Below are positions 1 to 64,000 of a DNA stretch of 64,000 nucleotides, one piece after another (position 1 is the first letter of the stretch; the number at the start of each line of letters is the position of its first letter). Origin of the DNA: an uncultured candidatus Brocadiaceae bacterium (GTDB lineage Bacteria; Planctomycetota; Brocadiia; SM23-32). The stretch is taken from positions 22,201 to 86,200 of the forward strand of contig CAZEAP010000010.1 of the NCBI GenBank assembly GCA_964510315.1, read 5' to 3'. Below the pieces are notes generated by a model that saw nothing but the letters and a program-made list of their open reading frames with translations, was not told the DNA's origin and made no database searches. The position numbers were made by a program, and so were the translations under genes.

Positions 1-1470
1 GTTGCGCGTCTGGAAGTCGTCTATGAGGACCAGCGCATTGCGCTCGGCGGCGGCATTCAGGGTCGCGTTCACAACTTTCATGATCTCCGTGGCCGACCCG
101 CAGTCACCCAGCGGGCAGAACTCCACCAGGGCGATGGCCGCGTTGTAGCGGACGTCTTTGTTGCCCGACTCCAGTGCTTTCAGCAGGCCGTCGGCCGTAG
201 CCACGCCGGGCCGCGCCCCGATGGCGTCGAGCCTGGCACTGAGCGCCTTGACCAGGTAAAGGCTTGCCGGCCCGTCCTCGACCTCCACCGTCAGTTCCAG
301 CGCGTGGGCCAGCACGGGCGGCTCCATCAGATGCAGGACGATGGGCGCCCTGCGGGCCAGATCCTCGGCCCGCTCCGCGGCTTCCTGCTGCTGCGCTTCG
401 GTCAGGTCTCTGCCTCCGAGGCGGAACTCGGCCTTCTCAAACCGCTTGCACAGCGCGAGCTGCCGGGCCAGCGAGGCCCCAAGAAACGCTTGCAGCTCGG
501 GGTTGGCCGGATCGATCTTCAAGCCCTCCAGGGCAACCTCGGAAGCCATCTTCTGGTGATACAGGTAGTTCGGGACCTCCTCGTAGACCAGCTTCTCGGT
601 CAGTCCCGCGCCCGCCGGTTCCCACCCCCAAACGTCTGCGGTGAGACCGTAGGTGTAGCCCACCAGATGGGCCTTTTCGGCCAGATAGGCGTCGGCCAAT
701 TCAATGTACTGCTCCGGCGCCGGAGCCAGTTCGGCCGGCGATTTCCCCGTCAGGGACTGGAGTGCCTCGGCTGCGGCCTGCTGCACCGGGGCGGCGGCGT
801 CGGCGTCTTCCTGAGCCGCTTTCAGAGCCGCGACCGCCCGCTCATCGTCGAGCTGAGCGAGTACGCCGGCCACACGGCTCCGCACCAGAGGGTCCTCAGA
901 CTGGCGCAGCGCCTGGATAAGCGGCAGACAGGCGTCCCGCTGCATGTCGCCCAGCAGAGCGACGGCCCGGCCGACGACATGCTGTTTCTCGGGGTCCTCG
1001 ACGCCCAGGATCGGCACGACGTAAGGGACGGCATAAGGGCCGTGTGCCTTCAGCTCCGCAGTCGCCCTCGCGAATGCCTCCACGTCCTCGGACTTCAGGT
1101 CCGCGATCAGCTGCTCCGGACCCTCCACCTCTCTGCCTCTCTGGCGGACGGCGCGCGTCACCAGTTCGACCAGTTCTTCGGCCTGTGGGGCCATCTCTTC
1201 CTTGCGGGACATCTCGAACAGGACGCCGAGTTCGGCCCGGTTGCGCATCTTCAGCGCCGCGTGCATGCCGGGCTCCATCCCGAGCACTTCCTCGAACATA
1301 TCCCTGGCCTTCTGGTACTGGCCGGCCTTGTAGGCGTTGACTCCCTGCTGAAACAGCTCGAGCATCTGCTCCTCGCCGGCTTCAGCCGCGTGGACCGTGC
1401 CGGTGAAGACCATCGCAGCCGCCGCCAACACTACCAACGCCACTGCCCAACGTCTGGCATGCTTGCACAT
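1..1470 (-). CDS. Secreted HEAT/PBS-lyase-like repeat protein (N-terminal part; gene continues past window start)
   Basis: Not in ORF track because no stop lies in the window. My translation of the minus strand from ATG at 1470-1468 gives MCKHARRWAVALVVLAAAAMVFTGTVHA (signal-peptide-like) followed by a helical repeat protein with motifs like DVRYNAAIALVEF typical of HEAT/PBS-lyase repeats. The + ORF 304..1476 in the track is the antisense frame. Confidence 0.5.
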   Translation of the reverse strand, partial: MCKHARRWAVALVVLAAAAMVFTGTVHAAEAGEEQMLELFQQGVNAYKAGQYQKARDMFEEVLGMEPGMHAALKMRNRAELGVLFEMSRKEEMAPQAEELVELVTRAVRQRGREVEGPEQLIADLKSEDVEAFARATAELKAHGPYAVPYVVPILGVEDPEKQHVVGRAVALLGDMQRDACLPLIQALRQSEDPLVRSRVAGVLAQLDDERAVAALKAAQEDADAAAPVQQAAAEALQSLTGKSPAELAPAPEQYIELADAYLAEKAHLVGYTYGLTADVWGWEPAGAGLTEKLVYEEVPNYLYHQKMASEVALEGLKIDPANPELQAFLGASLARQLALCKRFEKAEFRLGGRDLTEAQQQEAAERAEDLARRAPIVLHLMEPPVLAHALELTVEVEDGPASLYLVKALSARLDAIGARPGVATADGLLKALESGNKDVRYNAAIALVEFCPLGDCGSATEIMKVVNATLNAAAERNALVLIDDFQTRN

Positions 1471-1550
1471 GAGTGACTCCTTGTGGAAGGCCCGGAGAAT
1501 TCAGTGTCCTCTCTTTTTAGCCCGGCCACGCCGGGCCGAAGTTATCCGCC

Positions 1551-2855
1551 TCAGAGGTAAGGTCTTTCCGGCTCCACCAGGTCCGCCGGAATTTCTCTGC
1601 GTCGGACCAACCGGCAGCCATCCCCCTCGACCAGCACCTCCGGGGGCCGGGGCCGGCTGTTGTAATTGCTGCTCATTGTGAAGCCGTAAGCTCCCGCGCT
1701 GAATACGGCCAGGAGCCGGTGCCCTTCCAGCGGCGGCAACGGCCGGTTCTGCGCGAGGTAATCTCCCGTCTCGCAGACGGGTCCGACGACATCAACCACC
1801 TCGGTAGTGAACTCATCGTAACTGCTGTCGCCGGGCCGCATCACCGCCGGCATGCCGCTCGGGCTGCGAACCGGCCATATCCTGTGGTACGACCCGTAAA
1901 GGGTCGGGCGGACCAGGTCGTTCATAGCGGCATCGCAAACCAGGAACCGCTTCCCGTATTCATTTTCCTTGCGGTAAATGACCCGCGTCAGCAGCAGTCC
2001 GCTATTCCCAGCAATGTACCGACCCGGCTCAATGATAACGCTGCAGCCGAGTTTTTCAAGATAAGATTGCACGGCCCGCGCGTAGTCGTCCGGGCCGATC
2101 ACCTCCTCGCCGGTGTAGGAAATGCCGTATCCGCCGCCCATGTTGAGGCAATCCAGCAAGAGGCCGTTCCGGTCCGCTCGTTCGAACAGGGCGCTCGTTT
2201 TCTCCAGCGCCCGCTCGTAGGGCTCGGTGCTGTGGACGGGCGACCCCAGGTGGAGATGAATGCCTCTGAGGTTCACCCCTGGCCAGTCAGCGGCCTCCGC
2301 CAGAAGCCTCTCAGTTTCTTCAATACCTATACCAAATTTCGTCTCCCCTTTACCAGTGGCGGTCTTGCGGTGAGTGCCGGGCTCAATGTCGGGGTTCAGC
2401 CGGAGGCAGACCGGCGCCGCAGTACCTTCAGAATCCGCCAGTTCGCTGAGACGCTCCAGTTCGGGGCGTGATTCCACGTTGAACATGTGAATGCCGGCGT
2501 CGAGGGCATACTGGATCTCCTCGGCCGTCTTGCCGGCGCCGGCGAAGACAATCCGCCCCGGCTCCGCCCCCGCCTCCAGGGCGCGGTACAGCTCGCCGCC
2601 GCTGACGACGTCGAAGCCGCTGCCCTGCTCGGAGAGGAGCTTGAGGATGGAAAGGTTACTGCAGGATTTTACCGAGAAGCACACCAGAGCTTCCCACGAT
2701 GCAAAAGCGTCGCGGATGCAGCGAAAACGCTCCGTTAAGGCGGTGGCGCTGTAGACGTAGCAGGGCGTCCCGTGCTCTTCCGCAATCCGTGCGGCGGGCA
2801 CACCCTCGCAGTACAGCTCGCCCTCGCGGTAGTGAAAGCCGTTCGGAACGCTCAT
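1551..2855 (-). CDS. lysA: Diaminopimelate decarboxylase
   Basis: Translation MSVPNGFHYREGELYCEGVPAARIAEEHGTPCYVYS...GGGYGISYTGEE matches LysA (PLP-dependent fold-III decarboxylase). I chose the internal ATG at 2855 (MSVPNGF) rather than the upstream in-frame M at 2909. Confidence 0.9.
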   Translation of the reverse strand: MSVPNGFHYREGELYCEGVPAARIAEEHGTPCYVYSATALTERFRCIRDAFASWEALVCFSVKSCSNLSILKLLSEQGSGFDVVSGGELYRALEAGAEPGRIVFAGAGKTAEEIQYALDAGIHMFNVESRPELERLSELADSEGTAAPVCLRLNPDIEPGTHRKTATGKGETKFGIGIEETERLLAEAADWPGVNLRGIHLHLGSPVHSTEPYERALEKTSALFERADRNGLLLDCLNMGGGYGISYTGEEVIGPDDYARAVQSYLEKLGCSVIIEPGRYIAGNSGLLLTRVIYRKENEYGKRFLVCDAAMNDLVRPTLYGSYHRIWPVRSPSGMPAVMRPGDSSYDEFTTEVVDVVGPVCETGDYLAQNRPLPPLEGHRLLAVFSAGAYGFTMSSNYNSRPRPPEVLVEGDGCRLVRRREIPADLVEPERPYL

Positions 2856-2960
2856 GATGGGCTCCCCTGCGTGGAGCGGTCCACGGGCCCTCCCCGGGCG
2901 CGCGGACACAACGGGGAAAGAATACCGAAAACTGCGCCGAAGTCAAACCGGCCGGCGGTA

Positions 2961-4316
2961 TCAGGTGTCCTGCCGCAGAAGCGCCAGGGCTTCCCCCAGG
3001 TTCCTGACCGTATGCAGGTCCCCGGCGAAGCCGGCGGCGTCCTCGGCGTTACCGGCGGGAATGACGGCTGCGCCGAAGCCCAGCTTCTCGGCCTCTTTCA
3101 GCCGTTCTCGCACGCGCCCCACGGCCCGCACTTCCCCGCCGAGGCCCACCTCGCCCACGGCGACGGCCTCGGGCAGGAAGGGCTCGTCGCGGAAGCTGGA
3201 GGCCAGCGCCAGCACCAGTGGCAGGTCCGCGGCGGGTTCGAGGACCCGCAGGCCCCCGGCGATGTTGACGAACGCGTCGCTGCCGCCCAGTTCCAGGCCG
3301 GCCCGCCTCTCCAGCACCGAAAGCATCATGCTGAAACGCCGATAGTCCACCCCGCTGACCTTACGCTCCGGGGTTCCATAAGCGCCCGGGCCGACCAGGG
3401 CCTGGACCTCGACCAGCAGGGCGCGGCTGCCCTCCATGGCCGGCATGACGACGGAGCCGCAGACCGTCGGATCGCGCTCAGCGAGAAACAACTTGCTCGG
3501 GTTCCCCACCTCGCGGAGCCCGCGCCGGCCCATCTCGAACACGCCGATCTCGTTGACCGCCCCGAAGCGGTTCTTGGTGGCCCGCAGGATGCGCAACGAC
3601 TGGAAGTCCTCCGTCTCGAAATACAGAACCGTGTCCACCAGGTGTTCCAGCGCCCGGGGACCCGCGATGACGCCCCGCTTGGTCACGTGCCCTACCAGGA
3701 AGAGGGCGCGTCCGTTCTTCTTGGCGTGCTCAATCAACGCGTTGGCGCAAGTTCGGACCTGCCGCAGGCTTCCCGGCGCCGAGTCCACCCCCTTGGCCGC
3801 CACCCTCTGTATGCTGTCCACGACGACAACCTGGGGATCCTCCTTCTCCATGGCCGGCAGCAGTGCGCCCAGCGAGCCGTCCGCAACCACAGAGAGGTTG
3901 GAGTCCCCCAGCCCCAGGCGGTCGGCCCGGATCTTCACCTGTGGGAGTGACTCCTCGCAGCTCGCGTACAGGCAGCGGGAGCCCTGGGCCGCCATCCGGC
4001 CGGTCGCCTGAAGGAGCAGCGTAGACTTGCCCACGCCGGGCGCCCCGCCCAGCAGGATGGTGCTTCCCAGCAGTACTCCGCCGCCCAGCACGCGGTCCAA
4101 TTCCGGAAAGCCGGTGGCCGCCCGGACCCCGCGCTCCACGCTCAGTTCACTCAGTTTAAAGGTGGGCGCGGCACTGCCGCCGGACCGGACCTCGGATGTG
4201 CCGGATTCGGCCTCCTCGAGGCTGTCCCACTCACCGCAGTTGGGGCAACGTCCGCTCCAGCGGTAGAACTTCCCTCCGCACTCGGCGCATTCGTAGCGGG
4301 TCCGATCTTTGGCCAT
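2961..4316 (-). CDS. radA: DNA repair protein RadA/Sms
   Basis: MAKDRTRYECAECGGKFYRWSGRCPNCGEW zinc ribbon, Walker A GGAPGVGKST, KNRFG motif and a C-terminal Lon-like domain. ATG at 4316 is preceded by GAGGAG. The ORF-track start at 4487 is an upstream extension. Confidence 0.9.
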   Translation of the reverse strand: MAKDRTRYECAECGGKFYRWSGRCPNCGEWDSLEEAESGTSEVRSGGSAAPTFKLSELSVERGVRAATGFPELDRVLGGGVLLGSTILLGGAPGVGKSTLLLQATGRMAAQGSRCLYASCEESLPQVKIRADRLGLGDSNLSVVADGSLGALLPAMEKEDPQVVVVDSIQRVAAKGVDSAPGSLRQVRTCANALIEHAKKNGRALFLVGHVTKRGVIAGPRALEHLVDTVLYFETEDFQSLRILRATKNRFGAVNEIGVFEMGRRGLREVGNPSKLFLAERDPTVCGSVVMPAMEGSRALLVEVQALVGPGAYGTPERKVSGVDYRRFSMMLSVLERRAGLELGGSDAFVNIAGGLRVLEPAADLPLVLALASSFRDEPFLPEAVAVGEVGLGGEVRAVGRVRERLKEAEKLGFGAAVIPAGNAEDAAGFAGDLHTVRNLGEALALLRQDT

Positions 4317-4422
4317 GGGCTCTCCTCGGGACGACGGGACGGCGCGGGTATGATAGTGGCAGAGCCGGTTGATGCAAAGGCCGCGGCCCTGCCCGCCCGT
4401 GGCGGGGGCCGACGGTCGGACC

Positions 4423-5475
4423 TCAGGCGCTCTCCAGCAATTCCTCCAGGGAGAACTCCACCACACCGGTGCAGGTGTCGGCGGCACCGTAGTAGACCAG
4501 CACCGTATCGTCCCGACGAACTATGCCCGTTGGGAACACCACCGAGGGGACAAACCCCTCCTTCTCGAATGGGGCTTCGGGCACGAAGATCGGCTCGGTC
4601 GAGCGGCTGACAATCATGGAGGGATCGTCTTTGTCCAAAAGCAGCACGCCGGCCGAGTAGGTCCCGACCTCCCCTTCGACGGCCGAGAACGTCTTGCCGT
4701 GGTAGATCTCCAGCCAGGCTTGCTCCATCTCCAGCGGCGGGCAACCGGCGCCGATTCTCCCCACCTCCCAGGCGGCCTCTCCCGCGTGCAGAGGGACATG
4801 GTTGCCCCACGCCAACGCATCGACGGAGCGGGCAAGCCACATGCCCGGGGAAGAGAAGTGCATACGCGGGTTCGGCCGATGGAGGGCAACGTAGCTGCCG
4901 TCGATCTTCCGGGGAAAGAGCACCACGTCCTTGTTCTCCGGGCAGAAGATGATGCCGTGGCGCTGGAACGTCTCGAAGTCCTCCGTGGAGGCCAGCGCTG
5001 TGAGCGCCCCGTGCTCGGAGACCCCGACGTAGGTGAAGTAGCATTTCCCCCCGATGCGGACAATCCGGGGGTCCTCCGCGCCGAAGCTCTCCCAGTGCTC
5101 CTGCGGCATGAACCGGCCGATCTCCGGCCCGAGGGCGCGACCTTCGGGGATGCGGAACACCCGAAGGTGAGAGGTAGTGGTCATCCGCAGGCGCCGGTAC
5201 TTGCGCAGGAGAACTACCCGGGGGTCGATCTTCTCCAGCTCGGAGTCCGGCACCCAGTCCACCGTCAGCCCCTCTTCGGGGTCCCACCGCGGAAGCGGGC
5301 TCTGGCCGGGCGACTGCTCCGCAGGTCGCTCCGCCACCCGGACCACCAGCACCACCTCGCCATCCAGCTCGACCGCGCCGGGATTGAATGTGCCCACGAC
5401 CTCGAAGTCCGGGCGGGAGGGCTCGATATCCGAAGGCTTGATCAGGCACTCATTGAAGAAGCGGCGCGCAGTCAT
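4423..5475 (-). CDS. Glycoside hydrolase family 130 protein (beta-mannoside phosphorylase-like)
   Basis: Motifs FNPGAVELDG, HRPNPRMHF and VFPTG are typical of GH130 (DUF377 glycosidase-related). The first ATG is at 5475 (MTARRFF); a GTG at 5484 is also possible. Confidence 0.75.
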   Translation of the reverse strand: MTARRFFNECLIKPSDIEPSRPDFEVVGTFNPGAVELDGEVVLVVRVAERPAEQSPGQSPLPRWDPEEGLTVDWVPDSELEKIDPRVVLLRKYRRLRMTTTSHLRVFRIPEGRALGPEIGRFMPQEHWESFGAEDPRIVRIGGKCYFTYVGVSEHGALTALASTEDFETFQRHGIIFCPENKDVVLFPRKIDGSYVALHRPNPRMHFSSPGMWLARSVDALAWGNHVPLHAGEAAWEVGRIGAGCPPLEMEQAWLEIYHGKTFSAVEGEVGTYSAGVLLLDKDDPSMIVSRSTEPIFVPEAPFEKEGFVPSVVFPTGIVRRDDTVLVYYGAADTCTGVVEFSLEELLESA

Positions 5476-5612
5476 CGAAATCACCGTAATTCAGTTAATG
5501 CTTTTTAGACTCCGCCGACGGAGCCTTCCCCACCCGCGCAATTACCGGAGTTCCTCCCGGACGTCCACCAGCCGCCGGAGCCGGTCGCATCCCCGAACTT
5601 CAGACTTCGCTG

Positions 5613-6725
5613 TTACCGGTGGGCCAGCCGATCGGCTTGCAGCGCGGCGGCCAGCGCCTCGCGGCCGTTCTCTTCGGTCACGATTCTCTCGTGCCCGGAA
5701 TCCCGAATCCACTCCACCTGGTCGGCGATCATCCCGCGCAGCAGTTCGCCGTAGCGGTGCATCTCCTCCCGGCCTTCTCCGGCGGTGAGGCGGATCATCT
5801 GGGCGACGTCCAGCTCCTTTTCCCTCCCCCGGCAGGCCCGCTTCTCGGGCGGGTAATCTGCGGTCACGTCCAGCCGGTAGTCCGGAAATATCTCGCAGAG
5901 ACGGCGGGTGGCGGCCTCGTCGGCCAGCGCGTGTATACTCAGGGAAGTGGGAATCCACCCGTGCAGCCTCAGGTCGCCCCGCTCGAACAGGATCCGCGTC
6001 TCCTGCCGGTCCATCCGCCACGGCTGGTGGAAGCCGTGGTAGAAATGCCCGATCACGCCTCCGTCGTAGCGGACGCTGCACTGCACCTGCTCCTCGAGGC
6101 TGGTGTGGGGACGGCAGGTGGCCTGCGCGGCCACCACCCGGCCTGGCCCGAGCCAGCCGGCAAACAGGTCGAAGAAATGCACGCCGTGCTCCACGAAGAT
6201 TCCCCCGCTCTTCTCCCGGTCCCAGAACCAGTGGTCCGGGGGCAGCCCTTCGTCGGCGGCGTAGTTCTCGAACGAAGCGTGAAGAACCGCACCTAACGCG
6301 CGGGATTCGATCAGTTCGCGCACCTGCCTGAAGACGGGGTTGTAGCGCTGCATCAGGTCGGTCACCATCAGCAGGCCCCGCTCGCTCGCCGCGGCGAGCA
6401 TCTCGTCGGCCTGCTCGAGCGTCAGCGCCAGGGGCTTCTCGCAGATGACGTGTTTCCCGGCCTTCAAGGCCTTGATGGACTGCTCGTAGTGCAGGAACGG
6501 AGGCGTGCCGACGTAGACGAGGTCTATGTCGTCCCTCCCGACCAGGTCCTCAACGCCGCCGAAGTCGGGGATCCCGAACCGGGCTGCGGCCCTCGCGGCA
6601 GCGTCCTGGAAGGTTCCCGCCATGCCCACCAGTTCCACGCCGTCCACCTGCACGAACTGCTGGAGGGCAAACAGAGCGAAGCTGCCGCAGCCCACAACGC
6701 CGACCCTGACGCTCTTCTCTTCCAT
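5613..6725 (-). CDS. Gfo/Idh/MocA family oxidoreductase
   Basis: N-terminal Rossmann motif RVGVVGCGSFALF...ICEKPLA. Start taken at MEEKSV (6725); the track's upstream M at 6821 is possible. Confidence 0.75.
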   Translation of the reverse strand: MEEKSVRVGVVGCGSFALFALQQFVQVDGVELVGMAGTFQDAAARAAARFGIPDFGGVEDLVGRDDIDLVYVGTPPFLHYEQSIKALKAGKHVICEKPLALTLEQADEMLAAASERGLLMVTDLMQRYNPVFRQVRELIESRALGAVLHASFENYAADEGLPPDHWFWDREKSGGIFVEHGVHFFDLFAGWLGPGRVVAAQATCRPHTSLEEQVQCSVRYDGGVIGHFYHGFHQPWRMDRQETRILFERGDLRLHGWIPTSLSIHALADEAATRRLCEIFPDYRLDVTADYPPEKRACRGREKELDVAQMIRLTAGEGREEMHRYGELLRGMIADQVEWIRDSGHERIVTEENGREALAAALQADRLAHR

Positions 6726-6817
6726 ACCGGCGGCCCCTGATGTGAACTGAAAGTTCGAAACGTCAAGCGTACCGGAGCCCCGCGGCCGGCTCAACCCTAA
6801 CCATCGCTGAGCGGCAT

Positions 6818-7765
6818 TCACTCGATTGGCCGGGCCGTCTCAAGGAAGGCACCCACTTCGTCCATGTCGGGGATGCCCCGGCGTCCTCCGAGAGCTCTGC
6901 ACTTGAGGGCGGCGGTCGCCGCGGCCACCTGCATGGCTTTCTGTAGTTCCCACCCCCGAGCGACACCCAGCGCCATGGCGCCGTGATAGGCGTCTCCACA
7001 GCCTGTGGTATCCACCACTACCGGTGGGTGGTAGGCGGGCTGGTAGATGGCCCCGCCGGCCTGACGGGCCGCCGAGCCCCTCGTCCCGGCGGTTACCACG
7101 GCCGCTATTGCCCCGAACGGGGCCATCTCCTCAAACAGCGCTTCGGCGCCCTGTTCTGCACTCGACGCACCGTACCGCTCGGCTGCGAATTCCAGGGGAA
7201 CGATCACGTAATCGCCCAGGGACAGGAACTCCTCGGTCTCCTCGCCGCCGACTTCCAGGTCCATCGTGACGGTCGTCCCCATCGACCGTGCCAGCCGGGC
7301 GGCAGCCAGCGCGGCCCGCGGGTAGTAGTCATCCACGTGCAGCACCTCGGTGCGGCGGAGGGCCTGTTCGGAAACGTGCTCCGGCCCAAGTTCGGGAGCA
7401 TCCTCGGAACTCCACAGTATCATCCGGGTGCCGGCGGCCCGATCCGCCACGATCACGGCGAGGTGAGCGGACGCCCCCTCCACCCGCTCGACGAATCCGA
7501 TGTCGATGCCCTCCCGCTCCAGGGCTGAGACGGAGAAGTCGCCGAAAAAGTCGTCCCCCAGGGCGCCCAGATAGGCACAATGGCCTCCGAGCCGCGAGGC
7601 TGCGACGAGCGCAGTGCCGACCAGGCCGCCCCCCTGAGCCTGGATGGAGCGGGCCTCCATCTTTGCATCCGGTCCGGGCAGCCGGTCCGCCTCGGCGATG
7701 ATGTCGAACGCACAGACGCCCAATCCGACGATGTCGTATCCTGAAGCCATTACTCGGCCCTGCAC
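6818..7765 (-). CDS. PfkB-family carbohydrate kinase (ribokinase-like)
   Basis: DIVGLGVCAFD N-terminus and DTTGCGDAYHGAMA C-terminal PfkB signature. Start is GTG at 7765 or ATG at 7750. Confidence 0.75.
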   Translation of the reverse strand: MQGRVMASGYDIVGLGVCAFDIIAEADRLPGPDAKMEARSIQAQGGGLVGTALVAASRLGGHCAYLGALGDDFFGDFSVSALEREGIDIGFVERVEGASAHLAVIVADRAAGTRMILWSSEDAPELGPEHVSEQALRRTEVLHVDDYYPRAALAAARLARSMGTTVTMDLEVGGEETEEFLSLGDYVIVPLEFAAERYGASSAEQGAEALFEEMAPFGAIAAVVTAGTRGSAARQAGGAIYQPAYHPPVVVDTTGCGDAYHGAMALGVARGWELQKAMQVAAATAALKCRALGGRRGIPDMDEVGAFLETARPIE

Positions 7766-7995
7766 TTTCCCGTTCTGCGCAGAAGTCAGCGTTGTGGCGG
7801 CCCGGAGCGAAACGGAAGCCTACGGCCAGAGAAGCAACTTGTCAAATCGGTTTATTTCGGGGAAAACACGCCCGGAAGATGGCGGTCGAAAGCGCTAAAG
7901 CGTTTGCGCAGGGCCGCCCCTTGGCCTATATTGACCGCCTGAAGGGGGCGCCAGGAAAGTTCACAGAAAGCGACGGCAGACAGCGGAGGTGCAGT

Positions 7996-9321
7996 ATGGT
8001 CAGACGCATAATCGTCGGAGAATCCGGAGGGCCCACGCCGGTGATCGACTGGGAGGTGGCGGGCATCATCGACGCCGCCCAGAAGGCCGGGCTCGAAATC
8101 TATGGGATGATCAACGGGCTGGAGGGCCTGCTGAATGCCAACATCGAGGGCAACGTGGTCGATCTCACCCAGATGGACCCGATGTCCTTCGTGTTCAACG
8201 GTCCCGGGGCGGGGCTGAAAACCACCCGCATAAAGCCCGACGAGGAGCAGTACCGGAAGATCGCCCAGCACCTGGAATCCTTCGGCGTGGACGGGGTTAT
8301 CTACATCGGCGGCAACGACAGTGCCGACCAATTGCTGGGCCTGACCGAACTGGTGGACTTGGCGGCCGTGCACGCGATCAAGACGGTGGACAACGACCTG
8401 CCGGCGACCCACCACTGCCCGGGTTGGGGTTCGGCGGCGCTCTACAACGCCACCGCCCTGAAGAACGTCCACAGTGACTTCTCCTCCTACGCCGTGCAGG
8501 CCAATTTCTCCGAGCAGGGGAAGGTGGTCCAGGGCTGGGACACCGCCCCCGTGGTGATCTACCAGGTGATGGGCCGGAAGGCCGGCTGGCTGGCCGAGGC
8601 CACCGCCTTCGCCCGGGTGGACCCCCGCGGCGAGATGATCCCCGATGCTCCGCCTCACATCGTTCTCTGCCGGGAGAACCTCTTCGACAAGCAGGCATTC
8701 CTCGACAAGGTCGACGACACGGTGAGTCGCCTGGGGCAGGCCGTGATCGTGGTCCAGGAAGACCTGACCGACAAGGACGAGCGTGAAAGCATCGCAACGG
8801 TCTACGGGGGGCCGGTGGTGCGGGACGAACACGGCAACATCCAGCACGGGCGGGCCACCTCATTCAGTCCGGCCATATTCCTGAGCCAGATCGTGGAGTC
8901 GGAGCTGAAGGTGGAGACGGTGCCCGGCAGGATTAAAGACTGCACCCTCAACCCCCAGCACATCCAGCGGAGCTGCATGATGTCCACCGTCGACGCCTCC
9001 GAGGCCTACCGGATTGGCTACGCCGCAGTCGAGGCAATGACCTCCGGGGAGACCAAAAAGTCGGTGGTCCTCGAGCGGAAGAACGGCGGAACCTGCACGG
9101 GGCTGACCGACCTGTCCAACATCGCCGGGAAGGAGAGGCAGGTTCCCTCCGAATACATCCAGGGCATGGACGGACCCACCCAGCAGTTCATCGACGAGTT
9201 CATCTACGTCATCGGCGGACCGGTGGGAATCCCCCACTACTCCCAGATGCAGTTCAGGAGCGTGCCCGTCCCCGACCCCATAAGGGGCAACCCCTACGTC
9301 AGGGAAGAGGCTGCTCCGTAG
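7996..9321 (+). CDS. pfk: 6-phosphofructokinase (PfkA family; possibly PPi-dependent type)
   Basis: PFK motifs GGNDS (GGDGS/GGDDS position) and MGRKAGW. ATG at 7996 is preceded by GGAGGT. The upstream part of the track ORF (from 7792) is unlikely to be coding. Confidence 0.8.
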   Translation: MVRRIIVGESGGPTPVIDWEVAGIIDAAQKAGLEIYGMINGLEGLLNANIEGNVVDLTQMDPMSFVFNGPGAGLKTTRIKPDEEQYRKIAQHLESFGVDGVIYIGGNDSADQLLGLTELVDLAAVHAIKTVDNDLPATHHCPGWGSAALYNATALKNVHSDFSSYAVQANFSEQGKVVQGWDTAPVVIYQVMGRKAGWLAEATAFARVDPRGEMIPDAPPHIVLCRENLFDKQAFLDKVDDTVSRLGQAVIVVQEDLTDKDERESIATVYGGPVVRDEHGNIQHGRATSFSPAIFLSQIVESELKVETVPGRIKDCTLNPQHIQRSCMMSTVDASEAYRIGYAAVEAMTSGETKKSVVLERKNGGTCTGLTDLSNIAGKERQVPSEYIQGMDGPTQQFIDEFIYVIGGPVGIPHYSQMQFRSVPVPDPIRGNPYVREEAAP

Positions 9322-9379
9322 AAAAGGACCCGTTCGCGCTTGTGTGGGCGCGCGGCCTTCCCGTGGTCCTTTCCCGCTC

Positions 9380-9484
9380 CGGCTGCCCATGCGCAGCGCA
9401 CCGAACGGCGAGATTCCCGTCGAAGGCGGGCAAGCTTCGCTCGCAGAAGAACCCGCTCGCGCAGAATGACATCCCGGGCGGTGA
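9380..9484 (+). repeat. Non-coding repeat element, copy A (core 9426-9484)
   Basis: Core ggcgggcaagcttcgctcgcagaagaacccgctcgcgcagaatgacatcccgggcggtg is about 86% identical to 23263-23320, with weaker similarity extending about 45 nt upstream. A 1-nt indel shifts the reading frame between copies, which argues against coding. Confidence 0.5.
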
Positions 9485-9759
9485 CCCGCGCGCTGTCATG
9501 CTGAGGCGCTTTTTCTTCAGGCGCCGAATGCATCTCGCTTTTCTACGGCGCCGTACTTTGGCGCCCCCGTTCCGCTTGCCCACGACGGTCCTGCTTGGCG
9601 GCGGGGCGTCCCGCGCCGCTGCCAAAGGCCCCGATACCGCCTCGGACGGACCGGCGTGCGCCAACGTTTTGGAATATGGTTTGCACCCGGTATGGGCGTG
9701 TGGCAGCTTGAAAACGCGTCAGCGCCTGTTCTCTGGCCTCTATACGCCGGTAGCCGGAA

Positions 9760-10989
9760 ATGCTGGAGAACCCCCTGAACGTTCTGCTCATCGAGGAGGA
9801 TCAAAACGATACGGAGCTGGTGCGCCAGATGATCGGCGAGGACAGCGGGGCGCCCTACCGACTGGAGTGCAGCAGTTCGATTGAGGAAGGGCTCCAGCGG
9901 CTCCGGCAAGGGAACATCCATGTTATACTCCTCGGCGTCTCCGGCCCGGGCGCCCTGGCGGCGGGAGACGTGGACACGGTGCACCGAGCCGCAGGCGGCG
10001 TCCCGATCATCGTGCTGACCAGCCTCGACGAAACGGCCGTGCTGCTGGACACCGCCCGGGGCGGGGCGGTTGATTACTTCGTCAAGAGCCGAATGAACCG
10101 GCGGGAGCTGTCCCTGGCCATCCGGTATGCCGCCGAACGGAGCAGAATCGAGGAAGCCCGCCGAGCCGCCGAAGCAAGCCTCCGCGAACTGGTCCACAGC
10201 AACTCCGACGCCATGGTGGTGGTGGATGAGGAGGGCATTGTCCAGTTCGTCAACCCCGCCGCCGAAAGACTGTTCGGCCGTGCGTTGAAGGAGTTCGTGG
10301 GAAGGCCGTTCGATTTCGACGTGGACATCGGCGATACCACCGAAGTAAAAGTAGAAACCTCGGGCGAGAAACCGGCCACCGCAGAGATGCGGGTGGTGGA
10401 GACCACGTGGGAAGGAGAGCCGGCAAAACTGGCCTCACTGCGGGACATCACCGACATCGTGCGGCTTCGCGAGAAACTGCGGGCCATGACGCTCCACGAC
10501 GAATTGACCGGCCTCTACAACCGGCGCGGCCTCATGACGCTGGCCGAGCAGCAGATCAAGCTCGCCGACCGCCGGGGCGACAGGCTGCTTTTCCTCTTCC
10601 TCGACCTCGATGGATTCAAATCGGTAAACGACCAGTACGGGCACGCCCGCGGGGATGAGGCTCTCGGAGAAGTCGCACGCGTGCTGACCGACAGCTTCAG
10701 GGAGTCCGACATCCTGGCCCGCGTGGGCGGCGACGAATTCCTGGTACTGGCCATAGGCGCCAGGAAGATGCAAGCCTCCACGCTCGCCGACCACTTCCGC
10801 CGTAAAATCAACGCCGCTCTCGCCAAATCCGACCTCCCCTGCCCACTCACCGTCAGCCTCGGGGCTGCATACCGAGAACCACGCGACGAACGCTCGATCG
10901 AGGAGCTGATTGCGCAGGCCGACGCGGCAATGTACCAGCATAAAGAGCGTACGAAGTCGGAGACTCACCCGCGAACCCGACGCGACTGA
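9760..10989 (+). CDS. Response-regulator receiver / PAS / GGDEF diguanylate cyclase
   Basis: N-terminal REC (LLIEEDQND), central PAS and C-terminal GGDEF (RVGGDEF). Its 3' end overlaps the convergent gene at 10965 by 25 nt. Confidence 0.8.
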   Translation: MLENPLNVLLIEEDQNDTELVRQMIGEDSGAPYRLECSSSIEEGLQRLRQGNIHVILLGVSGPGALAAGDVDTVHRAAGGVPIIVLTSLDETAVLLDTARGGAVDYFVKSRMNRRELSLAIRYAAERSRIEEARRAAEASLRELVHSNSDAMVVVDEEGIVQFVNPAAERLFGRALKEFVGRPFDFDVDIGDTTEVKVETSGEKPATAEMRVVETTWEGEPAKLASLRDITDIVRLREKLRAMTLHDELTGLYNRRGLMTLAEQQIKLADRRGDRLLFLFLDLDGFKSVNDQYGHARGDEALGEVARVLTDSFRESDILARVGGDEFLVLAIGARKMQASTLADHFRRKINAALAKSDLPCPLTVSLGAAYREPRDERSIEELIAQADAAMYQHKERTKSETHPRTRRD

Positions 10990-12734
10990 ACCGGCTGCAC
11001 CGCGCGCTGCAGCCAGGCGCGGGGGATGATGGTTGGCGCGGATTCCGGACACGTGAACCGAATCGCAACAGAGTCCGCCTCCAGCAGCGGGGCCAGCCGA
11101 TACAGCGCGGTGGCCCACGAGCAGCCGCTCCACACGCGCACGTTTGGAACGACCCTCTCGGCGGGGACCGGTGCGCCGTCGGCCTGGAGATCAATGCCCA
11201 ATGAATCCGCGACGGGCCGCTCCCCTTCGACCGCCGACCGGTAGGCTTTCCCCTTATCCCGTAGGCTGAACGAAAGTCTCAGCCGGTCCCAATCCCCATC
11301 GCCGGCCGCGCCCCGAATCCAGTTGCCCGATGTGCGGCACTGGCTTACTCCGTGCTCGCCCTCGAAGGGCAAATCCAGTGGCCGGGCGTCCGCCGTGACC
11401 GGATCGCTTTGCTCCGTTCCCAGCACCCACTCTTCTGCGGCCTTCGCACCAAGGCCGAGCAGAGCCATCTGTTCGGCAGCGAGCCGGACGGAGAGGGCTC
11501 CGGCCGAAACGCCGGCCTCGGGCGCGAACCCGGCGTCGTGGAACAAGACCCGCGCCTCCTGGAGGTCATCCAAGGCCAGTGTAATCTCAACCGGTTCGCC
11601 CAGGGAATTCGCCACTACCAGCAGGCCGTCATCGCCGGAGCCCGTCAGAAAGCCGTGCCAGCCGTCCCAGCATGGGATGCCGCCCACGGGTCGGGTGGGG
11701 CAGCCCCGGCCATAGAGGTCAAAGAACGGCTCGCGGGCGGCGTCAAGGAACTCCACGTCCCCGTCGTCCAGCAGCGTGACGTCGCCGTAGAAGTGGGCCT
11801 TACGACCGCCCCGTGCGAGGCTCTGAACCCACGCGCGCCGCCATCCATGCTTACCGAGGTAGTAGTTTGTATTCGTCCCACCGACCATGCATCCGTGGTC
11901 GTCGATCCGGCGCAAAGGAATGCCACTCCGGTAAAACTTGTAGACCATGTGGTCCTGGTAGAGGTCCACCGCCCGCCGCAGCGAGGTGCACGGAACGTCC
12001 GCGGGGCGGGGGTCACCGCTGTAGAGGTAGTCCAATGCCTCCAGCCAGTGAGGGGCTATGCCGGGGACCATCGGTCCGCTGGTGCTCCCGATGTAATCGG
12101 GCACGTGAGCGAAGCCGTTATAGCCCAGGAAGATTACTCTCGGGTGGTCGCGGCGCAGTTCGATCAGTGCCTCCTTGAAGGCGCGGACGTTGCGCCGGTA
12201 GACTTCCCCGGCGTCCAGGTGGGAGAACCGGGAGCTAACCGCGAAGAAGTCCGCAAAATCGAACTTGAACAGGCCGACCCCCCATTCTTCCACCGCGTGG
12301 CGCATCGCCGAGAGAAGCCCCTCCCGGTAAGGGCCGTCGAAAAGGCAGTAATTCCACCCGGAGCGCGCGTCGAGGCTCTTCTGCCATGGCTCCCAGCCGT
12401 GAAAGTCCTCATCCTCTTCCCAGGGGCGCCAGCCGGCGACGGCCGCTCCCGTGGCGTCCAGCCAGAGGCCGGGCGTCATGCCAAGTTCTTCCATGCGGCG
12501 CCGGGCGGGCTCGAACCCGTTGGGCCACGTCTCGGGCGCAAAGCGCGTGTAGTCACCGGGCTGGTCGAACCAGAAGCAGTCGATCAGATAGCAGTCGAAG
12601 CCGACGCCGAACGCGTTCTTCCAGTGCTGCAAAGCGTCGAGGGCCCGCATGGTCAGCTCTTCGGTCAGGCGCACGTCATCGCCCAACTCATCGTGCATGG
12701 CCCAGTCGCAGTAGATGCTGAACGGCCTTTTCAC
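10965..12734 (-). CDS. Putative glycoside hydrolase (alpha-galactosidase-like TIM-barrel)
   Basis: 589 aa. Motifs GFDCYLIDCFWFD and KFDFADF resemble GH27/36/31-like catalytic cores. A C-terminal beta-sandwich region (PCWDGWHGFLTGSGDDGLL) is paralogous to the ORF at 41287. Confidence 0.5.
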   Translation of the reverse strand: MKRPFSIYCDWAMHDELGDDVRLTEELTMRALDALQHWKNAFGVGFDCYLIDCFWFDQPGDYTRFAPETWPNGFEPARRRMEELGMTPGLWLDATGAAVAGWRPWEEDEDFHGWEPWQKSLDARSGWNYCLFDGPYREGLLSAMRHAVEEWGVGLFKFDFADFFAVSSRFSHLDAGEVYRRNVRAFKEALIELRRDHPRVIFLGYNGFAHVPDYIGSTSGPMVPGIAPHWLEALDYLYSGDPRPADVPCTSLRRAVDLYQDHMVYKFYRSGIPLRRIDDHGCMVGGTNTNYYLGKHGWRRAWVQSLARGGRKAHFYGDVTLLDDGDVEFLDAAREPFFDLYGRGCPTRPVGGIPCWDGWHGFLTGSGDDGLLVVANSLGEPVEITLALDDLQEARVLFHDAGFAPEAGVSAGALSVRLAAEQMALLGLGAKAAEEWVLGTEQSDPVTADARPLDLPFEGEHGVSQCRTSGNWIRGAAGDGDWDRLRLSFSLRDKGKAYRSAVEGERPVADSLGIDLQADGAPVPAERVVPNVRVWSGCSWATALYRLAPLLEADSVAIRFTCPESAPTIIPRAWLQRAVQPVQSRRVRG

Positions 12735-12833
12735 GGGCCATCCTTCCTGCCTGGGAAAACCTGTGCAAAAAGGGCGAGGAGGGATTGTCCCTCCTCGCCC
12801 CTCGCGTGCGTTGTGATGACGGGCCGTGCCGGC

Positions 12834-13061
12834 TCAGACGCCGACCACTTCCTTCACCTCCGGGATTTCTTTCTTCAGGGTCGCCTCCACCCCGCGGCGC
12901 AACGTCTGCTCCGCCATGGGGCAGCCTTTGCAGGCGCCCTGAAGTTCAACTTTTACGGTTCCTTCGTCGGTGACCTCCACCAGCTCTACGTCGCCGCCGT
13001 GCATCTGCAGGGAGGCGCGCAGGCTGTCAATCACTTTTTCCACCTCTTCTCGATCCACCAT
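12834..13061 (-). CDS. NifU-like (Nfu) Fe-S cluster assembly domain protein
   Basis: 75 aa with the GACKGCPMA CxxC motif of the NifU C-terminal domain; GAGGAA RBS. Confidence 0.7.
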   Translation of the reverse strand: MVDREEVEKVIDSLRASLQMHGGDVELVEVTDEGTVKVELQGACKGCPMAEQTLRRGVEATLKKEIPEVKEVVGV

Positions 13062-13143
13062 AGGTATTCCTCAGGAATCCTCAGAGTTGTTCGCCCGAAT
13101 GGCCGTCCGGCGTTCGCGCGGAACAGAGCGCAGCGCCGGGCCT

Positions 13144-13581
13144 TCACTCAGACTGGACCTCGATCCTCCGGCCCTGTTCGGGCAGTTGCTTCTTCAGACG
13201 AACCGTCAGGACGCCGTTCTGCAGCACGGCGGTGACGTCCACGTCTTCATCCACTGCCGCCGGCAGGTCAATCTCCCGCCGGAAGTCTCCTTCGGGCCGT
13301 TCCTTTCTGTGACAGGTAAGGTCCTCGTACTGCTCCGGTTCAGCTCTGCCACGGATGGTAAGGGTCCGATTCAGCAGGCTTACGTCCAGCTCTTCCCTCG
13401 GCGGGCCGGGCACGTCGGCGCGCACGATCAGCTCCTCGGGACTTTCGTAGATGTCCACCGGCGGATACAGTCCCGGAACCAGCCTGCCGACGCCGGGCAC
13501 CTTGCGAACCGCCTCATCCAGGGTCTCCGCCATCTCCCCCATCTGCCTGCGCATCTGCCTCCACATGCTCTTCTGGTCCAT
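13144..13581 (-). CDS. Hsp20/alpha-crystallin small heat-shock protein
   Basis: Alpha-crystallin domain (PVDIYESPEELIVRADVPG ... GVLTVRL); AAAGGAGG RBS. Confidence 0.85.
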   Translation of the reverse strand: MDQKSMWRQMRRQMGEMAETLDEAVRKVPGVGRLVPGLYPPVDIYESPEELIVRADVPGPPREELDVSLLNRTLTIRGRAEPEQYEDLTCHRKERPEGDFRREIDLPAAVDEDVDVTAVLQNGVLTVRLKKQLPEQGRRIEVQSE

Positions 13582-13619
13582 CTGCCGAGCCTCCTTTACC
13601 CCAGAGTCTAACTCCGTTC

Positions 13620-13649
13620 ATTATAAACGCAGATTGCCCGCGGGCCAAA
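13620..13649 (-). promoter_or_regulatory. Candidate sigma70 promoter for hsp20 (TTGGCC-N18-TATAAT on minus strand)
   Basis: Minus-strand TATAAT (plus 13620-13625) with TTGGCC 18 nt upstream, about 40 nt 5' of the hsp20 ATG. Confidence 0.35.
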
Positions 13650-13726
13650 CCCGGAGACTCCCCTCTTGAGAATCCCTCCGACATAACGGACAATTCCTCC
13701 TTCTCGAACCTCCGGGGAATCTGGCT

Positions 13727-16444
13727 ATGGCGAAAACTCGCAGGGAGCAGCTCAACAGGCAGCGCCGCCCGGTCGCCCTGCGGGACGTTCTGGCCCTGCT
13801 CCTGCTGGTGCTGGTCTGCGCCCTGTTCTTCCGCAAAGCGGCGGCCCTGCGGGGAGTTTTCTTCCACTACGATCACGCTGTCCAGAACTTTCCCTACCGG
13901 GCTTTCTTCGCCGGAGCCTTCCGGGCGGGACGGTTCCCCCTGTGGACGTCCCGGATATTCTGCGGGTTCCCGCTGTTCGCCGAGAGCCAGTCCAACGTAC
14001 TTTACCCGCCCTTCCCGCTGCTTTTCGGGCTGCTGAAGCCCTGGGTAGCCTACAACTACTACCACGTGCTGCACTTCGGCCTCGCCGCTGCAGCCACTTA
14101 CGTGCTCGCACGCGCTTTGGGAATCGGGCGCGCCGGGGCTCTGCTGGCCGGCCTGTGTTACATGCTTTCCGGACCGGTTCTTTTCCACGCCCACCACACC
14201 AACATCGTTGTTGCTCTGGCGTGGCTGCCCCTGTTGTTGGCGCTTATCGAGCTGTCCTGGCGGCGGTCGAGGGGGTGGCTGATTGCCCTGGCGGCCGGGA
14301 CCGGGGCATTGGTGCTGGGGGCGCAGCCCCAGTACACCCTTTACTGCGCGCTGGCATGTGCCATCTACCTCGGGTGGCGGGCCGCCCTGGCGCACCTGAG
14401 CGACGAAAGACCTCTGCTGGTGCGCGGGTCGCTTCTCGGCGCGCTGATGGCCGCGGCGGTGGGCGGGCTGCTGGCCGCCGTGCAGGTGCTGCCTCTGGCG
14501 GAACTTGTAGGCCATTCGTCCCGCGCGGCCGCCTCCTACGCCGCACCCGTGCCCGGCGTTCCGGGCAACCTGATGACTCTGTTCCTGCCCCACTACTTCG
14601 GCTCGCCGGGGCTGGGCAGCTATTGGGCTCACGTCGAACCCGGCCTCTACAGTGAAGTAACGTTGTTCATGGGCGTTGGGGCCCTCACGTTGGCCGCGGT
14701 CGGCGGTGTGGCCGACCGCAGCCGGCGGACGCTTTTCCTGGTGGGATTGGGGCTTTTTGGGTTCCTCTTTGCACTCGGTTACCACACCCCGGTCTATACG
14801 ACGCTTGGCCGTCTGCCGCTTTTCCGCGCCTCGCGATTTCCGAGTCGCTTCGCCTTCCTGGCCGCTCTCAGCGTTGCGCTGCTGGCCGGCACGGGCCTGG
14901 AGAAGCTCTGCGCGGACGGGCGGCGTCCTCACGTCAGGAAGGCGGTGTTTGCCGCCGGGCTCGGCGTCTTCGGGCTTTCCGCCGTCTGCGTTATCGCAGC
15001 CCTCGCCATCAGCCTCCCGTTAATCGGACTTGCTCCCCGGGAACTGGGCGCGAAGTTGCCCCGTCTATCCCCGTTCCGACTGGCCCTGGTCTGGCGGCAT
15101 CTGCACCGGACTCTGCCGGCGGACATCGGCCGCCTTGGCATCGTGATCCTCGCCGGTGCCGGGCTCCTCTTCGTCTCTCTGAAGCGGATTGTGCCGGCGA
15201 AAATAGCGACGCTGCTGTGGTGCCTGCTCGTCGCGGGAGAGCTTGCGTGGGCGGGCAGGGAGTTCACGGCCGTAACCGATCCGGACATCTATCGCGCGCC
15301 CCCGCCGCTGGTGAAGAAGCTTCGTGAGCTGCCGCCTGGACGCATTTTCCGGCACCGCTACCACGACTCCAGCGCCTATCCACGCCGGGTGGGGACGCAC
15401 CCGTCGACGCCGGGGTGGGCCCTGGCGCCCAACGAGTACGCGCGCTCGCTGGACCTGCTGCCCGGCAACGCCAACATGATCTGGGGAATACCCTCGGTGG
15501 GCGGTTTCTCTCCGCTGCAGACCGAGGCCCTGAGGAGGTTTCTGGGAAGGCCGGACGACTCCGGAACCGTCCTGAGGGCCGACCCGTCCCCCGCTCTGCG
15601 CACGCTTGGGGCGCGCTACATACTGACGCCCCAGGAGGACCTGGCCGGACCCTACGAGCGCGTTGCGCAGGTGGGACCGATGCACCTTCTGAAAGACCCG
15701 GAGGCCCTGCCGCGGGCATGGATCGTCCACCGCACGGAACGCGTGCAGAACGACGAAGCCGCCCTGAGCAGGCTCCGCGACCCGGATTTCCCCCGCCGCA
15801 CCACCGCCCTGGTGCACGAAGCCGCCGCCGAGTTGCCCGCCGCACCGAATGAACCGACCCCGCCCGATGAGACGGCCCATATTGCGGAGGACACGGGCGA
15901 CGTCGTGATGATCCGGGTTCACCTGGCCGCGCCCGGCATGCTGGTCCTCGCCGACCAGCACTACCCCGGCTGGCGGGCGGAGGTGGACGGCGAACCGGCG
16001 GAACTCCGTCGGGTGAACTACCTGCTCCGCGGTGTACGGCTACCGGCCGGCCGGCACAAGGTCCGGTTCATCTACGAGCCGGCCTCCTTCCGGCTGGGCC
16101 TGCTGCTGACGGTCTGCGGCCTGGCGCTGCTGGCGGCCGGCGCGGCGGCGTGGCTGGTGTGGGGCAGGGCTCGGACGCCGCCTCGGCCGAAGCCGGCGCC
16201 TTCCTGGGCGCCGCCCTACGCGGCACGCTCGCGGCGCCTGCTCATCGTGGTGGCAGTCGTGCTCCTGGCTGCAGGCCCCCTCCTGAGGTGGGGGCTCTGG
16301 CGAAGGCTGCCCTCACAGCTTTCCCCTCTTGGCCGCGGCCGCTCAGAAGCCGCGCAGCAGCATCAGGAAGCGCACGGCGGGATGAAGGTTGTTCTCCATC
16401 AGGCGCCAGGGCGACTGAAGCCCGATCAGGGCGAAGAGCAGTGA
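13727..16444 (+). CDS. YfhO-like polytopic membrane protein (putative GT-C type glycosyltransferase) with extracytoplasmic domain
   Basis: 905 aa with many TM helices at the N-terminus, a large soluble domain and a C-terminal TM helix (LGLLLTVCGLALLAAGAAAWLVWG). The last ~100 aa overlap the convergent gene, so the stop may be over-extended. Confidence 0.6.
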   Translation: MAKTRREQLNRQRRPVALRDVLALLLLVLVCALFFRKAAALRGVFFHYDHAVQNFPYRAFFAGAFRAGRFPLWTSRIFCGFPLFAESQSNVLYPPFPLLFGLLKPWVAYNYYHVLHFGLAAAATYVLARALGIGRAGALLAGLCYMLSGPVLFHAHHTNIVVALAWLPLLLALIELSWRRSRGWLIALAAGTGALVLGAQPQYTLYCALACAIYLGWRAALAHLSDERPLLVRGSLLGALMAAAVGGLLAAVQVLPLAELVGHSSRAAASYAAPVPGVPGNLMTLFLPHYFGSPGLGSYWAHVEPGLYSEVTLFMGVGALTLAAVGGVADRSRRTLFLVGLGLFGFLFALGYHTPVYTTLGRLPLFRASRFPSRFAFLAALSVALLAGTGLEKLCADGRRPHVRKAVFAAGLGVFGLSAVCVIAALAISLPLIGLAPRELGAKLPRLSPFRLALVWRHLHRTLPADIGRLGIVILAGAGLLFVSLKRIVPAKIATLLWCLLVAGELAWAGREFTAVTDPDIYRAPPPLVKKLRELPPGRIFRHRYHDSSAYPRRVGTHPSTPGWALAPNEYARSLDLLPGNANMIWGIPSVGGFSPLQTEALRRFLGRPDDSGTVLRADPSPALRTLGARYILTPQEDLAGPYERVAQVGPMHLLKDPEALPRAWIVHRTERVQNDEAALSRLRDPDFPRRTTALVHEAAAELPAAPNEPTPPDETAHIAEDTGDVVMIRVHLAAPGMLVLADQHYPGWRAEVDGEPAELRRVNYLLRGVRLPAGRHKVRFIYEPASFRLGLLLTVCGLALLAAGAAAWLVWGRARTPPRPKPAPSWAPPYAARSRRLLIVVAVVLLAAGPLLRWGLWRRLPSQLSPLGRGRSEAAQQHQEAHGGMKVVLHQAPGRLKPDQGEEQ

Positions 16445-17746
16445 GACAAGGCCCAGGACGTAGAAGATGGTCCGCACGCGGGGACTGCGCCTGAACCTGG
16501 CGAAGTAGGTCACCGCGTAGTAGGCCACCAGCGGCGTGAATCCGATATACCACCGGAACCCGAAGCACGCGCCGGCGAAGTTCGTGGGGGCGAAGAAAGA
16601 GTAGTAGACCACCAGAAACAGGATGCCGAAGAGGACCGTCAGGGCGGCGTAGGCGCGTCCGGCGCGGGGATCGGGACGGGCCATAAAGCGTCGGCGTCCC
16701 GCTCGGTCCGCCTCCCCTTTTCTCCCGTCGGCTATCTGCCGGGCAAGCCCGGCGGCGCCCACAAGCAGGATCGGGCTGACCACGAACAGCCCCCGCCCGC
16801 TGAACAGCGTTAGCAGCCAGTACTTGCAGCGCGATATGTCCCAGGCGTCGGGGCCGATGGGAGCCTTCCAGTAGGCGCCGGCGTAGTCCTTGGTGCCCCC
16901 GATCATCTGCACGGGCAGTATGCTGCCCCAAAGAGAGTACTGCACAACGCAGTGAACGGCCAGCGGGGGGATGCTGCCCAGGCCGAAGAGCACAAGCACC
17001 GGCAGGGACCGAAGGTAAAGCACGATATAGAGCCCAAACATGATGGCGAAGATGAAACCGTGGCCGATGTCCACCACGGTGGCCAGACCCATCAGGAAAC
17101 CTGCGGCGGCGGCCTTCGGCAGAGAAACCTTCGGCGATCCCTCCGCCATGCCCAGCAGGAAGAAGGAGATCAGGATAAGCGCGGCGGTGAAGGTGTGGTG
17201 ATTCATCGTCGTCGAATAGGTGAGGAACAGCGTCCCGCCGAGGGTCAGGACGGTTGCTATGTCGGCCTCGATGCCCTCCAGCAGATCGCCCGCTTTCCTG
17301 CGGAAGACGTAGAAGGAGGCCGCGCTCACACCCCCGATGACCAGCCAGGTGAGCAGAAACGTGGGAACCGCAGCGGCCCTCCCCTGGAAGCTGAATTCCG
17401 CGCCGATCCCCTCGAAGACCTCCAGAACGCCGGCCAGCAGAAGTGTGAGCACCGGCGGCTTGGAGGAGTAGAGATGCCCGTCGCGCCGGTTGTACACCAG
17501 GTCGTTCATGGCGTGGTAGACTTGACCGCCCCGCCGGTCCATCATGTGCGCATGCGGGCTGCCGTCCACGTGGAAGACCGCCCGGTTCACCAGGCTGTCC
17601 ACCGCCACGAAACGGGACAGATCGTTCTGGCCGAGGATGCCCCGGTGAGTGAACGCGAACAGGAACAACAGCACCAGGAGGGCGAACCGCAGTGAACGCG
17701 CCCGCTCATCCCTTCCCTCTCCCGGCCCTTTAAGGTTCAGCGACAT
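16343..17746 (-). CDS. GT-C fold membrane glycosyltransferase (ArnT/PMT-like, GT39/GT83-like)
   Basis: The true start is ATG at 17746 (MSLNLKG...), 2 nt after the upstream gene's stop. It is a polytopic membrane protein with an early periplasmic-loop acidic motif (FVAVDSLVNRAVFHVDGSP). The track ORF 16343..18715 carries a 323-aa spurious N-terminal extension. Confidence 0.55.
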   Translation of the reverse strand: MSLNLKGPGEGRDERARSLRFALLVLLFLFAFTHRGILGQNDLSRFVAVDSLVNRAVFHVDGSPHAHMMDRRGGQVYHAMNDLVYNRRDGHLYSSKPPVLTLLLAGVLEVFEGIGAEFSFQGRAAAVPTFLLTWLVIGGVSAASFYVFRRKAGDLLEGIEADIATVLTLGGTLFLTYSTTMNHHTFTAALILISFFLLGMAEGSPKVSLPKAAAAGFLMGLATVVDIGHGFIFAIMFGLYIVLYLRSLPVLVLFGLGSIPPLAVHCVVQYSLWGSILPVQMIGGTKDYAGAYWKAPIGPDAWDISRCKYWLLTLFSGRGLFVVSPILLVGAAGLARQIADGRKGEADRAGRRRFMARPDPRAGRAYAALTVLFGILFLVVYYSFFAPTNFAGACFGFRWYIGFTPLVAYYAVTYFARFRRSPRVRTIFYVLGLVSLLFALIGLQSPWRLMENNLHPAVRFLMLLRGF

Positions 17747-17748
17747 GG

Positions 17749-18777
17749 TCAGCCTTCCCCCGTCGAAGTCTCCGGGCTCGCCCGGCCGCTCTGGGAGGGA
17801 CTCCCCATCGCGTACAGCAGGCCGCCCGCAAGCGAGTGAAGCCACAGGATAAGCCTGCCCAACAGGGCCGCAGCGGCCGCCCGTCCGGCCTCCACGCCAA
17901 CCCCCGCGAGGCACCACGTGAACGCACCCTCCCGCACGCCGAGCGCGCCCACCGAGATGGGCAGCATCTCCGGCAAGGTCTTCAGCGGAACGATACCCGC
18001 CGCTTCCAGCGGTGCTATCTGGCCGCGGACGGCATGGACGTACAGCAGCGTATTGACCACGATGAGGGCGTAGAAGGTTACGGAAAGTGCGCCTGCGGCA
18101 ACCAGGGCGCGTGGCTGGTTCGCAAACGCGTAGAAGCTCTCCACAATGCGGTAAACCCGACCCCAAACGTTGCTCTCCCGGCGCCCTTTCAGGAAAGGCT
18201 TGGCCCCGGCGCGCCACAGTGGGTAGAGCAGCGCGGGCAGTGCCAGTCCCGCCAGCGCCGCCGCAGCCAGCGGCCACCGGACCGCCTCCAGGCCGAGTCG
18301 CTGGAAAAGCCCACCGTAGAAACACGCCACGGCCGCCGTTAGCGCGAGAACGGACAGAACCCCCGTCCCTCGCTCGACGACCACGGAGGCCGCCGCATGA
18401 CCCACGGGAACCCCCGAGCGAACCATCTCTCGGACCTTCATCACGTCCCCCCCGGCGCTCGTAGGCAGAAAGTTGTTGAAAAAAGCTCCCACGTAGTAGG
18501 CCCGCAGAATTGTGCTCCAGGACGCCTCGGGCACGGCCGTGCGAACCAGAAGCAGAAGCTTCAGGGACGACAGGGCGATCCCGCAGAACACCGTGGCCGT
18601 CAGCAGGGCCAGGGGCCAGAGCCGCGCCGTCCGGAGAGCCCCGGCGACAGCCTCCAGCGGCACCAGGCGAAACAGCACATACAGAAGAACCGCCGCGGCC
18701 GCGACGCGCAGCCATCCCAGGAGGGCTCGCCGGGCCGACGGTCGCTGCTCCGCTGGTGCCATGTCACTCGTCGGCAT
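17749..18777 (-). CDS. Flippase-like / lysylphosphatidylglycerol-synthase TM-domain (UPF0104) protein
   Basis: Signature FFNNFLPTSAGGDVMKVR in an 8-TM protein. Confidence 0.7.
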   Translation of the reverse strand: MPTSDMAPAEQRPSARRALLGWLRVAAAAVLLYVLFRLVPLEAVAGALRTARLWPLALLTATVFCGIALSSLKLLLLVRTAVPEASWSTILRAYYVGAFFNNFLPTSAGGDVMKVREMVRSGVPVGHAAASVVVERGTGVLSVLALTAAVACFYGGLFQRLGLEAVRWPLAAAALAGLALPALLYPLWRAGAKPFLKGRRESNVWGRVYRIVESFYAFANQPRALVAAGALSVTFYALIVVNTLLYVHAVRGQIAPLEAAGIVPLKTLPEMLPISVGALGVREGAFTWCLAGVGVEAGRAAAAALLGRLILWLHSLAGGLLYAMGSPSQSGRASPETSTGEG

Positions 18778-18799
18778 GCTCCCTCTCCGCGGGGTCGTC

Positions 18800-20383
18800 C
18801 TACATGTAGCCGAGATGCTGGAGCCGCTTCTTCACGTCGTCTCCCGGCAGGCGCTCCTTGGCGGTCTCGCCGATCTCTACCTCGTAACGGTGCGGCTTCT
18901 TTTTCCTATGGCTTTCCGCCAGCAGTTCGGCGGACGGCGTACCGTCGATGCCTTCGGGGGGCGGACATCCGGCCGCGCACAGCAGCGTCGGCGTCATGTC
19001 CAGCAGCCGCGCCATGGGTCTCCGCCCCTTCAGGAAAGCCGGCCCGCGGGCGATGCAGACGCCGGTCGTCCGATGGCGCCCTCGGGCTTTGCCGGTTCGC
19101 CATACGGCATCGGGATGGTCCGCCGGGCTCACCAGGTAAGCGTCGTCGCGAACGTCGAAGATCAGGTCCGGCGCACGCTCCGTATGCCGCCCGGGAAAGG
19201 CATCGTCGCGCGCCATGACACGGGTGAAAACAGGGGTACCGTCCAGCGGATCGCGCGCGGCGCGGAGCGCTTCAGCCACCTCCTCCCGCACGTCCGCATA
19301 CCGATCCGGCGGAACGATGCCCTCCGGCTCCCTGCCGGCCAGATTGACACGGATGGTCTGGGGCGGGCCGTTGTCCAGGAACGCCCGCGTGCGGGACCAG
19401 TCGATGGGCGTCTGCCAGACGGGGAAGTGCTCCTTCAGCCACTGCCACAGGGGACTCGGGATAAGGTCCAGCATCCGCTCGATTCCCAGCCGGTTCAGCA
19501 GGCGGAGCATAGTTCGTGGCTTGAGAAATGCCCCGATGCCGCCGCGGCCGTCTCCCCCGCCCTCGTCCGTAGTCAGCGACAGGTTTGGAGCGTAGGGTCC
19601 CGGCTCGCCGGACTCCCCGTAGTCGAGGAATCCCAGGTCGCAGAGGAGGCGGTTGAGGTTAAGTATTCGGTCGGCGCCGGTGAAACCGTGATCCGAGATG
19701 ATCGCCACGTTTGTTGCATTGGCGCGGGCCACTATCTCGCCCACCGCGGCGTCCACCTCTTGGAACAGCCGCCTCAGGAACGACCTGTCCTCCCAGTGAT
19801 CGTGCTGGGCCCAATCGGTCGCGCTGAAAACGACCATGGCGAGGTTCCAGGGCTGCCGCTCCAGCAAATAGAGGAAGGCGTCCCTCCGCCGCCGCACCGC
19901 CTGGAGCTTGGCGCGCTTCGATGAAGCATGAGCCGTTGAGTAGGCGAACCGGTCTTCCAACTTCCGGGCCAGCCCCTCGGGGCGCGAATACTCGGAGTCG
20001 GGAGGGCTCAAAAAGCCCGCCACCAGTGCCCCATCGATTGGCCGCGGAGGGTAGGTCACCGGCACGTTGACCACCACCGACGCCCCTCCGGCCGCGCCCA
20101 CGTAATCCCACAGCCGGGGCGCGTCGATGTCCCCGCTGTTGACAATCCTTCGCGAGTAGCCTTCCGGCACGCTCAGGTCGAACACCCCTATATTTCCGGG
20201 GTTCATCCCGGTGCTCATAACCGGCCAGGCGGGGCAGCTCAACGGGGGCAGCGTCGAGCGCAATGGCCCGAAGCACCCCTCCTCGGCCAGCCGCCCCAGC
20301 ACGGGCAGTCGACCCGCCTCAAGTGCCGCCGAGACGTATTCCCAGTCCGCGCCGTCGATCCCTATGACAAGAAGACTGTCCAT
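18800..20383 (-). CDS. Alkaline-phosphatase-superfamily type I phosphodiesterase/nucleotide pyrophosphatase family protein
   Basis: N-terminal LVIGIDGADWEYV and metal-binding core ISDHGF are typical of PF01663-like enzymes. Confidence 0.7.
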   Translation of the reverse strand: MDSLLVIGIDGADWEYVSAALEAGRLPVLGRLAEEGCFGPLRSTLPPLSCPAWPVMSTGMNPGNIGVFDLSVPEGYSRRIVNSGDIDAPRLWDYVGAAGGASVVVNVPVTYPPRPIDGALVAGFLSPPDSEYSRPEGLARKLEDRFAYSTAHASSKRAKLQAVRRRRDAFLYLLERQPWNLAMVVFSATDWAQHDHWEDRSFLRRLFQEVDAAVGEIVARANATNVAIISDHGFTGADRILNLNRLLCDLGFLDYGESGEPGPYAPNLSLTTDEGGGDGRGGIGAFLKPRTMLRLLNRLGIERMLDLIPSPLWQWLKEHFPVWQTPIDWSRTRAFLDNGPPQTIRVNLAGREPEGIVPPDRYADVREEVAEALRAARDPLDGTPVFTRVMARDDAFPGRHTERAPDLIFDVRDDAYLVSPADHPDAVWRTGKARGRHRTTGVCIARGPAFLKGRRPMARLLDMTPTLLCAAGCPPPEGIDGTPSAELLAESHRKKKPHRYEVEIGETAKERLPGDDVKKRLQHLGYM

Positions 20384-20414
20384 TTACCCCCGCCCTCGGT
20401 GGTGGCTTTGACTT

Positions 20415-21596
20415 TCAACCCACAGCTCGGGCCTCAGAAATGACCTCCCGGAAGATCGAGACGTACCGGTCGGCGATCTTCTCCGGCGCGTAACGGCGTA
20501 CCTCTGCCCCGTTCCTTCTCCCCATCCTCTGCCGCAGGGAGGCGTCGCCGGCCAGCCGCCGAACGGCCCCCGCCAGGACCTCGGGGGCGTTGGAGTCCGT
20601 CAGCAGCGCGTTGACCTCGTGCTCCAGCAGATCCGTCTGCCCCCCGTGGGAAGCGGCCACTATGGGGAGCCCCGTCCACATGGCTTCCTGAAGGACTATC
20701 CCGAATCCCTCGTGGTGCGAGGACAGGACGTAAACATCGGCGGCCTGAAGATACTCGTACTTCTCCCTCTCGGGGACGTAGCCGGCGAACCTGACCCGTG
20801 CGTCGACGTTCTCACGCCGGGCCAGCGACTCCAGTCGCTCCCGCAACGGCCCCCGGCCGATCAGTATCAGCCGGAATCCCTCCGGCAGGCTGGTCAGGGA
20901 CCGAATAAGCCGGTCGTAGCCCTTGCGTTCGATGAGGCGTCCGACCGAAACGAGGTAGAATCCCTCATCGTCCAGCTCCAGGCCCTCCCGCAACTCCCCG
21001 CGTTCCGCCCGCCACGCCGACGGCGGCGGCTCGAACGGCAGCGGCACGGTGCTAAGTCGGGAGCGGAGGTCTTCGCCGTAGTAGTTCAGGACGTTGCCGG
21101 CCGTATCGCTTGACTGCGCCACAATCCGCGAGGCCCGGGCCAGAACCACCCGCACGGGCAGTCGGGTCGGCCAGAATGCGTGCGGGGAGAGACGCCGAGT
21201 CGGGTCGTAAACGTCCGCCCCGTGGACGGAAAGCACGTTGGGAATACGCCCTATCATCGCGAGGGCCGCACCCAGGGGACCCGAAGGCAGGGCGAAGTGG
21301 GTATTGATGACGTCGTAGCCTCGCCGCGCGCAGAGTCGGAGCCCCGGCTCCAGGGCGTTCACCGGAAAGGACAGCATCGAAGTCACCGAAGCGGTCGCGA
21401 GGGTCTTCCGCCCCGATACCGGAACCCGAAAGACGTTCACGCCGTCCACGATTTCGCGCCGCCTCAGACCGTTGAAATGAGAGGTCAAGTAATCAACGCG
21501 ATGGCGGCGAGCCCACTGACGGGCCAGGCAGAGAGCGGCCACTCCCCCACCTCCGCCGAGGGGAGGCAGTTCGTAGTTGGCAACCAGGATTCTCAT
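20415..21596 (-). CDS. Glycosyltransferase family 4
   Basis: GT4 C-terminal motif EGFGIVLQEAMWTGLPIVA; N-terminal MRILVANYELPP. Confidence 0.8.
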   Translation of the reverse strand: MRILVANYELPPLGGGGGVAALCLARQWARRHRVDYLTSHFNGLRRREIVDGVNVFRVPVSGRKTLATASVTSMLSFPVNALEPGLRLCARRGYDVINTHFALPSGPLGAALAMIGRIPNVLSVHGADVYDPTRRLSPHAFWPTRLPVRVVLARASRIVAQSSDTAGNVLNYYGEDLRSRLSTVPLPFEPPPSAWRAERGELREGLELDDEGFYLVSVGRLIERKGYDRLIRSLTSLPEGFRLILIGRGPLRERLESLARRENVDARVRFAGYVPEREKYEYLQAADVYVLSSHHEGFGIVLQEAMWTGLPIVAASHGGQTDLLEHEVNALLTDSNAPEVLAGAVRRLAGDASLRQRMGRRNGAEVRRYAPEKIADRYVSIFREVISEARAVG

Positions 21597-21597
21597 A

Positions 21598-22677
21598 TCA
21601 GCTTGCAGGGGTACGATCCCCGGGCCTTTCGGCCGGTGCGGCCTCCAACTCGTTCTTCACCGTCTGCCGCAGGGCGCTCGTCTCGCCGTTGTGGACGGCT
21701 CGCACCGCGTAGGTCTTCCGATCCTGGGACTCGTGGTAGGTCCGCGTCAATACCTCCATGATCAGGCCCATCAGCAGCACCTGGATGCTGATGATCAGCA
21801 GCGTTACGCTCAGATACAGCAGCGGGTTACCCGTCATGTCCCACCCGTAGCCGAACTTCTGGATCAGCACCACCGCCAGGACCGTGAAGGCCGAAAGCAG
21901 CGCAGCCAGCCCGATCTTGCCGAAAAAGTAGAGGGGCTTTGTCAGGTACTCCATCATGAATTTCACGGTCAGCAGGTCCAGCAGAACGCGGAAGGTGCGG
22001 CCGAGCCCGTACTTGCTCCGCCCCGCCCGACGCGGCCGGTGGTTGACCACCATCTCGGTGACCCTCCCACCCACCCAGTGGACAAGCGCGGGGATGAAGC
22101 GATGCATCTCCCCGTAGAGCCGCACGTCCTCCAGCACTTCGCGTCGGTATGCCTTCAGAGAACAGCCGTAGTCGTGGAGGTGCACGCCGGTGATGACGCT
22201 GATCAGCCAGTTCGCCGCCCGGCTAGGGATGCGGCGCAGCAGGCCGTCCTTGCGCTGTTTGCGCCAGCCGCTGACAACGTCATAGCCCGGCTCCTCCGAC
22301 AGCTTCGCCACCAGCGCCGGGATGTCCCGTGGGTCGTTCTGAAGGTCGCCGTCCATCGGCACGACGACGTCGGCACGCGCCCTGTCGAAGCCGGCCTCCA
22401 GGGCCGCGGCCTGGCCGAAGTTCCGCCGTAGTTCCACCACGCTGACGCGCGGGTCGTCCTCGGCGGTCCTGAGGAGTTCCGAAAGGGTGTCGTCGGTGCT
22501 GCCGTCGTCCACGAAGATTGTCTCATATCGCAGGTCCGTTGCGGCCATTGCCTCCGAGATGTCCCGGAGGCAGGGCGCAACGTTCTGCTCCTCGTTGTAG
22601 ACCGGCACCACGATGGATACGTCGATATCCCGTGTCGCCGGCCGTTCTTTGCCCCGCAGAGCCGCCATGCCGCCCAC
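21598..22677 (-). CDS. GT2 polyprenyl-phosphate glycosyltransferase (GtrB/ArnC/DPM1-like)
   Basis: VSIVVPVYNEE...FVDDGSTDDT...DGDLQNDP GT-A core plus two C-terminal TM helices, as in GtrB/ArnC. Start is GTG at 22677 or ATG at 22668. Confidence 0.8.
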   Translation of the reverse strand: MGGMAALRGKERPATRDIDVSIVVPVYNEEQNVAPCLRDISEAMAATDLRYETIFVDDGSTDDTLSELLRTAEDDPRVSVVELRRNFGQAAALEAGFDRARADVVVPMDGDLQNDPRDIPALVAKLSEEPGYDVVSGWRKQRKDGLLRRIPSRAANWLISVITGVHLHDYGCSLKAYRREVLEDVRLYGEMHRFIPALVHWVGGRVTEMVVNHRPRRAGRSKYGLGRTFRVLLDLLTVKFMMEYLTKPLYFFGKIGLAALLSAFTVLAVVLIQKFGYGWDMTGNPLLYLSVTLLIISIQVLLMGLIMEVLTRTYHESQDRKTYAVRAVHNGETSALRQTVKNELEAAPAERPGDRTPAS

Positions 22678-22897
22678 CAGAGGGAAGGAGTCGTGCGGAT
22701 TCGAGCAATCCGGCTGCCACGCTAATCCATTCCAGAAGGTCTATACAAGCAAAAGCGGTGCCGGTTCATTGTGCGAGTCCTCAGAGGCCGATCGCAAGGC
22801 CCGCAGACACTCCCCACAGGCCCGCTGATGGGTGATCCGGAGAGCCCGCTCCTTGCCTTGAACGGGCGGGATGGGTCTGCTAAAATACCGTGTCGGC

Positions 22898-22971
22898 TGA
22901 GGATTGGTGTAATGGTAACACGCCTGACTCTGGATCAGGTAATCCAGGTTCGAATCCTGGATCCTCAGCCA
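22898..22971 (+). tRNA. tRNA-Gln (anticodon CTG)
   Basis: Cloverleaf folded by hand: 7-bp acceptor tgaggat/atcctca, anticodon stem cctga/tcagg with loop ctCTGga, T-arm ccagg-ttcgaat-cctgg, discriminator G and encoded CCA. Confidence 0.85.
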
Positions 22972-22984
22972 TTTTCGAATTGGT

Positions 22985-23062
22985 GGCCCCATCGTCTAGC
23001 CCGGCCCAGGACGCCGGACTCTCATTCCGGTAACAGGGGTTCAAATCCCCTTGGGGCTACCA
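22985..23062 (+). tRNA. tRNA-Glu (anticodon CTC)
   Basis: Closely parallels E. coli tRNA-Glu (GTCTAG...GGTAACAGGGGTTCaAATCCCCT). Anticodon loop ctCTCat, acceptor ggcccca/tggggct (G1-U72), encoded CCA. Confidence 0.85.
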
Positions 23063-23216
23063 TTTTCATTTCTGCTCCGCCGAAATGAACGCACTGGAGC
23101 AGGAAAACGGCAGCCCGGTAGAGAACGGCAAGGACCTCCCCGCCCTGAGCTATCGGGGTGCTCTGTAGAAAGCATCCATCGGCACTCAAATCGGCCCGGC
23201 GCCTTGCCACGCCGTG

Positions 23217-23320
23217 CTTTACCGCCATGCCGTCTCGCATGCCGGCGATGCCCCTGCTTCCCGGCGGGCAAGCTCCGCTCGCTGAAAGTGCGCTCGCGCA
23301 GAATGACATCGGGAGCGGTG
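23217..23320 (+). repeat. Non-coding repeat element, copy B (core 23263-23320)
   Basis: About 86% identical over the ~58-nt core to 9426-9484; it sits about 284 nt upstream of the ATG at 23604. Confidence 0.5.
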
Positions 23321-23603
23321 CGCCGGCGGATGGCACACCATTTCTACAGAGCAGTATCGGGGCCGATTCAGAGCTGCGCCCGCGGCGTCGCCGCCTCCGG
23401 CAGATTCTCTGATCCCACCACCTGATGCACCGTTCAGGGGCTCCTCCCGCTGAAGGGAGCGCTCTGCACGCCGGCTCACCTTTGCAGAAGTTGCCTGCTC
23501 CGGTATATACTCCCGGTGTGCGAAGGCGTTCGGCCAGAAAGGCTTCTGCCTTCTGAGCCCTCATCACAGGAAAGGATAAGCCTTCCTGCGACTGCCTCCG
23601 CGC

Positions 23604-26600
23604 GTGAGCGGAGGAACGCAAGAATCAACCCAGGCTGAACGGACCTCTGGCATGTCCGGCCAGAAATCAACTTCTCCCGAAGCCGAATCGCTCTGCCCCT
23701 CGGGTGTTTCCCGTTCCACCGGGTTGTCCGTACCGGCACGGTCGGCGGTCTATGGCGCCTTCTTCCTCTCCGGCGCCACGGCGCTGACGTTCGAGATCCT
23801 GTGGAGCCGGCAGTTCGTGCCCATATTCGGGAACAGCTCCTATGCCATCAGCGCCGTGTTGTGCGCCTTTATGGCCGGACTGGGCGTGGGGAATTGGGCG
23901 GGAGGCGTTCTGGCGGACCGCGTCCGCCGGAGGCTGCTGTTGTTCGCCGGCATTGAGACCGGTATCGCCGCCTGGGCGCTCCTGATGCCCTGGCTGCTGG
24001 CCGGCCTCCGCCGTTACGTTCCCCGGACATCGCTGCTGGTCTCGGACTCCCTGGCAGTAACCAGCGCGACCCGCTTTGTGTTCTCGCTGGCCATCCTGCT
24101 GATCCCCTGCGCGCTTATGGGCATGACCCTGCCCTGCCTGAGCCGCTTTGCCACGGAATCCGGCAAGGTCCTGGGCAAACGGGTGGGATTGCTTTACGGG
24201 CTCAACACCGTCGGCGCCGCCCTGGGCTGTCTGGCGGCCGGATACCTGCTGCTGGACGCCCTCGGCACAGCGGCTACAAATTACATTGCGGTGGGAATCA
24301 ACCTTGTTGTGGCGGCCGCAATCGCCCTGCTCCAGATCAGGATCAGCCGCGGGGCGCGCCCCGCGGCAAAGGAGCCGGTCGCCGCAGCGCCCGCGCCGCC
24401 GGGAGTTCCGCGGACGCTGCTGTTAGGGCTGGCGTTTCTGGGCGGTCTGGCGGGGCTCGCCTGCGAGGTGTTGTGGCTGCGCTACATGTATTTCGTAACG
24501 AGCGTCGCTTATTCCTTCACCAACATCCTGGCGATCTTCCTTTTGGGCCTCGGGGCGGGCAGCCTTCTTTACCGGCTGCTGCTTTCGGAGACGAAGCGTC
24601 CGCTGCGAGCCCTGGGCGTGGTGGAGATACTGCTCGGCCTGTCGGTGCCTGTCTGTTTCGCCGCGGGTGCAAAACTCTACTCCTCGTGGTATCTGAGCCG
24701 AGGCCCGCTGCTCGCCACGAAGATGGCTCTGCTGACCATCTTCCTCCCTACGGTATTCATGGGAATGGCCTTTCCCCTGCTGTGCGCCGCCTATGGCCCG
24801 CGGCTCAGCAAGGTGGGCCGGACGGTGGGGGCCATAGCCGGCCTGAACACAGCCGGCTCGATTGTTGGTTCGCTTCTGCCCATTTTCGTGCTGCTGCCGT
24901 TGCTGGGAGTGCAGAACAGCCTGCTGCTTCTGGCTTCGATGTATCTGGTAGTGGGCTCCCTGGTGCTGGCGGTTTCAGTGCGGCAGGGCCGACTGCGGCG
25001 GGTCGGTGTGGTGGGGGCCAGCGCGCTGGTAGTCATCCTGATGCTGACGTGCTTTCCGGCCGGACTGTGCCGACAGGTGTTTCTGGCCACCTCTCCGGAG
25101 CTGGGCGCTCACACGGAGATAGCCTTCTGGAAGGAAGGCCGCACGGCGACATCGGTTGTGGTAAGGGACAAGGTGGACGGCCTGAAAAACCTGTATATCA
25201 ACGGTACCGAAGAGGTGCCCATGCACTTTCCCGGCATGTCGGCGCACAAGATGCTGGGGACCCTGGGCCCGCTGCTCCATCCGAATCCAGACCGCGTATT
25301 CCTGATATGTTTCGGCGGGGGCATCACTGCCGGAACCGTGGTGCAACACCCCGAGGTGAAGTCGCTGGAGGTGGTGGACCTGGAAACCACGGTCTTCGAA
25401 GCGGCCGGCCTGCTGGAGGAGGCGAACAACCGTGTCCTCAGCAACCCCAAGGTGACCACGGCCGTCGCAGACGGACGGAATTATGCGCTCAGGCGTTCCA
25501 AGAAATGGCCCGTAATCATCGCAGACTCGACTCACCCGAAGGGAACCGACAGTTGGGTGCTTTACACCCGCGAGTTCTACCGGCTGATGCAGCGACACCT
25601 GAGCGAGGACGGGGTGTTCGTGCAATGGCTGCCCATGGTGGACCTCAGCGTCAGTGAATTCAAGATCATTCTTCGCACGCTGCAGTCGGTGTTTCCCCAT
25701 ACCAGCGTCTGGCTGACCTGCGGTGCCGACAGCACCGCAGGCGTGCGAGGAGACACCTTCCTTGTGGCCACCCCGGAGCCGTTGCAAATCAATCTGGAGC
25801 AGTTGCGGGAGAAGCTGGCCGCCCCGGCGGTCGCTAAGGACCTGCGCCCATACGGCCTGGATCGACCCGCGGAGGTGCTGAACTGCTTACTGGCCGCCGG
25901 CGACGGATTGCGAGCCTGGGTCGGGGGAGGGCCCATAAACACCGACGACCTGCCCCTCACCTATTACGAGACCCGCTATTCGCGCGGTACGCAGTGTCGG
26001 CTGCCTCAACTGGCCGAGCTAATGCAGGGAGTAGGATCCTACCTGACGCACGCCGGTCCGCCCGACAGGTACGCAGAGCTGAAGCGGAAGCTGGAGCGCT
26101 ACCGCAAAGGCAAGAAGCGTTTCATGACGGGGGACCTCCGGAGTGCATTCGAGCTGCTGCCCGAAAGTCCGCGGTTCCAGCAATTCAGCAGGAATCTCCA
26201 GCGGAGCGTCGGTTACGTCCGCCGCGTCACCCGCTATTACCAGGACCATCCGCTGCTTCTCGCCTGGTGGGCGCAGCGAGTGATGAACTACCCCGCCGGA
26301 GACCGCCTCGCAATGGAACTCTACCGCCGCCTGGTGAAGCTACGCCCCCGCGACGTGGGCGCCCGGAACAATCTGGCCCTCCTCTTGCACCGGCGCGGCA
26401 GAACGAAGGAAGCCGCTCGCCAGCTTCGGACCGTGGTGAGGAACGGGAAGGCCACCGCCCAGACCTACAACAACCTCGGGCTGTTTCTGGCCTCCCTCGG
26501 CGAGAACGAAGAGGCCTACGCGAACTACCGCCGAGCCCTCGGCAAGGATCCCGAGTTCGCCGACGCGCACTACAATCTCGGCGCACTGGCGGAGCGAAGA

Positions 26601-26990
26601 GGGAATCTCCAGGCCGCCGTCGATCACTATCGTGCGGCCGTCCGCTACGACCCCACGTCAGTCCAGGCGCTGGTACGACTGAGCCAGGCCCTGATGGCAA
26701 AGGGAGAGCACTTTGTGGCCGCACAGTACCTGCACAAAGCCGTCGGACTTAGCCCGCACAGCGCGACCCTCCACTATGGCCTCGGAGTTGCGCTGCTGCG
26801 CCAGGGCCACGCCGAGGCGGCTATCGCCAGCCTCCAACGCGCCCTCCGGATCGCCCCCGAACGAGAGGCCGTAAAGCAAAAACTCGCGCAGGCCCGCGCA
26901 CTCGTCGAGAAGCATGCCTCCTCGGGTCCAGAAACTTCGCCCCCCCTCAACCCCGGAGCCGGGCCCGGCGAAAGCTCTGAGGCGCCTTGA
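23604..26990 (+). CDS. Fused polytopic membrane / spermidine-synthase-like (PABS) / TPR-repeat protein
   Basis: 1128 aa. N-terminal ~12 TM helices, then a SAM-MTase-like spermidine synthase fold (LICFGGGITAGTVVQHPEVKSLEVVDLE), then C-terminal TPR repeats. A candidate promoter TTTGCA-N17-TATATA lies about 100 nt upstream. Confidence 0.7.
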   Translation: MSGGTQESTQAERTSGMSGQKSTSPEAESLCPSGVSRSTGLSVPARSAVYGAFFLSGATALTFEILWSRQFVPIFGNSSYAISAVLCAFMAGLGVGNWAGGVLADRVRRRLLLFAGIETGIAAWALLMPWLLAGLRRYVPRTSLLVSDSLAVTSATRFVFSLAILLIPCALMGMTLPCLSRFATESGKVLGKRVGLLYGLNTVGAALGCLAAGYLLLDALGTAATNYIAVGINLVVAAAIALLQIRISRGARPAAKEPVAAAPAPPGVPRTLLLGLAFLGGLAGLACEVLWLRYMYFVTSVAYSFTNILAIFLLGLGAGSLLYRLLLSETKRPLRALGVVEILLGLSVPVCFAAGAKLYSSWYLSRGPLLATKMALLTIFLPTVFMGMAFPLLCAAYGPRLSKVGRTVGAIAGLNTAGSIVGSLLPIFVLLPLLGVQNSLLLLASMYLVVGSLVLAVSVRQGRLRRVGVVGASALVVILMLTCFPAGLCRQVFLATSPELGAHTEIAFWKEGRTATSVVVRDKVDGLKNLYINGTEEVPMHFPGMSAHKMLGTLGPLLHPNPDRVFLICFGGGITAGTVVQHPEVKSLEVVDLETTVFEAAGLLEEANNRVLSNPKVTTAVADGRNYALRRSKKWPVIIADSTHPKGTDSWVLYTREFYRLMQRHLSEDGVFVQWLPMVDLSVSEFKIILRTLQSVFPHTSVWLTCGADSTAGVRGDTFLVATPEPLQINLEQLREKLAAPAVAKDLRPYGLDRPAEVLNCLLAAGDGLRAWVGGGPINTDDLPLTYYETRYSRGTQCRLPQLAELMQGVGSYLTHAGPPDRYAELKRKLERYRKGKKRFMTGDLRSAFELLPESPRFQQFSRNLQRSVGYVRRVTRYYQDHPLLLAWWAQRVMNYPAGDRLAMELYRRLVKLRPRDVGARNNLALLLHRRGRTKEAARQLRTVVRNGKATAQTYNNLGLFLASLGENEEAYANYRRALGKDPEFADAHYNLGALAERRGNLQAAVDHYRAAVRYDPTSVQALVRLSQALMAKGEHFVAAQYLHKAVGLSPHSATLHYGLGVALLRQGHAEAAIASLQRALRIAPEREAVKQKLAQARALVEKHASSGPETSPPLNPGAGPGESSEAP

Positions 26991-27089
26991 GCACGGTCGG
27001 CAAGGCCTGCGCTTGTGGAATGCTGAGCCCCACGATACGGTATAGGCGTGTCCCCTACCCCGTAACCATTCCGGAGGGCAGACAACGTC

Positions 27090-28298
27090 ATGGCCGTCAC
27101 CTTTGCCGAACGAGTCCACAATCTGCTGTGGGAGCAGGAGGATCTGCTGGAGCGCCGGAACGAGATCGATGAGAGGTGGTCCAACGGTATCTTCGATAGA
27201 TGCCGTTACCCGGTCCTCACCCGCCGGCACGTGCCAGTCCGGTGGCGCTACGACCTCAACCCCGAGACCAATCCCCTTCTGTTGGAACGCCTCGGGGTCA
27301 ACAGCGTGTTCAACCCGGGAGCGATCCGCCTGGGACCGCACATCTGCCTGGTCTGCCGCGTGGAGGGATACGACCGCAAGTCATTCTTCGCCGTGGCCGA
27401 GAGTGATAGCCCGGTTGACCGCTTCCGTTTCCGGGATTACCCCGCCCTCATCCCGGAGAGCCCGGGCCCCGCGACCAATCTCTACGACATGCGTCTGACG
27501 CGGCACGAAGACGGCTGGATCTACGGAACGTTCTGCGTGGAACGGCCCGACCCGGATGCCGCGCCGGGCGACACCTCCAGCGCCGTGGCCGGCTGCGGCA
27601 TCGCTCGAACCAGGGACCTGGAGGAATGGGAACGCCTGCCCGATCTCCGTTCCGACGCCCCCCAGCAAAGGAACGTCGTCCTTCATCCGGAGTTCGTGGA
27701 CGGCCGGTACGCCTTCTACACCCGGCCGCAGAAGGGCTTCACCGGGACCAACTCCGCCGGTGGCATCGGCTGGGCCCTCTGCGAGGACATTGAGGATCCC
27801 GCGGTCGCCGAGGAAAAGATCATCGACCCGCCCGTCTACCACACCGTCAAGGAGGTGAAGAACGGGGCCGGGCCGCCTCCGCTGAAGACCGATGAAGGCT
27901 GGCTCCACCTCGCCCATGGCGTGCGCGATACGGCCGCCGGGCTCCGCTACGTGCTCTACGCCTTTCTCTGCGACCTGGAGGACCCGAGCCGGGTCACCCA
28001 CCGGCCGGGCGGCTACCTGATCGCCCCGAAGTTCGAGGAACGGATCGGCGACGTCAGCAACGTCGTATTCTGCAATGGCGCTGTCGTCGGGGACGATGGC
28101 GACGTCCACATCTATTACGCCTCCAGCGACACCCGCGTCCACGTGGCCGCCACTACGATCGAGAAGCTTCTGGACTATTGCCTGAACACGCCGGAGGACG
28201 CGGGGCGCTCGCGGGGCTGTGTCGAGCAGCGGATGGAGCTGATCCGCCGCAACGAGGAAGCCCTAAAGAAGCTGGGGATGGAGGCTGAGGAATTCTGA
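27090..28298 (+). CDS. GH130 beta-1,4-mannoside phosphorylase-like
   Basis: N-terminus [43 protein letters not shown] closely resembles characterised 4-O-beta-D-mannosyl-D-glucose phosphorylases. Confidence 0.85.
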
Positions 28299-28537
28299 AC
28301 GCTGACGTTGCTACGCGAGAAGCATCCATGATATACCCGGAAAAGGCCCCGGGGCCGATTGTGGCGACCAAGCCCACGGCGTGACGGAACAGCGAGATTC
28401 GTTCGGCACCTGAAGATGTGGCGGCGGAGCGGGACAGCGGGAAGGCCGGGCCAAACGGAACAGCGGACGATCTTCTCTACCGACCCACTTCAGAATGCAC
28501 TATCAATCGACATCCCGCGGCCTCGGTGGCATTCGGG

Positions 28538-28566
28538 TTGACCGTGAGAGCTGCTTCGCATATACT
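28538..28566 (+). promoter_or_regulatory. Sigma70-type promoter for tRNA-Val (TTGACC-N17-TATACT)
   Basis: TTGACC at 28538-43 and TATACT at 28561-66; the tRNA starts at 28581. Confidence 0.5.
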
Positions 28567-28580
28567 CATCGTTGACCGGT

Positions 28581-28656
28581 GGGCGCATAGCTCAGTGGCG
28601 AGAGCGCTACCTTCACACGGTAGAAGTCGCAGGTTCGAGTCCTGCTGCGCCCACCA
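28581..28656 (+). tRNA. tRNA-Val (anticodon CAC)
   Basis: GGGCGCA-TA-GCTCAGTGGCGAGAGC-G-CTACCttCACacGGTAG-AAGTC-GCAGGTTCGAGTCCTGC-TGCGCCC-A-CCA. Canonical 76-nt cloverleaf. Confidence 0.9.
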
Positions 28657-28659
28657 TTT

Positions 28660-29412
28660 CTACGTCCGCTCCCAGGCGGCCAGCGCCTCCTCCAGAATGG
28701 CGGCCATCCGGCGGACCTGAAGCTCCACGGCCCGCTGACCCCGCTCCGGCGACGCGTGCTCTCGGGGGTCCTCGCCGTTGACCGACACCGGCCAGGTGTC
28801 CCGATCCTCCGGCAGGTTCTCCATCTGCACCAGTTCCGGCCGGAGCGCCATCACCAATGACGTCTCGTTGGCGGCAGCGTGATCGGTCTGGATCCCCAGG
28901 CCGTCCGACTCGTCCTCCCGCCAGCAGATGAACAGCCGCAGGCCGAGCTCCTCGCTCCACCGGTCGATGTGGTCGCGGAAGCAGTTCGTGGACGGACCGT
29001 GTCCGTGACCGACCACCACGCGGAACCCCGCGCGACTGAGCTGTTTCAGTATGGCCTCCAGCAGCCGCTCGAACAGGTCGTGGGGCACCCAGTAGGCGCT
29101 GCCCGGCAACTGCAGCGGCTCGCCGTCCTGACCGTTGGTGTCGGCGTAGTCCATGCCGTAGAACTCCCTGCCGTCCACCTCCCTCCGCCGGTCGGGGCCG
29201 ACGAAAAGCTTGGGCAGCACGATGCCGCCGGCCTCCCGCGCCAGCTCTACGAAGAAGCCCTGGCTCTGCAGCCCGTCCGACCCGAGCGGCAGGTGCCTTC
29301 CGTGCCACTCCAGCGTCCCCAACGGAAGGTAAGCGATGGGGGCCTCCGCCAGTCGCGCCGTGAAATCCGGGGGCGTCAGTTCCGCGTACAGCACCTTCTC
29401 ATCCGCGTTCAC
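28660..29412 (-). CDS. Creatininase-family amidohydrolase
   Basis: LPLGTLEWHGRHLPLGSD motif of the creatininase/ArfB family. Confidence 0.75.
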   Translation of the reverse strand: MNADEKVLYAELTPPDFTARLAEAPIAYLPLGTLEWHGRHLPLGSDGLQSQGFFVELAREAGGIVLPKLFVGPDRRREVDGREFYGMDYADTNGQDGEPLQLPGSAYWVPHDLFERLLEAILKQLSRAGFRVVVGHGHGPSTNCFRDHIDRWSEELGLRLFICWREDESDGLGIQTDHAAANETSLVMALRPELVQMENLPEDRDTWPVSVNGEDPREHASPERGQRAVELQVRRMAAILEEALAAWERT

Positions 29413-29431
29413 AGATTCCCTCCTCCCAAGA

Positions 29432-29773
29432 TCACCGGGCTACGGCCTTCCATTTCCGCTGAAGGATAGCGTACACGCAGGTGTCGCGCCATCGCCCCGA
29501 ACATGAATAGCAGGGATCGTAGGCCCGCACGAGCATCTCGCAGCGTCGGCGGATCTCTTCGGTCGGGCGGTGGGCCACCTGTCCCACCAGTGCCTTCATG
29601 TCCTCCTCCAGGCCGAGGAAGTTGTGGGCCGTCGGAGCGACGATGTTGGCGCCGGTTACCTCCCCCTTGCGTGTAGCTTTCACGGCCGCCGGCCGGACAT
29701 TGCCCCCGTCCGGCCCAAAGCAGCCGGTACAGATTGGATTGTGGCTGAGGCCGGAAAAGCCGCCAAGCGTCCG
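29432..29773 (-). pseudogene. Orphan fragment resembling the C-terminal ~70 aa of a [NiFe]-hydrogenase large subunit
   Basis: GANIVAPTAHNF...ALVGQVAHRPTEEIRRRCEMLVRAYDPCYSCS parallels the IVAPTTWN ... DPCxxC C-terminal nickel-binding region of NiFe large subunits. The frame is closed by a stop 30 codons upstream of the GTG start (29683). No N-terminal 400+ aa of a hydrogenase is present. Confidence 0.4.
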
Positions 29774-29835
29774 TCACCCGCCCCTGCCCTGTGGCTCCGA
29801 GTTCGACGGGTGGGAACACGCCGATCCGCCACGCC

Positions 29836-30771
29836 TCACTCGCCGGCCTCAGGCCGGTCGCGCAGCAGGGCCTCCAGGTGTTCCGGAACGTGGGTGGGCT
29901 CCTCGGGCACCGGGCATACTCGCACGCAGTCCCCGCGGACCGGGGCATGCGGCCTGCCCTCCCGCCGGCGCCGGCACAGCGTGGGATCGGTCCTCACCGG
30001 GGTATCGATGAAGATGTCCTCCCGGTCTACTTCCTCCACGAACCGATAGTCGCGGCAGGACGCATCGTCCCTGAGCGTGATGGCGTCCATGTAACAGGCT
30101 TCCAGGCAGAGCCGGCAGTCCTCGCGGAGGCAGATGGGTTCGTCAATCAACGGGTCGGGCACAAGAGGCGCTTCGGTCACGATGGAATTGAAACGCTGCC
30201 GCGGGCCGAACTCGCCCGTGAGAACGAGGTTGTTGTAGCCGAACTCGCCCAGGCCGGCGCGGGTGGCGGCGTGGCGGTGGGAGAAGGGCCCGAACGTGTA
30301 GTTGAACGGGCTGTGGCCCTCCCAGATTTCCTTGTCGCTCATGCCCTCAACGCGGGGATGTATGCCGGTGGTGGGGAAGATCATGGTTCGATAGCCGCTG
30401 CGGAGCAGAAGCTGTCCGATGACTTGGGCTATCAATTCCAGCATCACGTCGTGGAGGGCGTGCCCAACGCGGTTGTACAACAGTTCCATGTAGGGATATT
30501 TGGCGTGCTCGGGGATCATGGGCAGCTCCCGCTCGGCCAGCACCGCGGGCGCGTCCAGGACGGGTCCAAGGATGGGCTGGGCGATCGAGACGACCGACCG
30601 TGCGCCGGGCAGGAAGTCCCGGGGACGGTGCCCCTCGGGGGGCGTATCCCCCAGGGGCGGCCTCGGCTCGAAACGGTCAACGGACGCCACGCCTACCAGC
30701 GCCGCCCCGTGGTCTTTCGTTACCTCCTTGACCCTGCAGGTCAGTTCTTCGGAAGAACTCGGCTCCGTCAT
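29836..30771 (-). CDS. QueG/reductive-dehalogenase-like 4Fe-4S dicluster protein
   Basis: N-terminal domain [12 protein letters not shown], central [43 protein letters not shown] and Cys clusters [14 protein letters not shown] / CVRVCP. ATG at 30771 with GGGAGG RBS. Confidence 0.65.
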
Positions 30772-30855
30772 CTGCGCCTCCCGCCCTCTGCGCGTAGGAA
30801 TACCGCGAACCCGTGCATCATAGGGACAGCCTGGCGGCGCGGCAAGAGCGAGCCG

Positions 30856-31176
30856 CGCCACGCCGAGGCGGTTCGGGTGGAGTATGATCCTTCGAAGGTT
30901 TCCTACCGGGAGCTTCTGGACGTGTTTTGGAGCAGCCATAACCCAACGACGCCGAACCGCCAGGGATTCGACGTTGGTTCACAGTACAGATCGGCCATCT
31001 TCTACCACGACGGGAGTCAGGAGGCCGCCGCCAGGGCTTCAAAACGGGAACGGGAGCAGGCCGGAAGGTTCAGCTCGCCGATCGTGACCGAGATCGAGCC
31101 GGCATCGCGGTTCTGGCCGGCCGAAGACTACCACCAGTGCTACCTGGCCAAACGGCGAGGCGAGCCGGTGGAGTAA
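30856..31176 (+). pseudogene. msrA: 3' fragment of peptide methionine sulfoxide reductase MsrA (catalytic N-terminal half missing)
   Basis: [62 protein letters not shown]...[25 protein letters not shown] aligns with the C-terminal ~105 aa of MsrA. The GCFWG active-site region is absent in all frames, and its expected position is occupied by the minus-strand gene 29836-30771. Confidence 0.6.
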
Positions 31177-31211
31177 ATAGCTTGCCGGGGGCGCTGAGGG
31201 GCTTGCTGCAT

Positions 31212-32750
31212 CTACTCCGAGGTATCCCGCTGGAACATCCTGGGTGTTTCGGGAGACTCGGCGAGCATCTGGGCGCCGCGCCCCACCACGGCCTGAGACA
31301 CGATGCCCTCGACGGTGCTGCCGCTGCCGATGATGCTTTCACTGACGTGACCGTCGCGCACGACGGCACCCTCCATGATGATCGAGTCGCGGACGGTTGA
31401 GTTGCCAACACTTGCTCCGGGGCCGACGTACACGTGGGGCCCAACGCGGGCACTTTCCAGGACGGCCTCTTTGGCAATCTGCGCCGGTCCCTTGATATGG
31501 GTTTCCGAATCGTGTCTGCCTCTTCGAGAGTCAACGAGAAAATGCCGATTGGCGTCGAGAAGCTTCCTCCGGGTGCCGACGTCGAACCAGGGCTCGGTCG
31601 TCAGGTGACCGGCCAGCGGGACGCCGCTGACGACCAGCCAGTGCATGAAGCTGCCGAGGCTGTACGGATCGCCGCCACCCTTGAGGTACTTCGGCAGGGA
31701 GTCAACTTCCTCCTCACGTAGGAAGTAGCAGGCGGTGCTGATGTTCAGAAACGCGGGTATTTCCTGCTTCTCCGTGAACTCGCTCACCGTTTCGTCGGAA
31801 TCGAGGGTGGCTACGCCATACTGGCTGACGTCGCTGCCCGTCTCGAACCTGTAGAGGGCATTGGCGCTGGTACCCTTGCGAGCAGCAAAACGCAGGAACT
31901 CATCCAGTGCGAAGCTAAACACGTTATCTCCGCCCAAGACGACGACATCGCGAGGTCCCTGCAGATTCACCGCGTAGTGGAGCGCTCCTATAGGTCCAAG
32001 ATTTCCGCCGGAGTCGCTCACTGGCTCGGCAATCACCTCAGCGTCCTCGGTGCCCACACGCGTGAGAAACGCACGGATATCTTCCTGAAACTCTCGGTTG
32101 GTCAAAAGGTAAGTACGACGGACGGAGCTACAGTCCCGGATAAAATCCAGGACGTAACTGAGAACAGGTTTGCCGGCAACAGGCAGCAGAACCTTGCAGA
32201 AGTCCAGCGTCAGCGGCCACAGCCGGGAACCGGAACCGCCGCAAAGCACGATGCAGTCCACATCAGGCGGGCCCGAAGCGCGAATCTTCGGAAACGCTGC
32301 AACTATTTTGGCGCGCAAGTCGTCGGGCGTGGTGAAGAAGTTCACCGTCACACGCTCGGAGACCTTGTGTCGGAACGCCTTCTGATCCTGCCAACGGCCG
32401 TCCTCGATGAGCAGGTTGGCCGGAACAGGGAAGTCTTCTGCCGACAGAAGCATAAGACAGGGCTTGGACAGCTCTTGGGCTACCTCGAACTCCAGTTCAG
32501 TGAAGCTGATCTCGGTGCCCTTCGGGCTGCTGCCGTAGCACGGCCCCAGGAGGCCGACGAAGACGTCACAGTTCCCTATCTGCTCCCGACAGTAATCGGC
32601 CGGAGTTTGGTGGTCGACCGTGAAGTCCTCCATCCGAACGCAGTGATGGCCCATGGACTTGACGGCCTTCTCTGCCGCGTCGCGGTATGCCAACAGGTCT
32701 TTGGTAGTGGAGCTGAGGAACACGGTTTTGGGGTTGTTGTCTGCAGTCAT
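31212..32750 (-). CDS. DUF4062-domain / sugar-1-phosphate nucleotidyltransferase / left-handed beta-helix fusion protein
   Basis: N-terminus KTVFLSSTTKDLLAYRDAAEKAVKSMGHHCVRMEDF...CDVFVGLLGPCYGSSPKGTEISFTELEFEVAQEL matches the DUF4062 family (VFISSTxxDLxxER ... SYTELEY). Then an NTP_transferase core (LCGGSGSRLWPLT, GGDNVF, EKQEIP, WFDVGT), then hexapeptide repeats. ATG at 32750 with GGAGA RBS. Confidence 0.7.
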   Translation of the reverse strand: MTADNNPKTVFLSSTTKDLLAYRDAAEKAVKSMGHHCVRMEDFTVDHQTPADYCREQIGNCDVFVGLLGPCYGSSPKGTEISFTELEFEVAQELSKPCLMLLSAEDFPVPANLLIEDGRWQDQKAFRHKVSERVTVNFFTTPDDLRAKIVAAFPKIRASGPPDVDCIVLCGGSGSRLWPLTLDFCKVLLPVAGKPVLSYVLDFIRDCSSVRRTYLLTNREFQEDIRAFLTRVGTEDAEVIAEPVSDSGGNLGPIGALHYAVNLQGPRDVVVLGGDNVFSFALDEFLRFAARKGTSANALYRFETGSDVSQYGVATLDSDETVSEFTEKQEIPAFLNISTACYFLREEEVDSLPKYLKGGGDPYSLGSFMHWLVVSGVPLAGHLTTEPWFDVGTRRKLLDANRHFLVDSRRGRHDSETHIKGPAQIAKEAVLESARVGPHVYVGPGASVGNSTVRDSIIMEGAVVRDGHVSESIIGSGSTVEGIVSQAVVGRGAQMLAESPETPRMFQRDTSE

Positions 32751-32853
32751 GGCTTTTCTATCTCCGGTTGCCGATCCCTCAAAAATAAGCCCGGCTAAGC
32801 CGGCTCGCGACGCCACAATGATAGCAGGAAAGTCCGTCCCGGGAAACCGGGTC

Positions 32854-35433
32854 TCACAGCTTATACACCTCCAGGCCGGCTTCTCCGAGTACTTCCGGCC
32901 AGTCCCGGACTGCCTGGCGGTCGTATTCTTTGATCTTCTCGGGTAGTTCCTCCCAGGGGACGAGATAGGGACTCACTTTGACTTTGGCGTCGCGTCGCGG
33001 ACCGTAGCTCCACCCCGCGCGGAGCCTTTCGAGAATCCAGCGCCCGTGCTCCATCTCGGCCATGGTTTCCACTTCCTCGTCGGTGAACTGCACGGAGGCG
33101 GGCTCGCCCTCGGCCTCCCCCACGCCGTATCCGATGCGGCGGAGCGTCTGCTCGGCGTAGGCGGCCTGCTGGCGGTTGGACTCTTTCAGGTCCTCGCGCA
33201 GTTCCTGCCACGGCACCATCGCCGGATCGGCACTGCGGTAGCGGTTCTCCTCCAGGAACCGCTCGTGTACGGCCTTGCCCGCCCTTTCGACCAACTCGGC
33301 GGGTATCTGCGGTGTGGCGGGATTGACGAACGCCCGAACCGCCGCCGGGTCGGGGGGCAGCCAGATCAGCCGGGAGGCCGGCCACCAGCGGCGTTCCTCT
33401 CGCAGTTCCGAAGCGCTGCGACCGCTGGACTCCACCACACCCACTGTGGCGCCGAGGGCGAGGGCCAGCCGCGCCTCAAAGCCCGTGATGGGACCGCCGT
33501 TGATCACCAGCACGCGCACGTCGGCGGGGTCGACGCCGGCCGCGATCAGGTCAATCCAGGACTGCAGCGGTTCGAGGGCGGTGAAGTCCCGCGTGTGAGG
33601 CTCCGCCCTTCCCCTTCCCATGTCGGTCGTCACCTGCACCTCGTATCCCTCGTGCAGCTTCACCTCGTCGGGGAGCGGCGGCATGAAGAAGGGCCGGTAG
33701 CCTATGCGCCGCACCTCGTCGGCCGGTCCTTCGGTGGCATCGGCGGCCAGGCCGCTGACCCCGGCCGTGGTGCCGCCACCGACGACGATGCCCCGGAACC
33801 CCTCAAACGCTTCCCGCAGCATTTCGCGGTATTGCTGCATCTCCTGTTCAACGCTGGCCGCACAGCCGCCGCTGACCATCGCGACATCGCCACTGACCGG
33901 GCTGAGGTCCGCCGATACCAGGCCCTCCAGCTCCTCCGTCCGCTCCCGTACCTCGCCGGGCATCTGTTTCTCACGCTCCGGCTCACCGCTGGCCTCCCGG
34001 CCGGCCGCCGTGACAACCACGGCAAGCAGCAGGAATCGGCGCACCGCTTCGATCGCCCAGTTCAGGTCCGCGAACGCGGGCATTTCAGGCAGCGACCGAA
34101 GGATGGGTTTCTCATAGTGCTCGACCGAGCGGAGCGCCAGGCAGATGGGCGTCGGGCTCGCACTGAGTTCGATACCCCGCGCGTAGGCGGCAAGCGCCTG
34201 GTAAGGACGGTCCAGCAGCAGGGCGAATGTCCCCATGTCGTAGAAGGCCCAGGGCAGGTAGATCTCTACCTCGGCCCAGTCCCGGCAGGTCTCCACGGCC
34301 GCCTCGAGGCTGGGGCGCATCAGCGAGATGAACTCGACGTCGCCTACGAAACCGGTCTTACACTCCAGATAGTTCGCCAGCACGTGAGCGTCACCGGGGG
34401 CGGCCTCGAAGGCGCGTTCGTAGTAGTGTAGGGCTTTTTCCGGCTCCTCCTCCCAGGTGTCCCCCAGCGCGCAGAGGGCGTCGGCATCGGTGGGGTCCAG
34501 CGCGACCGCGCGTTCCAGCTCGGCCCGGCCGCCTTCGCCGGCCTGATGTTTGGCCAGGCCGAGGTCCCGCAGGACGGGCGCGGAGCCGGAGTGACGGAAC
34601 GGCTCCAGGACTTCCATCGCCTTCTGCCAGTCTTCAAGCGAGATGGCGAGGGCGGCGATTCGGTCCGCAAGGTCCGAGTTTTCCCGGTCGTAGCGGAGCA
34701 CCATCTCCCACTTGGCTATCTCTTTGCGCATCTCCTCAGGGTCCATGTAAGCGCCGTAGTGGGATTTGTAGGCGTCCAGGGCCTCGACCGCTCGTCCGAA
34801 CTGGCCGTCCGCGTCCTCCAGGAGCGCAGCGACACGCGCCAGTTCGCGCCGGAACCTGTCCGGCACGTCGAACTCGCTCTTGTAGACCCTGTCGTGGCTG
34901 ATGCCCGCCCAGGCGTGTTGCAGGAGGGTTCGCACCTGGATCTCCGCCTTGCGTTCGCCGATCCGTTCCAGCACGTCGATCCCGCCCTTCCGGCGGCTCA
35001 CCTCCTCGATAGCCTCTTCCAGGCAGGGCCTGTCGCCGCGAAGCTGCACGACGTAATGCACGGAACGATAGCCAAACTCCTCCGGCCGCAGCCTCCGGAG
35101 CACGTCCATGCTGTTGGCTTCATCGATCCGAAAGTTCTCCCGGACGAACCGGCAGATTCGCCGGACTTCCGGCTGCGTCTGGGTGATGACGCGGGCGCCG
35201 CACAGATCGGTCATCTGGGAGACCGGGGCGCTGTAGCGGTCGCTTCTGCGGACGATCTTCTCGGCGAAGCTGGGTATGCTCTTGGCGCGGGTCTGCACGA
35301 TGCCGACCGTCTCGCAGTCCTTGCAGGCGCGGGTAAGGGCCTCCGAGAGCACATCGGCGTAGAGCACGTAACGGGGCCGCTCTTCGGAGTACCTTTCCAC
35401 CTGCCTCTCATGTTCTACCGGGTCTACAGGCAT
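32854..35433 (-). CDS. RelA/SpoT-domain (alarmone-synthetase-like) protein with TPR, LOG/SLOG-like and C-terminal RyR domains
   Basis: 859 aa, no HD hydrolase domain. N-terminal synthetase motifs TRAKSIPSFAEKIVRR, TDLCGARVI, GYRSVHYVV and EIQVRTLLQHAWAGISHDRVYK. Central TPR-like helices. A Rossmann-like region VVGGGTTAGVSGLAA...INGGPITGFEARL fits the LOG/SLOG GGGxxG / PGGxGTxxE pattern. C-terminus EHGRWILERLRAGWSYGPRRDAKVKVSPYLVPWEELPEKIKEYDRQAV matches the RyR domain (GWSYG). ATG at 35433 with GGGAG RBS. Confidence 0.7.
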   Translation of the reverse strand: MPVDPVEHERQVERYSEERPRYVLYADVLSEALTRACKDCETVGIVQTRAKSIPSFAEKIVRRSDRYSAPVSQMTDLCGARVITQTQPEVRRICRFVRENFRIDEANSMDVLRRLRPEEFGYRSVHYVVQLRGDRPCLEEAIEEVSRRKGGIDVLERIGERKAEIQVRTLLQHAWAGISHDRVYKSEFDVPDRFRRELARVAALLEDADGQFGRAVEALDAYKSHYGAYMDPEEMRKEIAKWEMVLRYDRENSDLADRIAALAISLEDWQKAMEVLEPFRHSGSAPVLRDLGLAKHQAGEGGRAELERAVALDPTDADALCALGDTWEEEPEKALHYYERAFEAAPGDAHVLANYLECKTGFVGDVEFISLMRPSLEAAVETCRDWAEVEIYLPWAFYDMGTFALLLDRPYQALAAYARGIELSASPTPICLALRSVEHYEKPILRSLPEMPAFADLNWAIEAVRRFLLLAVVVTAAGREASGEPEREKQMPGEVRERTEELEGLVSADLSPVSGDVAMVSGGCAASVEQEMQQYREMLREAFEGFRGIVVGGGTTAGVSGLAADATEGPADEVRRIGYRPFFMPPLPDEVKLHEGYEVQVTTDMGRGRAEPHTRDFTALEPLQSWIDLIAAGVDPADVRVLVINGGPITGFEARLALALGATVGVVESSGRSASELREERRWWPASRLIWLPPDPAAVRAFVNPATPQIPAELVERAGKAVHERFLEENRYRSADPAMVPWQELREDLKESNRQQAAYAEQTLRRIGYGVGEAEGEPASVQFTDEEVETMAEMEHGRWILERLRAGWSYGPRRDAKVKVSPYLVPWEELPEKIKEYDRQAVRDWPEVLGEAGLEVYKL

Positions 35434-35795
35434 GGCGGCTCCCTTCTTCTAAGTTATGCAGGTCTCCCGGTGCAGCGCCGGCTCGGACGCGGTGGGCCGG
35501 TGAACTCCGACCGTCTGCCGCGTTCGAAAGCTAAGCGACGACTCCGGCGTCCTCGACCTCTACCTGCTCCGGCGATACGTGGTTGTCTACCGGATGGGGT
35601 CGCCCGGACAGTGGCGCCCCGTGAGTCAGACTGCTTTCGCCTCTCCCAAGCTGCGCCGTTTCAGCCTTTCGGCAACCGCACAGGCAAAGGCGACGTGCCC
35701 GCGTCGGCTTTCGGCGCGATGAAGCTTCCATACATATAAGGCAAAGCGGGCACTTTGGAAAGAAGAAAAGGCATGACTCGCGAGGGTTCCGCAGG

Positions 35796-36494
35796 TTACA
35801 TGGCCTCGTAAAGAACGTCCACGTGCCCATTTTGAGATGCCTCTGCCACCTCGTCCACGGCGCCCCTGTACTGCGCCAGCTTGGAGCCGCCGAAGATGCG
35901 AAACAGGACGGCGGCAAGATTGTGGTGTGTTTCGATCACAGCGTCCGGGAAATGGGATTCGCGGAGCGAGTTTTGGACGTAGAAGGCGTGGCTCTCCAGC
36001 AGCGTCATCACCGGCTGGACGGCTTGCACTTTGGCCAGGGCCTCCCGGGGGGAGCCGCCTCCTTCCGAAAGGAGGGCGGAGGCCTGCCGAATCGCCTCGT
36101 CCACGCGTTCGAATAGATTCCCGTGGTTGACGTGCTGGCCCCGGTGCACCAGTTCGTGGGCGACCACCAGTCGCAGTCCGTTCAGATTGCTCTCGTCCAC
36201 GTTCTCGCGGACCACCAGCAGCTCCGCGCTGCTGGGCTCGTATGCGGCCAGCGCATTGTTCTCCACCACGTATTCAAGCAGTCGCTCCAGCAGGCCGCGT
36301 CCGGTGTCTTCGACCGGAACCCCCGCCCCCCGCAGCCTCCCGAGTACAAGTTCCTCATAGCCCCGGTCTTTCGGGAGGACGCGCTCGCCCATGTCGTCTG
36401 CGTAAATGGCCCACTCGGTGGCTTCCTCGACCAGTGGGGCGACTTGTTCGGCCAGGCGACTCACAAGCTTTTCGGTGATGTTGATTTGGGCCAT
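35796..36494 (-). CDS. HExxH-motif putative zinc metallopeptidase
   Basis: VVAHELVHRGQH zinc-binding motif; ATG at 36494 with GGAGGA RBS. The track's longer N-terminus, starting at 36587, is unlikely. Confidence 0.5.
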   Translation of the reverse strand: MAQINITEKLVSRLAEQVAPLVEEATEWAIYADDMGERVLPKDRGYEELVLGRLRGAGVPVEDTGRGLLERLLEYVVENNALAAYEPSSAELLVVRENVDESNLNGLRLVVAHELVHRGQHVNHGNLFERVDEAIRQASALLSEGGGSPREALAKVQAVQPVMTLLESHAFYVQNSLRESHFPDAVIETHHNLAAVLFRIFGGSKLAQYRGAVDEVAEASQNGHVDVLYEAM

Positions 36495-36528
36495 TTGCTT
36501 CCTCCGCCGTGTCGGCGGGTTCGAGGTC

Positions 36529-38481
36529 TCAGAATGCGGGCACGGCGCCGCGGGTGACGGTCCGGACCAGCGTGGAGATTCCACCAACTGACGCCTCGGC
36601 GACGATAAGGGCTATGAAGAAGTAGCGCGCCTGACGCAGTTTCCCCCCGCCGAACAGCTTCATGATTCCCATCTTGCAGAGCCATCCCAGCAAGAAGGGG
36701 AACCATAACCTGTGGGCGTGCCAGCTATGGCACGACAGCAGGCCGATGGCGTGAATCGGCCACCAGTAGAACCGGGCGCGCATGTACATAAAGAACGTCA
36801 TGCCGCCGGCCCCCAGCAGCAGCGACTTGGGGTATGCCTTGGCGGCCGCGGAGCCCTGCTTTATGATGCGCTGAGCCGAGTCCATGCGCCACTTCGGTTC
36901 CGCAGTCTGCGCCCACCAGTCCGAATAGTTCGCGCCCCCCATGCGGTAGGCCGTGTTCAGGGAGGTCCACGTCCCGCAGAGAAGCGCCACCAGGAAGGCC
37001 ACCATCAGGATGGGGACGAGGAGACGACGTTTGGCGGGCTTGAAAACGTCGGAGATGCGGAAGGCGTTGATGGCCATGGGCGCCAGGTAGGCGGTGCCGC
37101 CGGTGATCAGCAGAGGGTCCTGAAGATTCGTGATGACCGCCCCGGCCGGTCCCAGCGCCCGGCCTCCCGTTATGCCATGGATGAATTCCGGCAGGCGCCA
37201 GGTCGTCCTCGCCACGTAGAGTCCCGCCTGGGCGACCACGCGCGCGTAAACCAGGTACCAACAGATGATCATCGCGAAGGCGGCAACCGCCGCCGGCCAC
37301 CGCATGCCGTGGTAGGCATACCATCCGAGGCATGCCCCCAGCGTGACGAGAGAACCCCAGAACCCCAGGCGGTAGCCGACCGGCTCACCGCTGTCGTCGG
37401 CGTCCTTCAGGCCGAGGGCCTTCCGCAGCACCACCCACAGGTGCCGGCGGGCCATGAACAGTATTCCGGCGGTGAAAGCGATGTAAGCGCCGGCCTGCTG
37501 CCAACGCATCAGCGGTTTGCGCAGATGCCCCAGCCCCAGGTAGTGGGCCGTCTGCAGTTCCATCCTGGCGACCAGGTAGAAGACCCAGATGCTCAGCGAG
37601 ACGTCGGCGGGCACAAGGAACGCGAAGCCCACCGCGGAGGTCCACAGGTTGAAGTTCTGAAAACCCATCGGCTCCAGGGGCGTTCCCGCCAGCGCGTCCT
37701 TTATCGGGAGGGGGATATGGAACGCGGGACCGGCGCCGAAGATGACGGGCAGCGCCCTGATGAAACGGAAGCTGAGCGCGAAGACCAGCCCGACGATGAA
37801 GCCCTTCTGGGTGAACGCGGCGGGAAGCCAGCGGCGTTCCGCGCTGCCCTGGGTGAACTCCAGGGGCACGCGGGCCAGTGGAAACATCAGTCGCTCCGAC
37901 TCCACCCACTGCCGGCGCAGGATTCCCATCAGGAAGAAGATGAACAGGTACAGGGCGATGAAGAAGACGCCCCAGTGGATCAGCGGTCGCATCCAGCGTC
38001 CCCACGGCACCCGCTCCCATCCGCCCTTGAAATAGCGGGCGGCCGCCACGGAGCGCGGGTCGTTGCTCAACACCAGCTCTTCGGGCGCGTGGGTCAGCGC
38101 GCCGTCGTCCTCCCAGGCGACGTCCGCGCGCCGGGCGAGATACGACGGAGCCGCCGTAAAGGAAAACCAGAAGCGGGCCAGCCCGTCGCCCGGGAACGTG
38201 GCTCCGACGATCAGCATGCACCAGACCAGCATCAACTCCGCCTGGCTCAGCTCCCAGCCGCGTCGGACCAGCTTGATCAGGAGGTTCACTCCCACCGTCA
38301 GTATGACCAGCACGAGCACTGCCCCGCCGGGGAAGGCCGTCCCGCTGAAACCGCCCCATCCCTTGGCCCAGCTCACCCAGGGCTCGAGCAGTGCTATGCC
38401 CGCCACGAAGAAAAGGCCGATGAGGAAGGCCCGCCAGGTCACGATGCGCTCCGCGATTTGTGGTGGATCGTCCGGGGTCAA
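36529..38481 (-). CDS. Large polytopic membrane protein of unknown function
   Basis: 650 aa and more than 12 predicted TM helices by hydrophobic-segment inspection. No recognisable catalytic motif. Confidence 0.55.
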   Translation of the reverse strand: MTPDDPPQIAERIVTWRAFLIGLFFVAGIALLEPWVSWAKGWGGFSGTAFPGGAVLVLVILTVGVNLLIKLVRRGWELSQAELMLVWCMLIVGATFPGDGLARFWFSFTAAPSYLARRADVAWEDDGALTHAPEELVLSNDPRSVAAARYFKGGWERVPWGRWMRPLIHWGVFFIALYLFIFFLMGILRRQWVESERLMFPLARVPLEFTQGSAERRWLPAAFTQKGFIVGLVFALSFRFIRALPVIFGAGPAFHIPLPIKDALAGTPLEPMGFQNFNLWTSAVGFAFLVPADVSLSIWVFYLVARMELQTAHYLGLGHLRKPLMRWQQAGAYIAFTAGILFMARRHLWVVLRKALGLKDADDSGEPVGYRLGFWGSLVTLGACLGWYAYHGMRWPAAVAAFAMIICWYLVYARVVAQAGLYVARTTWRLPEFIHGITGGRALGPAGAVITNLQDPLLITGGTAYLAPMAINAFRISDVFKPAKRRLLVPILMVAFLVALLCGTWTSLNTAYRMGGANYSDWWAQTAEPKWRMDSAQRIIKQGSAAAKAYPKSLLLGAGGMTFFMYMRARFYWWPIHAIGLLSCHSWHAHRLWFPFLLGWLCKMGIMKLFGGGKLRQARYFFIALIVAEASVGGISTLVRTVTRGAVPAF

Positions 38482-38655
38482 CCGGGGATTATATCGAGAG
38501 CCATGCGTCAGACAACCGCGCGCTCCGGGGGGAAAACGGTGGCGGGCACCGGAGTTTGCCCGCCCCCTTCCCGGCCGGTGGAGTGAACGAGGGCTTCCCG
38601 TGGATGCAGAGTCGCGGCACGCGCCGGGCCTCGGCGCGCTGAGGATAGCTTACGC

Positions 38656-38883
38656 ATGGAGGAATGGGAGAGGGAGTATCGATGCCTGGGAAGATCAGGC
38701 TTGCAGGTCAGCGCCGTATCGCCGGGTTCCCGGCGCACGTTCGGGCAGCGAGTGGACGACGCGACGACGCGGCGGTGCATGGAACTCGCCGTCGAGGACA
38801 ACGTGCAGGCCGTGGAGGTCGTCGAGCAGCTCACCGAGGAAGTGCTGGCCCGAATCGAGGATATCCTCGGCAACAAGCCCTGA
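38656..38883 (+). pseudogene. Internally deleted aldo/keto reductase (Kv-beta/Tas-like) remnant
   Basis: 75 aa: EYRCLGRSGLQVSAVSPGSRRTFG...ELAVEDNV resembles an AKR N-terminus and ...LTEEVLARIEDILGNKP an AKR C-terminus; the ~250-aa catalytic barrel between them is missing. Confidence 0.55.
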
Positions 38884-39520
38884 CGCCCCGCCGGGAGTCC
38901 GCGGAAAGCGTGACAGCGTGAGATCGCGAGACCGAATCCTCTGCACGCTGCGGCACAGCGAAGATGTCCGGGAAGGTATGGCACATCCAGGCGCCGCTGT
39001 CGTCCTGCCCGGAGTCGTCGTAGACCCGCACTTTTGATAGCAGTCTGTCTCGCACCTCGTCCGGGTAACGTTCATCGATATCCCACAGGGCCTGGGCCAG
39101 GGTGTTGGAGCCGGCGTTGACGGCGAAGTGCACAGGGCGTGCATCGTCTGCCTGTAGGGCTCTGATGATCAGCTCGGAGCCGGCCGTGCTCTTGCCGGTC
39201 CCAACCGCCTTCATTCCGTAACCGCGCTGTCCGCCGGCGGTGCGCTCCAGCAGATGCTCTCGGGTGGGCCAACCCGGTGCGTGCTGCAGCAGGTTAGGGC
39301 GAACCACGCCGTATGCCTCAACTCGGTCAGCGATGGATTCCGGATAGACCGTGTTGGGCAGCCAGCACGATGTCACGGCGATCAGACCTTCGATTTCGAG
39401 TTCATTGGCGTACATCAGCAGGTGAACCATGGTCTGCGAATCGTCGGGTTCGTTCTCCATGTCTGTCAGGATAATGAGACGGTAACGCTGTTTGGGTTTG
39501 CCTTTGGAAAGGAATCTCAT
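38831..39520 (-). CDS. DUF1593 (nucleoside-hydrolase-like, Sde182-type) domain protein, probably C-terminally truncated
   Basis: ILTDMENEPDDSQTMVHLLMYANELEIEGLIAVTS matches the NH-like domain of DUF1593 proteins. ATG at 39520 with AAGGAGG RBS. The C-terminal ~40 aa look like frame noise and overlap the AKR remnant. Confidence 0.5.
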   Translation of the reverse strand: MRFLSKGKPKQRYRLIILTDMENEPDDSQTMVHLLMYANELEIEGLIAVTSCWLPNTVYPESIADRVEAYGVVRPNLLQHAPGWPTREHLLERTAGGQRGYGMKAVGTGKSTAGSELIIRALQADDARPVHFAVNAGSNTLAQALWDIDERYPDEVRDRLLSKVRVYDDSGQDDSGAWMCHTFPDIFAVPQRAEDSVSRSHAVTLSADSRRGVRACCRGYPRFGPALPR

Positions 39521-40023
39521 AGGACCTCCTTGTTCCCGAGCAGTATCGAAGGGGCAACAGATGAGAGCCGTGCGCTTAGGCAAAGCCCCGCGCATCGTAT
39601 ACTGCGGCAATCTCGAAAGACAAGCGTAGCCATTCACGGGCTTTCTGAGAATCTGCCCTCCGCCGTTGCGTATGCTGTCGGGCATGGCACCAAAGACTCC
39701 TACAGCCGAATGCCCGAACTGCAAACGGTTTGCAGGCCGCGTGGCCCAACTGGAGGTGCTCGTGCTGAAGCTCCAGGGCCGTATCGTGGAGGTCGAGGCA
39801 AAAACCGCCCGGTGCCCGGCACGGCAAGAAGCGTTGCATGGGCGGCCAGCCCGGTCATCGTCGCCACGAGCGCCCGTCTTTTCCGCCCGAACAGATCGAC
39901 CAGACGCGGCGGTATCGGCTGGAGCGGTGTCCCCGCTACGGCGGGCCGCTGCAGAGGTCCTGGGAGCGGCCCCCTGCGTCCGGCAGGTCGAGCTAACCGA
40001 CTCGAATTCAGCGGAGGAATCCC

Positions 40024-40878
40024 ATGGCGAAGAAACGTAAGCTGAGCGTGCTGGACCTGCAGAGGATGAAGGACGAGGGCGAGCAGGTGGTGTGGGTGAC
40101 CGCCTACGACTACATCACCGCCCAACTGGCCGAAAAGGCCGGAATGGACATGATCCTGGTCGGCGACAGCCTGGGGATGTGCATCTACGGCTATCCGGGC
40201 ACCATACCCGTGACGATGGACCAATGCATCTACCACTGCGAGGCCGTCCGGCGGGCCGCGCCGAACACGTTCATCATCGGCGACATGCCGTTCGGCTCTT
40301 ACCAGGTCAGCGCCGAGAAAGCCGTCGAGAACGCCATCCGTTTCCACAAGGAGGCCGACGTGGACGCCGTCAAGCTCGAAGGCGGCGAACGCGTGGCGGA
40401 CGTGGTAGAGGCCATCGCCGAAAGCGGCATGCTGGTGATGGGCCACCTGGGCCTGACGCCCCAGTCATCGAACGCGCTGGGCGGCTTCAAAGCACAGGGC
40501 CGGACGGCGGAGACGGCGATGGACGTGATCCGCGACGCACGGGTGATCCACGAGGCCGGCGCCTTCTCCATACTCATCGAAGCCGTGCCGCCGGCGGTCA
40601 CTGCAATCATCCGCGAGGAGCTGCCGGTGCCCATCTACTCGATCGGGGCCGGCTCCCACGCCGACGGTCAGCTCATGATCTGCTCCGACATAATCGGCCA
40701 TTTCCAGGCATTCACCCCGAAGTTCGTCAAACGCTACGGCGACGTCGCGGGCGAGATCAGCCGCTCGTTCGAGCAGTACGCCGAGGAGGTCCGAGGCGGC
40801 CAGTTCCCCACCGAGGACTATGCCTACAGCATGATCGAAGGCGAGCTGGACAAGCTGCGCGACCTGATGGAGGGGTGA
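40024..40878 (+). CDS. panB: 3-methyl-2-oxobutanoate hydroxymethyltransferase
   Basis: Full-length PanB (GDSLGM, MPFGSY and other motifs). Confidence 0.9.
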   Translation: MAKKRKLSVLDLQRMKDEGEQVVWVTAYDYITAQLAEKAGMDMILVGDSLGMCIYGYPGTIPVTMDQCIYHCEAVRRAAPNTFIIGDMPFGSYQVSAEKAVENAIRFHKEADVDAVKLEGGERVADVVEAIAESGMLVMGHLGLTPQSSNALGGFKAQGRTAETAMDVIRDARVIHEAGAFSILIEAVPPAVTAIIREELPVPIYSIGAGSHADGQLMICSDIIGHFQAFTPKFVKRYGDVAGEISRSFEQYAEEVRGGQFPTEDYAYSMIEGELDKLRDLMEG

Positions 40879-40924
40879 CGCCGACTGCTGAGCGCCCACC
40901 GGGATCTATAGGAGGCGGACCAGA

Positions 40925-41281
40925 ATGGGACGGCGTGGCGACATTCCCCGGAGGGAGTGCCTGAGACTGTTCGGCGCCGTGGACCTGCCCAAAGGGCGTG
41001 ACCTGCTTGATCACGGGCGCCTGTTCGACTTCCTGATGGGAAAGCGGGTGCCGTTCAGGCTGCGCCGGGCGGCCGAAAACTGGGAGCGCCGGCCGGTCCG
41101 AGTCAACCTGCGCTGGGCGTGGACGCCGCACCTACATCTGGCGGCCAGCGTGGACGAGAAGATCGCGCCGTATTTGGAGGACCCCTGCTCCGGTGAGGTT
41201 CCCCCGGCGGAGGACGACCCCGCCTGGGCCGCCGTTCCCACCTGGGCCGGCATCTATCGAATCGAGAAACTGGGCGTTTAG
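40925..41281 (+). CDS. Hypothetical protein
   Basis: ORF only; no recognisable motif. It may be the upstream piece of a disrupted paralog together with 41287-41838. Confidence 0.25.
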   Translation: MGRRGDIPRRECLRLFGAVDLPKGRDLLDHGRLFDFLMGKRVPFRLRRAAENWERRPVRVNLRWAWTPHLHLAASVDEKIAPYLEDPCSGEVPPAEDDPAWAAVPTWAGIYRIEKLGV

Positions 41282-41286
41282 ACAGG

Positions 41287-41838
41287 TTGTTTTCCACTGC
41301 AAGAGCACAACTGGCCCCTTCTACCGACAGACGGTTCCCATCATGCTGCAGATCGAACGGATCCTGGATGACCTTCGGGCCGGCCGCCGGAATGTACGAG
41401 CATCACGACGGCATGGGGCTGGAGGTCTTCCTCACCCAGTTCGGCGGCGCTTTCAACCTGCACAAACCGATCTCCCGGTGGAGCGATAAGGACAGGGCCG
41501 ACGCCGCCCGCCTGATCGGCGTGTTCAAGAACCTGCGCCGCTACCTGAACAAGGACTTCTGGAGCCTGTTCCCGCAGCCTCACGACCGGGAGGGCTGGGA
41601 CGGCTGGCAGTTCCACGACCCGGAAAGCGGGACGGGACTGCTGCTGTTCTTCAAGCGGCGCGACTGCGAGGAAGACAATCGGCAGGTCGAGCTTCGTTGG
41701 CCCGAGGATGCCGGCAAGCTGCGGTTCGGCACGGTGCTGGGGAGCGCGGACCTCACGGTCGAGAGCGGCGGGCGCGTCGGCGCGACGATGGACAGCCGGG
41801 CGGCTCTCGTGCGATACGAGCCCGTTGCGGGGAGTTGA
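41287..41838 (+). CDS. Stand-alone or fragmentary beta-sandwich domain paralogous to the C-terminal region of the 10965-12734 glycosidase
   Basis: EGWDGWQFHDPESGTGLLLFFKRRDCEEDNRQVELRW parallels PCWDGWHGFLTGSGDDGLLVVANSLGEPVEITL of the larger protein. Confidence 0.35.
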   Translation: MFSTARAQLAPSTDRRFPSCCRSNGSWMTFGPAAGMYEHHDGMGLEVFLTQFGGAFNLHKPISRWSDKDRADAARLIGVFKNLRRYLNKDFWSLFPQPHDREGWDGWQFHDPESGTGLLLFFKRRDCEEDNRQVELRWPEDAGKLRFGTVLGSADLTVESGGRVGATMDSRAALVRYEPVAGS

Positions 41839-41871
41839 CCGCGCGCCTGGTCCGCAGCGACGTCCCGCGTT

Positions 41872-43080
41872 TCAGTATTCCCAGCCGCTCGGGTGCCGGT
41901 CCAGGAATAGTTCGATGAGTTCGTGGCCTTCCTCGACCTCCACCTCCGAGGCGGCGGCGTGCGCCTCGTTGAAGGGGACGCCGGCGGCGGCACCTATCCC
42001 CTCCCCCCATACGGCGAAAGGCACCTTCCCGCGCTCGTGCCTGCCGTCCTCAACAGAGGTCAGGTGGTCGGGACAGATCAGCAACCGCAGCTCCCCTTCC
42101 TGGTCGGCATTGGCCATAACCGGACCGAGGATCTCGCGGTCGACCTGTTCGATGGCGCGGACCTTGGCCTTTACGTCACGGTCGTGGCTGGCCTCGTCCG
42201 GCGCCTCGACGTGGACCAGTACGATGTCGTATTCCCCGAGGGCATCCACGGCATAGCGCCCTTTGGCGGCGTAGTCGGTGTCGGTGTAACCGGTTGCGCC
42301 CGGCACGTCGATGACGTCCCACCCGATCAGGCGGCAGGTGCCCCGCACCAGATTCACCGCGCTGATGGCGGCGCCGCGCAGACCGAACAGTTCCTGGAAG
42401 CTTTTGAAGGCGGGCTTTTTCCCCGGGCTCCACAGCCAGATCATGTTGGCCGGATTGGTCCCGAGGTCCCGTCGCACCTCGTTGACCTCGTGACCCTCCA
42501 GCACACCGCGGGAGCGTTCCATCAGGTCGATGAGCACTTCTCTGCCCTCCCCCTCGGGCAGATGATCGCGCAACGGCTCCCCCACAATCTGGTGGGGTGG
42601 AGTAGTTTCGACCTCGAGGGGGTCTTCCCCGCGGTACATGAATATGTGGCGGTAGCTGACGCCCGTATGAAAACGGTTCCGGGCATCGCCGAGGGCGTCA
42701 TTGAGCGCCTGGATCAGGACCTCCGCCTCTTCGGTACTGATGTGGCCCCCGGTGAAATCGGCTATGGAGTGGTCGCCCACGGTGATCAGGTTGCAGCGGA
42801 CCGCCCATTCGTCGGGTCCCATCTCGATGCCCAGGTCGGCGGCTTCCAGCGGGCCCCTTCCGGTGAAATACGCGGTGGGGTTGTAGCCCAGGACGCTTAT
42901 CATGGCCACAGAACTGCCCGGCTCCATCCGGTGCGGCACGTGACAGGTCACCCCCAGCAGGCCCTCGCGCGCCGCCCGATCCATGTTCGGGGTCCGCGCG
43001 GCTTCCAACGGCGTTCTATCGCCCAGCTTCCGGATGGGATGGTCGGCCGCGCCGTCCGGGACAACTATGCAGTACCTCAT
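41872..43080 (-). CDS. apgM: Cofactor-independent phosphoglycerate mutase, archaeal-type
   Basis: MRYCIVVPDGAADHPIRKLGDRTPLEAARTPNMD N-terminus typical of ApgM. ATG at 43080 with GGGAGG RBS. The track's 158-aa N-terminal extension is spurious. Confidence 0.85.
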   Translation of the reverse strand: MRYCIVVPDGAADHPIRKLGDRTPLEAARTPNMDRAAREGLLGVTCHVPHRMEPGSSVAMISVLGYNPTAYFTGRGPLEAADLGIEMGPDEWAVRCNLITVGDHSIADFTGGHISTEEAEVLIQALNDALGDARNRFHTGVSYRHIFMYRGEDPLEVETTPPHQIVGEPLRDHLPEGEGREVLIDLMERSRGVLEGHEVNEVRRDLGTNPANMIWLWSPGKKPAFKSFQELFGLRGAAISAVNLVRGTCRLIGWDVIDVPGATGYTDTDYAAKGRYAVDALGEYDIVLVHVEAPDEASHDRDVKAKVRAIEQVDREILGPVMANADQEGELRLLICPDHLTSVEDGRHERGKVPFAVWGEGIGAAAGVPFNEAHAAASEVEVEEGHELIELFLDRHPSGWEY

Positions 43081-43103
43081 CGATTCCTCCCAAGGGAAGC
43101 GGC

Positions 43104-44408
43104 CTAAATGTCCGCTACGCGAAGCATCCGGGTGTTCTCGCCCCGGATGACGTCGAGCCGGTTGATACGGTCCAGTGCCCTGCGCAAGGCGGCCTCCTGC
43201 GCGAGGTGAGTCATGAAGACTACGGGCACGAACTCTCTTCCTTCGGCGGCTACCTCGTGCTGGCGGACCGAGGCAATGCTGATGTCCTCCTCTCCCAGTA
43301 TGCCCGCCACCCGGGCGAGCACCCCGGGACGGTCGAGGCAGTCGAGGCGGAAATAATAGCGGATGCGGACCTTTCCGAAGGGGACCTGTTGCGCCTCGGG
43401 CACGTCGCCGAACTGTGAGAGACTTCCGAACTCCTTCCCATACGTACCGAGCGCCACCCGCGCGACGTCCGCCACCACGGCACTGCTTGTGGGCAGGCGG
43501 CCGGCGCCCTTTCCGGTCAGCACGATCTCGCCGGCCCGCCCGGCGTGAATGCACACGGCATTATAGACCCCGCCGACGGCGGCCAGGGCATGGTCCCGGC
43601 GAAGCAGCGCCGGGTGCACCCGAAGATCCAGGCCGTCTTCGCGGCGCACCCCGATGGCCAACAGCTTCAGGGTGTATCCCAAAGCTTTTGCGTAGCGGAG
43701 GTCACTCAGTTGGACGCCGGCAATTCCCTCGCACGGGATCTGGTCCAGGTCGACCTTGACGCCGAAGGCCAGCCGGCTCAGCACGGCCAGTTTATGGGCG
43801 GAGTCCCGCCCCTCAACGTCCAGGGCCGGGTCGGCCTCCGCGAAACCCCGCTCCTGCGCCTCGCCCAAAGCGTCCTCGTAGCCGATGCCCTCCCGCAGCA
43901 TTCGCGTCAGCACGTAGTTGCACGTTCCGTTGACGATGCCGTAGAGGCTTTCCACCCGGTCGCCCACGAGCGAGCTGCGGAGGGCCGCAATGACGGGGAT
44001 GCCGCCGGCGGCGGCGGCCTCAAAAGCTATGCACCGTCCCTGCTGCCTGGCCAGGCGATAGAGTTCATCACCGGCTTCAGCAAGGAGGGCCTTGTTGGCC
44101 GTGACGACGTCTTTTCCCGAGCGCAGCGCCCGCTCCACCACCCGCCGCGCCTCCGTGGTGCCGCCGAACAATTCCACCACCACCCTGACCTCGGGGTCGG
44201 CCAGGGGGGCCTGGAGGTCGTCAGTGAGCACCAGGTCATCGGGCGGATCCAGCTCGGCGCGGACCTCATCCATTCGGGCATCGACCACGTACTTCAGGGC
44301 GACTCCGTTTCCAAGGTGCTCACGGAGCGCGCTGCGCCCCAGCAGCGCCCGGGCCACACCCATACCGACGGTTCCGCAGCCGTAGAGGGCAACTTGTGTG
44401 GTTTCCAT
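43104..44408 (-). CDS. hom: Homoserine dehydrogenase
   Basis: NAD-binding LYGCGTVG, the catalytic region and a C-terminal ACT domain. ATG at 44408 with GGAGG RBS. Confidence 0.9.
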   Translation of the reverse strand: METTQVALYGCGTVGMGVARALLGRSALREHLGNGVALKYVVDARMDEVRAELDPPDDLVLTDDLQAPLADPEVRVVVELFGGTTEARRVVERALRSGKDVVTANKALLAEAGDELYRLARQQGRCIAFEAAAAGGIPVIAALRSSLVGDRVESLYGIVNGTCNYVLTRMLREGIGYEDALGEAQERGFAEADPALDVEGRDSAHKLAVLSRLAFGVKVDLDQIPCEGIAGVQLSDLRYAKALGYTLKLLAIGVRREDGLDLRVHPALLRRDHALAAVGGVYNAVCIHAGRAGEIVLTGKGAGRLPTSSAVVADVARVALGTYGKEFGSLSQFGDVPEAQQVPFGKVRIRYYFRLDCLDRPGVLARVAGILGEEDISIASVRQHEVAAEGREFVPVVFMTHLAQEAALRRALDRINRLDVIRGENTRMLRVADI

Positions 44409-44621
44409 GGACTCCCCTCCAGACGGAGCCTGCAATCGGACGCGGCAGAGCGCTGCGGGATCGGCAGAAGCGCTTCAAGCCTGCAAAGTATAACCGTCCC
44501 CCCGGCGGACTGTCAATCAGCAGAGCGCCTGTGCTATCCCCACTTTGTCCCAAAGTGTACTGCCCGCCGGCTCAAACCCGGTAAACGGAAAGGCCCACGT
44601 TGCGCTTGTCCACGGTGCCTG

Positions 44622-46220
44622 CTACCGGGCTCCGCGGAAGGCGTCTAACTCGAGTCCGGGGAATATGTCGTCCCGCCGCTCACAGTCCAGCAGTCCGCCC
44701 CGGTCCACCTCTCCGGACTCGACGTAGCCCAGAAGTCGGTGGAAACGCTCGAGCAGGCTCTTGAAACGACGCGAGGCGTAGTCCCCGGCCGTGCCGCAGG
44801 AAATCAGGAAGGGCCAGTCGCTGCTCTGGGCGAGCAAGAGCTGGCGAGCGGCCTGGTCCAGCGCCCTCCGGAGAAGGCCGTCGCGCCCGCCCCCGCGGGA
44901 GAGCTGCCTCAGCAGAAGCGTCTCGGCGCGGTGCAGGCGCGGATACATCCAGTCGTTGGAACCGTTGACCCACGCTTCGAAATAGCCCTGGTATCCCCAG
45001 CTCGACAGGTGCGGCCTCCCCTCCTGGACGGGACCGTTGCCTTCCACCTGTTGGGCGAGAAATTTCCCGGCGGAGACACAGGCGAGTTCCTCAGTGTCGG
45101 CCGTCCGGCGCAGCACCCGCTCCAGAAACCACATGCCCTCGAACCACCAGTGCCCGAACAGCTCCGCGTCGTAGGGCGCGACGATGGCGGGGCGTGTGCC
45201 CGTGGCGCGGCGGGCGCGGAGGACCTGGCTGACCCGCTGGTCGACGAACTCGTCGGCGTGGCGCAGGGCCTGCCGTCGGGCCTGTTGCGGATCATATGGC
45301 TCCTTCGAGTCCAGGGGCACGTCCCCGGTGACCCGATGGTATTTCAGACCCAGGTATGCCCTCTCCCCTTCGGCGGGAAGATAGGGGGCCACGTGCTCCC
45401 AATCCGCGTCGAACCCGAGGTCCCGGTAGAACTCCCGGTAGTCCGGATGGCCCGGGTATCCCTCGTCGGCGCTCCAGACCTGACGTGAGGACTCCACGTC
45501 CCGGCCGAACGCGAACACACCCTCAGGGGTCTTCAGGGGTGCGAAAACGCCCAGGGGCGGCCGGGGCTCGGCCAGCAGCAGCCCGTGGGTGTCCAGAAAG
45601 AAATACTCGATGCCGCGTGCTGCGAGAAGCTCCTCCAGCCCGGGCCGGTAGGCACACTCGGGCAGCCAGAAGCCGGCCGGGCGAGAGCCGAAGTGCTTTC
45701 GGTGGTTGCACAGCCCCACCTCGACCTGAGCGGCCCTGCAGCGAGCGGTATCCACCAGGGGGAGAAGCGCGTGGGTGGCGGCCGAACCGATCAGCTCCAG
45801 ATGGCCGGAGTCCCCCAGATCGGCGAAAGCCGGGAGGATCTGGCGATCCAGCTCTTCCGCGTAGGTGCGTCGGACGGTGCGGTAGTGTTCGGCGTAGAGT
45901 TCGGCGGCGGCCCCAAATGGGCCTCCCGTCTTTCGGATGACTTCCTTCTCGGCCAACTCGACGTGCTGGTCCAGGTAGCGCCCGCAACGCCGCCGCAGCA
46001 GCTTGTTGCCCATCATCTCGCAGAGGGTGGGGCTGAGAGAGAGGGTAAGCTGGAAGCTGACGCCCTCGTCTCGAAGCCGCCGGAGCATCCGAAGCAGGGG
46101 AAGGTAGGTCTCAGCGACCGCCTCGTAGAACCAATTTTCCTCGAGGAAATGCTCGTGTTCGGGGTGACGGACGTATGGCAGATGGCAGTGCAGAACGGGT
46201 ATGAAGAAACCCGGGGGCAT
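44622..46220 (-). CDS. GH57 family alpha-glucan branching enzyme-like protein (GH57 + DUF1957)
   Basis: GH57 N-terminus FIPVLHCHLPYVRHPEHEHFLEENWFYEA, catalytic region LPECAYRPG ... FGHWW. Confidence 0.8.
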   Translation of the reverse strand: MPPGFFIPVLHCHLPYVRHPEHEHFLEENWFYEAVAETYLPLLRMLRRLRDEGVSFQLTLSLSPTLCEMMGNKLLRRRCGRYLDQHVELAEKEVIRKTGGPFGAAAELYAEHYRTVRRTYAEELDRQILPAFADLGDSGHLELIGSAATHALLPLVDTARCRAAQVEVGLCNHRKHFGSRPAGFWLPECAYRPGLEELLAARGIEYFFLDTHGLLLAEPRPPLGVFAPLKTPEGVFAFGRDVESSRQVWSADEGYPGHPDYREFYRDLGFDADWEHVAPYLPAEGERAYLGLKYHRVTGDVPLDSKEPYDPQQARRQALRHADEFVDQRVSQVLRARRATGTRPAIVAPYDAELFGHWWFEGMWFLERVLRRTADTEELACVSAGKFLAQQVEGNGPVQEGRPHLSSWGYQGYFEAWVNGSNDWMYPRLHRAETLLLRQLSRGGGRDGLLRRALDQAARQLLLAQSSDWPFLISCGTAGDYASRRFKSLLERFHRLLGYVESGEVDRGGLLDCERRDDIFPGLELDAFRGAR

Positions 46221-46233
46221 AGGTTGCCTCCGC

Positions 46234-46746
46234 TCAGTTCTCCTCTTCCGCCGGGGGTCCGCCCGGCGAGGTGGCGAGGAACGGGACAGTGGTCTCGTAG
46301 CGGAGGCCGGGGAGTATCTGATCCGGCTGCGTGGGGCGGAGTCTTTCCGGGCCCGGCTCCGGGCGTCCGGCTTCTGTCACACCCGCGGACGGCACCTCAA
46401 TCCGACCCGTCCGGCACACGGTCCGCCACTTTTCCCCCCGTCGGGCAGCCAGCTCGAAGCCGTACGTCCGCCCGGGCTGCACTTCCACGTAGTGATTGCC
46501 GGCTTTCACTTCCACGGGGATTTCCGTGCTGGTAGCGGCGGCGATGTTGAGGACCCGGAGCACCCACTCGCTTGCCGGGCCCAGCTCTTCCTCCACACGG
46601 CGGCTGCGCGGACCGTCCAGGGTCCAGTAGACGTAGACGGTCCTGGGGTCGCGGAGGACGGCCCCCAGCCGGTCACGTTCGGGAGTGGCCGCGGGCTTTC
46701 CCTCGATTGGGCGCCGCTCACCGCCGTTTTCGACCGGTTTCTCCAC
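46234..46746 (-). CDS. DUF4912-like protein (glycogen-cluster associated)
   Basis: TVYVYWTL motif; position between GH57 and glgC, as is typical for DUF4912. Confidence 0.5.
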   Translation of the reverse strand: MEKPVENGGERRPIEGKPAATPERDRLGAVLRDPRTVYVYWTLDGPRSRRVEEELGPASEWVLRVLNIAAATSTEIPVEVKAGNHYVEVQPGRTYGFELAARRGEKWRTVCRTGRIEVPSAGVTEAGRPEPGPERLRPTQPDQILPGLRYETTVPFLATSPGGPPAEEEN

Positions 46747-46764
46747 GTCGGCCCTCCCAACTCT

Positions 46765-47994
46765 TCACGGATTCGGAAAAGGCATGCCTTTCGGCACCAC
46801 GACCACGCCGCCCTCGCTGATGGTGAAGTGGTGGCGGTCGCGTTCGTGGTCCACGCCCAACCGGGCGTTGTCGGGAATGGTGTTGTACTTGTCGACAATG
46901 GCTTTCCTGATGGTGACGTTCCGTCCCACCGTGGCCTCATTCAAGATGATGGACTCCTCGATCCGGCTGCCGACCTCGACGTGAACGTCGGGGCCGATGA
47001 TAGAGTCGGTCACCCGGGCCCCGCTGACGATGGCTCCCGATCCCAGCAGTGAGTTGTAGACCTCCGCACGGGGGGCCTCCCCGCCGTCTCCTCCGAAGAC
47101 CACCTTGGCGGGGGCGCGGCTCTGTGCGTAGCTCCTGATTCGCCAATCGTCATCGTAGAGGTTGAAGGCCGGCTGGACCCTGACCAGGTCCATGTTGGCG
47201 TCCCAGTAAGCGTCCAGGGTCCCGATGTCCCGCCAGTATTCCCCCTCGTAGCGATGGCCGAGGACTCCGTCCCCGCCGGCGATCATGGCGGGCAGCACGT
47301 CCCGGGCGAAATCGTGGGAGCTGTCGGTTTTGGCGTCCTCGATGACACGCCGGACCAGCGTTTCGGTCTTGAACGCGTAGATGCCCATGGAGCAGAGGCA
47401 GCGGCCGGGTTTACCCGGGAGGGGTTCGGGCTCTTCGGGTTTTTCCTGCAGGTCCTCCAGATGCATTTCCTCGTCCAGGGCCACAACGCCGAGGCGCCCC
47501 CGAGCCTGCTCGAGGCGCCTTTCGATGCAGGCGACCGTCGCGTCCGCGTCGGCGTTGTGATGCGCCAGCAGCATCTGTCCGTAATCCATCCGGTAGATGT
47601 GGTCGCCGCTGAGCACCAGGACGCACTCGGGGCGCTCGCCCTCCAGGGTGTAGATGTTTTGATAGATGGCGTGAGCGGTGCCCAGGTACCAGTCGGAATT
47701 CACCCTGCGCTGAGGCGGCCGTATCTCGATGTATTCTCCGAGAATGGGATTAAAGATGTTCCACCCCAGGCGGACGTGCCGATTCAGCGAATCGCTCTTG
47801 TATTGGGTCAGGACGTGGATGCGCCGCAGGCCGCTGTTGAGGCAGTTGCTGAGGGTGAAGTCGATAAGCCGGTAGGCGCCGCCGAAGGGCACGGCCGGTT
47901 TGGCCCTGTCCCTGGTGAGCGGATAGAGACGCTCGCCCTGTCCTCCGGCCAGCACCATGACGATGGTGTTTTTCAGCAGATCGGAGCGGTCCAT
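46765..47994 (-). CDS. glgC: Glucose-1-phosphate adenylyltransferase
   Basis: MVLAGGQGERLYPLTRDRAKPAVPFGGAYRLIDF and a C-terminal beta-helix. ATG at 47994 preferred; 48048 is possible. Confidence 0.85.
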   Translation of the reverse strand: MDRSDLLKNTIVMVLAGGQGERLYPLTRDRAKPAVPFGGAYRLIDFTLSNCLNSGLRRIHVLTQYKSDSLNRHVRLGWNIFNPILGEYIEIRPPQRRVNSDWYLGTAHAIYQNIYTLEGERPECVLVLSGDHIYRMDYGQMLLAHHNADADATVACIERRLEQARGRLGVVALDEEMHLEDLQEKPEEPEPLPGKPGRCLCSMGIYAFKTETLVRRVIEDAKTDSSHDFARDVLPAMIAGGDGVLGHRYEGEYWRDIGTLDAYWDANMDLVRVQPAFNLYDDDWRIRSYAQSRAPAKVVFGGDGGEAPRAEVYNSLLGSGAIVSGARVTDSIIGPDVHVEVGSRIEESIILNEATVGRNVTIRKAIVDKYNTIPDNARLGVDHERDRHHFTISEGGVVVVPKGMPFPNP

Positions 47995-48004
47995 TGCGGG
48001 GCGT

Positions 48005-48376
48005 TCAATTCTCCGGGGCTTGTTTGCTGAGGGTTTCCTCCACGGCATCCTTCAGGGGGCCGAGGTCGGCCGACTTCAGCACGTAGGCTTCCGCCGCCCA
48101 GCTCATGAATTTGTCCTGGTATTCGCTGTAGCCGGTGTTGATGATCACGGGGATGTCTTTGTTCTCCCCCAGTATCTTTGACATCGACTCGAGACCGTCC
48201 ATTTTCTCCGGCAGGTTGATGTCCATGATCACCAGGTCCGGGCAGTGTGTCCTGGCCATCTCAATGGCCGTCTGCCCGTCGCCGGTGCACAGGACCTCGT
48301 GCCCCTCGGTCTCCAATTCCTGCCGGTAGAGCAACTGCAGGTGTTCTTCGTCTTCCACAAGGAGAATCTTAGCCAT
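48005..48376 (-). CDS. Single-domain response regulator (CheY-like receiver)
   Basis: MAKILLVEDEE...DLVIMDINLP...K motifs. The start ATG overlaps the upstream kinase stop (ATGGCTAA). Confidence 0.85.
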   Translation of the reverse strand: MAKILLVEDEEHLQLLYRQELETEGHEVLCTGDGQTAIEMARTHCPDLVIMDINLPEKMDGLESMSKILGENKDIPVIINTGYSEYQDKFMSWAAEAYVLKSADLGPLKDAVEETLSKQAPEN

Positions 48377-51300
48377 CTGAGCCCCCTTCGTTTTCGGGAT
48401 TTCCCGTCTCCAACGAGACCGTAAAGCGCGAGCCCGTCCCAAGTTCACTCTCGGCACGGATGTCGCCTCCGTGCTGCCTCACGATGCGCCGTGAAACGCT
48501 CAGCCCCAGTCCGACGCCGGCAATTTTCGTGGTGAAGAACGGGCTGAACAGATTTTCCGCTACTTCCTCGGGCATACCGCCCCCGGTGTCGGCGATGCGG
48601 AGGACGGCCGTTCCGTCCTCCATGCCGGTCTCCACCGACAGTACGCCCTCCTCTTTGCCCTCCATTGCTTCTATGCCGTTTTTGAACAGGTTGACGATGA
48701 CCTGTTTGATCATCTCCGGATCGGCCTTGATGGGCTGGAGGTCTTCCTGCAAGGACCACCTTGTGGTGATGTTGTTCTCTTCGAACTGTTCCCTGTATTG
48801 TTCCGCCGTGCTGCGCACCAGTTCGTTGAGGGAGATGAGTTTCTTGTTCGGCCGCAGCGGCCGGGTGTAGTCGAGAACGTTGACCAGGGTGCGTTCCAGC
48901 CGGCGGGCCTCTTCGTAGATGATGGTGGCGTTCTCGTGCGTCTTGGAGCCCTCTTCGTGCCGACGGGCGATGGAGGCGGCGAAACCTCCGATGGTGGTCA
49001 ACGGGTTGCGAATCTCGTGGGCCAGGTGCCCGGCCATCCGGCCGACGCTGGCCATGCGTTCGGCCTCTATCAGCTTGTCGCGCGTGCGGCGCAGCTCCGC
49101 AAGCTGGGTGCGGATCTGTTCGTAGGCCAGCGCGTTGGAGATGGCCAGGGAAGCCTGCCTGGAGAACATCTCCAGAAGCTCAACCTGGTAGCGATAGATG
49201 CCCGAGCCGCTGAACTTGTTGTCGACCAGCATCACGCCCAGGGACTCGTCCCTCACCGCCAGGGGCGCGCACACGAACTCCTCCAGCCCGAGGGTTTCCG
49301 CCAGTTCCTTGCCGAGGTGGGGGTCCGAGCGGGCATCCCCCACGTGGGCGGCGGTGCGGCTGTTCAGGGTGCTGATCAGCGGGCTGTCGGTGCGGTCGGT
49401 GGGGACCCGCAGCGAAGCGAGGCGTTCGGTCAATTCCCGATCGCTCTCGGAGGGCTCCGTGCTGTCCCCCAGTTGGTCTATCGTCTGGTCTTCACCCGCC
49501 ATGCCGCCCCAGATGCGCCTGGCGTCCTCCGCGGAGAGCGGTCCGACGGCCATGCGGCCCTCCAGGTAGTCGCCGTCTGCATCGAGGAGGAAGATGAAAG
49601 CCCGGTTGAACCCGATGGCGTGTCCGGCCGTCACGCAGGTCAAAACCACGTGGAGGACTCTGTCGAGGTCCAGGGAGGTCTCGACCTGCTCGGTGAGTTT
49701 GCCGATCAGCCTCATCTGCTCGTTCCGGCGGCGCTGCTCGGTGATGTCGAGGTTCAGCAGGATCAGGCGTGTTTCCCCGTAGCGGAGCGGGGTGAATATC
49801 TGCTGGTAACAGTGCCATCGCCCCTCGGAATCGGTGAATTCGTAGTTGTGGCTCTGAGGCCGGCCGGACATGGCGGCTTCCATCGCGGGACAGATGTCTT
49901 CGGCTTCCCGGCCGCAGAGGTAGACCTCATGGCACTTCTTGCCCTTCCAATCCGCGCCCAGCTCGAACCAGTCCCTGACGGTGGCGTTGACCCACTGGAG
50001 TCTGCCGTCGGCGTCGAAAAGGGCCAGTCCGGCCCCCATGGCGTCCACCACGAGTTGGAGCATGTCCCGTTCGCGGCGGAGCTGCTGTTCGGCCTGCTTC
50101 TGCTCGGTGACGTCCACCAGGTAGGAGGTGAACCCGATATGCCTATCGCGTTCGTCGTAGAGGGGGACCCGGGTTTCTTTGATGGTTCGGAGGGTTCCGT
50201 CGTTGCGCCTCCACGCGCGCTCGTGAGTGACAAATCCCTCCCGGAGGCACTCCTCCAACATGGCCTGCACGTCGTAGGACTCTTCGGCGAAGTCGGCGGG
50301 GGTTGCCTTGCCCACCACCTCCTCGGCGCTGTAGCCCAGCATGTCTTCGCAACTGGGGCTCCAGTGCGTGTAAACCCCGCGCGTGTCGACGCTGGTGATT
50401 CCGACGGCGGTGCTGCGAATGATATTGGCCAGTTGGCGGTGGGCCCGCTCGATCTCGTACCGGTCGCGCACCCGCTGGTCGATCATGCGGACGTTCTGAA
50501 GCGCCACCCCGATGTGAGGGGCCACGTGCTGCACGGCCGCCAGTTCGCTCTGCGGGAAGTCCTCCTCCCGGTCGGACAGGATGTGGATTACCCCGATCGT
50601 CTCCCCCGCTCCCCGGACGGGGACGGCCAGTTCGGTGCGGACGCGGTATTCCTCGTCGAAGGCAACAAGCCGGCGGGAGTCCTCCTCCAGGTCGGTTGCG
50701 CGAATCGTCTCCCCGGTCTCGGCGCAGATGCCGATGAATCCCTCACCGAGTTTCTGTCGGTAGTCCTCCGGCCGGTAGGTTCTCTCCCGGCCGGCCTCCG
50801 CGACCAGCTCGCACTCTTCGGTCTCCCGGTTGACCAAAAACAGCGAGACGTCGAAGTAGTCGCGGAAGCTCCGCAGGGCTTCGGCCACGCCCTGGAGGAG
50901 CGCCTCGCGGCTGGGGAGTTCCAGCAGGGACCGCCCGATGCGCGCGATGACTTCGGACTCGCTCAGGCGTCTGTGGGTCAGCTCCAGCCGTCCCGTTCGG
51001 TCCAGCGCCAGCGCGCAGACACCGGCCAGGCCGCTGAGCTTCGCCTCGTCGGATGCCTTGAGGGCGCCCGGCTTCGTGCCGTAGATAAGGAGCGCGCCGA
51101 CCACCTTATCCCGCGCGATGAGGGGCTGGCAGGCAAGGCTTCGGGCGCCGGCCTTGCGGAGTTCTTCGGAGTTGACCACCTGCGGGTCCGCGGTGACGTC
51201 CGGGCATATGTACGCCTCCCGCCGCCGGCGGACCTGGTCCAGCAGGCTTATCCGGCCGCCGGCTTCCTGTTCCTGTCCCGTCAGGTACTGCCGTCTCTCG

Positions 51301-51977
51301 CGGACGCGCGGTATGGGCACATCCGGTCCTTCGATAATGTCCCGAGTGCTCCCCTGGAGGTGTTCGTAGAGCCGCCAGTGGCAGGTCAGCAGGTCCCAGA
51401 CCTGCCCGAGTTTCTCAGTGGCGATTCGGCATACGGCAGCGGGTGTCTGGGCGTAAGCCACGGCGCTTTCCAGGTCCCAGGCGCTGAATATCTCCTGGAG
51501 GCGGTCGCGCGCGGCGGCGCTGTCGGCGGCCCCGCCGACCTCATAGAGGTCGGCGCTCTTGCGCAGCACACCTTCGATGGTCTCTGCGAGTGTCCGAGAG
51601 ATGCGAAAGGCCTCCAGTTCAAGGGGGACGTTCTCAAAGACGATCTGACGACCCACGCCCTTCAGTTCCAGCAGCACGTAGGCGATGTCGGCCAGGCGCA
51701 CGTCATACTGGCGGCCCTCCCGGATCAGCTCGTACAGGTTCGCGACGCCGGCCTCTCCGCCTTTCCCTTCCAGCCAACCGGCCAGCAACTCGATGAACTC
51801 CCCTGCGCGTTCTCGAAGCGCGGGGGCCTCCCCGACCTCCGTGGCTCCCTTCTCGCGAGCCAGCAGCGAAATCCTCTCCATCCAGCGCCGGAGCACCTCT
51901 TCGCGGTGCTTGCGCAGTATCTCGGCCGCCGCCGCCCGTTCCCGCGTTGTTTGCACTGGCTCTTCCACGTTACTCAC
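48369..51977 (-). CDS. Multi-sensor (GAF/PAS) histidine kinase
   Basis: 1202 aa with several PAS/GAF modules, HisKA (GHLAHEIRNPL) and a C-terminal HATPase_c (GGGMPEE...GVGLGLS). Confidence 0.85.
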   Translation of the reverse strand: MSNVEEPVQTTRERAAAAEILRKHREEVLRRWMERISLLAREKGATEVGEAPALRERAGEFIELLAGWLEGKGGEAGVANLYELIREGRQYDVRLADIAYVLLELKGVGRQIVFENVPLELEAFRISRTLAETIEGVLRKSADLYEVGGAADSAAARDRLQEIFSAWDLESAVAYAQTPAAVCRIATEKLGQVWDLLTCHWRLYEHLQGSTRDIIEGPDVPIPRVRERRQYLTGQEQEAGGRISLLDQVRRRREAYICPDVTADPQVVNSEELRKAGARSLACQPLIARDKVVGALLIYGTKPGALKASDEAKLSGLAGVCALALDRTGRLELTHRRLSESEVIARIGRSLLELPSREALLQGVAEALRSFRDYFDVSLFLVNRETEECELVAEAGRERTYRPEDYRQKLGEGFIGICAETGETIRATDLEEDSRRLVAFDEEYRVRTELAVPVRGAGETIGVIHILSDREEDFPQSELAAVQHVAPHIGVALQNVRMIDQRVRDRYEIERAHRQLANIIRSTAVGITSVDTRGVYTHWSPSCEDMLGYSAEEVVGKATPADFAEESYDVQAMLEECLREGFVTHERAWRRNDGTLRTIKETRVPLYDERDRHIGFTSYLVDVTEQKQAEQQLRRERDMLQLVVDAMGAGLALFDADGRLQWVNATVRDWFELGADWKGKKCHEVYLCGREAEDICPAMEAAMSGRPQSHNYEFTDSEGRWHCYQQIFTPLRYGETRLILLNLDITEQRRRNEQMRLIGKLTEQVETSLDLDRVLHVVLTCVTAGHAIGFNRAFIFLLDADGDYLEGRMAVGPLSAEDARRIWGGMAGEDQTIDQLGDSTEPSESDRELTERLASLRVPTDRTDSPLISTLNSRTAAHVGDARSDPHLGKELAETLGLEEFVCAPLAVRDESLGVMLVDNKFSGSGIYRYQVELLEMFSRQASLAISNALAYEQIRTQLAELRRTRDKLIEAERMASVGRMAGHLAHEIRNPLTTIGGFAASIARRHEEGSKTHENATIIYEEARRLERTLVNVLDYTRPLRPNKKLISLNELVRSTAEQYREQFEENNITTRWSLQEDLQPIKADPEMIKQVIVNLFKNGIEAMEGKEEGVLSVETGMEDGTAVLRIADTGGGMPEEVAENLFSPFFTTKIAGVGLGLSVSRRIVRQHGGDIRAESELGTGSRFTVSLETGNPENEGGSDG

Positions 51978-53469
51978 CTGCCTCCGGCGAAGCGGCCTTT
52001 CGCAGCGCCGCCTGATAGACTTTTCGATATTCCCGAGCGCTCCGTTTCCACGACCACTCCTGCCGCATGCCGTTTCGCACGAGAGTCCGCCACTTCTTCG
52101 GCTGCTCGAACAGCTTCAGCGCCCGCCGCACGCCGGTCAGAAGCGCGTCGGGGGAATACTCCTGGAACACGAACCCGTTGGCTTCTCCCGACTCCAGCCC
52201 CTCCGGGGTGAAGTCGCTGATGGTGTCTGCCAGCCCCCCGGTGGCACGGACGATGGGCACGGTGCCGTAGCGGAGGCTGTAGAGCTGATTCAGCCCGCAC
52301 GGCTCGAACTTGCTGGGCATGAGAAACATGTCCGCACCCGCTTCGATTCTGTGAGCCGCCTCGTTGTCGTAATCCAGCAACAGGCCCAGCCGGTCGGGCC
52401 ACTCTCGTTGCGCCCGCTGCAGGAGTTCGTGGTATTTGGGGTCGCCCTGCCCCAGCAGGACCAACTGCAGGTCCAGCCTCATCAGGTCGTCCAAAGCTTC
52501 CCCGAGCAGGTCCAACCCTTTCTGCTCGACCAATCGGCAGATCATCCCGATCACGGGGATATCTTCCCTCGCGGGGAGGCCAAACTCGCCCTGCAGTGCG
52601 CCCCTGCACTCCGCCTTGCCCGTGAGGTCGTCGGCGGAATACTGGGCCGGGATGCGCTGGTCGGTCTCCGGGTTCCACTCCTTCTGGTCGATCCCGTTGA
52701 CTATGCCGTAAAGGTCGTCCGATCTCTCCCGGAGAACGCCCTCCATCCCTCGCCCGTGCTCCTCGGTCTGGATCTCGTGCGCGTATTCCTTGCTGACCGT
52801 CGTCAGCACGTCCGCCCCGACCAGACCCGCCTTCAGGAACGAAAGGTTGCCGTAGTACTCCAGCATCTTCCAGTTGAACAGGCTCCAGGGCAGCCCGGCC
52901 AGCTTCATGTCCCAGTGCCAGAACAAACCCTGGTAAGCGATGTTGTGGATGGTGAAGACATTGGCCGTCTCGGGGAAGTCGGCCCGATAAACGTATTCGA
53001 CGTAGATCGACACGAGCCCGCTGTGCCAATCGTGGCTGTGAAAGATGTCCGGCCGAATTCCGAGCGCCTTGCAGGCTTCCAGCGCCCCCCGCGCGAGGAA
53101 GATGAAACGCTCGCTGTTGTCCTGGTAGTCGGTGTGGTCGTCGGACCTGGTGTAGTAACCGTCGCGATCGTAGTAGCGGTCGTTCTGCAGGAAGTAGACG
53201 GCAACCCGGGAGTCCGGCAGAGCGGAGCGCCACAGCCGGCCGGCCTCCACCATGTCTCCGATAGGGACCTCGAAATCTCCATCCTCCACGGGGCGGAGGG
53301 GCTGTCCGATGCGTTCGCCCTCCTCGCGCACCCCCCGGTAGAGAGGGCTGATCACACAGACCTCCTCTCCCAACTCGGCGAGGGCCGGGGGCAGTGAGCC
53401 CAGCACGTCCGCCAGGCCACCTTCCTTGGAGAACGGGGCTACCTCCGAAGCCACCATTACGATCTGCAT
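51970..53469 (-). CDS. glgA: Glycogen synthase
   Basis: MQIVMVASEVAPFSKEGGLADV N-terminus and GT5 C-terminal motifs. ATG at 53469 with GGGAG RBS. The stop overlaps the kinase start by 8 nt. Confidence 0.85.
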   Translation of the reverse strand: MQIVMVASEVAPFSKEGGLADVLGSLPPALAELGEEVCVISPLYRGVREEGERIGQPLRPVEDGDFEVPIGDMVEAGRLWRSALPDSRVAVYFLQNDRYYDRDGYYTRSDDHTDYQDNSERFIFLARGALEACKALGIRPDIFHSHDWHSGLVSIYVEYVYRADFPETANVFTIHNIAYQGLFWHWDMKLAGLPWSLFNWKMLEYYGNLSFLKAGLVGADVLTTVSKEYAHEIQTEEHGRGMEGVLRERSDDLYGIVNGIDQKEWNPETDQRIPAQYSADDLTGKAECRGALQGEFGLPAREDIPVIGMICRLVEQKGLDLLGEALDDLMRLDLQLVLLGQGDPKYHELLQRAQREWPDRLGLLLDYDNEAAHRIEAGADMFLMPSKFEPCGLNQLYSLRYGTVPIVRATGGLADTISDFTPEGLESGEANGFVFQEYSPDALLTGVRRALKLFEQPKKWRTLVRNGMRQEWSWKRSAREYRKVYQAALRKAASPEAGE

Positions 53470-53548
53470 GCAATTCACTCCCACTCTGAGCAAGTTCGAC
53501 AGCGCTTCTGTCAATCCTGCACGCCGATCCGCGTTGCGTTTCCGGACC

Positions 53549-54670
53549 TCAGCTTTGCTCCGAACCGCCGGAGGCGGGCGCAGAGCTGATCTGCGCCCGC
53601 ACTTGCCGTTCCGAAACCGCGCGCAGGTGTTCGGCGGCGGTTTCCGGCTCCATCGGATTTATGTAGAACCCGGTGCCCCACTCGAAACCGGCCACGTGGG
53701 TGACGCGGGGGATCACTTCGATGTGCCAGTGATAGTTCTCCGCCTCTTCGTGGTCCACCGGTGCCGTGTGAATGGCGAAGTTAAACGGCGGGCCCTTCAA
53801 GCAGACATCCAGCCGGGCCAGGGCCTCGTGGAGCACCGCCGCCAGCGACTGCATCTGTTCGGGGCCAAGGTCCTGAAAGTGCTGAGAGTGTTCGGTGGGC
53901 AGAATACACATCTCGAACGGGAAACGGGCGGCATAGGTGCTGATAACCACGAAACCTTCACGGTCGATCACCATTCGCCGGCCGTGCTGTTTTTCCCTCT
54001 CGATGATGCTGCAGAACAGGCAACGCGAGTTCTGCCGGTAAAACTCCGCACAACCGCGCAGCTCCTCGGCCACCCGCTTCGGGAGGACCGGCACGGCAAT
54101 CAATTGCGAATGTGCGTGCTCGATGCTGGCCCCGGCCCGGACGCCCACGTTCTTGAAGACCAGCACGTAGGAAACCCCATCGTCCCGGCTGAGCACCCTG
54201 GAGCGTTCGCACCAGGCCCTCACGACCAGCGCCAGGTCCTCCGGCGTCATCTCCGTGGGGCTGACAAGGTGTCGCGGAGACTCGATCACGACTTCGTGGG
54301 CCCCGTGGCCGCCGACCGATCGATAGAGCCCGTCTCCGCCGCTGGTCACTTCGCTGTCCATTTCCAGCGCCGGGAACCGGTTGGGCACCACCCGCACCTG
54401 CCAGCCGGGGGTGTCGGGGGCCGTATCCGCCGGCCGAACCGCCATGACCTCCGGAGGGGTCCTGTCCTCATTACCTTCGCAAAACGGACAGAATCCCCCC
54501 TTGCCGGTCCCACGCGGCACGTAGAAATCATGGGGTCGCGCCGCGCGCTCCACAGCGATGATCACCCACCGGCCAGAGGCCGGATCCTGTCGAAGCTCCG
54601 CCATGCCTTGCCCCGTAAGCAACTCTGCCGAAGGATCACGGGATTCCTGTGCAGGCCCAGCAGATTGCAT
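53549..54670 (-). CDS. galT: Galactose-1-phosphate uridylyltransferase (HIT superfamily)
   Basis: CPFCEGNE zinc motif and HxHxQ-type HIT motif (EHAHSQLIA). Start uncertain (54670 or 54604). Confidence 0.75.
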   Translation of the reverse strand: MQSAGPAQESRDPSAELLTGQGMAELRQDPASGRWVIIAVERAARPHDFYVPRGTGKGGFCPFCEGNEDRTPPEVMAVRPADTAPDTPGWQVRVVPNRFPALEMDSEVTSGGDGLYRSVGGHGAHEVVIESPRHLVSPTEMTPEDLALVVRAWCERSRVLSRDDGVSYVLVFKNVGVRAGASIEHAHSQLIAVPVLPKRVAEELRGCAEFYRQNSRCLFCSIIEREKQHGRRMVIDREGFVVISTYAARFPFEMCILPTEHSQHFQDLGPEQMQSLAAVLHEALARLDVCLKGPPFNFAIHTAPVDHEEAENYHWHIEVIPRVTHVAGFEWGTGFYINPMEPETAAEHLRAVSERQVRAQISSAPASGGSEQS

Positions 54671-54775
54671 TATAATGTGTCGCTCTCATCCCGGCAACAT
54701 GCCCACGGCTCCGGCATCGCTGGAGTCGGTCGCTCCCGGTTCCGGCGCCGGAAGGGAGGCTCGCGGACTACGGCC

Positions 54776-55543
54776 ATGGATCTGTTCGACAGCCACGCCC
54801 ACCTGAACGTGCCGGAGTTCCGGGACGATCTGGACGCCGTTCTGCGGCGAGCCGCCGACCTCGGAGTTCGACGCATCCTGTGCGTTGGAATCGACCTGCC
54901 CTCCTCGCGGCGGGCCGTTGAGCTGGCCGCGCGCCGGCCGGAGATGATCTGTGCGGCCGCCGGAATTCATCCCAACAGTTGCTCGGAGGCCGGGCCGGAT
55001 GATTGGGCCGCACTGGCGGAACTGATCGCGCGGCCGGAAGTAGTGGCCGTGGGTGAGACGGGCCTGGACTTCTACCGCGAGCACGCGCCGCGCCCGGCCC
55101 AGATGGAGGGGTTCCGGCGTCACCTGGAACTCGCGGCGCGCCATGGGAAGCCGCTCATCGTGCACGCCCGCAAATCCGACCCCACGCTGCTGGCGTTGCT
55201 CTCCGATGCGCCGGCAGCAACGGCCGGCGTTCGGCACTGCTTCGAGGGGGACAGCGAGGTTGCCCGGAGCTACCTGAATCTGGGGTTCTACGTCTCGCTC
55301 GCGGCGGCCGTCACCCGCCCCGGCTACAAGCGGCTGAAGGCGGCGGTCCGGGAACTGCCGGAGGACCGTCTGCTGGTGGAGACCGACTGCCCGTGGCAGG
55401 TCCCGGCCGGGCGGTCGGAGAAGCGGAACGAGCCCGCCTTCCTGGAGGACGTCGTCCGCGCTGCGGCCGAACTCCGCGGCGAAGAGCCGTCTGGCCTGGC
55501 CGCACGCACGGCGGCCAACGCCGAAGCCCTGTTCGGCCCCTGA
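54776..55543 (+). CDS. tatD: TatD-family metal-dependent hydrolase
   Basis: MDLFDSHAHLN ... GETGLDF ... VETDCPW motifs. Confidence 0.85.
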   Translation: MDLFDSHAHLNVPEFRDDLDAVLRRAADLGVRRILCVGIDLPSSRRAVELAARRPEMICAAAGIHPNSCSEAGPDDWAALAELIARPEVVAVGETGLDFYREHAPRPAQMEGFRRHLELAARHGKPLIVHARKSDPTLLALLSDAPAATAGVRHCFEGDSEVARSYLNLGFYVSLAAAVTRPGYKRLKAAVRELPEDRLLVETDCPWQVPAGRSEKRNEPAFLEDVVRAAAELRGEEPSGLAARTAANAEALFGP

Positions 55544-55668
55544 GGCGGCCCGCTTTTGACCGATGGCCCCTGCTGTGCTAACTTGAGTTTCCCGCCGGGG
55601 GTTCCGCTGTCGTTTCGGCGGGCCCCCTGCGGCGGGCACGCCCTGTAACTTGCCTGAAGAGGAGCATC

Positions 55669-57141
55669 ATGAGCGAGCACTTCGAGAGAGCACGCGTCCG
55701 CGCAGCGCCCTCGCCCACCGGCCCTCCCCACGTGGGGACGGCCTACATTGCACTGTTCGATTACGTCCACGCGCGCCGACACGGGGGCGATTTCGTGCTG
55801 CGGATTGAGGACACCGACCGGAAGCGCTCCACCCGCGAGAGCGAAGAGGCCATCGTCGAGTCCCTCAAATGGCTGGGTCTCCAGTGGGACGAAGGGCCGG
55901 ACTGCGGGGGACCCTACGGTCCATACCGCCAGAGCGAAAGGGGCGATGTTTACAGCCGATATGCGGATCAGCTTCTGGAGAGGGACCATGCCTACCGCTG
56001 TTTCTGCACGCCGGAGCGGCTTGACAGCATGCGCAAGCGCCAGCGCAAGGAGGGAGCGGCCGTCGGCTACGATCGCCGGTGCCGGGGCCTGACCCAAGAG
56101 GAGGCAGCCGCAAACCTGGAGCAGGGAATCCCGTTCACCGTCCGGCTGAAGGTGCCGCTAAAGGGCACGACGAGGTTCCGCGACCGGCTGAGGGGCGATA
56201 TAACCGTTCAGAACACCGAACTCCAGGACCAGATACTGCTCAAAAGCGACGGTCTACCCACCTACCACCTGGCGAACGTGGTGGACGACCACCTGATGAA
56301 GATATCGCACGTGATCCGGGCGGAGGAATGGATCAGTTCCACGCCGCTCCACGTGCTGCTCTACAGCGCTTTCGGGTGGGAGATGCCGGAGTTCATCCAC
56401 ATGCCGCTGCTGCGCAACAAGGACAAAACGAAAATCAGCAAGCGCAAAAACCCGACCTCGCTCCTCTGGTACCGGGAGCAGGGGTTCCTGCCGGAAGCCA
56501 TGCTGAACTTCCTCGCCCTGCTGGGGTGGTCCATCGGCGAGCAGAGGGAAGTGTTTGTCCTGCCGGAGATGATCGAGGAGTTCTCCTGGGATGACGTAAA
56601 GACGACCGGACCGGTGTTCGACCTGGAGAAACTGGAGTGGCTCAACGGAGAACACATCCGGCGGATGCCCGCCGAGGCTCTTCTGCAGCGCATCCTGCGG
56701 CAACCTTATACCCGCCACGTGGACCAGCCGGTCGAGAAGATGCTGGAGATAACCCGGCTCATCCAGGAGCGCATCGAGAGGCTCAGCGAGTTCGACGAGC
56801 AGACCAATTTCTTCTTCGAGCGGGAGGAGTACGACCCCGAGGAACTGGTCCCCCGAAAGCAGGCTCCCGCTTTCCTCGGCCGGGCGCTGGACGGCCTCCT
56901 GGAGGAAATGGCGGCGTGCGAAGGATGGTCGGCCGAGCCGCTCGAAAACATCCTGCAGACACTGGCCGAACGGATGGAGTGCAAACGGGGACCGCTCTAC
57001 ATGATCGTGCGCGTTGCCGTAACCTGCCGACGGGTCAGCACTCCCCTGTTCGAGACGATGGAGATACTCGGCCGGCAGGAGTGCCTGGAGCGCCTCCGGA
57101 TCGCCCGGGAGAAGGCCCGCGGCCTCGCCGGCTCGCCGTAA
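55669..57141 (+). CDS. gltX: Glutamate--tRNA ligase
   Basis: Class-I HIGH (PSPTGPPHVGTA) and KMSKS-like (KISKRK) motifs. Confidence 0.9.
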   Translation: MSEHFERARVRAAPSPTGPPHVGTAYIALFDYVHARRHGGDFVLRIEDTDRKRSTRESEEAIVESLKWLGLQWDEGPDCGGPYGPYRQSERGDVYSRYADQLLERDHAYRCFCTPERLDSMRKRQRKEGAAVGYDRRCRGLTQEEAAANLEQGIPFTVRLKVPLKGTTRFRDRLRGDITVQNTELQDQILLKSDGLPTYHLANVVDDHLMKISHVIRAEEWISSTPLHVLLYSAFGWEMPEFIHMPLLRNKDKTKISKRKNPTSLLWYREQGFLPEAMLNFLALLGWSIGEQREVFVLPEMIEEFSWDDVKTTGPVFDLEKLEWLNGEHIRRMPAEALLQRILRQPYTRHVDQPVEKMLEITRLIQERIERLSEFDEQTNFFFEREEYDPEELVPRKQAPAFLGRALDGLLEEMAACEGWSAEPLENILQTLAERMECKRGPLYMIVRVAVTCRRVSTPLFETMEILGRQECLERLRIAREKARGLAGSP

Positions 57142-57174
57142 GGGAACGGCCGCCTCCGCGGCCGGTCAGTTCCC
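57142..57174 (+). terminator. Candidate stem-loop terminator after gltX
   Basis: gggaac-ggccgc-ctcc-gcggcc-ggtca-gttccc nested perfect stems, directly after the gltX stop. No U-tract follows, which is common in high-GC genomes. Confidence 0.35.
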
Positions 57175-57384
57175 GGGGCTTTCCGGCGGCGCTAAAGTGC
57201 GGAGAGGGGGAGGGATTTTCGGGGCGCCGATGCCGCTTGTCCAATGCGTGTGCCGCGTCCTAAGTGCTTCTCGGCAAGCCGCTTAACGTCGGCCGCCTGC
57301 CTGCCCTTCCAGGCGGTTTTGAATTTGGGGTCCCCTCTGATTTAGCATCACAAATGTATCGGGTACCCACGCCGGGGCAGAATA

Positions 57385-58683
57385 ATGAAGACCGACGTGT
57401 CCCGCTTCCTGCGGGTCGTATTCGGGAACGTCTGGTTCCTGGTGTGCCTGCTCGCCGCAGGTTCCTGCTTCGCACTGGCCCTGCAACTGCTTTTGCGCAT
57501 CCCGCCGCTGGACGGGCCGGCGTTGACGAACCGGGTTGTCTTCGGGGTGCCGGCGCTTTTCGGCGGTCTGGCCGCCCTCTACGGCATGGTGATCACCGCC
57601 GTGGGGAGCGTCCGCACCGACCGGCGCGAACGCCTGCGCGCCCGGCTGCGGGCGGCCCGAAGACGCCTGGGGGAGCTGGAGTCCATCCGGCGCAGCCAGC
57701 GGAGCCGCATCGAAGAACTTTCCACGCTGCGTGAAGTGGCGACCGTTATCAACCAGGAGAGTGACTTCAGCATTATCGCTGAGAAGGTGCTGGAGCTGGT
57801 GGACGGCCTGCTGGAGCCGCTGAGCACAACCCTCCTTCTCCGTACCGGAGACCAGGGCAAGGCAAAGGCATTCGCGCACTATGCGGAGGGAACCTGTCGG
57901 AGCGGCAGGCGTGTGCGCTCGGTGTCTATCCCGCAGATCAGTCTCTCGGCGTTTGAGAGTCACAGCCTCATATGTCGCCTCCGCAATGGTAAGCTCCAGG
58001 CGCTGGTGCCCCTGAAGGTGCAGGAAAGAATCCTGGGGGCCCTCCTGTGGATCTTCCCTGCCGACCCCTCGGAGGGGGTGGAGCAGGTGGACCATTTCAG
58101 CCGGACGCACCGTCGGGTGCTGCTGGAGATCTGTCGGCACATCAGCCTGGCGGTCAAGACCAAGTACCTCCACACCAGGGCGGTGGTGGACGGACTGACC
58201 GGCCTCTACTCGCGGAGCCACTTCGACCGCCGGCTGAAGGCGGCCCTGGACTTCGCCCGCCGGAACGGGGAGCCCTTCTCGCTCGTGCTGGTGGACATCG
58301 ATCATTTCAAGCACATCAACGACCGGCACGGACACGCCAGCGGGGACCTGGTGCTGAACCGGCTGGCCGGGCGCATCCAGCGCATCCTGCGCAAATACGA
58401 CACGGCCTACCGTTACGGGGGCGAGGAGATAGCGGTTCTGCTGCCGGGCACGAACACGCGCCAGGCCGTCGAGATCGCAGAACGCCTCCGCAACACCGTC
58501 GGCAGCCAGAGGTTCCGGGGCAATGACGGGCAGCTCATCGAGGTGACGATCAGCCTGGGGGTGGCTCAGTTCGAGTCGGACGACGACGGAGCCTCGATCT
58601 TCGAAAGGGCCGACAAGCGGCTCTACCGCGCGAAGCGGAACGGGCGTGACCGGGTGGTGCCGACCCCCGCCGCAGCCGCGTGA
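57385..58683 (+). CDS. Membrane-anchored GAF-like / GGDEF diguanylate cyclase
   Basis: N-terminal TM helices, a coiled-coil, a sensory region and a C-terminal GGDEF (RYGGEEI). Confidence 0.8.
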   Translation: MKTDVSRFLRVVFGNVWFLVCLLAAGSCFALALQLLLRIPPLDGPALTNRVVFGVPALFGGLAALYGMVITAVGSVRTDRRERLRARLRAARRRLGELESIRRSQRSRIEELSTLREVATVINQESDFSIIAEKVLELVDGLLEPLSTTLLLRTGDQGKAKAFAHYAEGTCRSGRRVRSVSIPQISLSAFESHSLICRLRNGKLQALVPLKVQERILGALLWIFPADPSEGVEQVDHFSRTHRRVLLEICRHISLAVKTKYLHTRAVVDGLTGLYSRSHFDRRLKAALDFARRNGEPFSLVLVDIDHFKHINDRHGHASGDLVLNRLAGRIQRILRKYDTAYRYGGEEIAVLLPGTNTRQAVEIAERLRNTVGSQRFRGNDGQLIEVTISLGVAQFESDDDGASIFERADKRLYRAKRNGRDRVVPTPAAAA

Positions 58684-58698
58684 TCCCCGCCCCGCCGC

Positions 58699-59709
58699 TC
58701 ACAGCAGGCCGGCGGTTTCCTCCAGCCCGAACATGACGTTCATGTTCTGGACGGCCTGCGAGGCGGCCCCCTTCATCAAGTTGTCGATGGCCGTGGTGAC
58801 GATCAGCCTGTCACCCCGGAGGACCGCCGCAATGTCGCAATAGTTGGTGAAGCTGACCGCCTTTGTCCGCGGCTGTTCGGCTGCGGTCCGCACGCGCACG
58901 AACGGCTCCCCCGCGTAGAAGTCTTCGAGGACCTCCCGCAGCCCCGCCTCGCTCACCACTTTGGCAGCCGGGGCGAAGGTGGTTGCCAGGATGCCGCGGT
59001 CCATGGGGACGAGATGGGGAACGAAGGTGACGGTCGCCCCTTCGCCCCCGGCAAGCCCCAGAGCGTACTCCATCTCCGGCTGGTGGCGGTGGCCGGTGAC
59101 GCTGTAGGCACGGACGTCCTCGTTGCACTCGCAGTACATGGAGCCGACGTCGGGCTTGTTGCCCCGGCCGCTCACGCCGCTCTTGGCGTCCACCACGACG
59201 CCCTCCGCCCGGGCCAGCCCCTCGCGCAGGAACGGAGCGAGTCCCAGCACCACCCCGGTGGGGTAGCAGCCGGGGTTGGCCACCAGGTCGGCCTCCGCGA
59301 TCGAATCTCTGAACAGCTCGGGCAGGCCGTACACGCCCCGAGCCAGGTTCCCGGGGTCACCGTGCGCGCCGTACCATTCCTCATAGACCTCCAGGTCGCC
59401 GAGGCGGTAGTCGGCGCTGAAGTCAATGCAGCGCACGCCCGCTGCCAGGTATTGCGGAACGTAACCGTGTGCCACACCGTGCGGGAGGGTGAAGAAGGCG
59501 ACTTCGGGGGGCTCCGGTCCGTCCTCGACGTGCAGACCGGAAAGCCGCATGTCGCAGATGCCTGCGAGTTCGCCGAATATGTCGGATATAGGCGGGTTCC
59601 CCTCGCGCCGGCCCCCCAGGTGGACGATCTCCGCCTCCGGGTGAGGGGCGAGTAGCTTGATCAGTTCTCGGCTGGTATAGGCCGTGGCCCCGACAATGCT
59701 AACTTTCAT
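58699..59709 (-). CDS. argC: N-acetyl-gamma-glutamyl-phosphate reductase
   Basis: MKVSIVGATAYTSREL and catalytic-Cys region PGCYPT. ATG at 59709 with GGGAG RBS. The track ORF carries a spurious 117-aa extension. Confidence 0.9.
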   Translation of the reverse strand: MKVSIVGATAYTSRELIKLLAPHPEAEIVHLGGRREGNPPISDIFGELAGICDMRLSGLHVEDGPEPPEVAFFTLPHGVAHGYVPQYLAAGVRCIDFSADYRLGDLEVYEEWYGAHGDPGNLARGVYGLPELFRDSIAEADLVANPGCYPTGVVLGLAPFLREGLARAEGVVVDAKSGVSGRGNKPDVGSMYCECNEDVRAYSVTGHRHQPEMEYALGLAGGEGATVTFVPHLVPMDRGILATTFAPAAKVVSEAGLREVLEDFYAGEPFVRVRTAAEQPRTKAVSFTNYCDIAAVLRGDRLIVTTAIDNLMKGAASQAVQNMNVMFGLEETAGLL

Positions 59710-61249
59710 CTTTTTGTGCTCCCGCTTTCCAGTTTGTGCGATCCCAGCCCTGATAGAAGTCCGCCAGCGCCGGGCCGACGAGGCGATAGTGCTCGTAGAG
59801 CTTCTCGTATTGGTCGGCCGCTTCCGACGGCTCCACCAGTTCGGCCTCGGCGGGGAGTTGTTTCTCTCCATCTCGGATGGAATCGAAGCGACCGGCACCG
59901 GTCCATGCGGCCACGGCGGCGCCGACAGCCGTGGCTTCGGCGCGCCCGCTGACGGCCAGGGGCAGACCGCAAACGTCGGCCCGCAGTTGGTTCCACAGGG
60001 GGTTGCGTGAGCCGCCCCCGACCACCCGGAGCCGCTCGGGGCGGAACTCGATGGCCTCAATCAGAATCTCCAGCGCGTCGCGCAACTGAAAACACAGCCC
60101 TTCCAGCGCGGCCCGGTAGACATTGGCCCGCCCGGTGTTCAGCCCGAGACCCAACAGGGTCCCCTCCGTCCCGTACCTGCGGGACGGCCCGGTGTCCGAT
60201 ACCAGGCTGGGGGCCATCATCAGACCTCCGGCGCCCGGCTGGACCCGGCGGGCTTCGCCGATCATGGTGCGGTAGGCTTCCTGCCGGTCCTCCAGTCCCG
60301 GATAAAAGTTCTCCCGCACCCACTCCAGGGCGCCCGATCCCATCATCAGAAGCTGGGGGTTATACAGGCCACGCGCGGCGTCCGCCTCGGTCAGGACGCC
60401 GCCCTCGAAGGCGCGATCCCCGTCGACCGGGGCGGGCGCCCTGAGCATGGCGATCTCCCAGGTCCCCGTGCTGAGAACGGCTTCCCGCGGCATCGCCCCG
60501 CTGCCCACGGCGGCGAACTGAGTGTCGTGCCCGGCTGCCGCAACAGGAGTGCCCTCCCGGAGGCCCGTCTCCCGGGCCGCCTCGGCGGTCAGCTCGCCGA
60601 TCTTCTCGCCCGGATACACGAGGGGCGGGAAGAATGATTCCGTCACGCCCACCGCCCCGAGCAGCTCTTCCGACCACGTGCGCTCCGCCAGGTCGAGCAT
60701 CATCATCGTCGAGGCGCTCGTGATGTCCAGGCTTCTGTTGCCGGTCAAAAGGAAGCTGAGCAGTCCGGGCATCATCAGCCACCTGTCGGCTCCGTCGAGG
60801 GCCTCCGGGTGGTTTTGCCGCAGCCAGGCCAGTTTGAACAACGTGTTAAACCGGATCACCTGGTAGCCGGTAATGCTGAAGAGGCGACGCGGGCCGATCC
60901 GTTCGGAAAGGCCTCGTGCGACCTCCGTTGTGCGGGGGCATTGCCAGGCGATGGGCGGATACGTCAGGCTGCCGTCGGCCCTCACCGGAGCACCGTCCGC
61001 GCCCCAGGTGGTGACGGCCACGGCCTGCACGGCGCCGGCACTCACCTGCCCGACCACCTCCCTGCAGCCGGCGCAGACGCGCCGCCACAGCCCCTCCGGG
61101 TCCCAGACCAGCCAGTCCTCCCGGCCGCCGGGCTGGGGAACGGGCGCGTTGGGCCGGGAGGCGGCGCAGATCAGCTCGCCGCTTTCAGTCAGCGCCGCAA
61201 CGTTGATATTGGTGGCACCGCAGTCCGCCACCAGGACGACTTCTTTCAC
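59699..61249 (-). CDS. FGGY-family carbohydrate kinase (fuculo/rhamnulokinase-like)
   Basis: LVADCGATNINVA N-terminus, AAGHDTQFA and GGGSRNPLWNQLRADV FGGY signatures. Confidence 0.8.
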   Translation of the reverse strand: MKEVVLVADCGATNINVAALTESGELICAASRPNAPVPQPGGREDWLVWDPEGLWRRVCAGCREVVGQVSAGAVQAVAVTTWGADGAPVRADGSLTYPPIAWQCPRTTEVARGLSERIGPRRLFSITGYQVIRFNTLFKLAWLRQNHPEALDGADRWLMMPGLLSFLLTGNRSLDITSASTMMMLDLAERTWSEELLGAVGVTESFFPPLVYPGEKIGELTAEAARETGLREGTPVAAAGHDTQFAAVGSGAMPREAVLSTGTWEIAMLRAPAPVDGDRAFEGGVLTEADAARGLYNPQLLMMGSGALEWVRENFYPGLEDRQEAYRTMIGEARRVQPGAGGLMMAPSLVSDTGPSRRYGTEGTLLGLGLNTGRANVYRAALEGLCFQLRDALEILIEAIEFRPERLRVVGGGSRNPLWNQLRADVCGLPLAVSGRAEATAVGAAVAAWTGAGRFDSIRDGEKQLPAEAELVEPSEAADQYEKLYEHYRLVGPALADFYQGWDRTNWKAGAQKDES

Positions 61250-62007
61250 GCCTTCTCACCCCTGCCGGAGAAACCGAACGGAGCACACATTATAAAACGA
61301 GACCGTGCCGCTGCAATCGCCCACATGTCCGAGTTGCTCCCACTTTTGATCGCCGGCCTCTCCACTCGCCCCACCCTTTGCGCCACGGTACGCGTTTACC
61401 GTGGACGCTTTGGGAGTTGTGCCTGTTCGACAGCGGCAATCGGCCGTCGCCACGCGGTCCACTGCTCGGCATCCGGCCGCCGGGCTCTATAAGAGCCCGA
61501 CATACCAGCCCAGGGCGCAGCCCTGGGAGAAATCGGCAATAAACCAACGAGCCCTGGAAGGGCGTGACATATTCGTTCAGGTTGACAGACATCTCGCCAT
61601 GTACCGGACGAGGCCTGGCTGCCCCGCGTATGTCTCGCCCCTACAGGGCTCAACCATTTTGGAGGCACGCCCAGGTCCCCAGGGCTACGCCCCGGGCTGG
61701 TATGTAACGCCCCTGCGGGGCTGCGGCGTGCCGTGTGCAGGAGGCGGCGCACTCCCTCGAAAGCTGCTCAATCGATGATCCGCGAAACGGCAAAGCCGCC
61801 GATTTGGACCCTTGCTGTCGCTCGGCACGGTAAACGCGTACGCGCCACGGTCTGGAGGGTCCTGGCGGGGGCCGGACGGGGAGCCCGCAAAACCGCGGCT
61901 ACCCAGCCCCAAAAAGGGCCGGCGGCCCGTGAGGTTGGCGAGCCGGCGGGCATGAAGTAGAATGAACGGCGTCTCGTCCCCTCATTCCCCAGGAAAACGA
62001 GGAGTGT

Positions 62008-63405
62008 ATGACCGGACAACACGATTACGACGTGGCCGTCATCGGCAGCGGTCCGGCCGGCTACGTGGCCGGCATAAGAGCCTCCCAGTTGGGTGCGCGA
62101 ACCTGTGTGATAGAGAAAGGGCCGCTGGGGGGCGTCTGCACCAACGTGGGCTGTATCCCCACGAAGGTCCTCTGGGAGTCAGCGCGGATGGCCCTGCGCC
62201 TGGAGCGGGCCGAGGAGTTCGGTTTCCGGGTGGAGAACCCCCGCCCCGACTGGGCGGTGGTCGGCAAGCGCCGGGACAGCATCGTCCGGACCCTGCGTGG
62301 GGGCATCGATTCGCTGCTCTCGGGCAACGACGTTGAGCTTCTGCGGGGAGAGGCCGCCTTCCTGGACTCCCACACGCTGCAGGTCGCCGAGGAAGACGAA
62401 ACCCGTCGCATAAGCGCCGAGAAGATCATGATCGCCACCGGCTCAAAGCCGGTGGAGCTGCCGGAGCTGCCTTTCGACCACGAGGCGATCATCGACAGCT
62501 CGGACGCCGTCAGCGCGGACGAACTCCCCGATTCGGTCATCGTGATCGGCGGCGGCTACATCGGGTTGGAGTTCGGCTGCATCTACTCGGCCAACGGCGT
62601 GGAGCTGCACATCGTCGAGGCACTGGACCGCCTGCTACCGGCCGTAGACGCCGACTGCGCGCGTGAAGTTGCCAAAACCGTCAAGAAGCGCGGGGCCGGC
62701 ATACACACGGGGGTCACCGCCGAAGAGGTCGAGACCACAGGAGACGGCGTTCAAGCCAAACTGTCGGACGGCACAGAGCTGAGCGCGGAGAAGATGCTGG
62801 TCTGCGTGGGGCGTCGCCCGGACTGCGAGGGGCTCCGCATCGAAGAGGCCGGCCTGGAGCCCGACGAATCCGGCGCGGTCGCCGTCAATTCCCATCTGCA
62901 GACAGAACAGCCCCACATCTATGCCATCGGAGACGTGAACGGCCGTGCGATGCTGGCCCACGTCGGCAGCCACGAGGCGATGGTCGCCGCCGCCCACGCC
63001 ACCGGCTCCCTCAGCGCGGAGATGGACTACCGGGTCGTGCCAGCCTGCGTGTTTGTCCAGCCGGAAATCGCCACGGTGGGGCTGACCGAAGAGGAAGCCG
63101 ACAAAGAGTTCGACGACCTGATCGTGAAGAAGTTCCCCTTCCGCGCCCTGGGCAAGGCTCACGTCCTCGGGGAAACCGAGGGAATGGTGAAGATGGTCTG
63201 CGACGCGGAAACCGGGGAGGTCCTCGGAGTCCACATGGCCGGCCCGCACGCCAGCGTGATGCTGGGGGAGGCCGCGCTGGCCCTGGGAATGGAGTGCACG
63301 GCCCAGGAGATAGCCGAGACCATTCATACCCATCCCACGCTGCCGGAAGCCCTTAAGGAAGCCGCCGAGGGTGCGGCGGGCATGCCGATCAACTGGAGGG
63401 GTTGA
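62008..63405 (+). CDS. lpdA: Dihydrolipoyl dehydrogenase
   Basis: DVAVIGSGPAGY FAD motif, redox disulfide GGVCTNVGCIPTK and a C-terminal dimerisation domain. Confidence 0.9.
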   Translation: MTGQHDYDVAVIGSGPAGYVAGIRASQLGARTCVIEKGPLGGVCTNVGCIPTKVLWESARMALRLERAEEFGFRVENPRPDWAVVGKRRDSIVRTLRGGIDSLLSGNDVELLRGEAAFLDSHTLQVAEEDETRRISAEKIMIATGSKPVELPELPFDHEAIIDSSDAVSADELPDSVIVIGGGYIGLEFGCIYSANGVELHIVEALDRLLPAVDADCAREVAKTVKKRGAGIHTGVTAEEVETTGDGVQAKLSDGTELSAEKMLVCVGRRPDCEGLRIEEAGLEPDESGAVAVNSHLQTEQPHIYAIGDVNGRAMLAHVGSHEAMVAAAHATGSLSAEMDYRVVPACVFVQPEIATVGLTEEEADKEFDDLIVKKFPFRALGKAHVLGETEGMVKMVCDAETGEVLGVHMAGPHASVMLGEAALALGMECTAQEIAETIHTHPTLPEALKEAAEGAAGMPINWRG

Positions 63406-63409
63406 TCCG

Positions 63410-64000
63410 GTGTCTGACGAGTACACCAGCGTAGTGACGGGCGTCTCTTCACCCGAACTCCGGGTGATCGGGCCGGAGGAGATCGAGTTCCCCCGGGCCT
63501 TGCGGCGGCAGAAGGAGCTTCGGGACCGGTGCATACGCTTCGGTGGCCGGCCCAATTTCCTGCTGCTCTGCCATCACCCGCCGGTCATCACCGTCGGCCG
63601 GTCGGGCGACGGGTCCGCGGTCCTCGCGGCGGACGAGGAGCTTGCCGCCCGTGGCGTTGAGGTGGCCGAGACGAACCGCGGCGGGGAGGTCACCTTCCAC
63701 GGTCCGGGTCAACTGGTGGCCTATCCCATCATTGACCTGCACGGGCGGGGCAAAGACCTTCACCGCTACCTGCGCGACCTGGAGGGTTGGCTGGTGCGGC
63801 TGTGTCGCAGCTACGGAGTGAACGCCCACGCCGATTCCCCTCACACGGGCGTGTGGGTGGAGGACCGAAAGCTGGCCTCCATCGGCATCGCCGTGCGGCG
63901 GTGGGTGACCTATCACGGCATCGCACTGAACGTTTCGACAAACCTTTCATGGTTCGACCTGATTGTGCCCTGCGGCCTGAAGGACGTCCGGATGACCTCT
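63410..64000 (+). CDS. lipB: Lipoyl(octanoyl) transferase (partial, runs off window end)
   Basis: My translation from GTG 63410 gives ...NRGGEVTFHGPGQLVAYPIIDL...HTGVWVEDRKLASIGIAVRRWVTYHGIALNV...PCGL, which are LipB signatures. GGAGGG RBS 9 nt upstream, 5 nt after the lpdA stop. Not in the ORF track because no stop lies in the window. Confidence 0.8.
   Translation, partial: MSDEYTSVVTGVSSPELRVIGPEEIEFPRALRRQKELRDRCIRFGGRPNFLLLCHHPPVITVGRSGDGSAVLAADEELAARGVEVAETNRGGEVTFHGPGQLVAYPIIDLHGRGKDLHRYLRDLEGWLVRLCRSYGVNAHADSPHTGVWVEDRKLASIGIAVRRWVTYHGIALNVSTNLSWFDLIVPCGLKDVRMTS

Follow-up and report, generated by a model that had tools for sequence, protein, structure and literature searches.

Segments in which pseudogenes, insertion sequence (IS) debris, and defence genes accumulate beside tRNA genes are well known, and one more of them matters little as a phenomenon. 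The region of ~11 kb described here lies in an uncultured Planctomycetota genome recovered by metagenome assembly, within a stretch of 64 kb that we analysed as a whole (hereafter, the window). It resembles tRNA-associated genomic islands in its place 3′ of a tRNA gene, its defence-type and accessory cargo, its IS remnant, its pseudogenes, and its apparent break in synteny. Unlike those islands, it has no integrase and no attL/attR repeat, most of its genes are native in composition, and its boundaries cannot be defined. Adjacency to a tRNA, an IS remnant, and defence-type cargo also make up the look of an old, ameliorated island. With chromosomal flexible regions and defence islands it shares gene remnants, IS debris, and immune-type genes set between housekeeping flanks. 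It departs from these in holding only two defence-type genes, mixed with metabolic and transport genes.

Two further bodies of work bear on the defence-type genes. The DUF4062 domain is a TIR-like “NIR” domain that has been shown experimentally to be an NADase defence effector (2026 preprints), and the proteins that carry it include Swarozyc, Evangelion, Avs2-NIR, Vulcan, and Vesta (2026 preprints). RelA/SpoT proteins of conflict systems include toxic small alarmone synthetases and the PADLOC candidate PDC-S33. The region encodes one protein related to each group, and both genes are intact.

Gene remnants between tRNA-Val and panB

The 3′ end of tRNA-Val points into the region, with the first gene only 4 nt away, and from panB onward the genes are again housekeeping genes (Table 1). 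A preliminary description of this DNA had proposed that the segment 3′ of the tRNA is enriched in gene remnants and may be a decayed genomic island. It named an adjacent creatininase gene, fragments of NiFe-hydrogenase, msrA, aldo-keto reductase (AKR), and DUF1593 genes, a possible transposase remnant, and a RelA/SpoT-DUF4062 cassette. Every one of these elements is present at or near the coordinates assigned to it; their interpretation, as set out below, is another matter.

Table 1. Features and rearrangement junctions from tRNA-Val to panB (window coordinates).
Feature	Position	Strand	Evidence
tRNA-Val(CAC), left border	28581–28656	+	ARAGORN; Rfam tRNA, 72.5 bits
Creatininase-family amidohydrolase, intact	28660–29412	−	Pfam PF02633 1–237/238, E 1e-27
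NiFe-hydrogenase large-subunit C-terminal remnant	29435–29683	−	PDB; NCBIfam HydA
Junction, NiFe 5′ end/Fe-S gene 3′ end	~29684–29835
Fe-S protein, 311 aa	29836–30771	−	TIGR02486 RDH 154–277/314, E 3.5e-9; PDB PceA/QueG matches
Junction, Fe-S gene 5′ end/msrA 5′ end	~30772–30850
msrA remnant	30850–31176	+	Pfam PMSR; TIGR00401
DUF4062-NTP_transferase-LbH fusion, intact	31212–32750	−	Pfam; NCBIfam rmlA_long-like
RelA/SpoT-TPR-RyR protein, 859 aa, intact	32854–35433	−	Pfam; PDB; PADLOC
Hypothetical protein, 232 aa, HExxH motif (HELVH)	35796–36494	−	Gene call in independent assembly
DUF6785/DUF6784 polytopic membrane protein, intact	36529–38442	−	Pfam, E 5e-103
AKR remnant	38656–38883	+	PDB 8hw0 (AKR6D1), E 1.9e-10; TIGR01293
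Junction inside AKR
DUF1593/Sde182 remnant	38831–39520	−	Pfam PF07632
Junction, AKR 3′ end/DUF1593 cut	~38884–38960
IS66-family transposase remnant	39684–40010	+	Frame analysis; exhaustive HMMER
panB (ketopantoate hydroxymethyltransferase), right flank	40024–40878	+	Pfam, E 1e-103

Each remnant spans only part of its family profile, and its closest homologues are full length. The NiFe-hydrogenase piece consists of the last ~60 residues of the large subunit, with the DPCxxCxxR motif and the C-terminal extension. It aligns with residues 365–422 of 428 of a sulfhydrogenase alpha subunit (PDB, E 8e-8) and with positions 363–420 of 426 of NCBIfam HydA, so that the 5′ ~85% of the gene is gone. The msrA piece covers positions 46–148 of 153 of Pfam PMSR (E 1e-38) and 50–147 of 153 of TIGR00401; the first ~45–50 residues, which is the portion with the catalytic Cys motif, are missing, and a six-frame Pfam scan of the non-genic parts did not recover them. 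On either side, the Fe-S gene is flanked by the cut 5′ end of one of these two remnants. That gene apparently remains intact and, as judged from its sequence, encodes a relative of the cluster-binding part of reductive dehalogenase/QueG; its codon usage is ordinary (z +0.2), and the independent assembly described below also has a 311-aa gene call.

Near the other end of the region, an AKR6/Kv-beta-type reductase has lost ~250 codons in frame, which has joined its N-terminal ~45 residues to its C-terminal ~30. The resulting 75-aa ORF begins with ATG (GC3 0.82), and its residues 7–51 correspond to AKR6D1 2–46 and its residues 46–75 to 294–323 of 329. Another ORF, 38664–38921, was rejected as the AKR remnant (GC3 0.50, no PDB matches), and the ORF in Table 1 is the right one. 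The DUF1593/Sde182_NH-like remnant covers positions 1–180 of 268 of its Pfam profile and breaks off past residue ~187, near 38960. When aligned with its closest homologues, it leaves the family directly past “FPDIF,” where longer homologues go on with “YIRSR.QVFGLFGP”; the tail of 42 residues is of unrelated sequence and runs antisense to the 3′ end of the AKR. The start of this gene is probably the Met at 39520, the 229-aa call that the independent assembly also makes.

The suspected transposase N-terminal remnant proved real and belongs to the IS66 family, although it is split over two reading frames (39684–39809, 39823–39975, 39978–40010) and is not the single ORF that had been supposed. 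It comprises the N-terminal ~110 of ~480 residues, is interrupted by two frameshifts, shows a mutation of a zinc-finger Cys (CPRYGG), and stops 13 nt upstream of the panB start codon. An exhaustive HMMER search with an out-of-frame piece was the sole search that detected it; six-frame Pfam, frameshift-spliced Pfam, NCBIfam, and tblastn against plasmids did not, and tblastn against all fetched loci returned only noise. The 57-aa piece used (39823–39993, + strand) gave 189 matches at E ≤ 1e-3 (best 3e-13, 75% identity) and always aligned at residues ~60–130 of the targets, of which those of full length are DUF6444 + zf-IS66 + DDE_Tnp_IS66 transposases. The remnant thus resembles the DUF6444/zf-IS66 N-terminal part of IS66-family transposases. 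It differs from IS66-family elements in lacking both the DDE domain, to which no frame of 38400–40060 had a Pfam match, and the accessory tnpA and tnpB.

In their correct frames the remnants retain moderately high GC3 (0.73–0.82), which suggests that decay was fairly recent and that the genes had adapted to a high-GC genome. GC3 is nonetheless somewhat low in three of them (z −1.9 to −3.5), and this could reflect foreign origin instead of relaxed selection.

The clustering of remnants exceeds chance. All five verified remnants lie between tRNA-Val and panB, where they make up 15% of the sequence. As a control, the other major intergenic gaps of the window were scanned with Pfam in six frames; a small NifU-like gene, intact, turned up there, but no fragments. 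Intact coding sequence fills 0.74 of the region and 0.92 of the rest of the window, and the value for clustering, (11.4/64)^4, is ~1e-3. A Logan contig, assembled independently from the same sample and population, is 100% identical over 28627–50878 and spans every junction within the region, which shows that the region is not an assembler artefact. This contig ends at 28627, inside the T-arm of tRNA-Val.

The intact genes are of several kinds. DUF6785/DUF6784 proteins are a multicopy family typical of the lineage in Planctomycetota metagenome-assembled genomes (MAGs), and the orthologues of the copy found here, 70–75% identical, occur in glycan-utilisation contexts. The 232-aa hypothetical protein had no Pfam match and could be assigned to no family, with weak matches only in searches that included NCBIfam; it is not the DUF8091 partner that follows DUF6785 in relatives.

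Site-specific integration or a flexible chromosomal segment

With modest confidence, we read the segment as a flexible region of the chromosome where insertions and deletions concentrate, and not as a recognisable integrase-borne island. The remnants, the dead IS66 element, and the defence-type accessory genes on the 3′ side of the tRNA together mark a region of gene flux. Native dispensable genes (the end of a NiFe-hydrogenase operon, msrA, the AKR, and the DUF1593 hydrolase) would have been cut by separate events of illegitimate recombination or rearrangement, and at least four junctions are visible (Table 1). An IS66-family element would have inserted upstream of panB and later become frameshifted, its DDE part being lost as far as the ribosome-binding site of panB. 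Conflict-type accessory genes would also have gathered in this permissive segment, namely those for the RelA/SpoT-TPR-RyR protein and the DUF4062 fusion, of which the latter is probably the most recent arrival because it is compositionally foreign. We infer both the order of these events and decay in situ, as opposed to the import of already broken genes; in the collections searched, no relative was close enough to show these genes unbroken at this site.

Under the chief alternative, which we consider unlikely, a classical island entered the tRNA-Val 3′ end by site-specific integration, was stripped of its integrase and attR by deletions that cut its cargo short as well, and has since mostly ameliorated. 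The locus does begin 4 nt past a tRNA 3′ end that faces it, and it holds an IS66 remnant, defence-type cargo, and one compositionally atypical gene. No integrase or recombinase domain or fragment was found, however, by Pfam on all ORFs and on six-frame translations of the non-genic parts, in agreement with the preliminary description. That description had likewise seen no direct repeat of the tRNA 3′ end, and this too was borne out. The longest exact matches to the tRNA-Val 3′ end in 64 kb are 12–13 nt (36907, + strand; 26277, − strand), a length for which ~0.7 matches are expected by chance; no 20-mer repeat with ≤3 mismatches occurs in the 64 kb, and a separate repeat search yielded nothing convincing as an att site. 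A homologue of the RelA/SpoT-RyR gene (locus L094) has as its neighbour a tRNA-Arg whose 3′ end is 39 nt away, in keeping with integration beside tRNAs, but no att repeat was found there either.

Composition tells against the same alternative. In tetranucleotide and dinucleotide signature the region matches its flanks, and the creatininase, Fe-S, RelA/SpoT-RyR, and DUF6785 genes all have native codon usage (|z| < 2.3). Nowhere in the window is codon usage more host-like than in the creatininase gene (GC3 0.90, codon z +2.2), the one that touches the tRNA. The sole atypical gene encodes the DUF4062-NTP-transferase (GC 0.60, codon z −3.2, tetranucleotide z 2.5), and the window has peaks at least as extreme in other places. 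The comparison of codon usage and composition with the flanks thus leaves the region indistinguishable bar one gene; as no att repeat was found either, the island model in its strict form fails on the terms that the preliminary description itself set. What survives of the decayed-island proposal is the position on the 3′ side of the tRNA, the pseudogenes, the dead IS66 element, and the defence-type genes; tRNA adjacency and pseudogenes alone do not amount to an integrated island.

The variable context of panB in relatives fits a flexible region and an island alike: panB relatives at 85–90% identity all carry other genes upstream of it. Synteny is poor everywhere in the lineage. None of the relatives examined shares the tRNA-side flank. 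The GH130 gene (27090–28298) has 598 relatives over many phyla, and at none of their loci is another window gene shared; neither GH130 nor the DUF6785 orthologues show synteny anywhere, so the lack of synteny is not specific to the segment. As synteny anchors, panB and DUF6785 were tried and set aside, their family- or genus-level relatives having no conserved neighbourhood. Six of six tested proteins, intact and broken, lack a partner at 90% identity among ~15 billion proteins; such singleton status was discarded as a sign of decay because intact genes of the same genome are singletons as well.

That the fragments are functional short genes kept as small ORFs, for instance a mini-AKR or a split C-terminal hydrogenase peptide like VhuU, is very improbable. 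The NiFe piece does match the VhuU model weakly (NF041786, E 8.6e-6), with its DPCxxCxxR motif preserved; the AKR, its deletion being in frame, still forms an ORF that starts with ATG (GC3 0.82); and the nearest DUF1593 homologues include several short ones. Yet the region holds no hydrogenase partner genes, the AKR ORF lacks the whole TIM-barrel core, msrA is without its N-terminal catalytic region and any evident start, the IS66 piece is frameshifted, and at 90% identity each of the small ORFs remains a singleton. The short DUF1593 homologues, moreover, stop at differing, nonhomologous points, as independent frameshifts would have them do, while longer ones continue through conserved sequence. 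Scarcely credible, finally, is an artefact of assembly or binning in which a chimeric contig, joined at conserved or repeated sequences, gave rise to apparent truncations. The source is a metagenome assembly, and the independent assembly graph breaks inside the tRNA, a break that could be claimed for an island too; k-mers common to tRNA genes can explain it, and the Logan contig crosses every junction inside the region without a mismatch. Composition and codon usage are homogeneous over the junctions, and neither an in-frame internal deletion nor a frameshifted IS piece is the product of chimeric joins.

Two conflict-type genes

The 859-aa protein opens with a RelA/SpoT domain like that of small alarmone synthetases and ends in an RyR domain; it also carries TPR repeats and matches SLOG weakly. 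It matches GTP pyrophosphokinase 2be3 (E 1e-10) and RyR repeats (E 1e-20) in the PDB, and PDC-S33 with E 2.6e-18. Its N-terminal synthetase domain is what it shares with the RelA/SpoT proteins of conflict systems; it differs from them as a long fusion with TPR, weak SLOG, and C-terminal RyR parts. The best metagenome homologues are only ~40% identical, and the genes beside them encode NUDIX proteins, tubulin-like/VWA proteins, HSP70/GrpE, or DUF4062-NACHT (STAND) proteins, which are the kinds of partner described for NTP-dependent conflict systems, including those with RelA effectors (PMC7159879). This low identity and these conflict-type neighbours suggest that the RelA/SpoT-RyR gene is accessory. 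The NUDIX partner is usual and was seen in three other contexts, whereas the copy studied here stands without one, and no NUDIX remnant was found in the window.

In the fusion protein, DUF4062 (PF13271) is complete (2–82 of 82, E 4.9e-22) and is followed by an NTP_transferase domain (E 2.3e-27). It resembles the known DUF4062/NIR defence proteins in having an N-terminal DUF4062 domain, then a variable auxiliary region, and in lying beside conflict-type genes; it differs from them in its auxiliary region, an NDP-sugar-synthase-like NTP_transferase plus LbH (rmlA_long-like in NCBIfam). A motif, SFTELEFE, lies at residues ~82–89 from the likely start, close to the catalytic Glu reported for Eva01 (E87) and to E98–E108 of others, a comparison with the characterised proteins that is by position only. 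The combination of DUF4062 with NTP_transferase is not mentioned in three 2026 DUF4062 preprints (no occurrences of “nucleotidyl”), and no full-length match to the fusion was found in 72,556 plasmids.

The two genes had been described as a RelA/SpoT-DUF4062 cassette. A conserved cassette was considered and rejected, for tblastn found no DUF4062-NTP-transferase gene beside the ~40%-identical RelA/SpoT-RyR homologues. Only on one unrelated metagenome contig (L089) does a DUF4062 protein directly follow a RelA/SpoT-RyR homologue, and there it is fused to NACHT instead. This recurrence hints at a functional link between RelA/SpoT-RyR proteins and DUF4062 fusions. We infer a defence role for the two proteins, and the genes may form an anti-phage pair. 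We think it doubtful, and put it forward as speculation, that they constitute a new two-gene anti-phage system in which an alarmone-type nucleotide made by the RelA/SpoT protein would be sensed by the nucleotidyltransferase-like module and would trigger depletion of NAD+.

For annotation, the region is a caution: five of its short ORFs or non-coding stretches are verified, at the level of sequence comparison, as dead genes. Beyond this, it points to two little-studied conflict-type proteins in the Planctomycetota. The only potentially new item of the region is the DUF4062-NDP-sugar-synthase fusion next to a RelA/SpoT gene, and such a fusion would add an architecture to those on record for the DUF4062/NIR NADase effectors, themselves newly described.

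Gene content and the five remnants

The G+C content of the window is ~65% and raw ORF lists are swamped by spurious frames; genes were chosen by third-position GC and then verified by Pfam, NCBIfam, PADLOC, and PDB sequence searches. The segment between tRNA-Val and panB (28581-40023; 11.4 kb) is flanked on both sides by housekeeping or carbohydrate genes, with glycosyltransferases, tRNA-Gln, tRNA-Glu, a spermidine-synthase/TPR protein, and a GH130 enzyme upstream, and panB, phosphoglycerate mutase, homoserine dehydrogenase, a GH57 branching enzyme, and glgC downstream.

Features of the tRNA-Val-panB segment, and genes beside RelA/SpoT-RyR homologues in metagenome loci (L numbers)
Feature	Sequence	Coordinates	Strand
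tRNA-Val(CAC)	window	28581-28656	+
Creatininase-family gene, intact	window	28660-29412	-
NiFe-hydrogenase large-subunit C-terminal piece	window	29435-29683	-
311-aa Fe-S protein, kin to cluster-binding part of reductive dehalogenases/QueG	window	29836-30771	-
msrA piece	window	30850-31176	+
DUF4062-NTP_transferase-LbH gene	window	31212-32750	-
RelA/SpoT-TPR-(SLOG)-RyR gene, 859 aa	window	32854-35433	-
HExxH protein, 232 aa	window	35796-36494	-
DUF6785/DUF6784 membrane protein	window	36529-38442	-
AKR piece	window	38656-38883	+
DUF1593 piece	window	38831-39520	-
IS66 transposase piece	window	39684-40010	+
panB	window	start 40024	
NUDIX gene	L087	1110-1517	
NUDIX gene	L094	9042-9548	
NUDIX gene	L091	12836-13303	
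NUDIX gene	L097	865-1332	
Tubulin-like (PF13809; ~970-990 aa) plus ~740-780-aa protein	L094	3705-8988	
Tubulin-like (PF13809; ~970-990 aa) plus ~740-780-aa protein (VWA)	L091	4361-9606	
DUF4062-NACHT/STAND, then beta-propeller protein	L089	5244-9304	

All five remnants are real. The NiFe-hydrogenase fragment matches a sulfhydrogenase alpha subunit of 428 residues over residues 365-422 (E 8e-8) and the HydA model over positions 363-420 of 426; it retains a short extension as well as the C-terminal DPCxxCxxR nickel-ligand motif, and nothing of the gene remains upstream of it. The msrA fragment spans positions 46-148 of 153 in Pfam and 50-147 in TIGR00401, and its N-terminal catalytic region is missing from all frames. 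The AKR remnant is a 75-aa ORF whose residues 7-51 match residues 2-46, and whose residues 46-75 match residues 294-323, of the 329 in AKR6D1; ~250 codons have been deleted in frame.

The DUF1593 copy covers positions 1-180 of the 268 in the Sde182 nucleoside-hydrolase-like model. Many of its nearest homologues are short too, so we aligned them together. Short homologues stop at differing, unrelated points that resemble independent frameshifts, longer ones run on through a conserved 'FPDIFYIRSR.QVFGLFGP...GPQPW' stretch, and the window copy diverges from the family directly past 'FPDIF' into a 42-residue tail antisense to the AKR 3' end. The alignment identifies the window copy as a true truncation rather than a conserved short form. 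Several of the close homologues (proteins P0248-P0254 and P0278) are likewise truncated and carry unrelated tails whose positions differ; short forms sit on contigs as long as 83 kb, and one sequence occurs on 19 contigs. This points either to frequent decay in the clade or to a proneness to frameshift errors.

The transposase remnant, which the preliminary description had raised as a possibility, belongs to the IS66 family. The ORF originally put forward (39666-40040) has poor codon statistics and no match in Pfam or NCBIfam; a three-frame reading reveals an IS66-like pattern divided between two frames. The frame-spliced sequence has no match in Pfam and none in plasmids. An exhaustive HMMER search with a 57-aa out-of-frame piece returned 189 significant matches (best E 3e-13, 75% identity), all of which fall at target residues ~60-130, and the full-length targets (456-499 aa) have a DUF6444 + zf-IS66 + DDE_Tnp_IS66 architecture. 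The remnant stops 13 nt short of the panB start, just before a GGAGGA ribosome-binding site. The stretch between it and the DUF1593 start (39521-39683) is non-coding and of low GC (0.53-0.58). The DUF1593 promoter, the left end of the dead IS, or both could lie in it; no inverted repeat was recognised there.

Clustering of remnants and the tRNA-Val island model

Intact genes and the tRNA occupy 74% of the segment versus 92% of the remaining window, and remnants make up 15% of it. The probability that all five would fall by chance within 11.4 of 64 kb is ~1e-3, even conditioned on the first. The remnant-enriched locus noted beside tRNA-Val is confirmed. In the window's other sizeable intergenic gaps, six-frame Pfam scanning revealed zero gene fragments and only an intact 75-aa NifU-like gene. 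The sequence is also present in the assembly of run SRR7048227, and because an independent Logan contig matches the window at 100% identity over 28627-50878, the junctions are not one assembler's artefact.

Elsewhere in the window, a 760-nt gap (61249-62008) holds no convincing ORF and an Rfam match to the Acido-Lenti-1 sRNA at 61678-61722 on the + strand (41.6 bits; gathering score 37). Short peptide strings that resemble one another ('PGRSPG') recur there in several frames and on either strand; this points to repeated or structured DNA.

The preliminary description had proposed a decayed genomic island at tRNA-Val and had found no integrase; Pfam scans of all ORFs and of every frame of the non-genic parts were likewise negative. 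Within the whole window, exact matches to tRNA-Val and its 3' flank reach at most 12-13 nt, about chance level when roughly 90 k-mers are compared with 128 kb of sequence; no 20-mer from the 3' half of the tRNA occurs a second time in the window at ≤3 mismatches, and a repeat search found nothing better. Logan contig SRR7048227_57758 (32.8 kb; locus L116) ends within the tRNA-Val T-arm at window position 28627, which fits a strain-variable junction and is explained equally well by k-mers common to tRNA genes. Codon-usage scores of the creatininase, Fe-S, RelA/SpoT-RyR, and DUF6785 genes lie within 2.3 sd of 31 outside genes, and the creatininase gene, which touches tRNA-Val, has the most host-like usage. 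Tetranucleotide distance and dinucleotide delta* in 3-kb windows equal those of the flanks except at 30-33 kb (z 2.5), where the tetranucleotide deviation does not rise above peaks at 14-17 kb and 23-26 kb. The sole foreign-looking gene of the segment is the DUF4062-NTP-transferase gene (GC 0.60, codon z -3.2). With statistics otherwise indistinguishable from the flanks and no att repeat, the two observations named beforehand as telling against an island, a strict island model is unsupported. The strongest oligonucleotide-signature deviation of the window, at 14001-17000 (tetranucleotide z 3.6, delta* z 2.9), lies outside the segment and covers two large membrane-protein genes.

Relatives reveal a synteny break at panB that is real but not specific. 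Those with panB at 85-87% identity retain the GH57 gene downstream and carry PQQ-propeller, pectate-lyase-like, or sulfatase genes upstream, and the closest (90% identity) has yet another upstream context. The GH130 gene is scattered over phyla (0 of 80 loci carry another window gene), and DUF6785 orthologues at 70-75% identity sit in unrelated glycan-utilisation neighbourhoods. Each of the six window proteins looked up is a singleton at 90% identity, so the collections hold no close genome.

In three loci (L119-L121), DUF6785/DUF6784 membrane proteins form multicopy families, including tandem triplets in L121. Glycoside hydrolases, sulfatases, and GFO/IDH/MocA oxidoreductases surround them, and the gene after them often encodes a ~230-aa DUF8091 protein. 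This setting suggests a carbohydrate-related transport role.

Defence-type genes

The N-terminal domain of the RelA/SpoT-TPR-RyR protein resembles small alarmone synthetases (PDB 2be3, E 1e-10; YwaC/YjbM) and is followed by TPR repeats, a weak SLOG match, and a C-terminal RyR domain; the protein matches PADLOC candidate PDC-S33. Its full-length metagenomic homologues (~40% identity) are not followed by a DUF4062-NTP-transferase gene. A NUDIX hydrolase adjoins them in three independent contexts, a recurrence that suggests a synthetase/hydrolase pair, and no NUDIX remnant is present in the window. Tubulin-like and VWA-type proteins neighbour homologues in two contexts, and in one (L093) GrpE/HSP70 genes lie downstream instead. 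RelA domains are listed among the nucleotide-generating modules of NTP-dependent conflict systems, which feature the same partner types (PMC7159879). In L094, a tRNA-Arg(CCT) (12517-12590) lies 39 nt past the homologue with its 3' end towards it, as in the window; no att-like repeat occurs within 22 kb.

Three preprints from 2026 showed that DUF4062 is a TIR-like NADase effector of anti-phage systems, usually laid out as an N-terminal core with a variable auxiliary region. The window protein shares this layout, its auxiliary region being an NDP-sugar-synthase-like module, a combination those preprints do not mention. The full-length fusion was found on none of 72,556 plasmids. The pairing of DUF4062 with RelA/SpoT-RyR recurs at the domain level only, in the window and in L089, where the DUF4062-NACHT/STAND gene directly follows the homologue.

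Proposed history of the segment

The truncated 5' ends of the hydrogenase (-) and msrA (+) genes lie on the two sides of a 1.2-kb piece that contains the Fe-S gene, and the 3' end of the AKR remnant, which carries its own internal deletion, adjoins the cut end of DUF1593. This geometry would imply at least four independent junctions in addition to IS insertion and decay, the signature of repeated illegitimate recombination within a dispensable segment whose limits, the tRNA and panB, may be set by genes protected by selection. The decayed-island proposal is partly supported: the segment is one of gene flux and carries debris of mobile elements together with defence-type cargo, but it is not demonstrably a tRNA-Val-integrated island and is mostly native in composition. 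Features of this kind are already well known, and only the DUF4062 fusion adjacent to RelA/SpoT is potentially new.

Follow-up and report, generated by a model that had tools for sequence, protein, structure and literature searches.

Thoeris consists of a TIR-domain signal generator, ThsB, and a SLOG-bearing effector, ThsA. Synthetase-only RelA/SpoT homologs (RSH) include the small alarmone synthetases RelQ and RelP and the toxSAS proteins FaRel, FaRel2, PhRel, and CapRel, and the idea of an RSH as a growth-arresting effector opposed by a neutralizing hydrolase is taken from the toxSAS literature. TRPM2 combines an ADP-ribose (ADPR)-binding LSDAT/MHR1-2 domain with a NUDT9-H NUDIX domain. The DUF4062 domain was described in three 2026 preprints as a TIR-like NADase that produces ADPR in phage defense (10.64898/2026.05.01.722283, 10.64898/2026.09.04.749371, 10.64898/2026.06.25.731849), so that it can no longer be called uncharacterized, as it was in the sequence-only reading of this DNA. 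Single-gene DUF4062 systems, in which the auxiliary region varies, are on record in these bioRxiv preprints; a nucleotidyltransferase auxiliary domain is mentioned in none of the three.

The window (the whole 64,000-nt stretch of DNA that was analyzed) contains two minus-strand ORFs, gene A (32854–35433, 859 aa) and gene B (31212–32750, 512 aa), both reported previously. As had also been noted, each has its own Shine-Dalgarno sequence, GGGAG upstream of the ATG start of gene A and GGAGA upstream of that of gene B. The reported distance of 37 nt between them holds only for an alternative GTG start of gene B (32816); if the ATG at 32750 is used, the genes are separated by 103 nt. A terminator-like hairpin, CCGGCTTAGCCGG followed by a T-run (32781–32803, minus strand), is located in this gap and inside the extension created by the GTG start, and therefore the ATG at 32750 is favored. 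The hairpin is nonetheless weak evidence, since the hairpin site count of the region (5, compared with 3.2 +/- 2.0 in shuffled sequence) is not above background. The GC3 value is lower in gene B (0.73) than in gene A (0.83), which suggests separate acquisition of the two genes. The wider context consists of ordinary housekeeping genes, and no integrase or transposase was found in the window. The earlier picture of a locus full of gene remnants is only partly correct: the MsrA gene is 5'-truncated, profile support is absent for an 83-aa hydrogenase-like ORF, and the surroundings are housekeeping genes.

Domain composition of the two proteins

Gene A is predicted from its ORF, Pfam matches, homologs, and an AlphaFold2 model (pLDDT 87, pTM 0.84) to encode a stand-alone RSH of the synthetase-only kind, to which domains of the nucleotide-sensor type are fused, in the order RelA/SpoT-TPR-SLOG(LSDAT)-RyR (all features below are on the minus strand). 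The RelA/SpoT synthetase domain (residues 48–187; 34873–35292; Pfam PF04607, E 1.4e-17) has all of its catalytic motifs invariant in 29 homologs, including R49, K51, S55, K59, T75, D76, G79, and R81, as well as G121, Y122, S124, H126, E164, Q166, R168, and T169. It is followed by TPR-like helical repeats (residues ~232–482; 33988–34740; Pfam TPR_14, TPR_11, and others), which are all-helical in the model and retrieve the TPR regions of OGT and SPY in Foldseek; the TPR-S match in this region is weak (E 0.047), and TPR-S is matched by 4 of the 29 family members. The SLOG domain (residues ~516–703; 33325–33888), which belongs to the LSDAT (TRPM-type) clade, scores 20 bits with LSDAT_prok, below the gathering score of 25.4, but the call is supported because 22 of the 29 family members match this profile (best E 2.3e-9); TRPM2 and ThsA-SLOG are among its fold matches. 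The C-terminus is formed by two RyR repeats in a Repeat12-like module (residues ~712–858; 32860–33300; Pfam RyR, E 7.5e-18, in two stretches). A phmmer search matched this module to the RyR1 chimera 6uhi (E 5.7e-22) and to the bacterial structure 3nrt, and Foldseek matched it to RyR3 Repeat12 entries (TMt 0.55–0.63), whose titles name complexes with ATP, ADP, or AMP-PCP. Pfam thus bears out the earlier RelA/SpoT, TPR, and RyR assignments and the absence of HD, TGS, and ACT domains from the protein, the family backs the SLOG call, and the quoted motifs EIQVRTLLQHAWA, GGGTTAG, NGGPITGFE, and GWSYG are all found in the translation.

The proposed analogy to toxSAS/CapRel is weak, although the synthetase-only composition and the complete set of catalytic motifs are shared. 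As regards CapRel itself, similarity is marginal (E 0.07), and the nearest solved structures are those of RelQ/RelP-type small alarmone synthetases (2be3, E 1.5e-12; 5dec and 6fgk were also retrieved by Foldseek). Unlike small alarmone synthetases and toxSAS, gene A encodes a large multidomain protein without an adjacent small antitoxin or SAH. The PADLOC candidate PDC-S33 matches only its RSH core (profile positions 32–175 of 349). In comparison with TRPM2, considered together with the RyR Repeat12 module, the protein lacks a channel domain.

Gene B is a predicted fusion of DUF4062 (NIR/TIR-like NADase) with NTP_transferase and left-handed beta-helix (LbH) domains, and Pfam agrees with the earlier calls for all three, the LbH matches being weak. 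The DUF4062/NIR core (residues 10–91; 32478–32723; Pfam PF13271, E 4.6e-22) is N-terminal, with F11 and the S[FY]TE glutamate motif, as in Swarozyc, Evangelion, Vulcan, Vesta, and Avs2-NIR. It aligns to KpSwz (PDB 10wc) with SFTE against SFTE; F11 and S[FY]TExE (E85, E87) are kept in 15 of 15 fusions, in agreement with the motifs reported for Evangelion (F11, E87). The sugar-1-phosphate nucleotidyltransferase-like domain (residues 167–403; 31542–32252; Pfam PF00483, E 2e-27) is followed by the LbH tail (residues ~419–487; 31290–31496; weak matches to LbH_GLGC, LbH_EIF2B, and Hexapep), and homologs carry the precomputed domain PF25087 GMPPB_C. Residues 167–487 share the fold-defining motifs and LbH tail of RmlA-, ManC-, and GlmU-type enzymes, with GGxGxRL...K186, G274-D275-N276, E327-K328, and W388-x-D390-x-G392 showing no or almost no variation within the clade. 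Unlike these enzymes, gene B scores far below every NCBIfam equivalog cut-off (the best being rmlA_long, 111 vs. 320 bits), is located outside any polysaccharide gene cluster, and belongs to a clade in which the nucleotidyltransferase invariably has a TIR-like or CHAT domain as its fusion partner. A conserved core with a variable C-terminal auxiliary region is shared with the DUF4062/NIR NADase systems, from which gene B differs in that its body is an apparently intact (predicted) catalytic nucleotidyltransferase-LbH unit, on which DUF4062, TIR, and CHAT occur interchangeably in the clade. Full-length homologs are rare (approximately 16 among 5.8 billion proteins).

Genomic neighborhoods of gene A and gene B homologs

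The gene A family comprises at least 596 full-length homologs in at least 590 species genomes of bacteria and archaea, with a patchy distribution across many phyla and both domains. In a sample of 80 loci with flanks of up to 10 kb, a MutT-like NUDIX gene, the most common partner, was located within 1 kb of gene A in 51 loci (48 co-oriented); it is missing from the window. These NUDIX proteins are nearer to NTP pyrophosphohydrolases (MutT, NudI, NudG) than to ADPR pyrophosphatases and, in contrast to TRPM2, are not NUDT9-like. A TIR or DUF4062 gene was found within 3 kb in 29 of the 80 loci, leaving 64% without a TIR-like gene inside this distance. The density of TIR-like ORFs falls from 1.51 per 10 kb (<1 kb from gene A) to 0.17 per 10 kb (3–10 kb), an approximately 9-fold enrichment (binomial P = 2e-9), with 22 of 23 co-oriented. 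The number of co-oriented TIR/DUF4062 genes per locus varies between zero and three, several loci having two or three TIR genes, and DUF4062 genes directly abut gene A in two loci (L030 and L071). In the encoded proteins, a TIR or DUF4062 domain at the N-terminus is followed by a C-terminal module that varies; the TIR domains belong to Pfam TIR_2, some also matching ThsB_TIR, and the C-termini of the TIR partners contain a beta-propeller, TPR, NACHT, or FGE-sulfatase module, or none. Of 42 TIR domains encoded in the flanks, 39 have the catalytic Glu. The nearest relatives of gene A (49–53% identity), which sit within a stable syntenic block, have a giant FG-GAP-TIR_2 gene and a NUDIX gene downstream of gene A on the same strand, in the position occupied here by gene B. 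A second RyR-domain gene was observed near gene A in 9 of the 80 loci (~11%), and in locus L196 a TrkA_N-RyR protein is encoded between the NUDIX gene and a split gene A.

The usual layout of the family, a NUDIX gene and a variable set of putative TIR-type NAD-cleaving genes, resembles Thoeris in that the gene for a SLOG protein has between one and several TIR genes beside it, which retain an intact catalytic Glu and some of which match ThsB_TIR. Unlike Thoeris, the predicted effector is a RelA/SpoT synthetase rather than SIR2 or TM/Macro, its SLOG domain belongs to the LSDAT/LOG-like clade, there are additional modules (TPR and RyR) and a NUDIX partner, the C-terminal domains of the TIR partners are large and variable, and the partner in the window is a DUF4062 protein. 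PADLOC Thoeris models match neither gene A nor gene B. Judged by its domains, gene B is a rare local version of the TIR-type partner of the family.

Alternative readings of the locus

The sequence-only reading had proposed a specific two-gene cassette. Gene B was absent from all 80 gene A loci (tblastn with the whole protein and each half), including those of the nearest relatives, and a RelA/SpoT gene was absent from all seven other contexts of the gene B clade, so that among these the exact pair is found solely in the window; the pair is never adjacent in relatives, an outcome which that reading had itself named as counting against the proposal. A dedicated, co-evolved pair with joint biochemistry, e.g., a nucleotidyltransferase and a pyrophosphokinase building one novel nucleotide, would fit the close, co-oriented genes with their own Shine-Dalgarno sequences and catalytic motifs retained in both enzymes, but in view of these counts it is very improbable. 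The idea survives in an altered form, namely that gene A homologs are significantly often flanked by co-oriented genes with N-terminal TIR or DUF4062 domains, a class into which gene B fits. Ordinary physiology, in which gene A would encode a nucleotide-regulated stress alarmone synthetase and gene B a sugar-nucleotide enzyme with a regulatory N-terminal domain, is quite unlikely: the housekeeping context, the syntenic block, the RelQ/RelP-like synthetase, the retained nucleotidyltransferase motifs, and one gene B homolog close to genes for a phosphomannomutase and another NTP_transferase agree with it, while the patchy distribution of gene A, its tight linkage to TIR-STAND, TIR-TPR, and TIR-WD40-type genes, the hallmark defense effectors DUF4062, TIR, and CHAT on the enzyme body of gene B, and its sub-threshold equivalog scores do not. 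Somewhat less doubtful, though still unlikely, is a reversed flow, with the RelA/SpoT domain making an alarmone-like signal sensed by RyR domains in gene A and in TrkA_N-RyR channel-like proteins, SLOG processing or sensing an upstream nucleotide, and TIR-like genes acting as parallel effectors rather than inputs. E. coli MutT and NudG hydrolyze (p)ppGpp, and alarmone hydrolysis would suit the MutT/NudG-like NUDIX partner; the additional RyR genes, the L196 arrangement, and the adenine-nucleotide complexes of RyR Repeat12 point the same way. RyR accessories are nevertheless limited to about one locus in nine, and the stronger TIR association is left unexplained.

It is distinctly possible, if less than probable, that gene B is a self-contained single-gene NADase defense protein like Evangelion, Vulcan, and Avs2, its nucleotidyltransferase-LbH body serving as a sensor or oligomerization scaffold, and that gene A, working alone or elsewhere with NUDIX/TIR partners, is adjacent through clustering of conflict genes. 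Gene B clade proteins are solitary in 7 of 7 other contexts, and therefore gene B does not need gene A; precedents for such single-gene systems exist, and swapping of DUF4062, TIR, and CHAT on one body is typical of sensor-effector single proteins. The intervening hairpin and the GC3 difference agree with independence, as does the DUF4062 domain of gene B, which is no nearer to a gene A-adjacent one (32% identity, L071) than to unrelated ones (45–50%). On the other hand, the window is not a defense island, and therefore chance siting of a rare co-oriented DUF4062 gene 103 nt downstream of gene A is unlikely; its placement also fits the excess of TIR-like genes seen at this site across the family.

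A proposed Thoeris-like model

We tentatively favor, at close to even confidence, the reading of genes A and B as modules of an NAD- and nucleotide-based, Thoeris-like conflict system that do not form a fixed pair. The size and spread of the family, its NUDIX and TIR/DUF4062 neighbors with conserved catalytic Glu, the FG-GAP-TIR_2 gene in the place of gene B, the sensor-type domains and invariant synthetase motifs of gene A, and the NADase motifs and domain swapping of gene B argue for it. The uniqueness of the pair, the solitary gene B homologs, the hairpin, the GC3 difference, the loci without nearby TIR-like genes, the failure of the PADLOC Thoeris models, and the MutT/NudI/NudG-like rather than ADPR-pyrophosphatase-like NUDIX partner argue against it; moreover, the DUF4062 domains characterized so far act as effectors that deplete NAD and are not proven generators of a signal. 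Gene B may be either the local partner of gene A or an independent single-gene NADase system.

Under the Thoeris-like reading, an invader or stress would be detected by the TIR-like protein through its variable C-terminal module, and the TIR-like domain of this protein would cleave NAD+ to ADPR or a derivative. This ligand would be bound by the SLOG domain of gene A, which among eukaryotic domains is most closely related to MHR1/2 of the TRPM proteins, one of them the ADPR-gated channel TRPM2; the putatively adenine-nucleotide-binding RyR module is a possible second participant in sensing. The RelA/SpoT domain, thus freed, would synthesize alarmone or pyrophosphorylate a target, leading to growth arrest, and NUDIX, where present, would clear the ligand or product and so prevent spurious firing; in this window, the role of the TIR-like partner would fall to gene B, and a NUDIX gene is absent. 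The conflict or nucleotide-signaling role suggested earlier is plausible for both gene A and gene B.

Domain composition of gene A

Both co-oriented minus-strand ORFs of the sequence-only reading were recovered, each with an ATG start preceded by a Shine-Dalgarno-like sequence, namely GGGAG for gene A (32854-35433, 859 aa) and GGAGA for gene B (31212-32750, 512 aa, ATG at 32750). The RelA/SpoT and RyR domains assigned to A, as well as the DUF4062 and NTP_transferase domains assigned to B, all score above the Pfam gathering thresholds. The A protein consists of a RelA_SpoT domain (residues 48-187; E 1.4e-17, 64.4 bits against a threshold of 27), TPR repeats (approximately residues 260-360), a SLOG domain, and two tandem RyR stretches (E 7.5e-18, 65 bits against a threshold of 27.4). 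The SLOG assignment holds at the level of fold and motifs, whereas the Pfam match of A itself to LSDAT_prok ("SLOG in TRPM, prokaryote") is below threshold (20 bits against 25.4). The segment, which was modelled separately because whole-protein Foldseek searches were swamped by TPR matches, adopts the Rossmannoid fold of SLOG domains, including a glycine-rich loop and a GGxxxxxE motif; the loop and the motif are invariant across 29 homologues of A (42-52% identity), 22 of which individually match LSDAT_prok (best E 2.3e-9).

The RelA_SpoT domain is common to all 29 family members, in which residues R49, K51, S55, K59, D76, G79, R81, G121, Y122, S124, H126, E164, Q166, R168, and T169 are invariant. 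We take these residues to be the catalytic and ATP-binding motifs RxKxxxSxxxK, DxxGxR, GYRSxH, and ExQxRT known from Rel and RelQ. HD, TGS, and ACT domains are absent from A (Pfam, E ≤ 1), as had been read from the sequence. With this domain, these motifs, and this absence, A has the features of an RSH synthetase of the small alarmone synthetase (SAS) type, and pyrophosphate transfer to a nucleotide or tRNA is its predicted activity. The full-length structural model is confident (pLDDT 87, pTM 0.84), and its Foldseek matches include the small alarmone synthetases RelQ and RelP, as well as the RyR Repeat12 module (TMt 0.55-0.63), for which the matched PDB entries are complexes with ATP, ADP, or AMP-PCP.

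By sequence, the synthetase is nearest to the RelQ-like structure 2be3 (E 1.5e-12), and the CapRel structures 7ztb and 9erv score far behind it (E 0.073). A close relationship to the toxSAS/CapRel toxins (CapRel, FaRel, PhRel) is therefore not supported. Nor is the C-terminus, which is TPR-SLOG-RyR, of the CapRel type, and the search for a cognate antitoxin gene gave no conserved small neighbour besides a NUDIX gene. In PADLOC, the RSH core alone matches the candidate PDC-S33 (profile positions 32-175 of 349).

Distribution and neighbours of the A family

At least 596 full-length homologues of A were found, and at least 590 species-representative genomes, spread over numerous phyla of Bacteria and several lineages of Archaea, contain the family. 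The 80 best genome matches (loci L001-L080) are all metagenome-assembled genomes of uncultured bacteria and archaea, without a single cultured isolate, which may be why the family has remained unstudied. Chloroflexota, Planctomycetota, Gemmatimonadota, Bathyarchaeia, and methanogens are among the lineages represented. A phage origin was considered and rejected, as IMG/VR contains proteins with the RSH domain only and no full-length A.

Clustering of the ORFs flanking A in the 80 loci identified a NUDIX gene of about 140 aa (Pfam NUDIX, E 5e-20) as the commonest neighbour. It lies within 1 kb of A in 51 loci, mostly directly upstream, and is co-oriented with A in 48 of these. The encoded protein is nearest to the MutT-related structure 3grn (E 6e-38), NudI, NudG, and MutT, and not to ADPR pyrophosphatases. 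No remnant of this gene was detected in the window by a family-specific NUDIX HMM (six frames, E ≤ 10, --max).

TIR and DUF4062 genes form the other recurrent company of A. HMMs built from sequences in hand were used to scan six-frame translations of the 80 loci, and 44 TIR ORFs, spread over 29 loci, were detected, while 6 loci had DUF4062 ORFs; taking both types together, 29 of the 80 loci have such a gene no more than 3 kb from A. TIR-like ORFs reach a density of 1.51 per 10 kb in the first 1 kb around A vs. 0.17 per 10 kb at a distance of 3-10 kb (binomial P = 2e-9). Of 23 such ORFs, 22 have the orientation of A. Several loci contain two or three TIR genes, and in L030 and L071 the DUF4062 gene abuts A directly. 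The TIR domains of these partners belong to Pfam TIR_2, some matching ThsB_TIR as well, and retain the catalytic Glu in 39 of 42 cases; their C-termini vary (beta-propeller, TPR, NACHT/NPHP3_N, FGE-sulfatase, or none).

The closest relatives of A (L085-L089, 49-51% identity; e.g., L087:3928-14429) are found in a syntenic block of their own, without B, comprising in order an Asp/Glu racemase, a 165-aa protein, YdjM, A, a giant FG-GAP/TIR_2 protein, and NUDIX. The FG-GAP/TIR_2 protein (1500-1600 aa) is encoded downstream of A on the same strand, and its stop codon overlaps the start of the 161-aa NUDIX gene. In the window, the position of this protein is filled by B.

Gene B and the A-B junction

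The B protein combines an N-terminal DUF4062 domain (E 4.6e-22, 78.5 bits against a threshold of 24.7) with an NTP_transferase domain (E 2e-27, 96.8 bits against 21.2) and a C-terminal LbH region supported by weak Pfam matches. DUF4062, which the sequence-only reading called uncharacterised, has since acquired a function: three 2026 preprints (10.64898/2026.05.01.722283, 10.64898/2026.09.04.749371, 10.64898/2026.06.25.731849) describe it, under the name NIR, as a TIR-like NADase with a catalytic Glu that converts NAD+ into ADPR and nicotinamide in the Swarozyc, Vulcan, Vesta, and Evangelion systems and as an Avs2 effector, and none of the three mentions a nucleotidyltransferase fusion. B has the N-terminal aromatic residue F11 and an S82-F-T-E85 stretch, with the putative catalytic Glu in this acidic-SYT region, that aligns with the SFTE of the Swarozyc structure KpSwz (10wc); these motifs correspond to F11 and E87 of the Evangelion protein Eva01. 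F11 and S[FY]TExE are kept in all 15 DUF4062 fusions of the B clade. By its Pfam match and motifs, B belongs to the DUF4062/NIR family of TIR-like NADases, with NAD+ hydrolysis and phage defence as its predicted functions. Its NTP_transferase-LbH C-terminus and the lack of a PADLOC match set it apart from Swarozyc, Vulcan, Vesta, Evangelion, and Avs2.

The nucleotidyltransferase motifs GGxGxRL...K, GDN, EK, and WxDxGT are invariant across the B clade, i.e., the proteins sharing the nucleotidyltransferase-LbH body of B. Orthology to RmlA, ManC, GlmU, or GlgC was rejected: the top NCBIfam model, rmlA_long, gives 111 bits against a cut-off of 320, the mannose-1-phosphate guanylyltransferase model is also far below its cut-off, and B is therefore not an orthologue of any named enzyme. 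Full-length fusions of the B type are rare, with about 16 among 5.8 billion proteins and one more in JGI metagenomes (L093, a 2.5-kb contig); the remaining 79 loci of the metagenome scan encode generic NTP-transferases. The same body, at 40-46% identity, carries an N-terminal TIR domain in P0141, P0146, P0147, P0149, and P0167 and an N-terminal caspase-like CHAT domain in P0140 and P0142-P0144 (among P0140-P0149 and P0167; genomic examples are L090:7001-8437 and L091:7001-8608). Clade members seemingly without a fusion look like truncated gene calls.

Two claims of the sequence-only reading on the pair did not hold. A spacing of 37 nt applies only to an alternative GTG start of B at 32816, and the ATG leaves a gap of 103 nt. 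Conservation of the proposed cassette was contradicted in both directions, with B in none of the 80 A loci and A in none of seven B-clade contexts. The former result comes from tblastn searches of the 80 loci, including up to 10 kb of flank, with the whole of B and each of its halves (DUF4062 and enzyme) as queries, where the sole match was an unrelated DUF4062 gene in L071; the latter covers L081, L082, L084, L092, L090 (TIR-fused), L091 (CHAT-fused), and L093, none of which contains a RelA/SpoT gene. The exact A-B pair is unique to the window; nonetheless, B is of the class that recurrently accompanies A, having a TIR-like N-terminus and a variable C-terminus.

The genes around the pair (panB, homoserine dehydrogenase, GH57, glycosyltransferases, GH130, and creatininase) do not support a defence-island setting, and the ORFs scanned at approximately 18.8-46.2 kb of the window include neither an integrase nor a transposase. 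The gene directly upstream of A (35796-36587, minus strand) encodes 263 aa with an HExxH motif but without a match to any Pfam family, and it overlaps the end of a gene for a 650-aa DUF6785+DUF6784 membrane protein (36529-38481, minus strand); neither is conserved beside A in other loci. Converging on the 3' end of B is a 5'-truncated MsrA remnant (30811-31176, plus strand; Pfam PMSR profile positions 46-148 of 153, E 5e-40), the N-terminal catalytic part of which is missing or overlapped by an opposite-strand Fe-S ORF. An 83-aa ORF ending "...VRAYDPCYSCSG" (29432-29683, minus strand) resembles by eye the C-terminal end of the large subunit of a NiFe-hydrogenase. It is not supported by Pfam at E ≤ 0.01 and could be another gene remnant. 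Farther out, all on the plus strand, are tRNA-Val(CAC) (28581-28656), 2.5 kb from the end of B, a gene for a 1128-aa protein with a spermine/spermidine-synthase-like domain (E 4e-18) and a long C-terminal TPR array (23604-26990), and tRNA-Gln(CTG) and tRNA-Glu(CTC) separated by 14 nt (22898-23062).

A candidate Thoeris-like system and its alternatives

The organization of the A loci resembles that of Thoeris, with TIR genes in varying number around a SLOG-bearing effector. It differs in the output of A, which is RelA/SpoT and not SIR2 or TM/Macro, in the additional TPR, RyR, and NUDIX components, and, in the window, in a neighbour (B) carrying DUF4062 and not ThsB_TIR; the Thoeris models of PADLOC gave no match. 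We tentatively propose, at somewhat short of an even chance, that A, a TIR-like partner, and NUDIX form a Thoeris-like chain, in which the TIR-like enzyme would produce an NAD-derived ligand, the SLOG and RyR domains of A would sense it, the RelA/SpoT domain would thereby be activated, and the NUDIX enzyme would reset the system. The literature searched, to which the 2015 and 2020 Aravind-lab catalogues did not belong, contains no paper with the architecture of A, nor one in which a Thoeris-like system uses an RSH protein as its effector. Those catalogues, Burroughs et al. 2015 (NAR) and Burroughs and Aravind 2020 (J Bacteriol), reportedly define LSDAT and TPR-S, would be the likeliest prior listings, and may already include the architecture as a computational prediction.

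An alternative that we regard as equally serious, although it too is less likely than not, is that B acts autonomously and is merely adjacent to A. It deserves this weight because the body of B occurs fused to DUF4062, TIR, or CHAT, which is the effector-swapping pattern of single-protein defence systems. The B-clade gene is solitary among unrelated neighbours in L081, L082, L084, L092, L090, and L091; the GC3 of B (0.73) is below that of A (0.83) and of the neighbouring genes; and the DUF4062 domains known so far are NAD-depleting effectors and not signal generators. A terminator-like GC hairpin with a T-run in the A-B gap (32803-32781, minus strand) also speaks against coupling, but is a weak hint at separate transcription, since terminator-like sites in the region are not more numerous than in shuffled sequence. 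Chance adjacency is, however, disfavoured by the rarity of DUF4062 genes and by the position of the pair outside any defence island.

Another alternative concerns the ligand of the RyR domains, which in the proposed chain would be NAD-derived and might instead be the product of the synthetase of A. It is suggested by second RyR-domain genes near A in 9 of the 80 loci and by L196 (1-8250; JGI Ga0209253_10000109), where two overlapping genes, RelA_SpoT-TPR (4535-6004) and SLOG-RyR (6001-7086), take the place of a single A gene in a cluster with a 609-aa TrkA_N-RyR channel-like protein. The same cluster encodes a ClpB-like AAA+ ATPase, a CesT-like protein, NUDIX, a YbjN/TY-Chap1 protein, and ClpP. 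Near A, a ClpA/B-like gene is present in 11 loci and a YbjN-like gene in 7. A search for other effectors on the SLOG-RyR scaffold yielded mainly C-terminal fragments, the one split version, and TrkA_N-RyR proteins, with no clear effector swapping. RyR domains and channels are also linked in prokaryotes by P0292-P0299, TrkA_N (RCK) proteins that end in RyR and carry an annotation as Kch-type potassium channels.

If A and B are merely juxtaposed, the finding comprises two uncharacterised candidate defence genes. B adds an unreported nucleotidyltransferase-LbH body to the DUF4062/NIR NADase family, and this body, on which TIR, DUF4062, and CHAT are swapped, may be an unreported class of sensor. 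The broadest version of the Thoeris-like proposal, which we consider unlikely, is that NUDIX, the RelA/SpoT-TPR-LSDAT SLOG-RyR protein, and TIR or DUF4062 fusions constitute a hitherto uncharacterised, pan-prokaryotic immune signalling system, in which prokaryotic modules related to the ligand-binding domains of TRPM2 and RyR would recognise an NAD-derived ligand produced by diverse TIR-like sensors, and an alarmone burst or tRNA pyrophosphorylation would be the response. If true, NAD-based immunity would be tied directly to the stringent response, and the nucleotidyltransferase body of B would represent a novel type of input domain that senses metabolites or modifies the signal. If the proposed Thoeris-like chain itself is real, TIR-to-SLOG signalling of the Thoeris type would gain alarmone synthesis or RSH-mediated translation arrest as an output. 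Prokaryotic kin of TRPM MHR1/2 and RyR Repeat12, the ligand modules of animal Ca2+ channels, would then stand together with NUDIX in one testable system, with a bearing on the origin of ADPR gating in TRPM2, and a family known from at least 590 species of bacteria and archaea, most of them uncultured, would be assigned a function.

Follow-up and report, generated by a model that had tools for sequence, protein, structure and literature searches.

Until 2026 the function of DUF4062 was unknown; the domain is now recognised as a widespread immune effector that depletes NAD+, present in bacteria and in human TEP1. Three preprints describe it as a TIR-like NAD+ hydrolase ("NIR") and as the component that does the killing in several anti-phage systems, with NADase activity and an effector role in Avs2, Vulcan, Vesta, Swarozyc, and Evangelion (10.64898/2026.05.01.722283, 10.64898/2026.06.25.731849, 10.64898/2026.09.04.749371). 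In those systems DUF4062 usually stands at the N-terminus as the effector, followed by a sensor or AUX region that varies; in Swarozyc, Evangelion, and Vulcan the C-terminal region is needed for sensing or activation, and the outcome is NAD+ depletion (same three preprints). The catalytic glutamate is numbered E97 in KpSwz, E108 in PsAvs2, E98 in Vulcan, E103 in VstA, and E1008 in TEP1, being essential in the last four (2026 preprints), while the wider superfamily also includes nucleoside 2-deoxyribosyltransferases and a CMP N-glycosidase.

The switching-on of NIR effectors depends on the module to which they are fused. In the 64,000-nucleotide stretch of DNA analysed here (the window), that module is an enzyme: a DUF4062 domain precedes an NDP-sugar pyrophosphorylase with a left-handed beta-helix (LbH) tail. 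The enzyme keeps its whole predicted active site, and it has become fused repeatedly to death or effector modules, which are of five different kinds. From its sequence and that of its relatives, the fusion looks like a rare, previously undescribed type of single-protein anti-phage sensor.

RESULTS

Gene and upstream signals

The gene and its parts are as follows.

31212..32750, minus strand: whole gene, DUF4062(NIR)-NTP_transferase-LbH fusion, 512 codons plus a TAG stop (open reading frame list, Pfam, and codon check)
32277..32750, minus strand: complete TIR-like NIR/DUF4062 domain, residues 1 to 158, five beta-strands alternating with helices; the Pfam core, residues 10 to 91, is 32478..32723
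32490..32492, minus strand: codon of E87, predicted catalytic glutamate of the NADase domain, in the motif SFTELE87FEVA
31539..32261, minus strand: sugar-1-phosphate nucleotidyltransferase, Rossmann-like, residues 164 to 404 (Pfam and residue-by-residue alignment to Arabidopsis VTC1)
32208..32240, minus strand: signature GGSGSRLWPLT, residues 171 to 181, corresponding to G-G-x-G-x-R-L-x-P-L-T
31260..31538, minus strand: left-handed beta-helix (hexapeptide) tail, residues 405 to 497 (AlphaFold2, Foldseek, weak Pfam match, GMPPB_C)
32761..32803, minus strand: upstream signals, namely the hairpin CCGGCTTAGCCGG with a T-run (32791..32803) and the Shine-Dalgarno sequence GGAGA (32761..32765) (consensus scan and reading of the sequence)

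The open reading frame listed at the locus spans 31212..32816 on the minus strand. The true start codon is very probably the ATG at 32750, because GGAGA lies 10 nt ahead of it (pattern-level evidence) and the homologues all begin at the equivalent position; this agrees with the coordinates 31212-32750 in an earlier note on this DNA. An identical protein (P0001) is held in the public collection, on a 104.6-kb contig. At 0.602, against 0.657 +/- 0.020, the GC content of the fusion gene is the lowest among the 31 genes of the window (z = -2.7), so that horizontal acquisition is the best reading of its origin. The idea of an island inserted at tRNA-Val was rejected, the region from 28.4 to 42 kb containing chance-level repeats only and no tRNA-derived direct repeat.

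N-terminal NIR domain

Residues 10 to 91 match DUF4062 (PF13271) with an E value of 4.6e-22 and 78.5 bits against a gathering cut-off of 24.7, covering profile positions 2 to 82 of 82, and the assignment that the earlier note had made from the string VFLSSTTKDL is thereby upheld. The AlphaFold2 model of residues 1 to 160 (pLDDT, 90.4) has a beta-alpha repeat topology, suggesting a TIR-like fold of the flavodoxin type, and the top Foldseek matches of the domain are TIR domains (RPS4, SARM1, TIR-STING, and SPARTA), CMP N-glycosidase, and DNPH1, with E values of 8e-5 to 1e-3 and TM scores of about 0.55 to 0.6. With phmmer, residues 9 to 102 align to the solved KpSwz DUF4062, the likeness to KpSwz being limited to the DUF4062 core. 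E87 is invariant across 28 DUF4062 domains (alignment A4) and aligns with the single Ala of the deposited KpSwz E97A chain (SFTEKAFDYA, chain index 84); whereas KpSwz was aligned directly, equivalence to the glutamates of PsAvs2, Vulcan, VstA, and TEP1 follows from the papers.

The DUF4062 of the window is 38 to 47% identical to those of NLR/TPR/NACHT proteins and 36 to 49% identical to those of its own family (one NIR-like outlier, 23%), and this equal closeness points to a shuffled effector module. The catalytic Glu and other core residues are kept across members whose mutual identity is only 33 to 56%, which argues that the domain is under selection. NLR-like NTPases in the collection and in the preprints bear out the earlier remark that DUF4062 usually stands N-terminally on NTPases; the same note had left open whatever the domain does, for which the published role of NAD+ hydrolase and immune effector can now be substituted.

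C-terminal nucleotidyltransferase and beta-helix

Residues 167 to 403 match NTP_transferase (PF00483) with an E value of 2e-27 over profile positions 3 to 241 of 245. Besides the GGSGSRLWPLT signature, the module carries K186, D275-N276, E327-K328, and W388-F-D390-V-G-T, and R176, K186, D275, E327, K328, and D390 align with the VTC1 motifs. None of 36 fused or 21 stand-alone relatives departs from these residues at the catalytic and ligand positions (the N-terminal-loop Arg and Lys, the GDN metal-binding Asp, the E-K of 'EKP', and the Asp of W-x-D-x-G), a conservation of 100%, and with the near-full profile match this supports the earlier description of the nucleotidyltransferase as complete and, by prediction, intact. 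The motif FTELEFEVAQEL quoted in that description is present in the protein, alongside VFLSSTTKDL, GGSGSRLWPLT, and WFDVGT; its 'EKP' is actually EKQ (E327-K328-Q329), Q being the commonest residue at the third position in the fused clade and P predominating in the stand-alone relatives.

The hexapeptide-repeat tail, likewise proposed before, is supported chiefly by structure prediction, the Pfam match to LbH_GLGC (residues 444 to 484; E value, 5.5e-4) falling under the cut-off. The full-length AlphaFold2 model (pLDDT, 93.2; pTM, 0.86) places a region of short strands at about residues 410 to 496, with pLDDT values of 96 to 99 to about residue 490, and among the top 50 Foldseek matches the LbH-bearing proteins VTC1, GMPPB, ST0452, and GlgC give alignments of 347 to 447 columns (E value, 8e-21), which in VTC1, ST0452, and GlgC run through the LbH. 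Precomputed GMPPB_C matches are present on every homologue. Enzymes of this class usually oligomerise through such an LbH tail. Foldseek also sets the C-terminal module beside GMPPA/GMPPB, VTC1-KJC2, and allosteric GlgC structures, and eIF2B-gamma is matched by it in phmmer searches; these families act as ligand sensors or regulatory scaffolds and so offer a precedent for NTase-LbH modules as regulators.

None of the substrate-defined equivalogs (RmlA, ManC, GlgC, GalU, GlmU, etc.) reached its NCBIfam cut-off, the best scores being 111.4 versus 320.25 for rmlA_long, 106.6 versus 440 for man1P_GTase, and 96.3 versus 292.1 for Arch_glmU. The protein falls within a separate subfamily with the hallmark GGYAxRLWP(L/I)T. 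Its closest stand-alone relatives are annotated as NDP-sugar synthases, and JGI gives several members the name 'glucose-1-phosphate thymidylyltransferase'.

Rarity and exchange of the N-terminal domain

The earlier note's fusion of DUF4062 to NTP_transferase proved both real and rare: the fused clade has about 17 representatives among 1.84 billion, with a patchy distribution. Within the same NTase-LbH clade the place of DUF4062 is taken by TIR_2, a CHAT protease, HD-CE, EAD7, or unknown N-termini, and in a neighbour-joining tree the N-terminal types are interleaved, indicating at least three independent fusions. In P0203 no DUF4062 is detectable at the N-terminus. The replacement of DUF4062 by TIR, CHAT, HD-CE, or EAD7 in relatives suggests that the enzyme module is the constant core, probably a platform for sensing and oligomerisation, to which exchangeable effectors are attached N-terminally. 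STAND-NTPase cores of conflict systems are preceded by the same N-terminal repertoire (EADs, TIR, and caspase), and EAD7 mainly recruits effectors there to a separately encoded core (Kaur et al. 2020/2021).

The statement that no characterised example was known also stood. PADLOC, in a 2023 library older than Swarozyc, Evangelion, and Vulcan, gave no match to the fusion protein; the DUF4062, TIR-survey, and EAD papers searched do not describe a DUF4062-nucleotidyltransferase architecture; a literature search on 'HD-CE' returned unrelated papers only; and no NDP-sugar pyrophosphorylase appeared as part of an immune system in the literature and defence-model libraries searched. In tblastn searches of plasmid and phage collections there was no full-length fusion, with stand-alone NTase matches only, and a scan of viral contigs gave no fusion locus. 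A metagenome scan added six new loci, a seventh (L018) being on the same contig as L007. A scan of GTDB species genomes (A2) returned one unrelated alphaproteobacterial locus only; its pattern, DC[IV][VI]LCGGx[AS], does not cover the window protein, which reads …GGSG.

Genomic neighbourhoods

In the window the fusion gene is flanked by a RelA/SpoT-type gene, an msrA fragment, and an RDH/QueG-like gene. When eight homologue loci and the window were compared all against all, no neighbour proved to be shared, and the gene tables of the remaining homologue contigs showed none either; this argues for a single-gene unit. Nor was a sugar-activation or glycan operon setting found in the window or conserved across the loci compared; the earlier note had allowed for a common architecture conserved in a cell-wall sugar pathway, and what was found is a rare one with no conserved neighbours. 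Sugar-pathway genes do lie within a few kilobases of some members: L003 has PMM, L004 has DegT and an acetyltransferase, and both L003 and the P0019 contig carry a further NTase-LbH gene. These genes are neither adjacent nor conserved, and their orientation is not operon-like.

The majority of neighbourhoods consist of ordinary metabolic or housekeeping genes, and enrichment in defence islands appears weak. Defence-like or mobile neighbours are present at the window, L007/L020, L016, L013, and L005 and absent at L001, L003, L004, L011, L012, and two more contigs, a sample too small for statistics. The CHAT version is flanked by KilA-N and YhcG matches to PDC-S22 and PDC-S02; P0009 lies beside a second DUF4062-like gene, IS66, and three recombinases; and a TIR protein is encoded 3 kb from P0026. 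A PilB/T2SSE-like ATPase downstream in both L001 and L004 (33% identity over 149 amino acids) was judged coincidental because it is absent from the other loci. L011 has a sigma54-activator/RtcR-like neighbour and L001 an HTH_8 neighbour, neither of them conserved.

DISCUSSION

Our best explanation, to which we give about an even chance of being right, is that the fusion is a self-contained, horizontally acquired, single-gene immune protein of the abortive-infection type with a new core or sensor module. The pyrophosphorylase module would do here what the STAND NTPase or the 'AUX' domain does in Avs, Swarozyc, Evangelion, and Vulcan: it may bind or turn over some nucleotide, sugar-phosphate, or nucleotide-sugar that becomes more or less available during phage infection, or a phage protein may bind it as an alternative trigger. 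[quoted passage not shown] The immune-type or mobile genes near some members speak for an immune reading; the absence of a PADLOC match, the apparently weak defence-island enrichment, and the annotation of the closest stand-alone relatives as NDP-sugar synthases count against it. A working enzyme would account for the strict conservation of catalytic residues no less well than a pure sensor would, and in the EAD7 version, by analogy with published systems, it is just as conceivable that the enzyme is not the core but a recruited effector. In the more specific form that we put forward tentatively, as somewhat doubtful, an active NDP-sugar pyrophosphorylase would be the immune sensor of a phage-specific or infection-altered nucleotide or sugar-phosphate, its beta-helix oligomer being a STAND-independent 'mini-inflammasome' that switches on a proximity-dependent effector, whether fused (NIR/TIR, CHAT, or HD-CE) or recruited through EAD7. 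The earlier note had offered two thoughts on function. Chemical coupling of a nucleotide-sugar product to DUF4062 specifically is unlikely, because the N-terminal swaps in the clade include a CHAT protease, HD-CE, TIR, and the non-enzymatic adaptor EAD7; its alternative, a regulatory role of the enzyme module, fits better.

The same conservation of every catalytic residue could also mean that the pyrophosphorylase module acts in its own right as an effector or co-effector, once switched on draining the NTP or sugar-1-phosphate pool or making a toxic or phage-blocking nucleotide-sugar (e.g., from a phage-specific modified NTP), with DUF4062, TIR, CHAT, and HD-CE as second effectors and sensing by an unlinked partner via EAD7 or TIR-type homotypic contacts. 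Nucleotide-pool depletion is described as an established immune strategy, and an EAD7-enzyme fusion was found, EAD7 being mainly effector-recruiting in published systems. We nevertheless regard this arrangement as unlikely: no partner gene is conserved beside any member, a sensor-less two-effector protein would be unusual, and a variable N-terminus before a constant C-terminal module is the published pattern of an effector on a sensor core. Distinctly less probable is a bifunctional metabolic or signalling enzyme outside immunity, in which the NTase product would be processed by the TIR- or NDT-like N-glycosidase domain, or the reverse; this corresponds to the coupling of activities put forward in the earlier note. 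Both domains appear catalytically competent, the DUF4062 superfamily contains nucleoside 2-deoxyribosyltransferases and CMP N-glycosidase, and the sugar-pathway genes in L003 and L004 and on the P0019 contig would suit such an enzyme, but a caspase-like protease, a domain of the HD phosphohydrolase type, and a death-like adaptor cannot have a common substrate logic; moreover, those sugar genes are non-adjacent, non-conserved, and not co-oriented as an operon, and the architecture is extremely rare and patchy, with a gene that is a GC outlier.

The upstream RelA/SpoT-TPR-SLOG-RyR protein invites a two-gene system, in which infection would lead to an alarmone-type nucleotide that is bound by the nucleotidyltransferase and so turns the NADase on. 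The two genes are on the same strand, 103 nt apart. The neighbour combines a nucleotide-synthetase domain with SLOG and RyR domains that are predicted to bind nucleotides, and it matches the PADLOC candidate PDC-S33. The earlier note had suggested checking for co-occurrence with this gene; no such neighbour was present in any homologue contig examined, including those of the three closest homologues (54 to 56% identity). As the terminator-like hairpin and T-run lie 3' of the RelA/SpoT gene and 5' of the fusion gene (pattern-level evidence), and as of the two genes only the fusion gene is a GC outlier (0.602, against 0.667 for the neighbour), the link is not supported; the neighbour, in addition, already has sensor-like domains of its own, and we hold such a pairing to be very improbable. 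Least credible of all, and barely worth entertaining, is the idea of a conventional NDP-sugar pyrophosphorylase of the cell envelope whose N-terminal extension is inert or decaying. The JGI name given to several members and the glycosyltransferase-like and glycogen genes elsewhere in the window would agree with it, but the protein scores far under all NCBIfam equivalog cut-offs, and the glutamate and core residues of DUF4062 are kept under selection despite the low identity among members.

If the enzyme module is indeed a sensor, the family would represent a new way of detecting infection, via nucleotide-sugar or NTP chemistry, in a compact single-gene system, and if it senses as an active enzyme, nucleotide-sugar metabolism would be tied directly to abortive infection; if it is an effector, nucleotide-sugar synthesis or NTP consumption would join the antiviral chemistries. 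On either reading the family is a concrete, cloneable candidate.

Comparison with known systems

Compared with the described systems, the fusion combines features that are otherwise found apart. Like Swarozyc (KpSwz), Evangelion (Eva01), and Vulcan, it has an N-terminal DUF4062/NIR domain with the catalytic Glu and a distinct C-terminal region in one polypeptide, and all of them are single-gene units of patchy distribution. The C-termini differ, being a helical AUX that binds the phage portal in KpSwz, an Eva-specific AUX in Eva01, and HEAT repeats in Vulcan, whereas in the fusion sequence and models indicate an NDP-sugar pyrophosphorylase with an LbH; no AUX or HEAT region of those types was found in it with Pfam or with phmmer against KpSwz. 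With Avs2 and the NLR-like STAND NTPases it shares an exchangeable N-terminal effector or adaptor (DUF4062, TIR, caspase, or EAD) on a constant core, but that core is a nucleotidyltransferase and beta-helix, with no STAND/P-loop NTPase (Pfam) or C-terminal repeat sensors. The effector-swapping systems of Kaur et al. 2020/2021 have homologous cores with alternative N-termini, as the NTase-LbH clade does, together with an NTPase core (STAND, MoxR, or GTPase) and partner genes; the fusion has no P-loop NTPase domain (Pfam) and no conserved partners.

The best sequence and fold matches to residues 164 to 497 are VTC1, GMPPB (with its regulatory paralogue GMPPA), ST0452, and GlgC, which share the catalytic motifs and the oligomer-forming NTase-LbH build at an identity of only 16 to 23%. 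Some members of this group, such as GMPPA and GlgC, are under allosteric control or act as ligand sensors; unlike the fusion, known enzymes of the VTC1, GMPPB, and GlgC type are without an N-terminal NADase, TIR, or protease domain. The joining of a TIR-type NADase domain to a nucleotide- or ligand-binding module, as predicted here, recalls TIR-STING, TIR-SAVED, and the TIR-APAZ of SPARTA, in which ligand-driven oligomerisation activates NAD+ cleavage, the TIRs of TIR-STING and SPARTA being among the fold matches of the N-terminal domain. STING, SAVED, and APAZ/Ago, however, are non-catalytic receptors of signals from partner enzymes, whereas the module of the fusion, with no partner nearby, keeps a full catalytic site.

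Gene extent and domain architecture

A single long minus-strand ORF occupies the locus (31212..32816 in the six-frame ORF list), and the sequence reads an ATG at 32750 with GGAGA 10 nt upstream. Since this ATG is preceded by GGAGA and all homologues start at the equivalent point, M-x(2-13)-VFLSST, we assign the gene to 31212..32750 (512 codons), with the coordinates checked codon by codon.

Pfam matches in the protein encoded by 31212..32750 (minus strand)
Residues 10-91: DUF4062 (E 4.6e-22)
Residues 167-403: NTP_transferase, almost the full profile (E 2e-27)
Residues 444-484: LbH match, below threshold

The AlphaFold2 model, built on an alignment of 85 sequences, is confident over the full length (mean pLDDT 93.2, pTM 0.86) and runs from a beta-alpha domain through a Rossmann-like domain to a short-strand region. 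Its top 50 Foldseek matches, over 347-447 columns and with E down to 8e-21, are LbH-bearing pyrophosphorylases, including Arabidopsis VTC1, human GMPPB/GMPPA, Sulfolobus ST0452 and GlgC. Pfam, AlphaFold2 and Foldseek together confirm the fusion of DUF4062, a sugar-1-P nucleotidyltransferase and LbH that the earlier note had read at this position, the sole slip being its EKP motif, which reads EKQ.

Three 2026 preprints (10.64898/2026.05.01.722283, 10.64898/2026.06.25.731849 and 10.64898/2026.09.04.749371) describe DUF4062 as a TIR-like NAD+ hydrolase, renamed NIR, which is the effector of Avs2, Vulcan, Vesta, Swarozyc and Evangelion, is likewise active in human TEP1, and depends on one indispensable conserved Glu. 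When residues 1-160 were modelled separately (pLDDT 90.4), the closest structural matches were TIR domains (RPS4, SARM1, TIR-STING and SPARTA), CMP N-glycosidase and DNPH1, the identical set reported in those preprints. With phmmer, residues 9-102 align to the deposited DUF4062 chain of the Swarozyc protein KpSwz, an E97A mutant, whose Ala coincides with E87 of our protein (SFTEK-A-FDYA versus SFTEL-E-FEVA). E87 is invariant across an alignment of 28 DUF4062 domains, which, together with its alignment to the KpSwz E97A position, indicates that the NADase catalytic residue is present. Its identity to DUF4062 of NACHT, NB-ARC, TPR and FGE-type proteins is 38-47%, on a par with the 36-49% found within its own fused family, which is the pattern expected of a shuffled effector module.

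The substrate of the enzyme half cannot be named, because every NCBIfam equivalog score falls far under its cut-off (best, rmlA_long, 111 versus 320). Residue alignment with VTC1 locates the GGSGSRLWPLT…K186 loop, the metal-binding D275 (GGDN), E327-K328 and D390 (WFDVGT); among the aligned relatives (36 fused, 21 stand-alone), conservation is 100% at the N-terminal loop, D275, E327-K328 and D390 positions. On this evidence the module is no decayed pseudo-enzyme, and its earlier description as an intact NDP-sugar pyrophosphorylase holds. It falls in a subfamily defined by GGYAxRLWP(L/I)T, which replaces the usual GGxGTRL; the stand-alone members (P0211-P0228 and P0124-P0130; 320-350 aa) carry NDP-sugar synthase as their sole annotation, and they come from Blastocatellia, DPANN archaea and haloarchaeal plasmids.

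Rarity and exchange of the N-terminal domain

DUF4062 and the enzyme share one protein in 15 same-length clusters of the 5.8 billion covered by a word-indexed search, with the NIR-like variant P0025 as one further cluster, and two more fusions (P0121 and P0123) came from searching with a profile of the enzyme half. When the C-terminal profile was run exhaustively with HMMER against 1.84 billion representatives, ~17 scored above ~345 bits, beneath which the scores shade into stand-alone enzymes at <=300 bits. The architecture is thus not common; no description of it was found in the searched literature on DUF4062, TIR and EADs, PADLOC has no match to it, and it was not found in annotated plasmids and phages, all of which agrees with the earlier remark that no characterised example was known.

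The N-termini in the fused clade are mostly DUF4062, and otherwise TIR_2, CHAT (a caspase-like protease), EAD7 (a non-enzymatic death-like adaptor), HD-CE, two unassigned types or none. On a rough neighbour-joining tree these types are interleaved, and two proteins, P0239 with TIR and P0209 with HD-CE, branch separately within the stand-alone group; because these two arise independently there, effector-type fusion occurred at least three times, and the GGYAxRLWP(L/I)T subfamily itself may be tied to conflict systems. In the Aravind-lab papers defining EADs, EADs, TIR, caspase and phosphoesterases replace one another N-terminal to a constant STAND-NTPase core, and the 2026 NIR preprints describe similar exchange in Avs and in single-chain NIR+AUX proteins. 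Since both describe the same swapping on constant cores, the pyrophosphorylase-LbH part would, by that logic, be the constant core and DUF4062 the exchangeable effector.

Genomic context

Gene tables of 10 distinct homologue contigs (8 with DNA) and four more distinct metagenome-scan loci were compared.

Features at homologue loci
L016 (contig WBZU01002099.1) 1606..3558, plus: 650-aa protein, no Pfam match, immediately downstream of the homologue P0009
L016 4156..8530: IS66 TnpB and transposase genes and three tyrosine recombinases, after the 650-aa gene
L005 9609..11735, plus: RibD_C, GTP cyclohydrolase II and short-chain dehydrogenase, directly downstream of TIR-fused P0021, same strand
L003 1589..2623, plus: second, stand-alone NTP_transferase+LbH gene, ~24% identical to the fused gene
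P0019 contig 9424..10440, plus: second, stand-alone NTP_transferase+LbH gene
L011 1513..2946, plus: HTH_8 regulator, RtcR/PspF-like, upstream (PADLOC RtcR_PspF2, E 1e-18)
L001 8630..10132, plus: TPR+HTH_8 protein, downstream of the homologue

All-against-all BLASTP of the ORFs of eight homologue loci and the window revealed no shared neighbour but one ATPase, probably a coincidence, and the HTH_8 neighbours at L011 and L001 are not conserved at other homologue loci. The CHAT version adjoins KilA-N and YhcG genes matching PADLOC PDC-S22 and PDC-S02, a TIR protein lies 3 kb from P0026, and an NB-ARC-TPR gene lies 8 kb from P0021. The 650-aa protein at L016 is a second, distant DUF4062-like protein by its N-terminus (hhalign E 5e-5, TEHE motif), and, since the IS66 genes and three tyrosine recombinases follow it, L016 is a mobile, defence-like cluster. 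Homologue loci lacking immune or mobile neighbours have metabolic surroundings. Taken together, these loci portray the gene as a one-gene unit that moves horizontally and has a modest defence association, in a sample too small for statistics. The GTP-consuming trio at L005 could be an operon partner, in the P0021 genome only. The second NTP_transferase+LbH genes lie 2-6 kb from the fused gene and a phosphomannomutase gene lies ~1 kb upstream at L003; these may be coincidence or a hint of the ligand.

Features around the fusion gene in the window
28581..28656, plus: tRNA-Val, 2.5 kb from the fusion gene
29836..30939, minus: RDH/QueG-like Fe-S gene, its start overlapped by the other side of the msrA fragment
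~30853..31176, plus: msrA 3' fragment carrying …YHQCYL, pseudogene remnant
32854..35433, minus: RelA/SpoT-TPR-SLOG-RyR protein, 859 aa, directly upstream of the fusion gene
35796..36587, minus: 263-aa protein with an HExxH motif (VVAHELVHRGQH), no Pfam family
36529..38481, minus: 650-aa multi-pass membrane protein, no PADLOC match

The fusion gene is the strongest GC outlier and the lowest in GC among 31 called genes (0.602 versus 0.657 +/- 0.020, z = -2.7), both flanking genes are GC-typical (RelA/SpoT gene, 0.667), and the remainder of the window holds chromosomal housekeeping genes. The host is an uncultured Planctomycetota whose GluRS is 63-69% identical to its best named relatives. A search of 28.4-42 kb for direct repeats derived from the tRNA gave none. 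The N-terminal GCFWG part of msrA is absent from all frames, which points to an earlier rearrangement here; the fragment ends 36 nt from the stop codon of the fusion gene, in convergent orientation. The 859-aa neighbour combines a RelA/SpoT nucleotide-synthetase (residues 48-187, matching PADLOC candidate PDC-S33), TPR repeats, a weak LSDAT_prok (prokaryotic SLOG) match and a C-terminal RyR, and appears to be a conflict or signalling protein in its own right, centred on nucleotides. The HExxH and membrane genes lie upstream of it on the same strand.

Proposed mechanism and alternatives

TIR/NIR NADases require oligomerisation, caspase-like proteases dimerisation and death-like adaptors a platform, and we infer that the N-terminal types found here are all modules that work once brought together. 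NTase-LbH proteins are obligate oligomers via the beta-helix, and GlgC, GMPPA/GMPPB and eIF2B subunits have allosteric control or a ligand-sensor role. The oligomer would change when the enzyme site binds or turns over a ligand, or when a phage protein captures the enzyme module; this change would switch on the NADase, and the resulting NAD+ depletion would lead to abortive infection. This model is the most economical, and we put its chances at about even.

The main rival, which we consider unlikely, is that the enzyme is itself the effector, consuming NTPs or sugar-phosphates or producing a harmful product, with sensing elsewhere; strict active-site conservation and the EAD7 fusion are both compatible with it. 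The earlier note had offered, as one of two options, nucleotide-sugar synthesis coupled to DUF4062 activity, but CHAT and EAD7 occur on the same enzyme clade, and because a protease or adaptor could not join a dedicated hand-off to an N-glycosidase, coupled metabolism of the two domains appears improbable. A two-gene system with RelA/SpoT, whose co-occurrence that note had proposed checking, is more doubtful still: no RelA/SpoT gene adjoins a homologue in the 10 contigs and four metagenome loci, and a hairpin with a T-run separates the two genes here. That the protein is an ordinary cell-wall enzyme we regard as the least credible reading.

Comparison with known systems

We rate the protein, whose function is predicted, as a NIR/TIR effector mounted on a core that is new. 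It is of specialist interest because this core, apparently an active enzyme of metabolic type, is one that death domains have captured repeatedly. The enzyme half belongs to the PF00483 superfamily, yet to no substrate-defined family. Like Swarozyc, Evangelion and Vulcan, it is predicted to join NIR and a private sensor in a single chain, but it is a member of none of them, since the C-terminal regions are unrelated; its domain layout follows the rule seen in NLR-like systems, yet it lacks an NTPase.
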